This document shows positions 1-64,000 of a stretch of DNA of 64,000 nt, in pieces (position 1 is the stretch's first letter; each line of letters starts with the position of its first letter). The position numbers and the translations under genes were made by a program. Under the pieces are notes generated by a model, which was given only the letters and a program-made list of their open reading frames with translations, was not told the origin of the DNA and did not search any database. Origin of the DNA: Mobula hypostoma. Taxonomy: Eukaryota. The stretch lies in the NCBI RefSeq assembly GCF_963921235.1, contig NC_086097.1, positions 102,612,001-102,676,000 of the forward strand. The letters run 5' to 3'.

Positions 1-598
1 CTGAATGAGGGAAAGAGTAATATGTATAATCTTTACTAGTAGGGTGTAATTCCCTCCAGACATCTATAATTCCCAACTCCTCCATCAATGAATTCACTTT
101 CCGAGTCAGAGGTTTATTCTGAGTAACTATTCTTGAAGAATCTAATATAGGATTTAATCTAATATTAAAATCCCCTCCACAAATTACTACCCCTCGAGAA
201 CTGACCATTAGGTCAAAAATGTGTCTATAAAATGACCATTCACTACCTGGAGGAGCATAAACATTCAGCAATGTTATTTCTGTACCTTCTATTCTTCCTG
301 TGATTTTTACAAACCGTCCTTCTTTGTCTCTAGTCTCTGAAATATGTTCATAATTAAGAGTACTTGATATTAAAGTAGCTACCCCTCTTTTGTGACTCAA
401 TTTATATGATGAATAAAATACATGCTTAAAGCCCATTCTTTTTAATTTTCCATGTTCAGATTGGCTCATATGTGTTTCCTGGAGGAAAGCTATTTGTGCC
501 CTCTCTTTTTTCAATTTAGACATAATCTTATTTCTTTTAATTGGATTCAAAACCCCATTAACATTATAGGAAATTATTTTTACCAATTCAGTTTGCAT
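1..598 (-). CDS. L1 ORF2p N-terminal APE endonuclease (runs off the window edge)
   Basis: MQTELVKIISYNVNG...FLQETH...RGVATLI...NVYAPP...GGDFN...DVWRELHP, open to position 1; missing from the ORF track because no stop lies in the window. Confidence 0.93.
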   Translation of the reverse strand, partial: MQTELVKIISYNVNGVLNPIKRNKIMSKLKKERAQIAFLQETHMSQSEHGKLKRMGFKHVFYSSYKLSHKRGVATLISSTLNYEHISETRDKEGRFVKITGRIEGTEITLLNVYAPPGSEWSFYRHIFDLMVSSRGVVICGGDFNIRLNPILDSSRIVTQNKPLTRKVNSLMEELGIIDVWRELHPTSKDYTYYSFPHS

Positions 599-1044
599 TT
601 TTCTCCAGTAGAAAAAAAGCACTCTCCTTTTCTAACCAAACAGTAAGCAATCCCTTCTCAACAGTAAACCAAGACATATAACCACACCCTAGACATTTCT
701 GAACGTATAACATTTGAAAATTTTTCCCGACTTCCCACAGTGAGGCCTGAGCTCCGACCCGCCTCAGTTCAGAGGGATAACCTCTATCTTCACCCTGTGT
801 TAGAGGGCCCTCAGCAGTTTGAATAATCATAGAGAATTTTCTCCTATTTATGTCTCGACCATATTGCTATCATTCAAGTTATTCCGCCTAGTTTATTTTC
901 AGTTACCAGTTTTCATTTTACTTTTAAGTCCAATTTACTCTTTTCAGTCAATTCTCTTAATTAATCTGTATTCTCTGTACATTCGCGTCTGAATATTTGC
1001 AGCTTTTCCTTGTAGTTTGACACTCTGGTTCGAGTGGAGAGTCC

Positions 1045-1938
1045 TCACCCCACTAACTGCCACGACTTCTGCCGAATCCTCTCCAGTAGCGACTCCGGTT
1101 GGGTGATAGCTTTAATAGGTAGTCCCCGGTCCGCCAGGTCCAACGTTGCCTCTTCCACCGTAGCGTAAGTTTTTGTCCCTTCGTCGTAAAAGACTCTCAG
1201 CCGAGCTGGATACAGGGTCTGGAATCTGATGTTGTTTTCCTTCAGGACTCTCCGTGTTTCCGTATATTCTTTCCATCTGGCAAGAATCCCCGGTGCGTAG
1301 TCGTGGTCTAAACTGATTTTGCAGTTGTTCCACATGAAACCTTTCTTTTGCCATGCTCTTTTAAGCACCTCTTCCTTCGTTCTGTAACTGAGAAATCTGA
1401 TCAGAATCGATCTGGGCTGGGCGCCTGCCGGAGGCTGTGGTGCCAACGCGCGGTGAGCCCTTTCTATCTGTAGGTCTTTTGCAGCCGGTATATCAAGGTT
1501 CTCTCTGAGCAGCCTCTCCACGAAGGGAATCATCAATCCGGGTTTTCCTTCGGGAACTCCGTAGATCCTCACATTTTCCCTTCTCGAGCGGCCTTCCCGA
1601 TCCACCAGCTTCCACTGGAGCTGGTCTTGTAGCTTCAGCATTTCTGCTATCACTTCCTCGGCGTTCCGTAGCTTCTCCTCAATACCAACAATCCTCGCTT
1701 CGGCTTCATCTATCTGCGAGTTAGTTTTTACTATTTCTCCTTTAATATCTTCCAGCTGTTTGCTGTTATCTTGTCGGAACTCGCAAATCTCTCCGAGAAT
1801 CAAAGACAGAGTCACCGATTCCCCCTCATTATCTCCGTCCTGGCTTGCCATGGGGGAGCTAGGCCCGTTGCCTTGCTGCATCTCTTTATGTTTATCAGCC
1901 TTCGAAGCGGACTTTTTATTCTTGTTCTTAGACATCAT
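1045..1938 (-). CDS. L1 ORF1p (RNA-binding, Transposase_22-like), probably shortened by a CGA>TGA change
   Basis: 297-aa ORF with L1 ORF1 motifs; the frame stays open past the TGA to a TAA at about 961. Confidence 0.9.
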   Translation of the reverse strand: MMSKNKNKKSASKADKHKEMQQGNGPSSPMASQDGDNEGESVTLSLILGEICEFRQDNSKQLEDIKGEIVKTNSQIDEAEARIVGIEEKLRNAEEVIAEMLKLQDQLQWKLVDREGRSRRENVRIYGVPEGKPGLMIPFVERLLRENLDIPAAKDLQIERAHRALAPQPPAGAQPRSILIRFLSYRTKEEVLKRAWQKKGFMWNNCKISLDHDYAPGILARWKEYTETRRVLKENNIRFQTLYPARLRVFYDEGTKTYATVEEATLDLADRGLPIKAITQPESLLERIRQKSWQLVG

Positions 1939-2725
1939 CTTTGCCCCTTTTATTAATATAGTTATGCAATATTAAGTATTCGTCTAAATTCGATTTTGGG
2001 ACAGTTTACCTTCTTTTTTGTCGAGAGACCTTTTCCTTACGCTGCCATTCCCTTGCTGACCCCACTAATCTATTTAATCTTTCTTTTTTAAATTAACTTG
2101 ATCAAGTTAGAGAAACAAGGTGTGTATGTATTTTAAAGCAGCATCAATTCAAGTATCACCTCCTTCACAATACTTTCCTTTTTATTGCAGTTAATTGTAC
2201 ATGCAGGTTAACTTCCTGGAGTTTAATGTCTTCACCTGCTTGGATATGTGGTCCAAATAAGTATTTCTCCAGTCCTTATTAACTGGATGAGCCGTTGACT
2301 TAATGCACTTTTCTCTGCCTCTTGAGACTACATGGAAATGCAGAAATGCATAAATTTAACAAGCTTGACTGCCAAAAGCATTGTTAGGATAAATTTGCAT
2401 CATTTAAAGATTTTTATAAAGTGCTCATAAGCAGGGCCAGCTGTTATTGCCACTATAGGAAGTTCCACTATTTCAACCCAGCAGCAACGAAGGAACTTTG
2501 GGAGTCTTTACATTTCATGTTTGTGTGAGATCTAGAGGATAACTTGCAGACAGTGGTATCGATTCTGCTAGCTGCCTTTGTTCCTCTGCATGCAGAGGGG
2601 GTAATAGGTTTGGAAAGTGTTACAGGAAAAAGTCATGGTAAACTGTTGAGATGGTATACACAACAGCAAGGATGCAGTAGTAGTGAATGTTTAAAGGTAT
2701 GTCAATCAAGCAATATGCTTTATGG

Positions 2726-3228
2726 CAGGGGTCCCCAACCTTTTTTGCACCGTCTTAATATTGACAATATTCTTGCGGACCAGCCGACCGGGGTTGGGGG
2801 GGTGGGTTGGTTATTAATCACGACCGAATATAGATAATAAGTCAACTGTAAGTCACTTATAAGTGGCTAATACACTCAATTTGGTTTCTAAAAGGGTTTA
2901 TCTAACGAATTTAGCGTTAAATACAGCATATATTTTCCCCGTAGGAACATATAAAATCATTGCAACACACCAATATGACTGAATCAGTGGGAGCCCTGGG
3001 CTTGTTTCCTTGCAACAAGACAGTCCCATCGAGGGGTGATGGGAGACAGCGATACTCGATGGGGGTTCCTTATGCAATGACCTTGCGTGCGTTCAAGTTC
3101 CAACAGTGGGCATGACAGGGAATGAGGAAAGGTGCAGCTGACTCAGTATCGTTTCATATCGCCAAATCATAATGTTTCCTCGTGGCCCGGTAGCACATGC
3201 TTTGCGGCCTGGTGGTTGGAGACCAATG
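2726..3228. mobile_element. Non-autonomous hAT (Charlie-like) DNA transposon
   Basis: TIRs CAGGGGTCCCCAACC / GGTTGGAGACCAATG; perfect 8-bp TSD CTTTATGG at 2718-2725 and 3229-3236. Confidence 0.9.
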
Positions 3229-3373
3229 CTTTATGGGATCAAACTATGAATGTTGTTGCAACAGCGTTCATCCTGGCAAGTGGAATTATTCCATCGGTCC
3301 ATAGTCTGTTAGTAGAAAGCGTTTTGGGAGTTTGTTTGAGTAGATACAAAATGTTTGTTCTTCTTTTGTATAG

Positions 3374-3481
3374 CTGGATTGCGTCAAATTTTCTGTGAAG
3401 TTGTACTTCACCAACCTCCAGGCTCGGATCAACCTTGCCTGGTCAGCAAATTAATGTTAGCTGACACCAAATTGTGGAAAG
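3374..3481 (+). CDS. UBR1: UBR1 coding exon (108 bp), [36 protein letters not shown](G)
   Basis: ttcttttgtatag acceptor, G|gtgagt donor; resembles human FRQIFCQ...PCLISRLMLWDAKLYKG. Confidence 0.92.
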
Positions 3482-6400
3482 GTGAGTTGGTCAATATTTT
3501 GGTATTTTCTAATTGGGTCTTAAACATCCAATTCTAATTGATTAGGCACAAGATATCCACAAATATGTTTATACTGTTTCCTGTGTTCTTAAAAGAAATT
3601 TTCTTTCTCATTCAGAAGACTGGATTTGACATAATTTTATTTAGTGATGCAGAGCGGAGTAGGCCATTTCTGCCATGCTGTCCCAGCAACCCCATAACCT
3701 CGATTAACCATAACCTAATCAAGGGACAATTTACAGTGACCGACTAATCTACCCAGTATATCATTGGACTGTGGGAGGAAACTGGAGCACCCGTTCCATG
3801 GGGAGGATGTACAGAGCCGCCTTACAGAATAGTGCTAGAATTGATCTCTGAACTCTGGAGTATCCTGAGCTTTAATAATGTCACGCTAATTGCTTCACCA
3901 CTGTGGTGCCCTTTGGTTGTTCTGATGCTCAATAATTTCAAAATGAATATGCCATCCTAATGCAGGATTGTATCTGAAATGAGTTCCATTCTTAACTTTT
4001 CTCCACTTAACTGAGCACTTCTGATTGAGTTCTCACTTGAGGATAGCACTTTAGAGGGTATTGTTGAGATTGTACCTGCAGTACTCCATGCTGATTGGCT
4101 CTGTGTATGAAACAAAAGATAAGTATAGATGGCATGTCAAGCAAAGTACATGTGACAAAGAAAAACAATTTACCAATTTATTGCCTTGCATGCTAAGTGT
4201 TTCCAGCTTTCCCTGTTTTTTCAGATTTACTGCATCTGCAGCTTTTTGATTTCTATGCATAATTTTCACTTGATTGACAGTTGATTTGCTGAAGAGGGCA
4301 TCATTTGAAATAGATTCATTTCATGGTTTCTTTCACCACCAAATCTGATGGTACTTCGTGGAAACCTTCATAGTAGAATTGTTGGTTAACCCACTGACCG
4401 ATCTGTTAAATGCTATCTGTTTTTTGCTGGTGCTGTAACAGTTCTCCCTTCTGTTTGCATGAACAGGAACCTATAAAATTTACAACTCTAGCTATGCTTT
4501 TTCTTTATTATGGGGCACCATCGTAATGCAGTGGTTAGTGCGACGTTATTACAGCTGAGGATGGTCAGAGTTCAATTTTGATGTCGTCTTGTGTTGTAAC
4601 ATGAATATAGCCACCGGAGAGACACTGAAGCTAATGGATATAGAAGTGCTTTATTCAACAAAATGAGACAGTCCTGGAGGAAGAGGCCCGTTTGAACCAA
4701 TTTTACATGACATTGAACTTTAGCATATAAAAAAGGACAATTCTGTAGTTTCAATGTACTGAATTTTCGCATCTCCTCCTTCATCCCCATGCTCCAGACA
4801 CCCAAAATGAATATTAATCAGCTTTGACTGGTTTGCAATTAACTAGTGTTCGCAGCTTCTGGAAACTATTGTCCAGAGATGCATTTTAAATTTTATCTAC
4901 AATCCCCATTCAGGTCTAATGATTGGTTGCTGAAGTTAGTTGCTGAGGTTAATATTTGCTACATACTTTAATTCCAGAATATGCACTAACACTCTGTTAG
5001 CAAGTTTGTATGATCTTTCCCATGTGCACATGGGTTTTCTCCCACTATCCAAAGACATGCAAATTAGTAGGTTAATTAGTCATTGTAATTTGTTCTGTGA
5101 TTTGGCCAGGGTTAAATAGGTGGGTTCTGGGCAGTGCGGCTCAAAAGGCTGCAAGGACCTGTAGTATTCTGAAGTACTCTGAATGGAAAACGTTTTGAGT
5201 GTTTGGATGCATTTGGCAATCAGAATGAGCTCTGTGCCCATGACTGCAGAAATTAATTAATTTCATTGAGCTGTAATTTTTTAATTGTTGAGAACAAAAA
5301 TGTGGCATTTGCAAAAGCAGAAAAATAAAAATACGATGTGAATGTGCAATTTTTTGAATGCAGGAGCTCGCAAAGTCTTCCATGAATTAATAGTGTGCAT
5401 TTTGCTGATGGAAACAGAATACAAGCGACTCTTTGCTGTTGAATTTATCACAGTAAGTGTTATCATTTAATGAATTAAAGAAAATTTACACCACAGGAGA
5501 CCATTTGTCTTGTTGTTTGTCAATCATCCCTGCTGTACTTCAGTCGGTGAGATTTGGAAGTGGGTTTGTATCATGTTTGCCCTGTGTTCAGAACCGAGGA
5601 CAAGTAGAGAGGATCAAAGCATAATATTTTTGTTGTAATAGCAAAACATAAGAACAGCAAAAGAACATTCCCTGGCTTAGTCAAATAATTTGGGTAATTC
5701 CTTAGACAAAGATGCCAAATTTTTGGTAAACACAGTGGTGTTTGATAGTATAGATGTTAATGTGATATTACTATTGGAGAGGAAGCCCAGAACCAAAGAT
5801 AGCAAGTATTGCATGATCATTAATAAATACAATAAGTGTTCAAAAGGAATTTCTTTACTAAGTTTGTGGTTGGAATGTAGAACCTGCAACTCCATGGAAG
5901 AGTTGAGGTGACTACAACAGATGCATTTACCATGAAGCTCAGTGCACTAGGAAGAACTGGTCAGGATAAGGATATAGAAAGGGTGTTTCCATTGGTAGGG
6001 AAGTTTAGGATCTAAGAGTAAGTCCTCATAATTAAGGGATGTCCCTTTAAAACTGATAAGAGGACACATTTCTTTAGGTAAAGTTGGGCGGGGGGTTGAA
6101 ATCTGTAGATTCACTGCCATGGAGGGCTGTGGAGCCAAGTCATAAGTGTATTTAAAGCCTAGTAAGTTTTACAAAACATTAACATGTTCTTGAAGTGGGT
6201 GGATTGTGATCTAATTGAACAAGTGAGAGAAGGGGAATTTGTCCCTGATCCTTCATCGGCCATTCCTATTCCCTTGTACTATAAACTTGATTACAGCTTG
6301 GACCAAAAATTGCTTTTGGTCCATGCTGTAATCAAGGTTACAGAGAGCTTGTATCAAGGAATAAAGGTTAGCGTTAGCATATTTATACACTCGGGGCTAA

Positions 6401-9400
6401 ATAGCATATTCATTGTTTCTGTAGGTAAAATGAAGTAAATAGTGAGTGAAACCTTGTATGGAGTGTCAACATCAGTATGAATTTTGTGAGCCAAGTGACC
6501 TGTTCCTGTGCAGTAAATTCTACAAATTTTTCACCTTGGTGGCTGGGCCAGCAAGTTTTTCTCTATGTGCTTCGTGATTTAAAGATTATCTGTTTATTCC
6601 CAACAGCATTACAAGCAATTGCAGCTTAATTTTGTGGAGGATGATCACGATCGAAACATATCTGTGACTGCTCAGTCTGTACAAATATTTACTGTTCCAA
6701 CACTGGTAAGTAGGACAAGTATTGTGTGCACATTTTGCGAACCTAAGATGCGCAGGTTAGAACTTGCCTTCTCCGAAGATCATCAGGGATTAATGATTGA
6801 CATTAGATAAATTACATTTGTAGTGAAGATCAGTTTGAAACCTGAGCTGTTAATTGTTAATCAATGATCTGGCACCATCTTTGAGAGGAAAATCTCTTTG
6901 TTTCTCAGAGATGCTACAATTTTTATTCCTTTTTCTCACCAGCTTATCTGTTCCTCAGCCTCACAGGAAAAATTGTAGCAAAAAGTGAAATGGTTCTAAT
7001 TTAATTTCTCTATAATCAATTTTGATTGAATATTACAGTGAACTTTTACTTTTTGTTAGGCTCGTTATTTGATTGAAGAACATGGTGCACTAAGAATCAT
7101 CATCGAGACCATAATTGAGCTGTTTTCTGAGCACATGGATAATGGCAAGCTTCACTTTCAGAGTAGCTACCAGGAAAAATCACTAAGGAAGCAAATGGTC
7201 TTTTATGATCTTAAGTAAGTACATCTTCAAACCCAGCTATTCGGAGTTCTGGTACAATGACACAGTTGCTCAACCGCACTTCTCAGTTTGATTGGATTGT
7301 TTAACTTCATGAGTTTTTATTTTGAAGGACTTGAATTGCATAATGTGGAGTGATAAAATCAACAAAGCATGAATCAAATTAATCTTGTATGCAGGCTGCT
7401 TTTGTATAAGCAAAGGAAAAAAAGGTGTGAATCCATGAACTGTTCTTGAATCAGCCTACTTTTTTTCCTTTAACATCAAATAGGTGATCTGGTACAAATT
7501 AATACATTTGTGATGTAACAACTACAACTATAACAACTAAACTTCAAAAAATACTTAATTGCTGACAAAAACCTTGTGATTCTTATACTTAAGGAAAAGT
7601 ACTGCAGAAATATGGATGCACATGTAGATCATTTTTATGACTCCATTGATTCGTCTGTGGTACTTCACTGAGTGGCCATTTGCAGGAAGCCTCGCAAACC
7701 TTTGCATCACTTCCATCATTCCTGAATTGTTACTTGCTTTACTTTTCCCCTCCACCTCAAACTTGTATCCAAATGAAGGGTCTTAACCCAAAACATCAAC
7801 TGTCTATTTCCCTCCACAGTTGCTGCCTGACCTGCCTGAATTCCTCCAGCACTTTGTTATCTGTACCTTTATTGCTCCAGTGAGAACAGTCTGTGATGTG
7901 TCCCTGCTGCACCTCCACAGGAATATGCTGCAATTGCCTCGAAGTGCGAAGAGACTTCAAAAATGGGCTCAATGATTCTCACCCTGCAAAAGGAGTGTCG
8001 CCGGAGTGCTGGGAAAGTGGGAGGTTTCAGAGGGATAACTTTAGTCGGGTAGGGAATGATACTGCTAAATAATGTGGAGTATTTGATCTAAGGTTAAGTC
8101 CTTCAGTACTTAGTATCTAGTTGTAGTTCCATGGAAGCTTGTATGGCCTGACATAGACTAGCATTTGTTAGAGGTAAAAAGGAAAGGAAAATATAAAACT
8201 GATTTGGTAAGTGCACTTAACTGTCATGTGAGGGAAAAGTATAGTGATCATACTCAGATTTATACAGATGGTGCTAAGGAACCTGAAACAGGAATGACAG
8301 GGTTTGGGGTGGCTATACCAGCAAACGAAATTGGAATCAGCAGAAGAACATCAAATAAGTTAGGGGTGTATACAGTGGAGATGCTGGCAGTGTTGGTTGC
8401 GTTTGCAATGGGTGGAGAAAGCTAGACAAGTCAAAGTGTTGATATGCTCAGATTTATCCTCAGTTCTAACAAGTTTTAAGTCTTTTCACTCAAACAGTTG
8501 GCAAGATGTACTTTATGAAGTCCTTCAGTCAGTCACAAGAATTGCAAATTAGGGAGGTCAGGTAAAATTTCTATGGGTTCCAGCACATGTAGAGGTGAAG
8601 GGGAATGAGAGGGTGGATGAATTGGCGAAGAGGGCGTTAACGAAAGAAAATATAGAAATGTACATTAGTATCAGTAAAGCAGCAGTTAAGTGTGTAATCT
8701 GGGAAAAAATTGACCAAATGTGGCAAGAAAGATGGGACAGGGAGGGGAAAGGGAGGCATTTATATCAACTACAAAAGAGTGTTGCAGCTACTAGGGTAGG
8801 TAGTGGATACAGAAGAGAGGAGACTGTGTGGACTAGGTTAAGGCTGGGGCACTACGTTAAACAAAACATTGAAGATGATAGGAAAACACCAGGATTGTGT
8901 GAGGAATGTCAGGAAGAGAGTCAGTAGAACATGTAGTTCTGAGTTGCAGGAAGTATGGGATACAGAGAGAGGATGAGAATCAATCTAAGGGAATTGGGGG
9001 TGCAGCAATTCACATTAAAAGGATTGCTGGGCATGAGTGAGAGAGCACAGGTCAGGGTATTTTTAGCTTTCTTAAGGGGTACAGGGTTTTTTTTAATATA
9101 GGATATGATGGATAAGCAGGAATAGGATGGCCAAAGATGGAAGGATAAAGTGTAGGTTAGGGTATGTGTGTATGAGAGATTGGGTGAAGGGATTTAGAAT
9201 GCAAGTCTATTATACACTCCGGAGCAGAAGTTGGCGGTAATGCACCATTAAGCTGGGTACCAACCGCCGTAAAACAAGAAAAAGAAGAGACTTCAAAAAA
9301 TTAATAATAAAAATTGTCTTTTAAAGTTATGAAGTGGTTTGATATGAAATGCTTTTTGAGGAAGAATGACTTTGTAGAAATAATTAATTCAGAAGATTTT

Positions 9401-12400
9401 TTTTCATGTTGGTTTAGACCTTTGTAGTTTATTGGTCTTTGCCACACAATATAATGCATTCACTCTGATTTGCCACTGGAATCTTTCTTCATTCATCGTT
9501 CTTCAAAAGTGACCAATTTTGTTTGAAATACTTTTCCATTTTGGTCACTTTGTGTCAGAGATAATTAAATGTGACATAGGATTTATTTTTTTTATTTAGG
9601 GATACAGCACATACTCTTCTGACCAAACGAGTCTGTGCCTTCCAGTTACAGCCATGTGACCGATGTGGGAGGAAAGCAGAGCATCCAGAGGAAACCAACG
9701 CAGTCATGGGGAGAACGTACAAGCTCCTTACAGACAGTGATTGAATTGAACCCGGATTGCAGGCTCTTTAATAGCATTATGCTAACTGCTATGCTATTGT
9801 GATGCCCCAAATTGCAAGCTGGAGTGGGGGGGTTTGTGGGGGAACAGGGATAATCTGAACCAGCTCACAGTTTGGAGTCACTCTGCAGAAAACAACATTT
9901 TTAAATGGACCAATCTGTGTTATCATTGACCAATGTGTACTTATTCCATTCACAGAGAACTCAAGTAGCAGAATGAATCTCTTGTTTGTAGTGACTTGCA
10001 GTTTACACTGATAATGTGATTGAGAATATTGATGTCACTGACAAGGGTTGTTTTTATTGCCCTTTCCTAATTGTCCTTGATGATGGGCCTCATTGTGGTC
10101 ATAATACTTTAATGGAGAGGGGATGTTAGAGAGGCAGTTCCAGGATTTAGGTCCTGGGCGATGAAGGACCAAGTCACTATGGTATGCAGCTTCAAAGGTG
10201 TTCCCATGCATTTTCTGTCTTGGTTGTTGAGAGGTCATATGTTTGGGAATAAATATTTTGCTTTGTCGATGGCATATCAATGAAGTTGGTTACTTTGTTC
10301 TGGATAACTCCTTGATTCCACACTAAATCAATTGGCACCTTGGTGCTCTCACCTCAGCTGCTGACTAAAATTGTGATTAAAGTCGAGCCAATTGGTAGCT
10401 GTGGGCATTTTCCATCTATCCCATCCGGTTTCAAAAGGAGTTTTCAAGGTGTGAAGACAATTCATCTACAATGCCCAGTTCATTGACACCCAATGCTTAT
10501 TCATAATTTCCAAGGTGTGTCAGGAGTGTAATAGAATACTCCACACTTGCCTGAATGAGTACAACTCCAACAGCATTCTAAACCTAACACCAATTGATTG
10601 GTACCTGTCCACAACTCTAAACATTTCTTCTATCCACCATCACACAAGCACTGTACTGTGTACCATTTACAAAATGTGCAGGAGTTATTTGCCCAGCTTC
10701 TCTGAAAGCACTTTCCAAATTGTAACCTGTGACTACTATCACCAAATCAATTGAGGGCAACAGGCATAGGGAATCACAACTACTTGACAATATGCTATCT
10801 TGACTTCAAAATGTACAGTTGCTCAAAAAAAAAAGTTTAGGAGCACTTTGCTTGGTATTCTGCATTAATAACCCATAAAACATGGCCTGATCTTCATCCA
10901 ACTCACAATGATAGACAAGCGCAATCTGCTTAAACTAATAACACACAATTGTACTACTTCTTGTCAATACTGAGTACACAATTTTAACAATCACAGTCCA
11001 GGTTCAAAAAAGTATGTGAACCTCTGGGGTAATGCTTTCTACAAAAGCTATATGGAGTCAGGAGTTCCAATCAGTGAGATGAGATTGGAGGTGTGGGTTG
11101 TAGAGGTGCCCACAAAGTCAGGTTACTGACGGAGACTGCTTTTCTCAAGAAAGATTTGTTTATGTGCACCATGCCATGAGCAAAACAACAATCAGAGGAC
11201 CTCAGAAGAATTGTAGAGATACATGAAGCTGGAAAAGGCTGCAAAAGAATTTATAAAAGACCTGAGTGTTTATCATTCCACACCAAGAGAAATCCTCTAC
11301 AAATAGAGGAAATTCAGTACTGTTGCTATGTTCACTAGGAGTGAACATCCTGCATTGATCACACCAAGAGCTCACCATGCAATGCTGAAGGAGGTGAAAG
11401 AGAACCCAAGGGTAACAGCAAAAGACCTGCAGAAATATCTAGAACTTGCTGAAGTCTCTGTTCATGTGTTTACTATAAGAAAAACACTGAACAACGATGG
11501 TGTTCATGGAAGGACTCAGTGGAGGATAGCACTGCTCTCCAAAAATAAACATTGCTGCACGTCTCAAGTTTGCAAAAGACTACCTGGATGTTCCACATTG
11601 CTTCTGGGACAATGTTCTGTGGACAGATGAGACAAAAATTGAACTTTTTGACAGAAATGTACACTGCTGTGTTTGAAGGAAAAAGGGCATTGCAAACCAA
11701 TATCAAAACCTCATCCCAACTGTGAAGCATGGTGGAAGGAGCATCATGGTTTGGGGCTGCTATGCTGCCTTGGAACCTGGATGGCTTGCAATTGTTGACA
11801 AAACAATGAGTTCAAAATTGTGTCAAGACATTTTTAGATTATGAGGACATGCAATCCTCTTTTATTGCCATTTAGTAATGCATGCTTTAAGAGATGATAC
11901 AATATTCCTTCGGAGTGATATCACAAAACACAGGACAGACCAAGACTGAAAAAACTAACAAAACCACATAATTATAACATATAGTTACAACAGTGCAACA
12001 ATACCATAACTTGATGAAGAACAGTCCATGGCACAGTAAAAGAGTTCAAAGTTTCTCGCAAGTCCCACATCTCACACAGACAGGAGAAGGAAGAAAACTC
12101 TCCCTGCCATGCCCGACCACAGTCCGAAAACTTCGAGCCTCCGATCAGCCCTCCGACACCAAGTACCGAGCACCATCTCTATCCGAACGATTCGACCTCA
12201 GTCTCGGTCGCCAGCAGCAGGCAAAGTCGGGGATTTTGAGGCCTTCCCTCCGGAAGATTCTCGATCGCCCAGTAACAGCAGCAGCAAACTGGCATTTCAG
12301 AAATTTCTTCAGATGTTCCTCTGTGCTTTCATGTCTGTCTCCATCAAATCAGGGTTGTCCACGGCCCCTATTTAACGGATACGATATCATTTTCATCAGA

Positions 12401-15400
12401 GAGTGGTGTGCTGCTATCTTCTCCTCCCGCCTTAGAATGTCAGGGTAGCGGTCTGTCACCTGAAGCTTAATAGAAATTGGATGATGCAACAAGATAGTGA
12501 CCTGAAATAGAAGAGTAAGTCAACAACAGAAAGGTTTAAAAAGAAGACAATTCATGTTCCGGAATGGTCAAGTCGGAGTGCAGACCTTAACCCAATTGAG
12601 ATGCTGTGGCATGACCTAAAGAGGGCTGTTCATGCAAGGTATCCCAGAAATATTAATGAACTGAAACAGTTTTGTATGGAAGAGTGGTCTAACATTCCTT
12701 GCCGTTGTGCAAGTCTGATCAGCAGCTGCAGGAAATACTTGGTTGAGGTTATTGCTGCTAAAAGAGGTTCTACCTGTTATTAAGTACATCAGCCTGGACT
12801 GTGAATAATTAAACAATGTGTTCAATAAGGACATGAAAAGTACAATTGTTTGTGTGTTATTAGTTCAGGCAGATAATGTTTGTCCATTATTGGTACTTGG
12901 ATGAAAATCAGACCACATTTTATGAGTAATTAGCGCAGAAAATCGGGTAATTGCAAAGGGTTCACAACTTTTTCTTGCAACTGTATATCACTGCCTTCAC
13001 ATTAATGGGCTTTAAGTCCGAGGATTGTCTTCCCCAGAAGGATTGCAGCAGTTCAGAAAGGTACATCACCACCTCTTCTGGCCAGTTAGGGGTGGTGATA
13101 AAGATTCATCTTAACAAGATGATGGATAATTTTGGTGGATATATGGAATTCTCTGCCCCAGAAGGCTGTGGAGGCCAAGTCTCTGGATGCTTTCAAGAGA
13201 TGGATGGAGTTCTTAAAGATAGCAGAATCAAAGGTTATGGGGATAAGGCAGGAACTGGATACTGATAGTGGATGATCAGCCATGATCACAGTGAATGGCG
13301 GTGCTGGCTCGAAGGGCCGAATGGCCTACTCCTGCACCTATTGTCTATTGTCTAACAACAATGCTGAGGAAAAAATGAATAAATTAAAGTAGATAACCCC
13401 AAGGGTGAAAAAAGTAGGAATTGTATAAAATACAGTGGGAAGATGTGGACAAATAGTTTGTAATATGATAGAAAAGAGCACTGAAATTTCTCTTCCAGTG
13501 TCTGTATCTTTTTTGCAGATATGTGTTAATCAGCAAACCACCTCTTTGGACAGACCGGCAGAGAGAACATTTCCTAGAAGGTTTTAGAACCTTTTTGAAG
13601 CTGTTAAAATCAATGCAGGTGTGTAAAATTACATATCAAATGTACTGTTATGTGCGTTGGCTGTTTTAAGTTATTTTAAATTTTAATATTTTTCTTAGAT
13701 ATCATGATCAAAAGTTCCTTCAGCCCTACAGCCCTCAGAAATATTTATGGTATAATTTTGGCTTCTACTGCTTTCCTAATTTTAATTAAAGCAAACATGT
13801 TAATTTTACTTCAGGCTATCAGTAAACAAGAACCAAAGGAAATAACAGGGTAAACTGTGTTCTGCCTGTGTGACATGTGAGCAATTAGAGAGCAAGAATG
13901 TCTCTGGATTTCCATCATCAACAGAAAATAACTGCAGTTACTCCATTCGTAGGAGTTTAAAGGCATTTAAAAATGTGATGGTGAAAGGGAATTGGCGTTT
14001 TGGTTGGTTCGTTGGGACCTTTATAAGAGGGATGTGTTGCACCGAAATCAGAATGGGATTAGCTTTCTGTGGGGAGTTTCAAGTTGAGCTGGCAGGGCAA
14101 TCAGAATAGATGTACAGTCACCCTGAGAAGAAAAATTAGTCCACTGGACAGAACAGGTGACTAAATGTACATGAGGGAAATTCAAAGATAAATTACATAT
14201 TATTTTAATTTAAGGCTTGAATAAGGTATAAGAACTGGAAGTTCTAATTATCAAAGATCTGTGCCATCACTGAGACATGGTTGAAATATGGGCAGGACTG
14301 TCAGGTATTCTGAAGTACAGACTTTTCATGTGATATTGTGGGGGCTGTGTGGTGTTTGTAAGGAAGTGGTAGCAATGCACTGTTAGGAACTGCATTCATT
14401 CAGTGTTGAGGGAGAATATACAAGAAGGCTTCTCAAGTGTCACCATATGGGTAGAGATAAGGATTAAAAAGGATGTCCTCACTTTGCTGGGTCTTTATTA
14501 CTGATCTGCCAACAATCCACAGGAGAAAGTGGAACAGATATATGTGTAAACACCAGAGAAGTGTAACAAATGTAGGGTTATAGTATTAGGGAATTTCCCA
14601 ATTACTAACCTTAATATAAGGTTTACATAAAAAGTTAAGACTTAACATAAGTGGCTTAGGTAATTTTTGAGAGCTTTTTTGACACGGTATATGGAACCAA
14701 CAAGGAACATGGTGCAGGGGGTGTTGAGGGAGGTATTTTGGAGATGGTGACTACATAAAATGTATAGCGAACCTGGATGCCAAGGGATATCACATGTTGA
14801 ATAAATAGGAACATGGAAGCAAAGGGCAGAACTACAGACGTGGGAGGCCCTTAAGAATATACAAAGTATAGGCAAATGGTTAAAAAAGTTAGGAAAGCAA
14901 AGAGTAGTCACTAGTGTACAGATTTTAAGGCAAATATGAAGGCATTTTATTAGATTAAGAACAAATAATAACCAGGGCAAGAGTAGGGCCCATTAAGTTG
15001 CTCTATGTGGAGCCAGCAGTTATAAATGAGGTGAAAATTTTATATTTTTCATCAGTCTTCACAAAGGAAATGGAATTTGTATTTGGATAAGTTGGTGAAA
15101 AGGAAAGTGAAATTCTGTGGTATCTGCATGAAGAGGAGGTGCTCGATACCATAATAGGCTTTAAGGGTGCATAAATCTCCAGGGCCAGTTAAGATTGTCA
15201 GTGTATCTCAGTAAATGTGATAATAATGAACCAGTGACATGCTTTTGTTTTGCTTACCATTCAGACAGATCATTCCATATATAATGACATTGAGATAGTT
15301 AAAGAAAACAATACTGAGTGCAATATTACATTTACAGAAAGTACAATACAATACAGATAAAATGCAAGATTTGAAGATCGAAGGTCATCTTTTAGTATAC

Positions 15401-18400
15401 GTTCAGGAATCTGATAACAGTGGGATAGAAGCAGTCCATGACCTTGGTGGTTTGTGCTCTCCCACTATGGTATCTTCTCCCTGGCAGCAGAGGAACAGAA
15501 GAGAAAGACTGGGTAGAAGTGGGTCCTTGATTATGTTGTCTGTTTTCTTGAGGCAATGGGAAGTATATATGGAGTCAATGGATTGGTCTAATTTGTATGA
15601 TTTATCCCAGCTACTATGGAAGACAATGCAAGAGATTGTTGGGTTTCTGACAGATTTTAAAATCCTTGACATCCACAAGTGAGGTACCTAATAGCATAAA
15701 TGGCAAGATGCTTCAGTTCCCAATGAGCTCAGAGTCTTTTAATCACTTTTTGAAGGGAAGAAGTAGACTACATTTATGTGAATCTGCACAACATCTGGCA
15801 ATCCTGTGATCTCTGTCTCAGAGGGTGATGCCAGTACATCCTTCAAAAGGGTGTCAGGCCCTGATAATGTACTATTTGACCGGGTACTGAAAACCTGTGC
15901 TAACCAACTGACTGGAGTGAGAGGTTGTTATGTGGTTCAAAAGAGTATTTAGTCATACTGGTGTTGAAGAAGAGTACGGTGAGCTGCTTCAATGACTATC
16001 ATCTAGCATCACTCGCATCTACTGTGATGTAATGTTTTAAGAGGGTGATCATAGCTAGAATAACTCCTGCCCGTGTGGGGTCCTGGACCCACTGCAATTT
16101 ATTTACTGCTTCAACTGTTTATAGTGGGCACAATCTCACTGGGTCTCTTGTTCTGCTTTGGAGCACCAAGACAACAGCAAAATATTCTGTACATCAGGCT
16201 ACTACTCTTTTATAGGCTCAGTGTTCAACACCATCATCCCCTTACTACCTAAACCTGGGCCTCTGCACCTCCCTCTGTCATTGGATCTTCAACTTTCTCA
16301 GGTGACCACAGTGAGTGTGGATAGGTTATACCATCTCATCACTGATAAACACCAAGAAAGGCAGCATGGAAAATCCTGGCAATTGCAATTGATCGAGGCA
16401 TGACTGCGCAAGCATGTGGATATCAGCGAGTTAGACTGGCGGGAAGGATTTAAAAAGAAGACAGCTTTTTCTTCAACAGTTTGATCAAGGGACAACTGCA
16501 CAAACGTGTGGACGTCAGCAAGTTAGACCGGGGAGAAGGATCTAAAAAGAAGACAGCTTTATAAAGCGGGTGACAGAGCCAGAGGGAGAGGGAGTCAGAG
16601 TAGGAGGCCGTGGGTTCCACAGAGCTTCGGCGATAATGGGTCGAGGCAAGGTAAGTTGCCTATGAAGAATAGGAAGTATGTCTGTGAGGCTAGTATTCTG
16701 CACTGGGTGTCAGATGTGGGAAGTCCAGGAGACTCCTAGCCTCGTGGACGGTCACATCTGCGCCAGGTGCGTTGAGCTGCAGCTCCGGAGGAACTGTGTT
16801 AAGGAACTGGAGGTGCAGCCCAATGACCCTTGTCTGGTCAGGGAAAGTGAGCAGGTGATAGATAGGAGCTATAGGCAAGTAGTCACACCGGGGCCTCGGG
16901 AGACAGACAAGTGGGTAAAAGTAAGGAGAGGGAAGAGCAAGAGTCAGATACTAGAGAGTACCCCTATGGCTGTCCCTCTCAACAATAAGTACTCCTGTTT
17001 GAGTACTGTTGGGGAGGAATTGCCTACCTGGGGGAAGCAACAGTGGCCGTGCCTCTGGCACAAAGTCTGGCCCTGTTACTCAAAAAGGTAGGGAAAGGAA
17101 GAGAATGGCAGCAGTGATAGGGTACTCTTCTTCGGTTGTCCATCGAAATCTGATGCTGACGTCCACTCCTTTTAACAGTGAGATCTTTGATGACTATACA
17201 GTCCTATCCGGACCCACAAGCTCTATTGCAGGTGGGACATGTATGTATGGTGGTAGTGGTGGCAACCATGGCTGCATTTCTCCTGGCTCTCTTCTGCTGT
17301 CTTCTGGTTGTTCTTTCTCATCTCCAGAATACGAACCCCATCCCTAAACAGCTGTCGCCAAGGGGACTCTGTAGTTAGAGGGTCAGACAGGCGATTCTGT
17401 GGACGCAGGAAAGAAACATGGATGGTAGTTTGCCTCCCAGGTGCCAGGGTCCGGAATGTTTCTGATCGCATCCGCGATATCCTGAAGTGGGCAGGTGAAC
17501 AGCCAGAGGTCGTGGTACATATTGGTACCAATGACATGGGTAGGAAAAGAGAGGAGGTCCTGAAAACAGACTACAGGGAGTTAGGAAAGAAGCTGAGAAG
17601 CAGGACCTCCAAGGTGGTAATCTCAGGATTACTGTCTCTGCCATGCAACAGTGAATATAGGAATAGAGTGAGGTGGAGGATAAATGTGTGGTTGAGGGAC
17701 TGGAGCAAGGGGCAGGGTTTCAGATTTCTGGATCATTGGGATGACTTTTAGGGCAGATGTGACCTGTACAAAAAGGACAGGTTGCACTTGAATCCGAGGA
17801 GGACCAATATCCTGGCAGGGAGGTTTGCTCAGGCTATTGGGGAGAGTTTAAACTAGAATTGCAGGGGGGGTGGGAACTGAACTGAAGAACTCACAGGTAG
17901 AGAATGCGTGTAGACTGTGAGAGGGAGGATAGGCAGGTGACAGAGAAGGGATGCATTCAGATTGATGGTTTGAGACCTGTCTTATTTTAATGCAAGAAGC
18001 ATCAGGAACAAAGCGGGCGAGCTCAGAGCATGGATCAGTTCTTGGAGCTGTGATGTTGTGGCCATTACAGAGACTTGGATGGCTCGGGGGCAGGAATGGT
18101 TACGTAGAGTGCTAGGCTTTAGATGTTTCAGAGGCATAAGAGGTATTGTCATGGCATTGCTGATCAGAGATAGTGTCATGGCTGCAGAAAAGGAGGAAGT
18201 CATGGAAGAATTGTCTACTGAGTCTTTGTGGATGAAGTTAGAAACAGAAAGGGGTCAATAACTTTGGGTGTTTTTTATAGACCACCCAATAGTTAACAAG
18301 GACATTGAGGAGCAGATAGGGAGACAGATTCTGGAATGGTGCAATAATAACAGGGTTGTCATAATGGGGGATTTTAATTTCCGCAATATTGATTGCCATC

Positions 18401-21400
18401 TCCCTGGAGCAAGGGATTTAGATGGGGTGAAATTTATTAGGTGTGATAAGGATTGTTTCCTGACACAGTATGTGGATAAGCCTACAAAGGAGAGGCTGTA
18501 CATGATCTGGTATTGGGAAATGAATTTGGTCAGGTGTCAGGTCTCTCAGTGGGAGAGAATTTTGGAGATAGTGATCACAATTCTATCTCCTTTACCACAG
18601 CATTGGAGAGGGATAGGAACAGACAAGTTAGGAAAATGTTTAATTGGAGTAAGGGGAAATATGAAGCAGTCAGTCAGGAACTTGGAAGCATAAATTGGGA
18701 ACAGATATTCTCAGGGAAATGTACAGCAGAAATGAGGCAATTGTTCAGGGGATATTTGCGTGGTGTTCTGACAGGTACGTTGCAATGAGACGGAAAGGAT
18801 GGTAGGGTACAGGAACCATGGTATACAAAGGCTGTTGAAAATCTAGTCAACAAGAAAAGAAAGACTTAAGAAAGGTTCAAACAACTAGGTGATGATAGAG
18901 ATCTGGAAGATTATAAGGCTAGCAGGAAGGAGCCCAAGGATGAAATTAGGAGAGCGAGCAGGGGCCATGAGAAGGCCTTGGTGAGCAGGTTTAAGGAAAA
19001 CCCCAAGGCATTCTATAAGTATGTGAAGAGCAAGAGGATAAGATATGAGAGAATAGGACCAATCAAGTGTGACAGTGGAAAAGTGTGTATGGAACCAGAG
19101 AAGGTAGCAGAGGTACTTACTGAATACTTTGCTTCAGTATTCACTATGGAAAAGGACCTTGGCAATTATAGGGATGACTTACAGCAGATTGAAAAGCTTG
19201 AACATTAGACATTAAGAAAGAGGAGGTGCTGGAGCTTTTGGAAAGCATCAAGTTGGATAAGTCACTGGGACCAGATGAGATGTATCCCAGTCTACTGTGG
19301 GAAGCAAAGGAGGAGATTGCTGTGCCTCTGGCGATGATCGTTGTATCATCAATGGGGATGAGAGTGGTTCCGGAGAATTGGAGGGTTGTGGATGTTGTTC
19401 TCTTATTCAAGAAAGGGAGTAGGGATCGCCCAGGAAATTATAGACCAGTGATTCTTACTTCAGTGGTGGGTAAATTGATGGAGAAGATCCTGAGAGGCAG
19501 GATTTATGAACATTTGGAGAGGCATAATATGATTAGGAATAGTCAGCATGGCTTTGTCAAAGGCAGGTTGTGCCTTATGAGCCTGATTGGATTTTTTGAG
19601 AATGTGACTAAACACATTGAAGGTGTATGGATTTAAGCAAGGCATTTGATAAGGTACCCCATTTAAGGCTTATTGAGAAAGTAAGGAAGCATGGGATCCA
19701 AGGGGACATTGCTTTGTGGATCCAGAATTGGCTTGCCCACAGAAGGCAAAGAGTGGTTGTAGACGGGTCAGATTCTGCATGGAGGTTGGTGACCAGTGGT
19801 GTGCCTCAGGGATCTGTTCTGGGACCCCTTCGTGATTTTTATAAATGACCTGGATGAAGAAGTGGAGGGATGAGTTAGTAAATTGGCTGATGACACAAAG
19901 GTTGGGGGTGTTGTGGATAGTGTGGAGGGCTTCAGAGGTTACAGCGGGACATTGATAGGATGCAAAACTGGGCTGAGAAGTGGCAGATGGAGTTCAACCC
20001 AGCTAAGTGTGAGGTGGTTCATTTTGGTGGGTCAAATACAATGGCAGAATATAGTATTAATGGTTAAGACTCTTGGCAGCGTGGAGGATCGGGGGATCTT
20101 GGGGTCCGAGTCCATAGGACACTCATAGCAGCTGCGCAGGTTGACTGTGTGGTTAAGAAGGCATAAGGTGTATTGGCCTTCATCAACTGTGGGATTGGGT
20201 TCAAAAGTCGAGAGGTAATGTTACAGCTATATAGGACCCTGATCAGACCCCACTTGGAGTACTGTGCTCAGTTCTGGTCATGTCAGTGCAGGAAGGAAAT
20301 AGAAACCATAGAAAGGGTGCAGAGGAGATTTACAAGGATGTTGCCTGGATTGGGGAGCATGCCTTATGAGAATAGGTTGAGTGAACTCAGCCTTTTCTCC
20401 TTGGAGCGATGGAAGATGAGAGGTGACCTGATAGAGCTGTATAAGATGATGAGAGGCATTGATCGTGTGGATAGTCAGAGGTTTTTTTTCCCAGGGCTGA
20501 AATGGATAGCACGAGAGGACACAGTTTTAAGGTGCTTTGAAGTAGGTACCAAGGAGATGTCAGGGTAAGTTTTTTACGCAGAGAGTGGTGAGTGCATGGA
20601 ATGGGCTGCCACTGACGTTGGTGGAGGCGGATACAATAAGGTCTTTTAAGAGACTCCTGGAATGGTACATGGAGCTTAGAAAAATGAGGGCTAAGTGTAA
20701 CCTGAGGTAATTTCTAAGGTAAGGACATGTTTGGCACAGCATTGTGGGCCGACGGGCCTGTATTGTGCTGTAGGTTTTCTATGTTTCTATCGTGAGCCTA
20801 ACATCAGAAGTAAGGAATTTAGTGGTGAAAATTGTGAAGGACGAGTAATAATCACTTGGAAATGCAGGGACTGTTCAGAGATGACTAGTATGGCTTTGAC
20901 AAGAGCAGATCTCGTTTGACCAATCTGATTGAATTTTTCTAGGAGGTTACAATGTACATTGATAAGTCAATGCAGTAGATGTGGTTCACATGGACTTTGG
21001 TAAGGCCTTTGACATGATTCGATTTCACTTCGGTAACTAGTCAAAAAGGACTCCAGAACAAGTTGGCAAATTGGACCAAGAATTGACTTGACAATAGGAG
21101 TCAGGATGATACGAAATGTGTGTCTTTGACAAATAGTGTTCCTTGGGGATTGGTGAGTGTTCCTCAGGGAATGGTGAGCAAATGAGTTTTTTTGTTCCAA
21201 CATGTCAGTCCATGGCCGCCTCTACTGTCACGATGTGGCCCACTCAGATTGGAGTAGCAATACCTTGTATTCTGTCAAGATAGCCTTTAATCTGATGGCA
21301 TGAACATCGATTTCTCAAACTTCCAGTAATTAACCCCCCCTTCACCATTCCCCATTCCCATTTCCCTCTCTCAGCCTTATCTCCTTACCTGCCCATTACC

Positions 21401-24400
21401 TCTCTCTGGTGTGACTCTCCTTTCCCTTTCTTCCATGGCTTTTTGTGTCTCTGATCAAATTACCCCTTCTCCAGCCCTATAGCTCAGAAAAATAGAGGGC
21501 TATGTGGAGGGAAATTTTAGGCTGAAGGGCCTGTAATGTGTTGTAGATTTCTGTGTTTCTATACCTCTTTTACCAATCGACTTCCCAGCTCTGTACTTCA
21601 CTCCTACCCTTGCCTGGTTTCACCTATCAATTATACCTTGTATTACTTCCCCTCCTTCCCCCACCTTCTTACTGTAACTTCTCATCTCTTTTTTCCAGTC
21701 CTGATGAAGAGTCTCGGCCTGAAATGTCGACTGATAACTCTTTTCCATAGATGCTGCCTGGTCTGCTGAGTTCCTTCAGCATTTTGTGTGTATTGCATTG
21801 TTTTCCAGCTTCTGCAGATTTTCTCTTGTTTTAGGTTTTTGTTGGTTGTCTGTGACTGGTGGTGTTCCTCAGGGATTGGTGTGGAGTCCTTTGCTGTTTG
21901 TTACATTCATGAATGATTTTGATGTGGATGTAGGAGGCTTGATCACTTAGCTGTCAGGTGACGCTAAGACTTGCGAAGAAGTTGAGGATAGTTAGAGGTT
22001 ACAAGGTGGTATTAATGTGTTGTGAAATGGGTTGAGAAATGGCAGATGGAGTTTAAACCAGGAAAATGAGGTAATGCACTATGGGAGTACTACCAATCCA
22101 AAGATATTTACCATAATGGTAGGTCCTGGAGAATATTGAAGAACAGAGTGATGTTGGTGTGTAAGTCAATCCTTAAAAGTGGTAGGTAATGTAGTTAAAA
22201 GGTATATGGGATACTAGCCTTCATGAAGTAGTACATTGAACACAAGGACAGGGAGGTTATGCTCCAACTTTATAAAACATTGTCAGACCTCAGCTGGACT
22301 ACTTTGTGCAGTTTTGGTCAGCACGCAATAGGAAAAACGATGTGTATTGGAGATTCACCAAGATGTTCGCTGGAATAGAGTATTGTAGTTAGGAGGAGAG
22401 ATTTGAGTGCTTAGGTCTGTTTTCCCTGGAGCAGAGGAGATATAATTGAGGTATAAAAATTAACCATAGTGTAGAGTGCAGGAATGTTTTCACTCTATCA
22501 GAGGTGTAAAAAACTGGAGGACATGGATTTGGGTGTTAAGGGGTAATAGATTAAGAGGGATTAAGACTGGTATGTGCCTGGAATATATTGCAAGGGGCAG
22601 AGGTGGAAGCAGAGTCAGTGACATCATTTTAGTGTCTAAAGTGAGTACTTAAATTACCTAGTCTTGGGCCAAATGCTGTCAGATGGGATTAATAACAGAT
22701 GGGTGCTCACTGGTCATTGTGGATGTGATAGGCTGAATGACCTGCTTTCCTACTGTATGACTACTAAGGAAATTTGAGGAGTAAGAGATTTCAGGATAGT
22801 AATGTTATTTTGTCAAATATTAAATAAAATTTGATGGAGGTAAAGTTGAGTGTTCATAAAAAGCTATAAACTGTGGTGTTGTCAGAGTCCTGATGAAGGG
22901 TCTCATCTCAAAAGGTCGAGTTTACTCTTATCCATCAATGCTGCCTGGCTTGCTGAGGTCCTCCAGCATTTTGTGTTTGTTTGCTGAGGTTACACTTTGT
23001 AGGATTTCTTGACTAATCATCAAGCGTTACCTCATTGTTCTCCGGAGATCAGAGAGCCATTTGCTTCTGGTCAGTATCAGATCATAATGAAACTTTCATT
23101 CAACCAATCAATCAGTCATTTGAACCTGTCAGACATTATTTTTGGGAAGCATACTTGATTTTCTGATCAAATGTTTCTAAACCTATTACTTCTTTCTTTA
23201 TTTCTGGTAAATGTTAATTGCATGATGAACAGGCTTTTTGTCCCTTTGTTATGGAATATTCCACTTGGAGCAGCAAGTCAAAAAGCCCTTCCCAGCCACG
23301 TACTTGATTACAGAGAACATGCCTGACTGTTTAATAGGACAGGACTATTTGTTCTTTTACTTATTGCACTGATATACCATACAGTTAGAGTTGTAACTTC
23401 AAATGATTATTCACACTTTATGGTCAGTTCTAAGAATAACAAAAGCAACTTTGGTAACTTTTTAATATTTATCTTAATCAATGTGATTCAAGATTGAGAA
23501 AGAAGATTGTTGTTTTGTTTGTCAGTAACCTTTGTTTGTATGCGTGAATAAGAAAGTTGCATTTTTGAAGGAATTAATTCATTTTGTTTTGGAACAAAAA
23601 GTGAACTGGTTAATTTTATGCAGAACATGGAGCCAGTGAGCCGCCAGATTGGGCAACACCTTGAGATAGAGCCAGAGTGGGTACAAGCATTCAATATCCA
23701 AATGCTTCTGAAATGTATTCTGTCCATGATTCGGGAATGGTGTGCATCTGATGTAAGTACTGTGATTCTATCTGTGTTCATAAGCTTCCCGTTTACTGTG
23801 CCACAGTAGTTGAAAGAAAAAACAAATGTAAGCTGTTTCCCTTCATCCAGGACTGGATAAGTTCTAAGAATATGTCAGCCACTCATTGTAGAATATAATT
23901 AGGTTGACTATCTATATTCCACAATAAATGTTCAAAACTCCATCTGCTGCAGTAAAGCTAATTAACAACATGTTCTGAACCCTGAGATTCGATTAAGCAG
24001 AGGCTGATTTTCAGATACCATGATTATGAGGCACTGATCTAATCAGGAAGGTACAAGGTACTAATGTAGCTCTAGCCCCAGTAAGAGAGCCTGCCTTTAG
24101 AATATCTCTCACTGCTTAACTCTTTACAAACTGTATGCGATAGCTGTGCTATGCTAATTGGTCATGTTAATCAATAGTCAATTTTATATGACTGTGTTCT
24201 TCTTTTGCCCCATACATTTGACATACATTGTTGCAGATTTTCTTGTTTTACATTTTTGAGAGGATTTGCAGTGGTTGGAGAGGTACTTCTGAACTGAGAT
24301 TTTACCAATTTACTGATCATTTTGAAACTATACCAGTAGAGGGAAATTAGTTGATCACAGGAATATTTGCCACGAATATGGACATGAATTTTTTTTAATG

Positions 24401-27400
24401 TTGTAAATGCTCTGTAGGTCAGGCAGCATCTCCAGAGAGAAACAATTAGCCCTTCGTTTGGTGAGCCTTAAACAGAACTGGGAGAAATGAGAAGTGAGAT
24501 GAGTGTGAAGTCAGAAAGAAAAGGGTGGAGCAGAAAGAACAAAAGTAAAGGTCAGGGTTCGTGCGGAGATCAGGTGATGTTTGTAGATTTTCAGCAGAGT
24601 GGCACCACATCCATGCTAAACTTTTTTGCTCAACAGCACTATTCCCATTTGCCAGTGTTAGGACCATATCCTTTTATGCCTTATTTAAATATCTGCTTAA
24701 TAATCTAAAACACAGTGATTTTACCACCTCTGGCAGTGTGCTCCAGTTATCAAACACACTACCTATTTAAATAAAAATCTCTAGAAATCCCCTTTAAAAT
24801 TCTTTCCTCCCACTTTACGTGAAATGTAAACCACTTTAGATGAAAGGTCTCAACCCAAAACATCATCTGTGTATTTTACCTCCACAGATGCTGCCTGACC
24901 ACTGAGTTCCTCCTGCTCTTGTTACTTCTATTGTAGTTTTATTTTGGTTTCAAATGTCCATCGTTAAGACTTGTGTGGTCATTACCATGAGAAACCTTTT
25001 AAATCCCCTGCACACTGCTCCCCTCTCCTATTATTGTTAAAGGGAGATTAGATTTTAAGGGCCTTGAAAGAATTTGAAGGAAAACAGATGTTTGTTATAC
25101 TTGACAGAACTTCATAATGCTCCAAAGTTGCTTATAGCCTCTTAAAAAATTTTAGTCAAGTAGGAATTAGAACGTTATTCTTGTGAGTGGTATCAGTTAT
25201 CTCATTAAAATTATTCCAGTCCAGATCTCCCTAATAACCATGAAGAGAATTATTAAGGATGAGGTCTTGGTATTTCAAGATTCAAGATTCAAAAAACTCT
25301 ATTGTCATTCTAACCATGCATCAGCTTTGCAGGGCAGAATGAGACAGCGTTCCTCAGGGAGGCACATGATAAAATAAGCTGTAGTCAGCATGGTTTCCTC
25401 AAGGGAAAATCTTGCCTGACAAATCTGTTGGAATTCTTTGAAGAAATAACAAGCAAGATAGACAAAGGAGAACCGGTTGGTGTTGTGTACCTGGATTTTC
25501 AGATGGCCTTTGACAAGGTGCACAACATGAGGCTGCTTAACAAGCTACGAGCCCATGGTATTACAGGAAAGTTTCTAGCATCGATAAAGCAGTGTCTGAT
25601 TGGCAGGAGGCAACTTGCAGTCGTGACTAGTGGTGTTACAAGTATGTGAACAGCAAGAGGATAAGACGTGAGGGAATAGGACCAATGAAGTGTGACAGTG
25701 GAAAAGTGTGTACGGAACTGGAGGAGGTAGTGGAGGAATTTACTGAATACTTTGCTTCAGTATTCACTATGGAAAAGGACCTTGGCGATTATGGGGATGA
25801 CTTGCAGTATGTTGGGACTAGGAGGCTGGTCACTCCTCATTGCACATACATGGATCCTCCATGGAGAGAGCTAGGAGCACCAAGTTTCTGGGAGTGCACA
25901 TAATGGATGATCTCACCTGGTACCTCAACGTCACCTCTTTGGTCAAGAAAGCACAACATTGTCCAATGCCTGAGGAGATTGAAGCGAGTAAGGCTCCCCT
26001 CCCACCTGATTTTCACAGGAGCACTGTCGAAAGTTCCTGACCAACTGCATCATTGTCATGTACTGGAATTGCAAGGCATCTGACCACAAGTCCCTGCAGA
26101 GGATTGCAAGAACTACTGAGAGGATCATCAGAGTCTTTCTTTCGCCCATTAGAGATATTTATCAGCAGCACTGTGTACGTAGGGCCTTTGGTATTGTCAA
26201 TGATCCCTCCCATCTATTCAATAATCTCTTTGACCCCCTACCATCAGGCAGGAGGTACTGTAGCATTAGGGCAAGAACCTTAAGAAGGGACACTGCTTCC
26301 TGCCCCAGGTTGTAACCCCCTGCCACCACTCAGGTCTCATCATGTATACATTGCTAGTAGCGTTATACTGTTTATTTTTTAACTTGTATATGCACTTTAT
26401 TATTTGTTAATTTATTTGTGGTAATATTACTTTGTGTTATGTGTGTGAGTTATATGTACTATGTTGTGCACCTTGGTCTGAAGGAATGTTATTTGGCGAT
26501 ATACATGTGTTTGGTTGGATGACAATGAACTGAACTTGATCGAAGTTGGACAACCAGGGTGGGTGGGATCCTTCATGATGTTACTGACCCTTTTCTGGCA
26601 CATTTCTTGATGGTGGGTGCCAATAATGCGTTGGGCAGTTTTGACTACCATTTGCAGAGCCTTCCTGGCTGCTACAGTGCAGTTTCTGGACCAAACAGTG
26701 ATGCAGCTTGTCCGGATGCTCAACACTAGAGTGACGTGAGTATGGATGTACAAAGTTCAGGTCTCTTCAGTCTCCTCAGAAAGTAGAGGCTTTGCTGAGC
26801 TTCTTATGTCAGATGTGTTCTGGAACCTTGAGAGGTTGTGTGTGATGTGCAGTCCCAGGAGTTTGAAACTGCTTGCATTCTACACTGCTATATCACCAAT
26901 GTAAAACAGGTAAAAGGGGGATATGAGTGGGATAGAAAGGGAAAGTAAAGTTGAGATCAAAATTACAGGAAATAGAGGTGACTTTAATGAGCTGGAAGCT
27001 TACTCCTTCTATTTATATTATTTCTTATGTCTACATGCAGGAACAAGTTCTACTTCGAGCTTATAAGGAGTGCCACCGTGTTTTGTCCCAGTGTTCTAAT
27101 GAGTGCGGTCAACGCAATGCAAGGAGGCAGTACAACACTCTGACTCTGTGTGGTCACTCCATCAGCTTGAAACGCTATTTGGTATCACGAGAGTCTGTCA
27201 GTATTCACCTTCCCTTATCCAGGCTCCTTGCAGGTTGGTTTAAGGAAATTGCCTCACAGGCTTGAATGCAGCAAGATTGAGTACTCTGGATACTACTATG
27301 ATATGGCAACAAGGTGAAGGGGACTATCCAGTTCCCAGTAACATGGACTAAAATACATTGTGCCTCTTTCAAATGGAGACCATTCACCAGAACCCTGATT

Positions 27401-30400
27401 AGTTGAGGCAGTCCACTATGTTGTTCTATACTGATTTTTACATGCCAGTAAATTGATGTTAATTATCCACAGAAGACTATGATGGCATTGATGTTTTCAA
27501 TTATTTACAATTTATTGAATGTAGTAACAAGGCAATTAATAGAAATATTGTTATTGTCCCAACCCTTGGGTGAAAAAATGCCTATATATTGAAATTGTGC
27601 CTTATTGGTTTTCTAATTATTTTCAACCTATGCAACCAATTTATGGTCACATCTCTGATTTGTTGTTCCCAGACCCTTTTTATTAAAAAAAAATGCCATA
27701 AAGGGAAGTGTAATTGGATAGTTTAGATGATAGGCTAATACAACTGTCTTGCAAGTGACAAAACAAATGCTCTACTTTTTTATTGGCATTAGAAATATTT
27801 TCTACTAATGGGCAGCTTCACATTAGATAAGAGATGGGAAGAGGGTCCTTTATAATGAACAAAGTACAGAACAGTCGACACCACCTTGACGTATTGAAAT
27901 TGCTATTTAGAGCTGATTCTTAGCAATACCTTCCCACTTGGCATTCCTCTTAATCTTAAAGTTTCTCAACAAATTTTAAAGGAGTATCCCAGTTGAGATT
28001 TTTTTTCTCCATTCTTTGCCTTTTCCCAAAATAGCTGTAACATACTACTATATCTTGACTGAGATTAGCCAACTCACGAGAGACAAAACTACACTAGGAA
28101 CCTTGTATGTGGCTTATATCATCTTTATGACCTATGCTTGTGATGGAAGACTAAACTCTTGATTTGAAAATTTAACTAAGTATTAGTTCTGGCACTTTGG
28201 GGTGCAGATCAGTTTTGGAAAGACTGATTTATTTTTTATTAATGTTTTAGCTATAGTGACTGTGAGTGTCTTTTTATTTGTGTTTTTGAGTGTTTAGGTG
28301 TAAATAATAGGTAGAAATGTAAATAATTTACATAAACATCTCAAATAATGTGGAGTACGTGGACTAATTACAATACAGTAATCTAATTTAAAAATTATTT
28401 ATGATACAAGCTGCTGGTTCTGGTGGGAGTGGTATTGATTAGTAATACTCAGAGTGTGGGCAATACTGGACAGACTGGCATTTATTGTTCATCCCTAAAC
28501 ATCCCCTCAACATTTGTTCATTCCCCAAATCAGACGTAGTGTGCTGTCTACAAAATGTGCTGAAATTACATGCTGAAACTTCATTGACAGTACCGCTGAA
28601 ACCAAGAACCTTTATCAATTAAAACAACATGAGCAGCAGCCGAGTGGGAAGAGCACGATATTGCCATGGTAGCATAGCCATTGGCACGACACTATGACAG
28701 CTCAGAGCATTCAAGTTCGGAGTTCAAACCTGGTATCTTCTGTAAGGAGTTTTTGCGTCCTCCCTCTGGAATGCGTGGGTATCCTCCCACAGTCCAAAGA
28801 ATACCGGGTAGTTAGTTAATTGGTCTTTGTAAATTGTCTCATGAATTAGGCTGGGGTTAAATTGCTGGGGACAAGGCTGGAAGGGCCTATTTTGCGCTGC
28901 ACTTCTAAGTAAATAAATAGAAAGCACCACGTGTAAGATTTTAGCCAAGCTGGGAAGATACCACATTTTCTTCATCACTGCTAGGTCTAAATCCAGAACT
29001 CCTACCCAGTAGCACTGCCATCACCGATAGGACTACGGCAGTTCATGAAGGTAAAACGCTACACACCTCCAATTAGAACATAAGAATGTTTCCCATTTGT
29101 GCAAGAGTAAGCCATTCAAAAGAGGTCAGTCTGGGTGTTTCCAAACAAGAAAACATTGGTTAACTGGGTGATCCATTTCCTGTTGAAGATCCGTTCTGTG
29201 GCATTCTAAATGGATGACCCTGAGCTATACAAAAGATTGAGTTATGACTCTAGTAAATCTATCAGGAATACCAAGAGATGATACCAGTTCAAAATCAAAT
29301 CCTAGACCAACCATAACTTGTAGCAAGGCTATATGAGCTATGAAGCTAAATTAAGCAGCATCACTGACAACAATGCATCACTTCCTGTGTCATCACCCTC
29401 CCTGACAACTTCCAGTGCCCCTGTACCCAGAGTCATCACATCATTCTTCCAGAGAGTGAACCACCAGCCAGTATCTGACCCTGTTGAAGTCCCAGCCATG
29501 TCCTTAGTTCCTGTGCAGATCAGCTGCTGATGATATCTGCAGACACTTTTAACCTCTCCTTGCTTCAGTCTGAAGTTCCCACCTGCTTTAAGAAGACCAC
29601 TGTCACCCTGCTACCAATGTAATATGCCATTAATGACTACCATTCTGTATCTCCGATGCCCACCATTATGAATTGCTTCAAGAGGTGGTCAAAGCACACT
29701 CCAGCCTCCCAAGCAACCTTGACCCACTGCAATTTGCCTACCACTGAAACAGGTACATAGTGAACACCACCTTACTGGCCCTAAATTCATAGAGGATCTA
29801 GATAATAAAGCCACTAAAGTCAAACTCTTATCTACAGCTCTACCTTCAGTACAAATTCACCTCCAAACTCCTTGACCTAGGATACGGCACCTCCTTTTGC
29901 AGCTAGATCCTTGACTTCCTGACCAACAGTGTACAATCAGTAAGGTTAGACAGCAGCACCTTTGTCATGATTATCCTCAACATTGATGCCCCACAAAGCT
30001 GTGTCCTTAGTGCCATTCTTTACTCCCTATGCAATCATCTCTGTTGTGCGAGTTTGCAGTTAACACCACTGTAACGGGCCAAATCTCAAATAAGTGTCTG
30101 AGCTCAAGAAGGAGATAGAGCTCAGTGCCATGACAACAACCTTTCCCGCAATATCGACAGAACAAAAGAGCTGGTTGTTGACTTTAGGAACTGGGGTGAT
30201 ACTATTTAGATCAATGGTACAGAGGTCAAGAACTTCAAGTTCTTAGGAGTAAACATCACCAATAGTCTGTCCTGTGTCCAGTCAAGTAGATACGGCGACC
30301 AAGAAAGTCTTGGCTTCCTCAGGAGGCTAAAACAGTTCAGCACGCCCCTATTGACCCTCACCAATTTTTATAATATGCAGGCTGGACCATGGTTTGTTTA

Positions 30401-33400
30401 GGCTCTGCCGGAGACTGCAAGAAATTGCAGGGAGTTGTGGCTGCAGCTCTGTACGTCATACAAACCAGCCTCCTTTCCATTGACTTACTATCGAAGAGGA
30501 TACTAAAAGCTTTTTCAAGTATATAAAGAGTAAAAGACAGGTGAGAGTAGATATAGGACCGATAGAAAATGATGCTGGAGAAATTGTAATGGGAGATGAG
30601 GAGATGGCAGAGGAAGTGAACAAGTATTTTGCATCAGTCTTCACTGCGGAAGACAGCAGTATACCGGACACTCAAGGGTGGCAGGGAAGAGAAGTGGGCA
30701 CAGTCACAATTACAACAGAGAAAGTACTCAGGAAGCTGAATAGGCTAAAGGTAGATAAATCTCCAGGACCAGATGGAATGCACCCTCGTGTTCTGAAGGA
30801 AGTAGCTGTGGAGATTGCGGAGGCATTAGCGATGATCTTTCAAAAGTCGATAGATTCTGGCATGGTTCCGGAGGACTGGAAGATTGCAAATGTCACTCCG
30901 CTTTTTAAGAAGGGGGCAAGGAAGCAAAAAGGAAATGATAGACCTGTTAGCTTGACATCGGTGGTTGGGAAGTTGTTGGAGTCGATTGTCAAGGATGAGG
31001 TTACAGAGTACCTGGAGGCATATGACAAGATAGGCAGAACTCAGCATGGATTCCTTAAAGGAAAATCCTGCCTGACAAACCTATTACAATTTTTTGAGGA
31101 AATTACCAGTAGGCTAGACAAGGGAGATGCAGTGGATGTTGTATATTTGGATTTTCAGAAGGCCTTTGACAAGGTGCCACACATGAGGCTACTTAACAAG
31201 ATAAGAGCCCATGGAATTACGGGAAAGTTACATACATGGATAGAGTGTTGGCTGATTGGCAGGAAACAGAGAGTGGGAATAAAGGGATCCTATTCTGGTT
31301 GGCTGCCGGTTACCAGTGGTGTTCCGCAGGGATCAGTGTTGGGGCTGCTTCTTTTTACATTGTACATCAACCATTTAGATTATGGAATAGATGGCTTTGT
31401 GGCTAAGCTTGCTGACGATACAAAGATAGGTGGAGGGGCTGGTAGTGCTGAGGAAACGGAGAGTCTGCAGAGGGATAGATTGGAAGAATGGGCAGAGAAG
31501 TGGCAAATGAAGTACAATGTTGGAAAGTGTATGGTTATGCACTTTGGCAGAAAAAATAAACGGGCAGACTATTATTTAAATGGGGAAAGAATTCAAAGTT
31601 CTGAGATGCAACGGGACTTGGGAGTCCTTGTACAGGATACCCTTAAAGTTAACCTCCAGGTTGAGTCAGTAGTGAAGAAGGCGAATGCAATGTTGGCATC
31701 CATTTCTAGAGGAATAGAGTATAGGAGCAGGGATGTGATGTTGAGGCTCTATAAGGTGCTGGTGAGACCTCACTTGGAGTACTGTGGGCAGTTTTGGTCT
31801 CCTTATTTAAGAAAGGATGTGCTGACGTTGGAGAGGGTACAGAGAAGATTCACTAGAATGATTCCGGGAATGAGAGGGTTAACATATGAGGAACGTTTGT
31901 CCGCCCTTGGACTGTATTCCTTGGAGTTTAGAAGAATGAGGGGAGACCTCATAGAAACATTTCGAATGTTAGAAGGCATAGACAGAGTGGATGTGGCAAA
32001 GTTGTTTCCCATGATGGGGGAGTCTAGTACGAGAGGGCATGACTTAAGGATTGAAGGGCACCCTTTCAGAACAGAAATGCGAAGAAATTTTTTTAGTCAG
32101 AGGGTGGTGAATCTATGGAATTTGTTGCCACGGGCAGCAGTGGAGGCCAAGTCATTGGGTGTATTTAAGGCAGAGATTGATAGGTATCTGAGTAGCCAGG
32201 GCATCAAAGGTTATGGTGAGAAGGCGGGGGAGTGGGACTAAATAGGAGAAAATGGATCAGCTCATGATAAAATGGTGGAGCAGACTCGATGGGCCGAATG
32301 GCCTACTTCTGCTCCTTTGTCTTATGGTCTTATGGACTTTTGTGTACACTTCTTGCTGCCTTTATAATGCAGTTAACGTAATCAAAGACCCATCCCATCT
32401 CGGGGATTCTCTCGGCTCTCCCCACCTCCCCCCACTCACCCACTATTGGGCAGAAGATGATAAAAGCCTGAAATCATGTATCACTAGGCTCAAGGGCAGC
32501 TTCTCTTCTGCTGTTATAAGACTATTGAACAGGCCCCTTGTATCGAGATGGACCATTGATCTCAATTTCCCTCAGAACACTATTTTCTTTGCTACCTATT
32601 AATTTCCTTGATATCCAGAAACCTGTTAGTTTTCAATTTTAATTTTAAACAAATCTGTGAATGACTCGGCCTTCGCAGTTACCGCAATAGAAAATCCCAA
32701 ATCCCACCCACTGGAAGAAGTTGTTATTCTTCATCTCAGTCCTAAATGGTTTTCCCCTAGTCTGAGGCACAGCCTCTTAGCTTCAGATTACCCGGCCAGA
32801 GAACACGCTTCATTGCATCCACCTAGTTGACAGTTTTGTATGTTTCAATCAGATCATTATGGATAGGAAATAAATGGTGGCTACCAAAATGGAATTTGTA
32901 TCTTGGTAGAGTAGCCACAGTGGTGGGTCTGGAGTTGCATACAAACCAGACAAAATAAGCATTGGTGAAGCAGAATTGTTTTGTACAATTTTACTGATGC
33001 TAGATTTTGATACTAGCTGCAAATAGTTTTGTGAATTTTAAACTCCCCACCAGCTATTGTAAGATTCAAACTTCTGTCTTAGGAGCCTAAATTGAGGAAT
33101 AGTTTTTAATCCCTCAACTATCAGGCTCTTGACCATAGAGGATAACTTCACTCAGCTTCACTTGCCTATCATTAAAATGTTACCACAATCAGTGGACTCA
33201 CTCCAAAGGGCTCTTCATCTCAGGTCTCGATAGCTATTGCTTATTTTTTATTATTAATTCTTTCTTCTTGATGTCTTTTGCACACAGGTCGAATGCCCAA
33301 GTTAGTGTGTTTTTAATTGACTTTGTTATGGTTATTATTATTCTATAGATTGTTGAGTATGCCCGCAAGAAAATGATAAATATGTACATTGATAATTAAA

Positions 33401-36400
33401 TTTACTTTGAACTTAGTTTAATTACTGAAGCACCTTACATCAGGAGCATGTTGAGTATTATGTAGTACTTGGGCAAATTAACATCTGCATTGAAACTGAC
33501 ATGATCTAATAGGGTGCAAAGCTGCTTTGTTCACAACTATTCGTCTACAGTTTCTTAAACATTGCTTTGTGTTTTAGGTTTGCATGTGCACCTAAGCAAG
33601 AGTGGAGCAATTAACAAGCTCGAGGAGCTTGTACCACCAGTAAGTAAACAGCAATATCCATCATCTATAATTCTGTCTTTTTTTTGATATTTCTGTCATT
33701 TTACTGTGGTATTTATGATAGACACTTGAGAAATTCAAAAATGTTTTGTAACTTCCGAATTTAGAGCACTGGCAGGGTTTGTCGTTTAAATGCAAACAAA
33801 AATACCTTCCCTACCTGATAATGAGAAAGGTTATTATGTAACATGGTAACACCCTACCCCTAATATATTTACTATCTCTTAGCAATTTTTGAGTTATGAA
33901 CTTGGATTTACTAAAATGTCAGAATAAATTGTATGAATGTAAACTTGTACAGCATTGATATTTATGTTAGCACTAGTGGGATAGTTGGTAGAATGTGTAA
34001 CCCTATACCTAATGTTCCTCACCATGAAGATTGCCCTCCCCTCCAACCCCTTATCCTAATATTCCTTATCCTGGCTTGGAGTCCCAGCCCACTCTATCCC
34101 TACCACTAATACTCATCCAAATGTCCTTGACACTGGACCTGACCCAGAAAGAACCCCCTCCCTTCTTGGTTGACAAACCCTTGCATATACAAAGTTGAAC
34201 AGATACCCACTCATTCTCTCCCCCCCCCCACCCAGAGAGTGCACACACTCGCTGTCTCTCTACCTTTCTGCTTGTTTTTCTGTCCCTCTGCCTCTCCGCC
34301 TATCCTTCCCTAAGCAGGAAACTCTGATAAAGGCAGCTGAAGTTGGACCAGGCTGATGAAAGTGTGGCCCAGATCAAAGTGGCAGAGGCCAGTTGGATGG
34401 AAACTTCAGTAAAGAAAACAAAAAATACAAGAGATAATTAAACCCACTGCCCAAAATCTGACACCTTAACTCACTTAGTGGAAGTTGTATCTTGAAGCAT
34501 GTTCTTGGTGATGATGACGATATAATGTACCAATTCTTGCAGTCGGAATTTCATGTAGAAAAACTGATGGATTACCCATTGCGTTGCTTAGTGCTGATGT
34601 CTCAAGTCACGGCTGAAATGTGGAGAAGAAATGGATTTTCCTTAGTAAATCAGGTATTGTCATGTTACTTATTACTTGTGTGACAAACAATTACTGAGCA
34701 TGTCAGATGGTAGATTCTACTTATAAGAAAAGAAAACAAGTAAGGACATTGTAAGGGATTGTGTGGTAGTGTAGTGGTTAGCACGCTATACAGTACCAGC
34801 AACCAGTGTTCAATTCCCACCACTATCAGTAAGGAATTTGTACATTCTCCCGGTGACTGCCAGACGCTCTAGTTTCCTCCCACAGTGTAGAGATGTACCA
34901 GTTGATAGGTTAATTGGTCATTGTAAATTGTGCTGTGATTAGGCTAGGATTAAATCAGGGATTGCTGGGTTGAGCACGGCTCGAAAGACCAATCCATGCT
35001 GTACCTCAATCAATAAACTTGGCCATGTGTGGATGTATCATCATTACATATTATTAATTATTCCACTACACTCTGTTTCAAATCTTGAGAGTATTTGTGA
35101 GGAATTTTCAGATGGAGTCAAATGGCTTGACTATCAGGAATAAGTGAGGCAGAGGTCACTTTGAAAGTGTGAAAACATTGAAATCTGAGAATGAAGAGAT
35201 TGAAGCCGTCTATGGTATTAAATTACAAAATGCAAATCAGATTCTTTTCAATTTTTATTTGGCCAGGTAAATTTCAGCAAATAATTGCTGTAAATCTTGT
35301 CCAGTTGCTTATGCTATTTTATAATTGAAATATACTTCAATCCTTGAAATAACTGGTAACAAAAAGGATTCAACTTTTATATCTTTGAGTCTGTCAGAGC
35401 TTCAGGAATTAATTCAAATTTTCATTTGCAAGACGTCACCAGTAGGAAGTATGGTGTTCGATGAGATTCATTTATGTAAACTGTAAATGAATATAACAAA
35501 ACTTTAAAGTAAAATAGGGGTTTACTAAACCTATACTACAGTGCAAAATTAATGTAGTAAAAATTATATCACTCGAAAGAGCTATAGTAATTTTCATCAG
35601 TTGGTTAAGTTATGATTATATTAAATTGCTGTTCCAATGTGTGTACTGATGTTCCTTTCCCTTCAAGGTGTATCACTACCGTAATGTAAAGTGGAGGGAA
35701 GAGATGTTTGACAAAGACATAATTATGTTACAGGTACAGTGGCCACTTGCAAGCTATACATATGAATATTCCTATTTATTCAATAAAGAAATTTACTGGT
35801 AGTTAGTCAAAAGAACCATGTTGTTGTGGTAATAGACCCCAGTTGATGTGCAAGATTGAGTATAAATATACGTGGGTGCAAGGTGCTAAAGAAAATCAGG
35901 AATTAAAGAAGACAGTAGATGTGACAGGATTGATTCAGGAGCTGGAGGGAGCCAAGATACTTGAGGGGTTAAGGGCAGAATCTATGAGAAAAAGCAATAA
36001 AACTGTAGATGCTGAAATATGATTTAAAAAAAAAGATCATGCTGGAAGTACTCAGTAGAATCAGGAACTCAGTAGAATGGGGAGAGAAGTGGAGTTTGAG
36101 CTGGTGATCTTTTACCAGACTAGGAAAGTGAGAAACAAATGTGTTTTAATTTGCAAAAGGAAGTTATGAATAGAGAATGGAGGCAAAATGTATTTGATAG
36201 AGTGAAGAGGAAGAAAATCTGACGTAACAAATGCTGTTGATGTCAGGTGAATGTTAATGATTACTGATCTGACTGGAGGTGAATGAGGGCAGAGGAAAAG
36301 AGTGGAAAGAAATAAACATGCTGGAATTCTGAGATACAAAACACCACTTTTCTTCGAATTCTAGAATAGAAGAGAATGCTGGAAATATTCAGCAGGACAG

Positions 36401-39400
36401 TTTGTATCTGTGTTGAATGATCTTCCTTATCAGTATCACATATTGACCTTGCATTACAAATAAGAGAAAATCTGCAGATGCTGGAAATCCAAGCAGCACA
36501 CACAAAATGCTGGAGGGAGTCAGCAGGCCAGGCAGCATCTATGGAAAAGAGTACAGTCAATGTTTGACAATACTGCCCCTATACCACCTCCCTCACAACC
36601 ATTCAAGGCCCCAACTAGTCCTTCTAGGTGAGGCAACACTTCACCTGTGAATCTTTTGGGGTCAACTACTGTATCTGGTGCTCCTGATGTGGTTTCCTAT
36701 ATAGTGGTGAGACCCAACATAGGTTGGGAGACTGGCTCACCAAGCACCTATGAAACATCCACTAGAAAAAGCAGGATTTCGAAGTGGCCAGCAATTTTTA
36801 ATTCTACTTCCCATTCCCATTTTGATACATCAATCCATAGCCCCCTCTACCGTCGCGATGAGGCCACACTCAGATTGGAGGAGCAATACCTTATATTCCG
36901 TCTGGGTAGCCTCCAACCTAATGGCATGAACATTGATTTCTTGAACTTCTGGTCATGCCCCCTCATTTCCTTCGCTATTCCCTATTCCCATTTCTCTCCC
37001 TCACCTTATCTCCTTACCTGCACATCACCTCCCTCTGAAGCTCCTCCCTCTTCTTTCTTCTATGATCTTCCCCCTTCTCCAGCTCAGTATCTCTTCCACC
37101 AATCAACTTCCCAACTCTTATTTCACCCCTCACCCCTACTTCGGTTTCACCTATCACCTTGTTGTTCCTCCTCTCCCCCCTACCTCCCCCACAACCTTCT
37201 AAGTATGACTCATCTTTTTCTCTTCGGTCCTAATGAAGATTTTCAGCCTGAAACGTCAGCTACACTCTTTTCCTTAGATGCTGCCTGGTCTGCTGAGTTC
37301 CTCCAGCATTTTGTGTGTGTGGCTTGTCTTTACATTAGCTGGCAACTTGTAAAACAGGAAAGATTGGTTGTTTATTATTGAATATGTAATCCTTGAGGTT
37401 AAACAGAAGATCAGATACTAATCATGAGTTTCCATTGGGCTTTGTTGGAGCAGTGTAGAAAGCTAGAGATGCAGGTCAGGGTGGAATGAAGAATTAACTT
37501 GACAGGCAACTGGAAGTGCTGCATCACCCTTGCAAACTGAATAAAGATAGTCTGCATTCGGTTTCTCCAGTTATTTGCATCAGAGATGTGCATTAAATTG
37601 AAAGAAGTGCCTATGTAAATTGCTGCTTTGCCAGAAATAATTGTTTGTGTCCTTTGATGGTTGGCAAGGCCAGAGTGTAAGTGCAGATGTAGTATCCCTA
37701 TGTTCGCATGGAAAGGTAATGGTTAGGGTTCAGAAACAATTAAAGTACTGTTTCACTGCTAGGCCACCAAATTTTCACCACCGGCTGCTAGGAAGGGTAT
37801 ATAGATCAGAGAAATTACTAAGAGGTCTACTAACTATAGAGTAGTGGTAATGTGGAACTTGGACCTACCTAGTATAGATTGGAATACTATGGTTAATTAT
37901 GCATCTTTCCTCTAAGTTGTGTTCAAAATCTACATTATAAAACTGCAAGTACAGTAGGTTACAAATTGGGATTGAGTTGGATTAATTTAAAAGCACATGT
38001 TTTCTTCATTGATTGGTGTTGCTGAGCTGATTAGCAGTTTTGCAAAGGGCTATTCATCACATGGATTTGCTGCTGTGAAATAGAATCTGATATAGCCTGA
38101 AGGTTTCCTTTTGAATTGTTGCGATTTCTGTTACTGCCTAAATTAAACCAGGAATTGTTCATCCGATTTCTTAAGAAATTGTATAGCTGGATGAATACAG
38201 ACAATGTAAATACTGGGTGTTGACTGCTGCAAGCCACTTTCGCTCTGCTTATCAACTGTGGTATCAATGATATCTGTTTTTATATTACAGATTGCTGCCT
38301 CTATTATGGATCCAAATCGGTTCCTAATATTTGTACTCAATAGATATGAGTTATTTGAAGTTTTTTCTAAGCCTGCATTTGCTCGAAATAAGGTAAGGTC
38401 TAAGTATCTGCAGATTGAATATAGCTTTGAATATGCCAAACAAATTAGGAGCAGGAGTAGGCAACTTGGACTCTCAATCCTGCTCCATTGTTTAATAAGA
38501 TCATGACTAATCTAAATGAGCTTATCTCTGCATTCCTACTGATGCCTGGTACCTCTTAACAGAAATGTATCAAACTCTGCCTTAAAAATGAAAACTCTAC
38601 TTCCACTGCTCTGACAAAGAAAGTTTGGAGGTTTCATGGCTCTTTGAGAGAATTATTTCACCAGATCTGTTTTAAGTAGTCAATCTTTGATTGGAAATAG
38701 TGACCCCTAGTTGTAGATTCTCCATTAAATAAAGCATCTCTTGCACATCACTTTGTCAAGACTCATCATGGTCATGTATGTTTCAATCAAATGAACTCCA
38801 ATAGACAAAAGCTTAGCCAGTTCAGCCTTGTAAGACAGCCCTGTCGTTCCAGGTGTTGTCCAGTAAACTATCTCTGAACTTCCATTTCCGTATGATATAA
38901 TGTGATGCTCACCAATGTCTATATACCTGGACAAACCAGCGAACACTGTGAGGGTCATGTTTTTTGACTTCTCCACCATCCACTCTGCTCTGCTGGAGGA
39001 GAAGCTGACAGCGATGCAGGTGGATGCTTTCCTGGTGTCATGGATTCTTGATTACCTGACTGGCAGACCACAGTACGTGTGCTTACAACACTGTGTGTCC
39101 GACAGAGTGATCAGTAGCACTGGGGACTCTCTTGGCTCTCTTGACTCTGCCATAGTTGGATGCATCAGCAAGGGAGATGAGGCTGAGTACAGGGCTATGG
39201 TAGGAAACTTTGTCACATGGTGTGAGCAGAATTATCTGCAGCTTAGTGTGAAAAAGACTAAAGAGCTGGTGGTAGACCTGAGGAGGGCTAAGGCACTGAT
39301 GACCCCTGTTTCCATCCGGGGGTCAATGTGGACATGGTGGAGGATTACAAATACCTGGGGATACAAATTGACAATAAACTAGACTGGTCAAAGAACACTG

Positions 39401-42400
39401 AGGCTATCTACAAGAAGGATCAGAGGCGTCTCTATTTCCTGAGGAGACTGAGGTCCTTTAACATCTGTCGGATGATGCTGAGGATGTTCTACGAGTCTGT
39501 GGTGGCCAGTGCTATCATGTTTGCTGTTGTGTGCTGGGGCAGCAGGCCTGAGGATGGCAGACACCAACAGAATCAACAAACTCATTCGTAAGGCCACTGA
39601 TGTTGTGGAGATGGAACTGAACTTTCTGACGGTGGTGTCTGAAAAGAAGATGCTGTCCAAGTTGCATGCCATCTTGGACAATGTCTCCCATCCACTACAT
39701 AATGTACTGGTTGGGCACAGGAGTACATTCAGCCAGAGACTCATTCCACCCAGGTGCAACACAGAGCGTCATAGGAAGTCATTCCTGCCTGTGGCCATCA
39801 AACTTTACAACTCCTCCCTTGGAGGGTCAGACACCCTGAGCCAATAGGCTGGTTTATTTCCTGAACTTATTTCCTGGCATAATTTACATATTACTATTTA
39901 ATTATTTATGGTTTTATTACTATTTAATTACTTATGGTGCAACTGTAATGAAAACCAATTTCCCCCGGGATCAATAAAGTATGACTATGACTATACACAA
40001 ATATAATCGACATTTGTATTCAATTCCATTAACAATTAACATTCTGTTAGCTTTCCTTATCAGTTCCAGTATTTATGTTAGGCATCGTCTTCAATTCACA
40101 TTTAGCTTGGTCAACTAGATTGTTCTACCTGTCAGTTCTCCAATCTTTCAGCACAAATGCTCTTGTTTTATTTTTCATGTCAACATGGGCAATGTCATGA
40201 ATTTCTTCATAGTTCTCCTTTTATGCAATCTTTTCCAACTAGTTTAACTGTCTGTATAACTTTGCAGCTTCCCTGTACCATCTTCACAATTTGTAGGACA
40301 GTAAGTGATGTTCAACCATACTAACCAAGTATATCATTATTCATCACGTCCAGTGATTTTTTTGAACTTGACCTTGTTCTGTTTTGAAACCCATTTGTAA
40401 GCCAGGTGCTTCCCAGCAATATGTTGTGAACACAAGGAAGTCAGGTTTATTGCTGAATATATTCCACTTCTGTAGGTGAAAAAGACATGAACCTGGCTTT
40501 CTTAAAGCTCCCTTCTTCCCTTATTTTAATCATTCATGAGATATCAGTGTTAACATCAAACTCAGCATTTATTGCTCATCAATTGTTGTCCAGTCTGTAG
40601 TGGCAGTGTTATTCCTCAGTGCTGTTAGGTAGGAGTTCCCAGAAATTTGACCCACCAACAATAAAAGTGAAACTAATGAATCACCTGCATTTCTCTAGCC
40701 TTAGAATTAAGATATAGGAGCAGAAGTAGGCCATTGGGCCCTTTGAGTCTACTCTGCCATTCAATCATGGGCTGATCCAATTCTTCCAGTCATCCCCACT
40801 CCCCTGCCTTCACCCCATACCCTTTGATGCTCTGGCTAATCAAGAACCTATCTATCTCTGCCTTAAATGCACCCAATGACTTGGCCTCCACAGCTGCTCA
40901 TGGCAACAAATTCCGCAGGTTTGCCACCTTCTGACTAAAGTAATTTCTTTGCATCTCTGTTCTAAATGGACGTCCGTCAATCCTGAAGCCATACCTTTTT
41001 GTCCTAGAATCCCCTACCATGGGAAATAACTTGGCCATATCTAGCCTTTTAACATTCGGAATGTTTCTATGAGATCCCCTCCCTTATTCTCCTGAACTCC
41101 AGGGAATACAACCTAAGAGCTGGCAGACATTCCTCATACGGTAACCCTTTCATTCCTGGAATTATTCTTGTGAATCTTCTCTGAACCCTCTCCAATGTCA
41201 GTATATCCTTTCTAAAATAAGGAGCCCAAAACTGCACACAATACTCCAACTGTGGTTTCATGATTGCCTTATAGAGCCTCAATTTCACATCCCTGCTCTT
41301 ATATTCTATACTTCTAGAAATGAATGCCAACATTGCATTCATCTTCTTCACAACCAATTCAACCTGGAGGTTAACCTTTAGGGTATCTTGCACAAGGACT
41401 CCCAAGTCCCTTTGCATCTTTGCATTTTGGATTCTCTCCCCATCTAAATAATAGTCTGCTCATTTATTTCTTCCACCAAAGTGCATGACCATACACTTTC
41501 CAACTTTGTATTTCATTTGCCGCTTCTTTGCCCATTCCCTTAAACTATCTAAGTCTCTCTGCAGGCTCACTGTTTCCTCAACACTACCTGCTCCTCCACC
41601 TATCTTTCTATCATGGGTAAATTTAGCCACAAATCCTTTAATACCGTAGTCCAAATCATTGATATAATTGTAAAAAGCAGCAGTCCCATCACCGACCCCT
41701 GTGGAACTCCACTGGTAACCAGTAGCCAGCCTGAATAGGATCCCTTTATTCCCACTCTCTGTTTTCTGCTGACCAGTCAGTGTCCTGACGAAGGGTCTCA
41801 GCCTGAAACGTTGGCTGTACCTCTTCCTAGAGATGCTGCCTGACCTGCTGCATTCACCAGCAACTTTGATGTGAGTGCTCCAATTAATCCAGTTTTGAAC
41901 TCCAGTGGTAATCTTGCCCTTTTGACCATCAGATGTCAAAAAGTAGTAGAATTCACACTACAGTTTGAGAAGGAGAAGCTAAAGTCGAATGTGTCAGTAC
42001 TAAATGGAGTAAAGGAAATTACTGAGGCATGAGAGAAAAGCTGTCCAATGTTGATTGGAAGGGGACGTGAGCAGGGATGACAACAGCACAGCAATGGCTG
42101 GAGTTTCTCGAGCAATTTGGAAGGCACGGGCAAAATACTTCCAAAAGATGAAGGAGAATTCTAAAGGGGAATGAGACTAAGAAGGGAAGACTTATGTTTT
42201 CATAAAAGCAAAAGAGAGGGTATATAATGTCTCAAAAATTAGTTGGAAAGTAAAGGATTGGGAAACTTATGAAACCAACAGAAGACAACTAAAAAGCCAA
42301 AAGAGAGAAAAGATGAGGGTAAGCTGGCCAATAATATAAAAGAGGATACAAGAAGTTTTTCAGATATATGAAGAGTGACCAGTAAGTGTTGACGGCTGGA

Positions 42401-45400
42401 AAATTACACTGGAGATGTAATAATGGGAGACAGAGAAATTGTGAATGAACGCAAGTATTTTGCATCAGTCTTCACTGTGGAAGACACCAGCAGAATGCTG
42501 GAAATGTGAGAGTGACGGGCAGAAGTGAGTGTTTTTGCTATTACTAAGGAGAAGTGCTTCGGAAACTGAAAAATATGAGGGTAGATCAGACACCTGTATC
42601 TGATGGAACTACAACCCAGGCTTCTGAAAGAGTAAGCTGAAGATTTTTTGGAGGCATGATTAATGATCTTTAAAGACTCTGGATAGTTCCAGAGGACTGA
42701 AAAATTGCAACTGTCTCTACTCTTTAAGAAGGGCAGAAGGCAGAACAGAAATTATGGGAAAGTTAGCTGATTGGAAAGATGTGGAGTCTATTATTAAGGT
42801 TGCAGTTTTGGGGTACTTGTAACAAGCAAGATAGACAAAGGAGAGAGTGGAAGTTTATTTGGATTTTCAGAAGGCCTTTGATCAAACATAGAAACGTAGA
42901 AAACCTACAGCATAACACAGGCCCTTTGGCCCACAAAGCTATGCCAGGCATGTCCTTACCTCAGAAGTTACCTAGGGTTACCCATAGCCCTCAATTTTTC
43001 TGAACTCCATGTACCAGTCCAGGAGTCTCTTAAATGACTCTATCATGTCTGCCTCCAACACTATTGCTGGAGCCTATTCCACGCACTCACCACTCTCTGC
43101 ATTTAAAAAAAAAACTTACCCCTGACATCTCCTCTGCACCTACTTCCAAGCACCTTAAAACTGTGCCCTCTCATGTTAGCCATTTCAGCCCTGGGGGAGA
43201 AAGCCTCTGACTATCCACACAATCAATGCCTCTCATCATCTTATACACCTAAGATAAGATGCTGCACATGAGGTTGCTTAACAGGGAAGATACTAGTGTG
43301 AATAGAAGATCCATGGGTACTAGAATGGCAGTGATCATAATAGTCGGTGTTGGGACCACTTCTTTTTAGGATCCTTTTCCGGTTGACTGCCAGTGTCTGG
43401 TGGTGTTCTGCGGGAGTCAGTGTTGGGACTACTTCTTTTTATGCTGTATATAAATGATTTAGATGATGGAATAGATGGCTTTGTTGCCAAGTTTGCAGAT
43501 GATACAAAGATTGGTGGAGGGGCAGGTAGTGTTGAGGAAACAGGCTGAGAAGGACTTTGAAGATTAGGAGAATGGGCAAGAAAGTGGCCAGTGAAATATA
43601 ATGCTGGAAAAATGCATGGTCGTGCACTTTGGTAGTATAAAATAAAGATGCAGACTATATTCTAAATGGGAAGAAAATCCAAACATTTGAGATGCAAAGG
43701 GACTTGGAACTCGTGGTGCAGAACACCCTAAAATTTAACTTGCAGGTAGAGTTGGTGGTGAGGAAGACAAATGCAATGTTAGTATTCATTTCGAGAGGCC
43801 TAGAATACAAGAGCAAGGATGTGATGCTGAGGCTTTATAAGGCACTGATGAGGCCTTTCCTTGAGTACTGTGAACAGTTTTGGGCTCCTCATCTCAGAAG
43901 AGATGTGTTAGCATTGGAGAGGGCTCAGAGGAGATTCACAAGTGTGGTTCTGGGAATGAAAGGATTATCATATGAGGAATGTTTGATGGGTCTGTACTTG
44001 CTGGAATTTAGAAGGATGAGGGAAAATCTCATTGAAACCTTTTGAACATTGCAAAGTCTAGACAGAGTAGATGTGGAAAGAATGTTTACCATGGTGGGGG
44101 AGTCTAGGGCAAGAGCGCACAGCCTCGGGATAGAGGGGTGCCCATTTTAAACAAAATGTGGAGAAATTTCTTTAGCCAGAGGGTGGCTAATTTGTGAAAT
44201 TTGTTACCAGAGGCAGCTATGGAGGCCAGGTTGTTGTTTGTATTTAAGGCAGAGATTGATAGGTTCTTGATTGGATACAGGGAGAAGGCTAGGGAGAAGG
44301 CTGTGGAGTGGGGCTAAGAAAAGGAAAAAAGATCAACCATGATTGATTGGTGGTGCAGACTTGATGGGCCATATGGCCCAATTTCTACTCCTATGTCTTG
44401 TGGTCTAAGATTGGCTGCCTGGCAGGAGGCAAAAAACAGGAATAAAGTATACCTCTTCTGGTTGACTGTCAGTTACTAGTTGTGTTCCACAGGGGTGAGT
44501 GTTCAGACTGCTTCTTTTCACGTTATGTGTCAAATGATTTGGGTGAAGGAATTGATGACTTTTTAGCCAAGTTTGCGGACAATACAAAGATAGGTGGAGG
44601 GGCAGGTAATGTTGAGGAAGCAGAGTGTCTGCAGAAGGACTTAAACAGATTGGGAGAATGGGCAAAAAAATGCCAGAAGGAATGTAGTGTAGGGAAGCGC
44701 ATGGTCGTACACTTTAGTAGAAGGAATAAAGTGTGGATTATTTTCTAAGTGGGGAGAAAATCAGAGGTGCAAAGGGACTTAGGAGTCCTTCTGCAAGACT
44801 CCCTGAAGGTTAGCTTGCAGTTGAGTCGGTGGCAAGGAAGTTAGTGTTCATTTTGAGAGAACTGGAATACAAAAGAAAGGATGTAATGCTGAGGCTTTTT
44901 AAGATATTGGTCAGACTGTACTTGGAGTATTGTGAGCAGTTTTGGGCCCCTTGTATAAGAAAAGATGTGCTGGCATTGGAGAAGTAGAGGAGGTTCACAA
45001 GAATAATTCTGGGAATGAAAGATTAACATGAGCATTTGATGGCTCTGAGCCTGTACTTGTTGGAGTTTAGAAGAATGAAGAATATTGAATATTGAAATGC
45101 CTCGTTAGAGTGGATATGGCAAGGATATTTCTTATAGTGGGGGAGTCTAGCACCAGAGTGCACAGACTCAGATAGACATCCATTTAGAACCAAGATGAGG
45201 GAAAATTTATTTAAGCAGAGGGCAGTGAATCTGTGGAAGTCATTGCCACAGACAACTTTGAGGGCCAAATTATTTGGGATACGTAATGCAGAGGTTTGGT
45301 ATTTAATGCAGTTTCTTGATAAATTGGGATGTCAAAGGTTACGGGGAGAAGGCAGAATGGGGTTGAGAGGGATAATAAGTCAGTCCTGTTGGAATGGCAT

Positions 45401-48400
45401 GGCAGACTCAATGGGCCAAGTGGCCTAATTCTGCTCCTATGTATGGTCTTAGTTAGATTCTTTTGTTGGAGGTGGTTGTTACCTGGTATTAGTATGGCCG
45501 TGGATGTCACTTGCTGTTATCGCCCCCAGCATGAATGTGTTGCACCATGCTACATTAGAAAGCATGAATGGAGTTGAATATTGCAATCATCAGAGAACAT
45601 TTCACTCCAGAACTGCTGAGGATGATTGGACCTTTAAGGCATTGCCCTGGGAACTTTTCCACTGGCATTCTGGGGCTGGGATGATTCACCTCCTGCAACT
45701 ACAACTGTCTTCCTTTGTGCACAGTATCAAGTAGAGTAGATAAAGAAGAAACAGGTAGCTGTAACTTGCAGTTCTGTCAGTATCTGATTGACTCAGCGAC
45801 ATGCTCAGCTTAATGGAAGAAGTTGGTTTAAATGTAAAGTTGTTTTACTTTTGTATTTAATCTCAATTTTTGCATGAGAGTCATTTAATATATTAAAACA
45901 ATGAAACAGCTTAACTTAAAATTGTCCAATCTGTTAATGAGTTTTTAATTGCCTTTTATATATTGCAGGATGTAATCCAGCAGACTAATATTTTAATAGA
46001 CGAATTACTCCACCTCATTATTATGGTTGTTGGTAAGACTTCATTTTATTAATTAAAGGCTGAATGTAATGTACAAATGAGTCCAATTAGAGTTCCAGCT
46101 GAATCCAATTCAGTGAAAAACCAGATGATACACAAAGCATTTGTCGCGTAAATTCAAACTAATAGATGATGGCTCATGCTAATGCTTCAGATTAACAACT
46201 TGTTTAAATATATCTGATAGGAAAAACAATAGCAGACTATAAACCAGCATTAGAGTATAAGAAATTGAGCAGGACTTAGTATAGTCAACAGCCCTCTTAT
46301 GCTGATGGTGTAGAACATTAAATAGAGTATACTAAATGGTCCCTCTCTTGAGCCTAGATCTGATCAGTGACATCAACGCCACTTTCAATAACCTGCTTTC
46401 AATAACCTTTACTTACATTAAAAATTGCTAGCATTGGATATATAAGCTTGTTCACCACCATACTCTAAGCTACATATTTCCAGATTGTCCATCCTCAGAA
46501 AGTGGTCATTCTAACTCATCAGTTTAAATGAATAAACCTAATTATGCCATTCTGTTCTTGCATCCATCATGAGTGAAAGATCCTCTCCGGTCTTGACTGT
46601 TAGTGCCCTCAAGAATCTTAAAGTTTCGTTAAGAAGCTGTTAATTCTTCTAACACAAATACAGTCCCACCCCCTCAATTAATTTAATTAACCTTGGCACT
46701 GCTTCAGACGTTCCGGAGTTTGGAGTTCAATTCCGGTGCAATTCTATAACGAGTCCTTGCCTTTGAATGCGTGGGTTTTCCCTGGGTGCTCTGGTTTCCT
46801 CCCATAGTCCAAAGGCTTAGCGATTAATTAGTCATGGTAAATTGTCCCATGATTAAGTTGGGGTTTCTCAGGGGGTTGTTGGGGCAGCGAAGGGCCTACT
46901 CCGTGCTGTATTGCTAAATTTACAAAGAACAAACTCCTGTGTTCGAATCCAGCCGGCTCCCTTGCACGCTTTCCATCTGTGCTGGGTTGAGTGTTGAGCT
47001 AGCAACTTGGCCTCGTAAGAATAAGAAAGCCTGCTTTAAAAACAACGCCATCATGACAGCGTCCCGATGACTCCACTCGGAGTTGAGGGCTTTCTTCTTC
47101 TTCTAAATAAATAAAAATCTGTTGTGAATTGTCTGTATTGCAGTTATTTCATCCTCAGTTAAAGGCACGAAAATTTAATTCTAGGGTTAGTCTTACCAAT
47201 GCTATGTAGGCCTGCAGGACTACCCTATTTTGTTTTTGTTAGAAACCTTTGAGTCAATATTTCTTTTGGCTTGTTTGTGGGTAACTAGGGAATAATGTTC
47301 TGATTTTGTTTCCTGAGTGAAGATGCTGAGATCCCTGTGTTCATCAGCATTCTACAATTTCTCTAAACAGGCTTCTGATCTTATATTCTTTCAAGACTCA
47401 CATTTCCCCAGATTATATTCAATCTGCAAGATTTTTTTAGCCTCTTATTTAATCAATCAGCATACACTTGAGAGGCAGATGACTCTTGGCCTGAAAACTA
47501 TTTGGTGTAGGCTCTAATGTGTTAGATGCAGAATTTATGTAACATTTTAATTGCAGTCCAAGTTTTCTATCCTGAGTCATAAACAATGAAAATGGGCCCT
47601 TTGTCCCAACTGGTCCATACTAACCAAGATCAACATCTAAGCTGGTCTCATTTGCCCTTATCCATCTGATCCTTTCCTGAATACCTTTTAAATGTTGTTA
47701 CTGTACCTGCCTCAACCACTTTCTCTGGCAGCTCATTCATGTACTAACCACTCTCTGGGTGAAAAAGTTGCTCTTCAGATTTCTATTAAAGCCTTTTTTT
47801 CTCCTTAAACCTTTGCACTTTAGTTCTTGCAACTCATGCTGGAGGAATTCAGCTGGCCAGGCAGCATCTATGGAAAAAAGTGCAGTTGATGTTTTGGACT
47901 GAGACACTTCATCAGGTCTGGAGGAAAAAGTTGAGGAGTCAGTGTAAGAAGGTGGAGTGATGGGAGGAAAAACACAAGGTGATAGGTGGAACAGGGAGGC
48001 TGGGGGGAGGGGTGAAGTAAAGAGCTGGGAAGTTGATTGGTGAAGGAGATACAGGACTGGAGAAAGGGGAATCTGATACGAGAGGACAGAAGGCCATAGA
48101 AGAAAGAAAAGAGGGAGGAGCACCAGAGGGAGGTAATGGGCAGGTCAAGGAGATAAGGTGAGAGAGGGAAAGGGGAATGGTGAAGGGTTGGGGGAGGGGG
48201 AATGACTGGAAATTTGAGAACTCAATGTTCACGCCATGAGTTTGCAGGCTACCCAGATGGAATATAAGGTGTTGCTCCTCCAACTCGGGTGTGGCCTCAT
48301 CGCAACAATGGAGGAGACCATGGACGAATGGACAAGGAAGTCACGTAGGAAGCGATTCTGTGGAAAGCAGAAAGTGGACGGGAGGGAAAAATGTGCTTGG

Positions 48401-51400
48401 TGGTGGGATCCCGTTGGAGGTGGCAGAAGTTATGGAGAATTATGTGCTGGACATGGAAGCTGGTGGGGTGGTCGGTGAGAGCAAGAGGAGCCCTATCTCT
48501 GGTGGGGTGCGGGAGGATGGGCTAAGGCAGATGTGTGCAAAATGGAAGAGATGCAGTTGAGGGCAGTATTGTTTGTGATTGGAATGGTTGGATTTCCAGC
48601 ATCTGCAGATTTTTCCTTGTTTTCAATTGGAAGTCTGCCATTTCTAACAGGGTCCCCTCACCAAGCACATCTTTCCTCCACCCCCCCCCCATTTTCTGCT
48701 TTCTGCAGGGATCGCGGTCTATGCGACTTCCTTGTCCATTCATCCCTCCCAGCTGCTGTCCTTCCTGCACAACCTTGCAAGCAAAACACATGCTATACCT
48801 GCCCCTACAGCTCCTCCTTCACTACGATTCAGGGCCCCAAGTGTTCCTTCCTGGTGAGGTGTTACTTCACCTGTGAGTCTAGCATCACTTATTGTATCTG
48901 GTGCTCCCAGTATGGCCTCCTGTATATTGCCAAGTGCCTACACTCTATCTGCCAGAAAAAGCGAGATCTCCCAGTGGCCATCCATTTTAATTCCACTTCC
49001 CATTCCCATTCCGACCTGTCCATCCATGGCCACCACTACTGTCGCGATGAGGCCGCACTCAGGTTGGAGGAGCAATGCCTTATATTTATCTAGGTAGCCT
49101 CTAACCTGATGGCATAAACATCAATTTCTTGAACTTCCGGTAATGCTGTCCCCGCGCCCCCCCCCCCCCACCTTCACCATTGCCTACTAATATTTCTCTC
49201 TCTCACCTTACCTGCCCATCTCCTCCCTCTGGTGCTCCTCCCTCTTTTCTTCCATGGTCTTCTGTCCTCTCCTATCAGATTCCCCCTTCAGCCTTGTATT
49301 TCCTTCACCAATCAACTTCCCAACTCTTTATTTCACCCCTCACCCCTCACCCCCACTCCTGTTTCACCTATCACCTTGTGGTTCTTCCTCTTCTGCCCCA
49401 CCCTTCTTACTCTGACTCCTCATCTTTTCTCCCCCAGTTCTGATGAAAGGTCTTGGCCCGAAACATCGGGTGTACTCTTTTTCATGATGCTGCCTGGCCA
49501 ACGTTTTGTGTGTCTTGCTTGGATTTCCAGCATCTGCAGATTTTCTTTTGTTTGTGATGACTCTAGTTCTTGATTCCACATCCCTGGGAAATTATTTGGA
49601 GGTGAGTGAGCGAAGCTCAAGGTTTGAAACGGGAGTGGGGCTTTTCGGAACTTTTGACAGACTTGAGGTATTGCGAACAGTTACTTGTTTGGAGGTGAGG
49701 GAGGTGAGCACAAGCTCTGAGCTCTTGGAACTTTTTGGTGGGCTTGAAATATTGTAGTTTATTAGGGATTTGGCAAAGTTCTATAAAAAGAAGTTGGGTT
49801 TAAGCGAAGTGATCATTGTGTGAGTGGCCAGTGTCAGAGTGGAGCCCCCAGGGCTTTGGCAAGAAGGGGTGGAGGCAAAGGTAAGTTTCTGGTAAGCTTC
49901 CTTTCTTTGCCTAGCTAAAGAAGTGAGAGACCTTCTGTCTGCTTGATAACTAAATATGCGTGAACTCATTACTCAGGGAACTGGAGCTGAAGTTGGATGA
50001 CCTTCAGCTCATATGTCCAAATAAGGAGGTGATAAATAAGAGCTACAGTGAGCTAGTCACCTCTAACTTGCAGGAGGCAGGTAGCTGGGTGACTGTAAGG
50101 AGAGGGAGAGGGAAAGGGAATAGGCAGATGGTGCAGAGTACCCTTATGGCTGTTCCCTTCAATAACAGATATACCACTTTGGGTACTGTTTGGTGGGGGT
50201 GGGTGGTTAACCTACCGAGGAAAGCCGCAGTGACCAGGTAACTGGAACTGAGCCTGGTTCAGAAGGGAACGGGGGAGAAGAGGAGTGTAGTGGTGATGGG
50301 ACATTTAGTCGTTCGGGGAGCAGACAGGAAGTTCTGTAGACCTGAATGAGACTCTCGGATGGTATGTTGCCTCCCAGATGCTAGGGTCAGGGATGATTGG
50401 GTCCACAGCATTCTAAAGGGAGAGGGTAAGCAGCCAGAGGTTGTGATATAAAGACATGGACAGGAAATGGAATAAGGATCTGAAAAGAGAATATTGGGAG
50501 CTAGGTAGGAAGCTGAAAAGCAGAACTCAATGGTAGTAATCTCAGGATTGCGGCCTGTGCCATGTGCCAGTGAAGGTTAGAACAAGATGATTTGGTAGAT
50601 GAATATGTGACTGAGGAATTTGTGCAGGGGCATGGTTTTGGATTTGTGGATCATTGGGATCTCTTCTGGGGAAGTATGACGTGTATAAAGGATGGGTTAC
50701 TCCTGAACTCGAGGGGGAGTAATACAGTTGACCTTCACTAATCCGACTACCTGTAATCCGGTTCCTTCGATAATCCAGCACTGATTATGCTTAATGTGAT
50801 CCTTCTGTAATTTGGCCTTTTCACTAATCCAGCACTCCTCAGGTCTCAGTGGTGCCAGATTAGTGAAGGTCAACCTGTATCTTTGTGGGCAGGTTTGCCA
50901 GAGCTGTTGGGAAAGATTTAAACTAGTTTGGCAGGGGGGATGGGAATCAGTGACAGGGCAGAGGATGGGGCATTTGGTGTACAGCTACTTGTAGTTGTAG
51001 CTTGTGAGTAATGGCAGGCAGTTAATGGAGTAAAATTCCAGTCAGTGGTAAGGGTTGAAATTTTGTCTATTTTTGTGCAAGAAGTATCAGGAACAAGTGT
51101 GATCAACTTGCAGCATAGTTCAGTGCATGGGTCTGTGGCCATTACAGAGACTTGCCTGTCACAAGGGCAGAAATGGCTGCTGGATGTTCTGGGTTTTAGT
51201 TGTTGCAAAAGGGACAGGGAAGGAAATAAGAGGTGGGAGAATGGCACAGCTAATCAGGGATGGTAACACAGCTGCACAAAGGGAGGACATCCTGGAGGTA
51301 ATGAAGGGGTTTTCTATTGAATCATTGTGGATGGAAGTCAGAAACAGGAAGGAAGCATTCACTCTATTGGGAGTATTCTGTAAACCCGCCCCCCCCCCCC

Positions 51401-54400
51401 CCATAACAGAAGGGACACTAAAGGACAGATTGGTAAGTACAATTTGGAAGGGTGCAAAAATATCAGGGTGGTTCTCATGAGTGGCCTGAACTTCCCTGAT
51501 ATTAATTGGCACCTCTTTCGTGCAAACGATTTAGATGGGGTAGAATTTGTTAGCTGTGTGCAGGAAGGATTCCGGACACGGTATGTAGACAAGCTGACTA
51601 GAAGAAAGATCAAATTGGATCTGGTTCTAGGCAACGAACCTGATCAGGTATCAGATCTCTCTCAGAGACACTAACTACAACTCCCTGACCTTTACTATAG
51701 TGTTGGACAGGAATAGGAGCAGACAGTATGGGAACATATTTAATTAAGGGAGAGGAAATTATGGTGTGATTAGGCAGGAACTTGAGAGCATAAATTGCAA
51801 ACGGATGTACTAGGAAATCAACACCAAAAATGTGGAAGTTGTTCAAGGAGCACGTATGGGGTTTGAGATAGCTTTGTTCCCTTCAGGCAGGGAAAATATG
51901 GTAGGGTGAAGGAACCATGGTTGACAAGAGATATGGGACATCTTGTCAGGAAGAAGGAGAAAGCTTACTTAAGATTTAGTAAGCAAGGATCAGACAGGAC
52001 TCAAGAGAGCTACAATGTCATCAGGAACGAGCTTAAAAATGGCCAAGGAGAGCTAGAATGGTGCACAAGATGGTCTTGGCGAGTAAGATTAAGGAAGACC
52101 ATAGTGTTCCACATTTCTATCAAGAACAAGAGGGTGAGTAGAGTGAGGGTAGGATCGTTTAGGGAAAGAAAAGAAAATGTGCCTGGTATTGGAGGAGGTA
52201 GGGAATGTCCTTAATGAATAACAACACACATAAAAATTGCTGGTGAACGCAGCAGGCCAGGCAGCATCTCTAGGAAGAGGTACAGCCGACATTTCGGGCT
52301 GAGACCCTTCTTCAGGTCCTGATGAAGGGTCTCGGCCCGAAACGTCGACTGTAGCTCTTCCTAGAGATGCTGCCTGGCCTGCTGCGTTCACCAGCAACTT
52401 TTATAAGTGTTGCTTGAAATTCCAGCACCTGCAGATTTCCTTGTGATTGCGTCCTTAATGAATATTTTGCTTTGATATTAACCAGTGAGCCAGACCATGA
52501 CATTTGTGAGTACAGTGTAAAACAGGCTGCTGTGCTGGAACATGTCAGTGCTAAGGAGGAGGTTGAGCTGGAACCTTTGAAAAACATTCGGATAGGCAAG
52601 GCCCTGGGGCTGTATGGAATATACCTCAGGTTGATATGGGAAGTGAGGGAAGAGACTACTGCACTTTTGACAATGATCTTTGTGTCCTCACTGGTCACAG
52701 GACCAGTTCCACTTGATTGGATGATTCACAAATGGCTTGCCCATAGAAGGCAGAGCGTTTTCTGCCTGGAAGTCAACAAGATGTTTTATAGGGATCTGTT
52801 CTGGGGCTTTTCTCTTTGGGCCAAATGAAAATGAGTGGTGACTTGATGGAGGTGTACAAGATGATAAGAGGCAGAGATCAAGTGGATAGCCAAGGACTTT
52901 TACCATGGTAGAAGTGACTAATATGAGAGGGCATAAGTTTAAGGTGATTGGGGTATGTATGGGGGGGGGTAAAATAAGTGTGATTATTGCCTGGAACACT
53001 GGCAAGGGTGTAGGTAGAGGCAGGTAAATTAGGAACATTAAATATATTCTTAAAGAGGTACATTTACGATGGAAAAAATGGAGGGCTTTGTAGGAGGGAA
53101 GGGTTAGACTGATCTAGGAAATTTTACAAGGTCAACACAAAAATCATGGGCCAAAGGGCCTGTATCTTGCTATGTGGTTCTATGTTGAGACTGTATGCAT
53201 TCACCCTATCTATGCCTCTAATTGATATTCTATTCTTTTAACCTGTTGGCATATTAGTTTGAATACCAACCTTCCACCATCATAGACTAATAAGTTTACA
53301 TCTTGTTTCCATGCAGGGGAGAGGTATGTTCCTGGAGTAGGCCATGTGATGAAAGATGATGTCACTCTCAGAGAGGTGATCCATTTACTGTGTATTGAAC
53401 CAATGCCTCACAGTGAACTGGCAAAATTATTACCTGAGAACGTGAGTGTACCTAGCTCATCAAATATTTTTCTTGACACTTTGAGCTGTATATTTAAAGT
53501 AGGATAAAGATAGTACCTCCAGTGATACTGACCATTTGTCAACTCATGCTGCTTCAGACTATTTGAAAGCAATTGAATTGCTATCAGACCATATGACGTA
53601 GGAGCATAATTGTTGCTTCTGGGGTGCCACCGACAAGGCAACTTGTGCATGCAACTATAATGGATACCACTGTACTCCCGTTTCAGCCTGCTACAGCTGA
53701 GAACCACAACTACATTTAAGGTCTGTACAGTCATTTTAATGTGACTTTAAAAATCGATCATTACTTAAAATTACAGAACTCGAACAGACCCTGGTCACGG
53801 ATTCTCCTTAAGATGGTAGAAGAGGGGATGCCGAGTTGAACCAATAGTTCACTTAAAGAAGCACATCTTTTGACTTCCAATACGAACCATCTTGTTTGCA
53901 AACATACAGTCTTTGGTAAATAAAATTGAAGATCTCAACTAAGGTGATGTATCAGAGGGACATTAGGACCACTTGCCTCTTTTGTTTCACAGAATCTTGG
54001 TTAATCCTTTCCATTCTGGATGCAGCAATTGAGATCAATGGGTTCACGATACACCGCCAAGATAGGACTGCTGAGTCTTTGAAAAGCAGGGGAGGAGGAC
54101 TGTGCTTAATGATCAACTCTTTGTGGTGTATAAATGTGGCAGTGGTATCCCAGACCTGTTCACCATACCTGGAAAACCTCGCGATCAAGTGTCGTCCATT
54201 TTACCTCCATGTGAGATTTCAGCAATCATTCTGGTTTGGTGTACATTCCACCTCAGGCTAATGAAAGACAGTCTCTAGACAAACTGAGCAATGAAAGAGC
54301 ACATCCTGATGCCTTCCCCATCATTTTGGGGTCTTCAGCCGAGCCAACTTGAAAAAGTCTCTGTTACCATCAAGTCACTTGTAGTACCAGCAGAAACAAT

Positions 54401-57400
54401 ACACTGGACCACTGTTATACCACCATCAAAGAGTGCTTACCATGCTATTCCATGCCAAACACTTTGGATAGTCTCAACACCTGGCTGAATATAGGTAAAA
54501 ACTGAAGACTGTAGCACCAGTAGTCAGGACCAAAAATGTATGGACAAGGAAGGCACAGAAGCATTTACAGGACTGCTTTGAATCGGTGGACTGGACAGTA
54601 TTCAGGGATTCGTTTTTGAATTTGAATAAGTATTCCACAGCTGTCACTGTCTTCATTAGAGCCTGCTTGGATAATTGTGTGCCTACAAGAACATACTATA
54701 CATACCCAAATCAAAAGCCATGGATGAAGCAGAAGGTTCATAGTCTGCTGAGGGATAGATCTGTGGCACTCAAGTCTGGCAACCCAGGTCTCTACAAGAA
54801 AGCTGGGTATGATTTGCAGAGGGCTATTCAAGAGCTAAGGAACAGTTCTGAGCAAGGTTGGAGATGACATCAACTCTGGCAGGGTTTGCTGGCCATTACT
54901 TCCTACAAAGCAAAACCCAACATCATGAATGGCAGTGATGCTTCACTCCCAAGCAAGCTCAACGCCTTTTTTGCACGCTTTGCAAGGGAGAATAAAACTA
55001 CGCCTGTGCAAATCCCTGCAGCATCCAGTGACCCTGTGATCTTTATCTCGGAGGCCCTCTTTCAAGAGGGTAAGCCCTCACAATGCAACAGGTCCTGACG
55101 AGGTACCTGGTAAGGCTCTGAGAACCTATGCCAACCAACTGGTGGTGGTTTCCAAAGACATTTACAATCTCTCATTGCTACAGTTGGAAGTTTTGACCTG
55201 CAATAATTATACCAGAAGAGTAGTGTGAGCTGCCTTAATGACTGTCGTCCAGTAGCACTAACATATACTGTGATGAACAACAGGAATTCTGCAGATGCTG
55301 GAAATTCAAGCAACACACATAAAAGTTGCTGGTGAACGCAGCAGGCCAGGACGCTGTGATGAAGTGCTTTGAGACGTTGGTTTTGGCTAGAATCAACTCC
55401 TGCCTCAGCAAAGACCTGGACCCACTGCAATTTGGAAGACCACAGTCTGTGCTGATTGGAAATAATATCACCATCTCACTGAAATCAACACTGGGCACTT
55501 CAGGGATGTGTGCTTAGTCCATTGCTTTAGTCTCTCTACACCCATGACTGTGTGATTAGGCACATCTCAAATGCCATCTGTAAGTTTGCTGACAATACCA
55601 CTATTGTTGGCAAAATCTCAGATGGCGACAGGGGATGTGCAGGAGCAAGATACACCAGATAGTTGAGTGGTGTTGCAGTCAACATCAGTAAGACCAAAGA
55701 GTTGATTGTGAACTTCAGAAAGGGTAAGATGAGGGAATGCTTCGTTCCTCCTAGAGGGATCAGAACTGGAAATAGTGAGCAATTTCAAGTTCTTGGTTGT
55801 CAGTATGTCCAAGGAGCTAACCTGGACCCATCATATCGATGCAGCTAAAAAGAAGGCAAGACAGCGTCTATATTTCATTCGGGGTTTGAGGAGATTTGGT
55901 TTGTCACTAAAGACACTCTCAAATTTATATAGATTTAACTGTGGAGAACATTCTTACTGGCTGCATCACTGTCTGGTATGGGGGGTTGGGGGCTACTGCA
56001 CAAGATCGAAGTAAGCTGCAGAGAGTTATAAACTTAGTCAACTCTATCCTGGGCTTTGTAATAACCAGGACATCTTCAAGGAGCAGTGCCTCAAAAAGGT
56101 GGTGTCCAACATTAAAGACTCCTATGAACCAGGACATGCCCTCTTCTCATTTCTACCATCAGGTAGGAGGTACAGAAGCCTGAAGGCACACACTCAACAA
56201 TTCAGAAACAGCGTCTTCCCCCTGCCATTGAATTTCTGAGTGGTGTGACATTGAGCCCATGAACACTACCACATTACTATTTTTTTTGCACTAATTTAAC
56301 TATTTAATATAGTCATACTGTGGTTCATTTTTCTCTATTATGTATTACTTTCTACTGCTGCCGCAAAATTTTCAAATTTCACTACATATGCTGATGATAT
56401 TAAACCTGATTCTAATAATTAGGCTATTCGGCCCATTGAGTCTGCTCCACCATTCCATCATGGCTGATTTATTATCCCTCTCAATCATGTTTTCCTACCT
56501 TCTACCCGTAACCTTTGATGTCCTGACTAATCAAGAACCTATCAATCTCCACTTTTAAGTACACCCAATGACTTGGCCTCCGCAACTTTCTGCGGCATTG
56601 AATTCCACAGATTCACTATCCTCTGGTTAAATAAATTCTTCCTCATCACTGTTCTAAATGGAGTCCCTCTATTCTGAATCTGTGCCTTCTGATCCTAGTC
56701 TCCCCCAATATAGGAGACATCTTCTCAACATCCACTCCATCTAAGCCTTTCAATATTCAATAGGTTTCAGTGATATCTCCCTTCATTCTTCTAAACTCCA
56801 GCAAGTACAGGCCTCGAGCCATCAAATGCTCTTCATGCATTTACCCTTTCATTTGCAGAATCATTCTGGTGAACCTCCTCTAGACCTTCTCCAATGCCAA
56901 CACATCATTTTTTAGATAAGGGGCCCAAAACTGCTCTCGATACTGCAAGTGAGGCCTTACCAGTGCCTTATAAAGCTTGCTTTTATATTCTAATCCTCTT
57001 GAAATGAATGCTAGCATTGCATTTGCCTTCCTCACCACTGACTCAACCTGCAAGTTAACCTTCAGGGAATCCTGCACAAGGACGCCCAAGTCCCTTTGCA
57101 CCCCTGATTTTTTTGAAATTTTTCCACATTTAGAAAATGGTCTATGCCTTTATTCCTTCTACCAAAGTGCATGACTATACACTTCTCTACAGTATATTCT
57201 ATCTGCCACTTCTTTGCCCACTCTATTTAAGTCCTTCTGCAGACTCACTACTTCCTCAACACTGCCTGTCCCTCTAGCTATCTTCATGTTGTCTGCAAAC
57301 GTGGCCACAAAGCCATCTTAACAGAACAGGTTGACATTGCTAATTCTCCCACTAACCTTGCCCCTTTGCCCGGTTAGTCACTCCTCCTTATTCTGTCCCT

Positions 57401-60380
57401 GGTCCAGTCTCTCCCATAGTTCACACAGTTTGCCCTCCTATTCTGCAGTTCTTGCGAGTTCACCATTTACACACCCCAACAGTAAAACATTTGCTAGCTT
57501 GGTTAATCAAAACAATTCCTTCAGTTAACGTGCTCTACTGGTTTGTAATTCATACAAATAAGGATTCTAGACACAGACATTCCAAACAGTTTCATTTATT
57601 TCCACGCACTGTTTGTAGACAACAGAACGACCCCAAAAGACCCAAGGGACAGTTTGGGGCATCCTAAAGTGATGCTTGGGTTTGTGGGAGCAGATGCACT
57701 ACACCCTACGCAGGTAGATTTAATCTCTCAGTTTGGCTTTGCTGAGAGCTGTCAATGGTGAATGGTTATATTGGAAAGTTAACAACAAAGTGTGTTATGG
57801 AGAAAGTATATTGGTAAATTCTTGTACGTCAAAATCAAAATCAGGTTTATTATCACCGGGATGTGATGTGAAATTTGTTAACTCAGCACCAGCAGTTCAA
57901 TGCAATACATAACTTAACAGAGAAAAAAATAACAGTAATAAATAAACAAGTAAATCAATTACATATATTGAATAGATTACAAAAATAGTGCAAAAACAGA
58001 AATAGTGTATATTTTTTTAAAAAGTGAGGTAGTGTCCAAAGATTCAATGTCCATTTAGAAATCAGATGGCAGAGGGGAAGAAGCTGTTCCTGAATCACTG
58101 AGAGTGTGCTTTCAGGCTTCTGTACCTCCTACCTGATGGTAACAGTGAGAAAAGGGCATGCACTGGGTGCTGGGGGTCCTTAATAATGGACGCTGCCTTT
58201 CTGAAACACCACTCCCTAAAGATGTCCTGGATACTTTGTAGGCTAGTACCCAAGATGGAGCTGACTAAATTTACAACCTTCTGCAGCTTCTTTTGGACCT
58301 GTGCAGTAGTCCCTCCATACCAGACAGTGATGCAGCCTGTCAGAATGCTCTCCACAGTACACCTATAGAAGTTTTTGAGAGTATTTGTTGAGATGCCAAG
58401 AAGTTTTTTGAGTGTATTTGTTGACATGTTTGTTTTCATTTGTCTATTTGTAAACACTTAGTTTCTTCACAACTTTCGGGCAGCTTTTGCTCTTTTTTTC
58501 ACCTGGCACTAAATAAAACCCCTTGCACTAACATGCTGTTACGGCTTACGAGCTGTTTTATTTTTAACTGGTGACCCTCGTCAGGCACACTTACCCACTC
58601 GTGATAATGAGGTGTGACACCATCAGAGGTATTAATGGGGGAACAAAGACATGGTGGATGAACTTAAGTATTTTGTGTCAGTTTTAACTGTGGAAGACAC
58701 TAGCAATATGCCAGATATTGGAGAGTGTCAGGGGCAGAGAGTGCAGTTGCTATTACTATGCAGAAGGTGTTTGTGAAGCTAAAAGATTGGAAAGGGTAGT
58801 GAACTACACCCCAGGGTTCTGAAAGAGGTCGCCGAAGAGATTGCAGGAGACATTAGTAGTTAACTTTCAAGAACCACCAGAATCTGGAATGGTTCCTGTG
58901 CACTGAAAAATTGCAAATGTTACTCCACTCTTTAAGAGGTGGTTGAGGGAAGCAGGCAGGAGAAAGAACAGGCCAGTTAGCCTAACCTTAGTGGTTGGAA
59001 ATCCATGATAAAGAATGAGGTTTCAGACTTCTTGGTGGCACATGATAAAGTAGGTCAAAGTCATCATGGTTTCCTGAAGGGGAGATCTCACCTGACAAAT
59101 CTGTTGCAATTGTAATTGCACCCTGAATTAAAATTCCAGTTTATTATTGTACTTAATACCTGTGGTGTTTGGTGTATTTTTTTTGGCTTAGGATGTAATC
59201 AGTGCCAATGTTACTCATTGCTGGCTGCTTTAATGAAGGAAATAGGAATTTGTTAAGAGTTGTGATGAAGGGTTTCAGCCCAAAACGTTGACTGTCCATT
59301 TTCATCCATGGATATTGCTTGACCTGATGAGTTCCTCCAGCATTTTGTGTATTAGAGTAGAAATGTAAGCCGTTTTGATGTGACTGTATCTCCAATTTAT
59401 GTGTTTTTATATCTGCTACTGTCCTGTGTGATGACACTGTTTTGGGAGAATATCAGGTACAATTTTAAATACTGTGAGTGATGTAAATGATCACCATGAA
59501 AATGTAATTATTATCAGCCACCCTTTGGGGGAAGCATCCAAAAATGCCATTTCTGTTTTCAAAATGTTTTTACAGGAGAACAATGAAACTGGTTTGGAAA
59601 AAGTTATACATCAAGTGGCTACATTTAAGTAAGTCTAAACTTCTGTAGAATATACTAGTATAATTATTTGAGCAAAGGCTAATTTTTTTCGGTGCTAATA
59701 TGCTGGTTTAGTTATTGAAGAATTAAATTTTCTCAGTAAAAGTCATTTTCTTTTTGGAAAATTAGAAATATTTTCATTCATAGGTACTCTAAAATATTGC
59801 TTCCACATACCTTAGGACTTTTATCACCCTCATTAAGATATGCTCTTGATCAATAGAAGAAAGGTCACCAGAGACGATTCCTTTCAGAGCAATTAGGCTG
59901 TGGGGTGCATCTCATCAGCCAGCTTCCAACTGTTTGTTATAATCCATAGGCTAGAAATTTATGAGCTGTTCTATTGCTTTCAATGCAAATTTGAGCTCAA
60001 GTACTTTGGAAGTTCCTTCCTATCACTAAAACACAATGTAGTCGATCTTTATAGATTATTTTAATCTTCTCCAGCATGTCAGATTGAATCTGCAAAGTTT
60101 CAGTTTTACAAAGTGATCTTTGTTGAGGTGACTGATTGGAATCAATTTCTGCTCAGAATTCCAAAAGCAGAGTCAAGTCACATTTGCATCCTCAAAGTGC
60201 TTGTAACTGTTATGGGTATTGGAGGACTGTATATACACTCCACAGGAAGAGCTTCATGACCGCTGTGCTCTCTCTAGAAAGCCAGGGTTAACTGGGCATG
60301 GTGTTTATGAGCTGAAGCCAGAATGTCAGAAGCACTTCAATCTCTTTTTCTACCATTACTACAAGTCACAACAAACAAAG
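3374..60380 (+). CDS. UBR1: E3 ubiquitin-protein ligase UBR1 (N-recognin 1), internal part: 15 coding exons, gene extends beyond both window edges
   Basis: 15 AG/GT-bounded exons with matching phases, 1559 nt, no stop codons. Motifs match UBR1 ([48 protein letters not shown]). ERYVPG, IEPMPHS and ENNETGLE favour UBR1 over UBR2 (ERFSPG, IKPMAHS, ENKETGME as recalled). Confidence 0.92.
3634..3910 (-). mobile_element. V-SINE-like tRNA-derived SINE
   Basis: Reverse complement of the V-domain (GTGCTCCAGTTTCCTCCCACAGTCC), tRNA-like head, AAATAAA-type tail. Confidence 0.75.
4512..5180 (+). mobile_element. V-SINE-like element split by a 400-bp insertion
   Basis: tRNA-like head at 4512-4591 (gtggttag A box, gagttcaatt B box); body resumes at about 4992 (tcccactatccaaagac...ttaattagtcattgtaa). 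Confidence 0.65.
4592..4991 (-). mobile_element. Candidate solo LTR inserted in a SINE
   Basis: TGTT...AACA termini, 400 bp, minus-strand AATAAA near 4650; TSD imperfect. Confidence 0.45.
5364..5452 (+). CDS. UBR1: UBR1 coding exon (89 bp), (G)[29 protein letters not shown]
   Basis: ttttgaatgcag acceptor, gtaagt donor; phase 1 start fits the previous exon. Confidence 0.95.
6607..6705 (+). CDS. UBR1: UBR1 coding exon (99 bp), [33 protein letters not shown]
   Basis: caacag acceptor, gtaagt donor; conserved DDHDR and VQxFTVPTL motifs. Confidence 0.97.
7060..7214 (+). CDS. UBR1: UBR1 coding exon (155 bp), [51 protein letters not shown](K)
   Basis: ttttgttag acceptor, AA|gtaagt donor (phase 2). 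Confidence 0.95.
7964..9283 (+). mobile_element. 5'-truncated, decayed Nimb/I-group LINE with RNase H and C-terminal CCHC finger
   Basis: IYTDG, ICSD and [16 protein letters not shown]ase H motifs; RLRLGH...CEEC...EHV..C; GGCGGT/ACCGCC 3' hairpin; GAA-rich tail; perfect 16-bp TSD GAAGAGACTTCAAAAA at 7948-7963 and 9284-9299. Confidence 0.9.
9585..9808 (-). mobile_element. V-SINE-like element
   Basis: gtgggaggaaagcagagcatccagaggaaaccaacgc is the reverse complement of the V-domain. Confidence 0.75.
10816..12983 (+). mobile_element. Full-length decayed Tc1 (DD34E) transposon with long IR/DR-type inverted repeats
   Basis: TA|CAGTTGC...GCAACTG|TA; about 200-bp imperfect inverted repeats; transposase remnants from 11171 to 12783 (WTDETK, QQD-34 residues-E in DLNPIE) with stops and frameshifts. 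Confidence 0.92.
11834..12431 (-). mobile_element. Non-coding retroposon of about 600 bp nested in the Tc1 transposase
   Basis: Interrupts the transposase between its two catalytic Asp motifs; minus-strand 5' end GGCGGGAGGAGAAGAT, 3' end AATAAA then CATAATCTAA; TTAG on both sides; CpG-rich. Confidence 0.7.
13135..13353 (+). mobile_element. CR1 LINE 3' end, same subfamily as 60763-63581
   Basis: Near-identical to about 63367-63581 ([10 protein letters not shown] plus 3'UTR); (TATTGTC)n tail. Confidence 0.9.
13519..13618 (+). CDS. UBR1: UBR1 coding exon (100 bp), (K)[33 protein letters not shown]
   Basis: ttttttgcag acceptor, CAG|gtgtgt donor; YxLISKP and FLEGF motifs. Confidence 0.96.
13980..15200 (+). 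mobile_element. Old, highly decayed CR1 fragment
   Basis: Remnant ITETW, G-N/D-F, AFY..RTN and KSPGP motifs with many stops. Confidence 0.55.
15790..16345 (+). mobile_element. Decayed Rex1/Babar LINE RT fragment
   Basis: CANQL, NDY, DPLQF and FNTIIP remnants. Confidence 0.6.
16370..20790 (+). mobile_element. Near full-length decayed CR1 LINE (ORF1 with Zn finger/coiled coil and SGNH esterase; ORF2 APE-RT)
   Basis: ORF1 from 16678 (CxxC..CxxC, GDS, LPGA, HIGTND); ORF2 [39 protein letters not shown]; (TTTCTATG)n tail; many frameshifts. Confidence 0.95.
17129..17360 (-). mobile_element. RTE-clade LINE 3' fragment inserted in the CR1 ORF1
   Basis: Minus strand encodes [20 protein letters not shown] (C2H2 finger, one frameshift); (GAA)n tail; TSD AGGGTACTCT / AGGGGACTCT. 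Confidence 0.8.
21196..21832 (+). mobile_element. Penelope-like element 3' fragment (GIY-YIG C-terminus plus pseudo-LTR), with a CR1 tail inserted at 21482-21558
   Basis: GMNIDFSNF end, pyrimidine-rich UTR, hammerhead motif, GATGCTGCCTGG..GCTGAGTTCC..CAGCATTTTGTGTG repeat; the CR1 tail has a CTATA TSD. Confidence 0.85.
21696..21733 (+). ncRNA. Minimal type I hammerhead ribozyme motif (PLE-associated)
   Basis: CAGTC-CTGATGA-agagtctcggcct-GAAA-TGTC-GACTG: perfect 5-bp stem I and core; stems II and III mutated. Confidence 0.7.
22886..22985 (+). mobile_element. Short PLE pseudo-LTR fragment with degenerate hammerhead
   Basis: gtcCTGATGAagggtctc..caaaaggtcgag followed by the PLE repeat. Confidence 0.7.
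23624..23752 (+). CDS. UBR1: UBR1 coding exon (129 bp), [43 protein letters not shown]
   Basis: ttttatgcag acceptor, gtaagt donor; RQxGQH and EWC motifs. Confidence 0.96.
25240..25810 (+). mobile_element. Chimeric CR1 fragments with a short antisense retroposon tail at about 25275-25358
   Basis: [20 protein letters not shown] and [11 protein letters not shown], then a [17 protein letters not shown] segment matching 19020-19185. Confidence 0.75.
25840..26900. mobile_element. Rex1/Babar 3' fragments, + strand (to about 26540) then - strand
   Basis: KFLGVHI, LVKKAQ and LPSGRRY on +; CITVW...RKALQ on -. Confidence 0.75.
27041..27233 (+). CDS. UBR1: UBR1 coding exon (193 bp), [18 protein letters not shown]...[17 protein letters not shown](G)
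   Basis: ctacatgcag acceptor, G|gttggt donor; AYKECH, CGHS and SIHLPLSR motifs. Confidence 0.96.
28665..28918 (+). mobile_element. V-SINE-like element
   Basis: GAGTTCAAACC B box, GCGTGGGT..CTCCCACAGTCCAAAGA, (TAAA)n tail. Confidence 0.75.
29290..32560 (+). mobile_element. Decayed Rex1/Babar LINE interrupted by a CR1
   Basis: [26 protein letters not shown] and KFLGVNI remnants; continues after 32340 (IKDPSH, RLKGSF). Confidence 0.75.
30487..32334 (+). mobile_element. Young 5'-truncated CR1 LINE with an open RT ORF (30541-32241)
   Basis: 566-aa uninterrupted RT ([28 protein letters not shown]); (TCTTATGG)n tail; GACTT at both junctions. Confidence 0.96.
33578..33639 (+). CDS. UBR1: UBR1 coding exon (62 bp), (G)[20 protein letters not shown]
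   Basis: gttttag acceptor, gtaagt donor; phase 1 to 0 fits both neighbours. Confidence 0.93.
34543..34653 (+). CDS. UBR1: UBR1 coding exon (111 bp), [37 protein letters not shown]
   Basis: ttcttgcag acceptor, CAG|gtattg donor; PLRCLVL and MWRRNG motifs. Confidence 0.97.
34761..35018 (+). mobile_element. V-SINE-like element
   Basis: TGGTAGTGTAGTGGTTAG A box, GTTCAATTCC B box, GTTTCCTCCCACAG, AATAAA tail. Confidence 0.8.
35668..35733 (+). CDS. UBR1: UBR1 coding exon (66 bp), [22 protein letters not shown]
   Basis: cctttcccttcaag acceptor, CAG|gtacag donor; [11 protein letters not shown] motif. Confidence 0.96.
36457..37325 (+). mobile_element. Penelope-like element 3' part with an inverted pseudo-LTR at its 5' end
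   Basis: Inverted repeat copy at 36457-36566; decayed GIY-YIG ([41 protein letters not shown]); degenerate hammerhead at about 37226. Confidence 0.88.
38291..38392 (+). CDS. UBR1: UBR1 coding exon (102 bp), [34 protein letters not shown]
   Basis: tatattacag acceptor, AAG|gtaagg donor; MDPNxFL and RYEL motifs. Confidence 0.96.
38918..39994 (+). mobile_element. Rex1-type LINE 3' part nested in an old antisense CR1 (about 38440-40290)
   Basis: [57 protein letters not shown] and (ATGACT)n tail. Confidence 0.9.
40706..41890 (-). mobile_element. CR1 LINE 3' portion, antisense, with a PLE fragment inserted at about 41782-41876
   Basis: [19 protein letters not shown] and YINDLD motifs on the minus strand. 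Confidence 0.9.
41782..41817 (+). ncRNA. Hammerhead ribozyme motif (PLE-associated)
   Basis: gtc-CTGACGA-agggtctcagcct-GAAA-CGTT-ggctg; core intact, GUU triplet, short stem I. Confidence 0.6.
41930..45450 (+). mobile_element. Cluster of decayed CR1 ORF2 fragments, with an antisense CR1 3' piece at about 42884-43250
   Basis: Repeated [29 protein letters not shown] motifs; TCTTGTGGTCT and TATGGTCTT tails at about 44405 and 45450. Confidence 0.88.
45969..46032 (+). CDS. UBR1: UBR1 coding exon (64 bp), [21 protein letters not shown](G)
   Basis: tattgcag acceptor, G|gtaaga donor; phases fit. Confidence 0.94.
46695..47116 (+). mobile_element. V-SINE-like element with a second SINE-like insert (46920-47102) in its tail
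   Basis: V-domain at 46768-46815; insert has GTTCGAATCC B box, (TTC)n tail and CTAAAT TSD. Confidence 0.75.
47833..48570 (-). mobile_element. Penelope-like element 3' fragment, antisense
   Basis: [22 protein letters not shown] on the minus strand, pseudo-LTR with degenerate hammerhead at about 47882-47920. Confidence 0.88.
48587..49557 (+). mobile_element. Penelope-like element 3' fragment, sense
   Basis: [38 protein letters not shown] (GIY-YIG region); pseudo-LTR with hammerhead. Confidence 0.9.
49435..49472 (+). ncRNA. Hammerhead ribozyme motif (PLE-associated, partly decayed)
   Basis: cagtt-CTGATGA-aaggtcttggccc-GAAA-CATC-gggtg; core intact, stems weakened. Confidence 0.55.
50725..50877. 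mobile_element. 153-bp Tc1/mariner-superfamily (Tigger/pogo-like) MITE nested in CR1
   Basis: TA TSD; TIRs CAGTTGACCTTCACTAATC / GATTAGTGAAGGTCAACCTG; internal TAATCC repeats. Confidence 0.85.
52283..52318 (-). ncRNA. Mirror hammerhead motif on the minus strand
   Basis: gac-CTGAAGA-agggtctcagccc-GAAA-TGTC-ggctg. Confidence 0.6.
52313..52351 (+). ncRNA. Minimal type I hammerhead ribozyme, intact consensus
   Basis: caggtc-CTGATGA-A-GGGT(CTCG)GCCC-GAAA-CGTC-GACTG; GUC cleavage triplet; palindromic ACGT in place of stem III. Confidence 0.78.
53317..53441 (+). CDS. UBR1: UBR1 coding exon (125 bp), (G)[41 protein letters not shown]
   Basis: tttccatgcag acceptor, gtgagt donor; UBR1-type motifs. 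Confidence 0.97.
53700..56416 (+). mobile_element. Near full-length decayed Rex1/Babar LINE (APE-RT)
   Basis: [80 protein letters not shown] tail. Confidence 0.88.
55278..55353 (-). mobile_element. 76-bp PLE terminal fragment inserted in the Rex1/Babar element
   Basis: Matches the 52221-52450 family; perfect 10-bp TSD CTGTGATGAA at 55268-55277 and 55354-55363. Confidence 0.88.
56417..57318 (-). mobile_element. CR1 3' portion, antisense
   Basis: [12 protein letters not shown] and [10 protein letters not shown] on the minus strand. Confidence 0.88.
57829..58428 (-). mobile_element. Rex1/Babar 3' end, antisense
   Basis: [29 protein letters not shown]; (GATTTT)n tail; internal 31-bp tandem duplication at its 5' junction. 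Confidence 0.88.
58630..59110 (+). mobile_element. Decayed CR1 RT fragment
   Basis: [17 protein letters not shown] and HGFLKG remnants. Confidence 0.8.
59258..59352 (+). mobile_element. Short PLE pseudo-LTR fragment with degenerate hammerhead
   Basis: gtgatgaagggtttcagcccaaaacgttgactg followed by GAGTTCCTCCAGCATTTTGTGT. Confidence 0.7.
59576..59628 (+). CDS. UBR1: UBR1 coding exon (53 bp), [17 protein letters not shown](K)
   Basis: tttttacag acceptor, AA|gtaagt donor. Confidence 0.96.
60278..60380 (+). CDS. UBR1: UBR1 coding exon (103 bp), (K)[34 protein letters not shown]
   Basis: ctctctctag acceptor, AAG|gtaagt donor; GHGVYELK and FYHY motifs. Confidence 0.96.
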
Positions 60381-60762
60381 GTAAGTTCTCTTTGGTTATA
60401 GTTTGCTTGAGGGCTAAAAATTGATACCAGTATTGCAATTGATAATTTAAGTATTCTAATTGAGTGAACTTAAGTTTTCATAGGTGTCCATGAAAAGGAT
60501 TAATATAATTTAGCCAAAGAACAGTTTAAGTATATTAAAATAAAGATAATGGCAAAAAATATCAACAAGTTGACCTAAGAAGTTTCCAATGTTGCATTAT
60601 ATCCAAAAGACTAGTGAAAGCAGTAAGGAATTCTTTACAAGGGAAGATTAATGAAGTGAATGGACCTTTCTGAAACAGGAATGATGAATAAATGTATGAT
60701 TCTTTGAGTAATTTTGTGCATTTGTGAAAGCATTTGTTTTTACTAGCAACACTCACATCACG

Positions 60763-63581
60763 CTGGAGGAACTTGATGTTGTGGGAATAACAGAGACATG
60801 GCTTCAAGTGGACAGGGCCTGGGAAATGAATATTCAAGGTTATACGTCCTATGGAAAGGACAGACTGATGGGCAGAGGGGGTGGGGTGGCTCTGTTGGTG
60901 AGGAATGATATTCAGTCCCTTGCGAGGGATGACATAGAATCAGGAGACGTAGAGTCAGTATGGATAGAACTGAGAAATTCTACGGGTAGAAAGACCCTAA
61001 TGGGAGTTATCTACAGGCCCCCAAACAGTAGTCTGGATGTAGGGTGTAAGTTGAATCAAGAGTTAAAATTGGCATGTCGCAAAGGTAATGCTACAGTTGT
61101 TATGGGGGACTTCAACATGCAGGGTAGACTGGAGGAATCAGATTGGTGCTGGACCCCAAGAAAGGGAGTTTGTGGAGTCCCTCCGAGATGGATTCTTAGA
61201 ACAGCTTGTACTGGAGCCTATCAGAGAGAATGCAATTCTAGATTTAGTGTTGTGCAATGAACCGGATTTGATCAGGGACCTCGAGGTAAAGGAGCCATTA
61301 GGAGGTAGTGACCATAATATGGTAAGTTTTAATCTAAAATTTGAGAGGGAGAAGGGAAACTCAGAAGTGTCAGTATTACAGTTGAACAAAGGGAACTATG
61401 GTGCTATGAAGGAGGAGCTGGCCAAAGTTCAATGGAATAATACCCTAGCAGGGATGACAGTGGAACAGCAATGGCAAGTGTTTCTGGGAATAATGCAGAA
61501 GGTGCAGGATCAGTTCATTCCAAAGAGGAAGAAAGATCCAATGGGGAGTAAGGGAAGGCCGTGGCTGACAAGGGAAGTAATGGACAGCATAAAAATAAAA
61601 GAGAAGTATAACATAGCAAGGACGAGTGGGAAGCTGGAGGATTGGGAAACTTTTAAAGAGCAACAGAAGGTAACTAAAAAGGCAATACGCGGAGAAAAAA
61701 TGAGGTACGAAGGTAAACTAGCCAAGAATATAAAGGAAGATAGTAAAAACTTCTTTAGGTATGTGAAAAGGAAAAAAATAGTTAAGACCAAAATTGGGCC
61801 CTTGAAGACAGAAGCGGGTGAATTTATTATGGGGAACAAGGAAATGGCAGACGAGTTGAACAGGTACTTTGGATCTGTCTTCATTAGGGAAGACGCAAAC
61901 AATCTCCCAAATGAAATAGTGGCCAAAAGACCTAGGGTAGTGGATGAATTGAAGGAAATTTATATTAGGCAGGAAATGGTGTTGGATAGGCTGTTGGGTC
62001 TGAAGGCTGATAAGTCCCCGGGACCTGATGGTCTGCATCCCAGGGTGCTTAAGGAGGTGGCTTTAGAAATCGTGGGTGCATTGGTAATCATTTTCCAATC
62101 TTCTATAGATTCAGGATCAGTTCCTGTGGATTGGAGGGTGGCTAATGTTGTTCCTCTCTTCAAGAAGGGAGGAAGAGAGAAAACAGGGAATTATAGACCG
62201 GTTAGCCTGACATCGGTGGTGGGAAAGATGCTGGAGTCAATTATAAAAGATGAAATTATGACACATCTGGATAGCAGTAACAGGATTGGTCTGAGTCAGC
62301 ATGGATTTACGAAGGGGAAATCGTGCTTGACTAATCTTCTGGAACTTTTTGAGGATGTAACTATGAAAATGGACAAGGGAGAGCCAGTGGATGTAGTGTA
62401 CCTGGACTTTCAGAAAGCCTTTGATAAAGTCCCACATAGGAGATTAGTGGGCAAAATTAGGGCACATGGTATTGGGGGCAGAGTACTGACATGGATTGAA
62501 AACTGGTTGGCTGATAGAAAACAAAGTGTAGCGATTAATGGGTCCCTTTCGGAATGGCAGGCAGTGACCAGTGGGGTACCACAGGGTTCAGTGCTGGGAC
62601 CGCAGCTGTTTACAATATATATTAATGATTTAGATGAGGGAATTGAAAGTAACATTAGCAAATTTGCTGATGACACAAAGCTGGGAGGCAGTGTGAAATG
62701 TGAGGAGGATGTTATGAGAATGCAGGGTGACTTGGACAGGCTGGGTGAGTGGGCAGATGCATGGCAGATGCAGTTTAATGTGGATAAATGTGAGGTTATC
62801 CACTTTGGTGGTAAGAATGAGAAGGCAGATTATTATCTAAATAGAGTCAAGTTAGGAAAAGGGGAAGCACAACGAGACCTAGGGGTTCTTGTACATCAGT
62901 CACTGAAAGCAAGCATGCAAGTACAGCAGGCAGTGAAAAAAGCTAATGGCATGCTGGCCTTCATAACAAGGGGAATTGAGTATAAGAGCAAAGAGGTCCT
63001 TCTGCAGCTGTACAGGGCCCTGGTGAGACCACACCTGGAGTACTGTGTGCAGTTTTTGTCTCCAAATTTGAGGAAGGACATTCTTGCTATTGAGGGAGTG
63101 CAGCGTAGGTTCACAAGGTTAATTCCTGGGATGGCGGGGTTGTCATATGTCGAAAGATTGGAGCGACCGGGCTTGTATACACTGGAATTCAGAAGGCTGA
63201 GAGGGGATCTTATTGAAACATATAAGATTATTAAGGGATTGGACGCGCTGTATGCAGGAAGTATGTTCCCGCTGATGGGTGAGTCCAGAACCAGAGGCCA
63301 TAGTTTAAGAATTAGGGGTAGGCCATTTAGATCAGAGTTGAGGAAAAACTTTTTCACTCAGAGAGTGGTGGATATATGGAATGCTCTGCTCCAGAAGGCT
63401 GTGGAGGCCAAGTCTCTGGATGCTTTCAAAAAAGAGATGGATAGAGCTCTTAAAGTTAGTGGAATCAAAGGTTATGGGGATAAGGCAGGAACTGGATACT
63501 GATAGTGGATGATCAGCCATGATTACAGTGAATGGTGGTGCTGGCTCGAAGGGCCTAATGGCCTACTCCTGCACCTATTGT
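60763..63581 (+). mobile_element. Young CR1 LINE, 5'-truncated in the endonuclease; ORF2 open apart from one frameshift near 61122
   Basis: GITETWL and GDFN in ORF 60724-61260 join the 804-aa ORF 61088-63502 (SDHN, NYRPVSLTS, FADD) if one G is removed from atgcagggtagac. Confidence 0.96.
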
Positions 63582-64000
63582 TTGTTGAACTCAGCAGGTC
63601 GGGCAGCATCTGTGGAAACATGTTGCGAGTGTTGCTCTGACCCCAGCATCTGCAGATTATTTTGTATTTGTTTTTACTAAGTTTCTTTATCTCAGAGGTT
63701 TCAAAGTTATATTTAATGTCAGAGAAATGTATACAATATACATTCTGAGCTACTTTCTTCACAACCATCCTCGAAAACAGAGCAGTGTCCCAAAGAATGA
63801 ATGACTGTTAAATGTTAGAACCCCAAAGCCCCTCCCCAGCTCCCCCTCCCATGCATAAGCGGCAGCAAAGCAATGATTCCCCCCCACCAGCAAAAAAGCA
63901 TCAGTCCCCCCCCCACCAAGCACTCAAGCATGCAGCAAAGCATCAATAATGTCGCAGATTTGCAGTACCCCAAGGACTACTCGTTCACCCAGTAATTCAC

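Follow-up and report, generated by a model that had tools for sequence, protein, structure and literature searches.

A 230-nt palindromic insert with hammerhead motifs in the Mobula hypostoma genome is very probably a truncated insertion of a Penelope-like element

Results

At positions 52221–52450 of the window (by which we mean the whole 64-kb stretch of Mobula hypostoma DNA that was analysed), repeat analysis delimits an insert of 230 nt. It is bracketed as a whole by a perfect direct repeat of 14 nt, GTCCTTAATGAATA, with a left copy at 52207–52220 and a right copy at 52451–52464, which we take as the target-site duplication (TSD), and it contains two inverted arms of 95 nt each (52222–52316 and 52318–52412) that are 92% complementary and separated by a spacer of 1 nt. 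An initial annotation, made from the letters of this DNA, had described an insertion between perfect 14-bp TSDs with two inverted arms of about 95 bp, and this description is borne out in both respects. About 860 nt downstream, on the plus strand, positions 53286–53504 match an exon of UBR1 (PDB 9wbw_A, E = 1.5e-17), and because of this exon it is plausible that the insert is intronic and in sense orientation to a UBR1-like gene. The flanks resemble a decayed LINE by eye; the name CR1 that they had been given is without Pfam support in the four flanking LINE-like frames, where matches were found in 0 of 4 at E ≤ 0.01 and in 0 of 4 at E ≤ 10.

The arms differ at their outer ends. The right arm, 52318–52450, corresponds to the 3'-terminal 133 nt of an abundant Penelope-like element (PLE) and consists of a part shared with the other arm (52318–52413, plus strand; PLE positions −133 to −38, counted from the 3' end of the element and assigned by BLAST and sister-copy alignments) and of a 37-nt tail (52414–52450, plus strand), which lies outside the inverted repeat and is one-sided in sister copies too. 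The shared part ends in ...GTGTTGC, hereafter the proximal end site, while the last letters of the tail are ...GTGATTGC here and ...GTGTTTGC in the family. The left arm, 52221–52317 on the minus strand, is the reverse complement of about −38 to −133 of the same element without the tail, as judged by the inverted repeat and BLAST; its base 52221 is an A at the place of the G in the family's usual GCAAC start, and in sister copies the inverted arm begins at the same GCAACACACAT. Against a long PLE copy, 52316–52449 gives a plus-strand match to the 3' end (92.5% identity) and 52314–52222 a minus-strand match (95.7%). When sister copies are examined for flanking repeats of 9 nt or more, with up to 1 mismatch allowed, 26 of 30 have one (9–19 nt); the flanking sequence differs in all 30.

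Going by similarity, the right arm represents the 3' end of a PLE coding for a reverse transcriptase (RT) together with a C-terminal GIY-YIG endonuclease. A 23-nt word from the tail has 14,392 exact matches in the genome, compared with 0 for its reversed control. Copies matched by the tail extend upstream by between 101 and more than 740 nt and enter a frame that contains a GIY-YIG motif, which in one copy (L161) is recognised by Pfam (E = 3e-5, 24.7 bits, cutoff 22.6). The RT was located by a protein search for longer copies: L173 has an open frame of 926 codons with RVT_1 (E = 2.3e-5) followed by GIY-YIG (E = 9.2e-4), both under the curated cutoffs of Pfam, so that the RT assignment also uses motifs recognised by eye, and the frame is followed by about 430 nt of 3' UTR with the arm sequence at its end. 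In the other long copy, L174, the 3' end is present a second time, as a 279-nt stretch (880–1158) directly upstream of the open frame (1113–3815), whose start it overlaps, in addition to the 3' copy at 4288–4638. This partial upstream copy is a pseudo-LTR, an organisation that was looked at in these two long copies, of which L173 is without an upstream copy. Upstream of three 5'-truncated copies (L161–L164) a PLE RT was not found; matches to RVT_1, GDSL and ALKBH8_N in L161 and L162 lie kilobases off, probably belong to other LINEs and were set aside. About a dozen PLE tail fragments occur in the window and many thousands in the genome.

On the plus strand, a minimal hammerhead motif can be read directly at 52315–52350. 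It consists of CTGATGA (52319–52325) with an extra A52326, helix II and its CTCG loop (GGGT-CTCG-GCCC, 52327–52338), GAAA (52339–52342) and CGTC ending at C52346, after which the cut is predicted. Helix I is formed by 5' GGTC (52315–52318, supplied in part by the other arm) and 3' GACT, and is shortened by the inversion point to three Watson-Crick pairs and one G.U. The pair G52327–C52338 corresponds to G10.1–C11.1, and ACGU at 52342–52345 to the palindromic 15.2/16.2 arrangement, and on this reading the motif has the minimal features described for PLE hammerheads (PMC4209133). The minus-strand motif at 52284–52319, read from the reverse complement, has the order GGAC, CTGAAGA (52315 down to 52309), A, GGGT-CTCA-GCCC, GAAA, TGTC, GGCT; its cut would be expected after the base complementary to 52288, and it is decayed, with a G.A mismatch in helix I and loss of the CG at 15.2/16.2 (AUGU). 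Both strands contain the CUGANGA and GAAA boxes and an in-register NUH cleavage triplet, and the initial annotation had noticed a hammerhead core on each. Its description of back-to-back hammerheads holds for the DNA and fails for the RNA, where each strand provides a single motif in sense together with the complement of its partner.

In a ten-sequence alignment of two diverged PLE families the core boxes are invariant or nearly so. Helices I and II are paired in 92.6% of 94 cells, compared with 16–39% when the partners are slid; as to covariation in these helices, 0 pairs changed on both sides and the observed values were reached by 500 of 500 shuffles. The Rfam hammerhead models, which had been suggested as a check, gave no call: the five matches at E ≤ 10 in the 1.7 kb searched include no hammerhead family, and the whole 64-kb window has 0 matches at the gathering score. 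The best of the five, mir-5681 (42.4 bits compared with a gathering score of 88), is rejected as a generic match to a long hairpin. Hammerhead folding is not the lowest-energy structure of the isolated 56-nt stretch, and the 230-nt RNA is predicted to form a single hairpin of −170.1 kcal/mol (200 shuffles: mean −67.7, z = −20.5, 0 folding as well). This prediction agrees with the earlier expectation of a long hairpin that would compete with ribozyme folding and could silence it. Within the pre-mRNA of UBR1, the 95-bp hairpin would sequester the sense motif, and for that reason neither ribozyme activity nor a host function of the insert would be expected.

How often the shape of the insert recurs was assessed in the first 100 listed places of the 14,392 tail-word matches, a sample chosen without regard to shape. 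Half of these copies (50 of 100) are simply truncated at the 5' end, and the other 50 have an adjacent inverted piece. In the 100 listed copies the direct arm reaches limits of 31–987 nt and the inversion points, that is the inner ends of the inverted pieces, lie 61–488 nt from the 3' end. The outer ends of the inverted pieces lie near −38 in 40 of 50 (−27 to −58), and 28 of 50 are at −34 to −42. Genome-wide, GTTGC followed by a letter other than T, as at tail-less arm ends, has 1,543 matches and GTTGC followed by T has 13,613; loose ends occur at tail-less and tailed ends alike in contigs of four public runs. The architecture seen in the window is found in 8 of the 100 listed copies, and 5' limits fall at −120 to −141 in 23 of the 100; because of this accumulation the shape in the window is a recurrent outcome that plain random truncation does not explain. 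Around the predicted cut (−104), 8 of the 100 limits lie at −98 to −119 with none stacked on a single base, in a sample too small to speak against a modest excess at −104.

The exact 23-nt junction at the centre of the insert has 143 exact matches in the genome, compared with the 14,392 of the tail word of equal length. Among the first 100 listed junctions, both arms are unmutated in 62 and both have the T variant in 17, and this symmetry of 79 junctions fits the expectation that the palindrome is rebuilt at each insertion, with two arms that are the same when formed. The remaining 21 are mixed, with a mild asymmetry that is without explanation: 16 have an unmutated left and a T-variant right arm and 5 the mirror arrangement. 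When the complete 230-nt unit is used as the query, the best 40 of 4,310 genome matches are near full length and have the same ends, in a search that is biased towards palindromes resembling the query. Variants specific to the query, for example CAGCCGAC in the left arm only in several of the 30 best matches, had suggested a master palindrome; they were not accepted as evidence for one, because taking the best 40 of 4,310 enriches chance likeness to the query.

Discussion

We conclude that the insert is very probably a dead-on-arrival PLE insertion, made of two head-to-head copies of the 3' end of the element and likely the product of a single event with priming on both strands. In the mechanism that we propose, the enzyme of the element would use both strands of the cut target to prime reverse transcription. 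One cDNA would start at the distal end ...GTGTTTGC and include the 37-nt tail, and the other, on the opposite DNA strand, would start at the proximal look-alike ...GTGTTGC, which is the foot of a predicted stem-loop. Both would halt at the hammerhead's 5' edge, after about 133 nt, where the two would be joined. The basis of this mechanism is the statistics of ends, which are genomic footprints, together with in vitro work on a lizard PLE, where the purified protein cleaves and extends both strands and where two internal RT start sites mark the limits of the tail (PMC11167929). An inverted pseudo-LTR, a one-sided tail of 30–40 bp and a TSD belong to the known architecture of PLE insertions (PMC3846280, PMC8557442), and the one-sided tail is also found in PMC11167929. 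The initial annotation had offered as one of two readings an extreme 5'-truncated, inverted PLE insertion, and had held that variable inversion points among copies would point to an ordinary truncated PLE. The points do vary, over 61–488 nt, and this reading is supported by the identity of the parent and by the variability of truncation and inversion. The hammerheads are passengers from the pseudo-LTR of the element; 'Dual min-HHRs ... in opposite strands' have been described in Schistosoma (PMC4209133), and the cleavage of published min-HHRs is weak and occurs as dimers or with the assistance of protein (PMC4209133, PMC11167929).

The second of those readings was a retrozyme-like unit mobilised in trans, that is, a non-autonomous, palindromic and ribozyme-bearing retroposon (retrozyme- or SINE-like) whose 230-nt unit would be transcribed and then copied by the PLE enzyme. 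We regard it as highly improbable, even though the best 40 of the 4,310 matches share ends and TSDs at 87–94% identity and near full length, 143 copies have the exact centre in common, and the GT-over-AC asymmetry of the mixed junctions (16 versus 5) might point to unequal arms in a master copy. It would also agree with the ability of PLE pseudo-LTR sequences to mobilise other DNA in trans (PMC3846280) and with the proposal that vertebrate retrozymes are PLE derivatives (bioRxiv 10.64898/2026.07.22.740005). However, the palindromic query biases the sample of the best 40, and among the 100 copies listed without regard to shape the architecture occurs in 8, with centres that vary by the nucleotide; the exact centre is in the minority, with 143 matches compared with 14,392 for the tail word. 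Parents with the C and with the T variant both give symmetric junctions (62 and 17 of the 100 listed), from which repeated de novo formation is to be expected. The arm is collinear with autonomous copies and holds no sequence specific to a unit, being the last 133 nt of an abundant PLE, which also speaks against the description of the insert as a mobile unit of its own. Finally, the repeats are inverted and not tandem, and a unit-length RNA with two sense ribozymes is impossible.

The same PLE stub might have arisen by snap-back self-priming, in which one cDNA folds at the edge of the hammerhead and copies itself outwards. This idea goes back to Arkhipova et al. 2013 (PMC3846280), where palindromes at inverted junctions are read in this way; the parent does have a short quasi-palindrome, GTCCTGAC, at the junction, and L061, L018 and L030 have the overlapped centre CGTCAGGAC... 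that pairing there predicts. Such a process should nevertheless continue across the tail as far as the primer and leave tails on both arms, which is seen (L022) but rare, whereas 28 of 50 outer ends gather at −34 to −42, the tail-less site, which resembles the true 3' end and matches the second RT start in vitro (PMC11167929). The commonest centre, moreover, leaves about 1 unpaired base, presumably too tight for intramolecular priming, and we give this route very little credence. Long inverted arms and a TSD would also be found in a foldback or MITE-type DNA transposon with terminal inverted repeats, in which the hammerhead-like boxes would be due to chance. This is scarcely credible in view of the asymmetric ends with a 37-nt tail on one side only, the TSD length that varies from 9 to 19 nt among copies, the occasional extra sequence at the 3' junction (L006) and the graded 5' truncations up to a full RT-EN element, all of which are marks of target-primed reverse transcription.

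Within the preferred reading of a PLE insertion primed on both strands, the length of the stubs invites a further and more tentative suggestion, which we think possible but rather doubtful: rather than random break-offs, they might be full-length double cDNAs of an RNA of about 135 nt that starts in the pseudo-LTR just before the hammerhead. The limits at −120 to −141 pile up in plain and inverted copies alike, the homology between two diverged PLE families starts exactly at AGTCCTGA, and the A of AGTCCTGA is located in an initiator-like YYANWYY word (TTAGTCC or CCAGTCC); all three observations fit a short RNA. If it existed, thousands of mini-palindromes would preserve an in vivo trace of where PLE transcription starts and of both-strand priming from two RT start sites.

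The end and junction statistics of the family agree with the both-strand, two-start priming observed in vitro (PMC11167929). The locus itself matters little, since the insert very probably has no effect on the UBR1-like gene other than to add a long intronic hairpin, and it is likely an ordinary insertion scar of a known kind without function. A full census of the family could place the 5' end of the element's RNA and test hammerhead cutting in vivo.

Comparison with known systems

In L1 twin priming, the second target strand primes a second cDNA, which results in a 5' inverted segment within one TSD, and the inverted piece derives from a region upstream of the direct piece. The insert differs in that both arms copy the same 3' region and in that a fixed, sequence-specific site serves as the second start.

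The insert also resembles the insertion units of EN+ PLEs (Arkhipova et al. 2013, PMC3846280; Craig et al. 2021, PMC8557442). Inverted and direct copies stand head to head within a bracketing TSD, the tail is present on one arm (37 nt here, 31 bp in Pen2a_Av), the inverted arm is shorter by about the length of the tail, and in both cases a hammerhead in the pseudo-LTR is combined with heavy 5' truncation. The insert is a miniature of such units, with 133 + 97 nt and without an ORF or a direct pair of pseudo-LTRs, and its TSD of 14 bp (9–19 nt in sisters) is longer than the 8–10 bp given for the rotifer elements. Metazoan non-LTR retrozymes (Cervera & De la Pena 2020, PMC7229834; Li et al. 2026, bioRxiv) are also short, non-coding, hammerhead-bearing, PLE-related and provided with TSDs; according to these sources they are head-to-tail tandem repeats that give circular RNAs, whereas the insert is an inverted pair. 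Judged by tandem copies that each have a sense hammerhead, the insert is not a retrozyme, its two copies being inverted.

The plus-strand hammerhead motif shares with the min-HHRs of metazoan PLEs (Cervera & De la Pena 2014, PMC4209133) the CUGANGA and GAAA boxes, the G10.1–C11.1 pair, the extra nucleotide between 9 and 10.1, a palindromic 15.2/16.2 (ACGU) in the absence of a real helix III, a helix I that is short (5 bp in the parent here), the location in a pseudo-LTR and the occurrence as pairs on opposite strands. Helix II has 4 bp here compared with 7–8 bp in the Schistosoma families (PMC4209133).

The work on the Anolis Poseidon element PAc (Frangieh et al. 2024, PMC11167929) was done in vitro with another family and does not extend to the resolution into a finished insertion, whereas the evidence here consists of genomic footprints alone. 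The two systems are alike in that the tail is bounded by two end sites separated by about 37 nt, that the proximal site is located at a predicted stem-loop (AGCAAC...GUUGCU) and that the hammerhead is found roughly 65–105 nt upstream of the start sites, and the inverted arm is what second-strand extension of the kind observed with PAc would leave behind.

Structure of the insert and its locus

The 230-nt insert (52221-52450) is an ordinary 5'-truncated, head-to-head stub of a Penelope-like element (PLE), an architecture that has already been described. As the initial annotation held, a palindromic insertion lies between perfect 14-bp target-site duplications (TSDs): the direct repeat GTCCTTAATGAATA occurs at 52207-52220 and again, with no mismatches, at 52451-52464, and the two inverted arms (52222-52316 and 52318-52412) are 95 nt long, 92% complementary and separated by a single base. 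The insert is asymmetric in that 37 nt (52414-52450), referred to here as the tail, extend the right arm beyond the paired part and are missing from the left arm. The insert RNA is predicted to fold into one hairpin (-170.1 kcal/mol, z = -20.5 relative to 200 shuffles).

An exon of UBR1 (E 1.5e-17 to PDB UBR1) is found downstream at approximately 53307-53450 on the + strand, and therefore the insert is probably intronic, with the tailed arm in sense orientation. By eye its flanks resemble LINE ORF2; a Pfam search of these LINE-like flanks gave no matches. The window contains at least 10 additional fragments of the 3' module of the same PLE or of a diverged sister family, with 72-95% identity to a long copy, located at 7775-7864 (+), 21684-21831 (+), 22886-22981 (+), 36456-36565 (-), 37227-37326 (+), 41777-41876 (+), 47837-47914 (-), 49441-49555 (+), 55276-55350 (-, within another LINE-like frame) and 59263-59350 (+).

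Ends and inversion points among genomic copies

Two readings of the insert had been proposed, namely a truncated, inverted PLE insertion and a non-autonomous, retrozyme-like unit mobilised in trans. A search of the 3.48-Gb genome with the 230-nt insert gave 4,310 first-look candidates, the best 40 of which are near full length, 87-94% identical and have ends common to all. TSD-like repeats of 9-19 nt surround 26 of the 30 sister copies examined, and the flanking sequence is different in all 30. Taken alone, the common ends of the 40 best matches would suggest a discrete palindrome that is mobile. Because a query of palindromic shape favours palindromes, sampling was redone with the tail, which is not palindromic. 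A 70-nt tail query gave, among its 30 best matches, mostly non-palindromic copies; these share sequence upstream of the hammerhead, stop at various points (101 to >740 nt) and, where they invert, differ in the site of inversion.

A sample blind to shape consisted of the first 100 listed of the 14,392 exact genome matches to a 23-nt tail word (0 for the reversed control), taken in contig 1 order (L061-L160), each copy being mapped onto one long real copy. Half of the 100 are plain 5' truncations and the other 50 carry an inverted piece of the same PLE directly upstream. Lengths of the direct arm, measured from the 3' end, vary between 31 and 987 nt. Counted back from the PLE 3' end, the inverted piece has its outer end at -27 to -58 in 40 of the 50 inverted copies and at -34 to -42 in 28, a cluster that coincides with the start of the tail. 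The inner end is more variable, at 61 to 488 nt in pieces whose outer end is close to -38; in the remaining 10 copies the inverted segment is further upstream. Roughly symmetric copies account for only 12 of the 100, and the architecture of the window's insert for 8. The initial annotation took variable inversion breakpoints as the mark of an ordinary truncated PLE, and therefore by its own test the first reading is favoured and the retrozyme-like unit is not.

The genome contains 143 exact matches to the word for the commonest centre, CTTCRTCAGGTCCTGAYGAAGGG, or about 1% as many as a tail word of equal length has. Among the first 100 listed of these, the junction has the CG form on both arms in 62 and the matching TG/CA form on both arms in 17. 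If palindromes formed repeatedly de novo, symmetric junctions of two parental variants would be expected. The other junctions are mixed, with G on the left (CG) and T on the right (TG) in 16 and with A on the left (CA) and C on the right (CG) in 5; this 16:5 imbalance among the first 100 listed departs from the equal numbers predicted by strand-symmetric CpG decay.

Parent element

Upstream, long copies translate into a Cys-rich stretch followed by a GIY-YIG endonuclease motif, which exceeds the Pfam cutoff in one copy (24.7 bits vs 22.6). The RT-EN linker region used as a protein query against the same genome gave 56,205 first-look candidates, and many of the best 150 sit in open frames 700-926 codons long, suggesting that the PLE family is very large and has probably been active recently. 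The open frame of the long copy L173, 926 codons long, contains an RVT_1 match (E 2.3e-5, below cutoff) and then GIY-YIG at the C-terminus, and is followed by about 430 nt that terminate in the insert's arm sequence. A YIDD motif and an ADKGG box, which we take to be marks of PLEs, are visible by eye in this frame. In the second long copy, L174, a partial copy of the 3' end immediately upstream of the open frame forms a pseudo-LTR (pLTR).

Pfam matches to GDSL-lipase/OSK and to RVT_1 and ALKBH8_N next to a truncated PLE copy (L162:2041-2553 and 2817-3491, both -) probably represent an unrelated LINE with an esterase domain. At L173:4200-4700, three runs each have about 40 contigs in which other sequence (CCTGGCCTGCTGAGTTCCTCCAGCATTTTG) is joined just 5' of the tail, and therefore some other family appears to share the tail alone with the PLE. 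The PLE module has high summed depth in runs from three coded organisms and low depth in a fourth.

Hammerhead motif

The hammerhead boxes quoted in the initial annotation are present on both strands, and the suggested Rfam check called no hammerhead family, whether 1.7 kb were searched at E<=10 or the whole 64-kb window at gathering score. The parent motif, situated in the pLTR, reads UUAGUC-CUGAYGA-A-GGGUCUCGGCCC-GAA-ACGU-C/GACUG (slash, predicted cut). Cervera and De la Pena give four non-descriptor features for the minimal hammerheads (min-HHRs) of PLEs (PMC4209133), and the parent motif agrees with their list in the extra nucleotide past position 9, the G10.1-C11.1 pair, the palindromic 15.2/16.2 and the consensus families.

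A diverged sister PLE family in the same genome (72-80% identity; window 21655-21840 and 22845-22985, and L125, L021, L090, L010 and L015) can be aligned with the insert's PLE only over the stretch between AGTCCTGA in helix I and the 3' end, with no alignable sequence further upstream. No block of the 10-sequence alignment is better conserved than the hammerhead, and helix I of the sister family has a C-G pair at the position of U.G in the insert's family. Pairing as proposed is kept in 92.6% of cells, compared to 16-39% with slid partners, and none of the pairs changed on both sides in this alignment; therefore the support for the hammerhead is conservation, not covariation. In one contig of a more distant organism the cleavage-site C is T, which the NUH triplet still allows.

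In the insert itself, the inversion point reduces helix I on the + strand to GGUC/GACU, with most of the helix gone, and the - strand motif contains a G.A mismatch and no longer has the CG palindrome. Neither motif is the predicted lowest-energy fold in isolation, and the predicted fold of the complete insert places the motif inside the long hairpin, consistent with the earlier proposal that this hairpin competes with ribozyme folding. In the lowest-energy fold of an isolated arm the hammerhead does not form; GAAGGGU (core end and helix II) pairs instead with (A/G)CUCUUC further downstream (52327-52333 with 52355-52361; L173:4540-4600), and this predicted helix might hold the ribozyme inactive. 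The min-HHRs in the literature are poor cleavers, acting as dimers or aided by protein (PMC11167929; PMC4209133). We would expect the predicted ribozyme to be inactive in the host transcript, and the stub to be inert.

The 5' limits of the 100 sampled copies are uneven, with 23 at -120 to -141 compared to 8 and 2, respectively, in the neighbouring intervals -98 to -119 and -142 to -163; a second cluster (8 copies at -163 to -171) consists of copies that all begin near AATCTCTTAC. The larger cluster includes both plain truncations (10) and inverted copies (13) and is therefore independent of inversion. The A at the homology boundary lies within TTAGTCC or CCAGTCC, which fits the initiator word YYANWYY. 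The 5'-limit cluster and the fact that homology between the two families begins at an initiator-like word suggest a short RNA starting just 5' of the hammerhead. No stacking of 5' limits at the predicted cut site (-104) was seen among the sampled copies.

Formation of the head-to-head shape

We propose that one arm would begin at a distal site (...GTGTTTGC in the family, GTGATTGC in the insert) and the other at a proximal site, ...GTGTTGC (C52413), and that both cDNAs, each about 133 nt long, would then be joined. The proximal site is similar to the distal one and sits at the base of a predicted stem-loop. Across the genome, the arm word that ends in GTTGC precedes a base other than T in 1,543 places and precedes T, the base found in the tail, in 13,613, these being raw counts in which some C cases may represent mutated tails and T-flanked tail-less ends are concealed within the 13,613. 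Contigs from public runs placed on a long copy have loose ends in two places, the full end and a point about 38 nt short of it. The main mechanistic rival, that a single snap-back cDNA makes the head-to-head stub, predicts tails on both arms; this is seen in the palindromic copy L022 (G000:C9:167826801-167830025), where positions 4-230 of the 230-nt query match on both strands, but such copies are rare.

By hand count, the first 100 listed tail-less GTTGC ends are followed by A (about 61), C (about 32) or G (about 7). A preference for AT-rich targets is reported for PLE endonucleases, and these base counts may reflect this preference or, for the C cases, mutated tails. The locus itself is of little note; the family-wide statistics of ends and junctions are modestly informative.

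Comparison with known elements

The parent element has the combination that defines endonuclease-positive PLEs (PMC4209133; PMC8557442), namely an RT followed by a C-terminal GIY-YIG, pLTRs and a hammerhead in the pLTR. In rotifer Penelope elements, according to PMC3846280, an inverted pLTR adjoins the direct one, a 31-bp tail is optional on one pLTR, the inverted pLTR is 37 bp shorter and the TSD encloses both; the same insertion architecture is summarised for other PLE clades in PMC8557442. A purified lizard PLE protein, described in 2024, cleaves and extends both target strands, and its reverse transcription starts at two internal RNA sites whose spacing corresponds to the tail (PMC11167929). 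The window's insert fits, in miniature, both the published PLE architecture and the dual start of the lizard protein.
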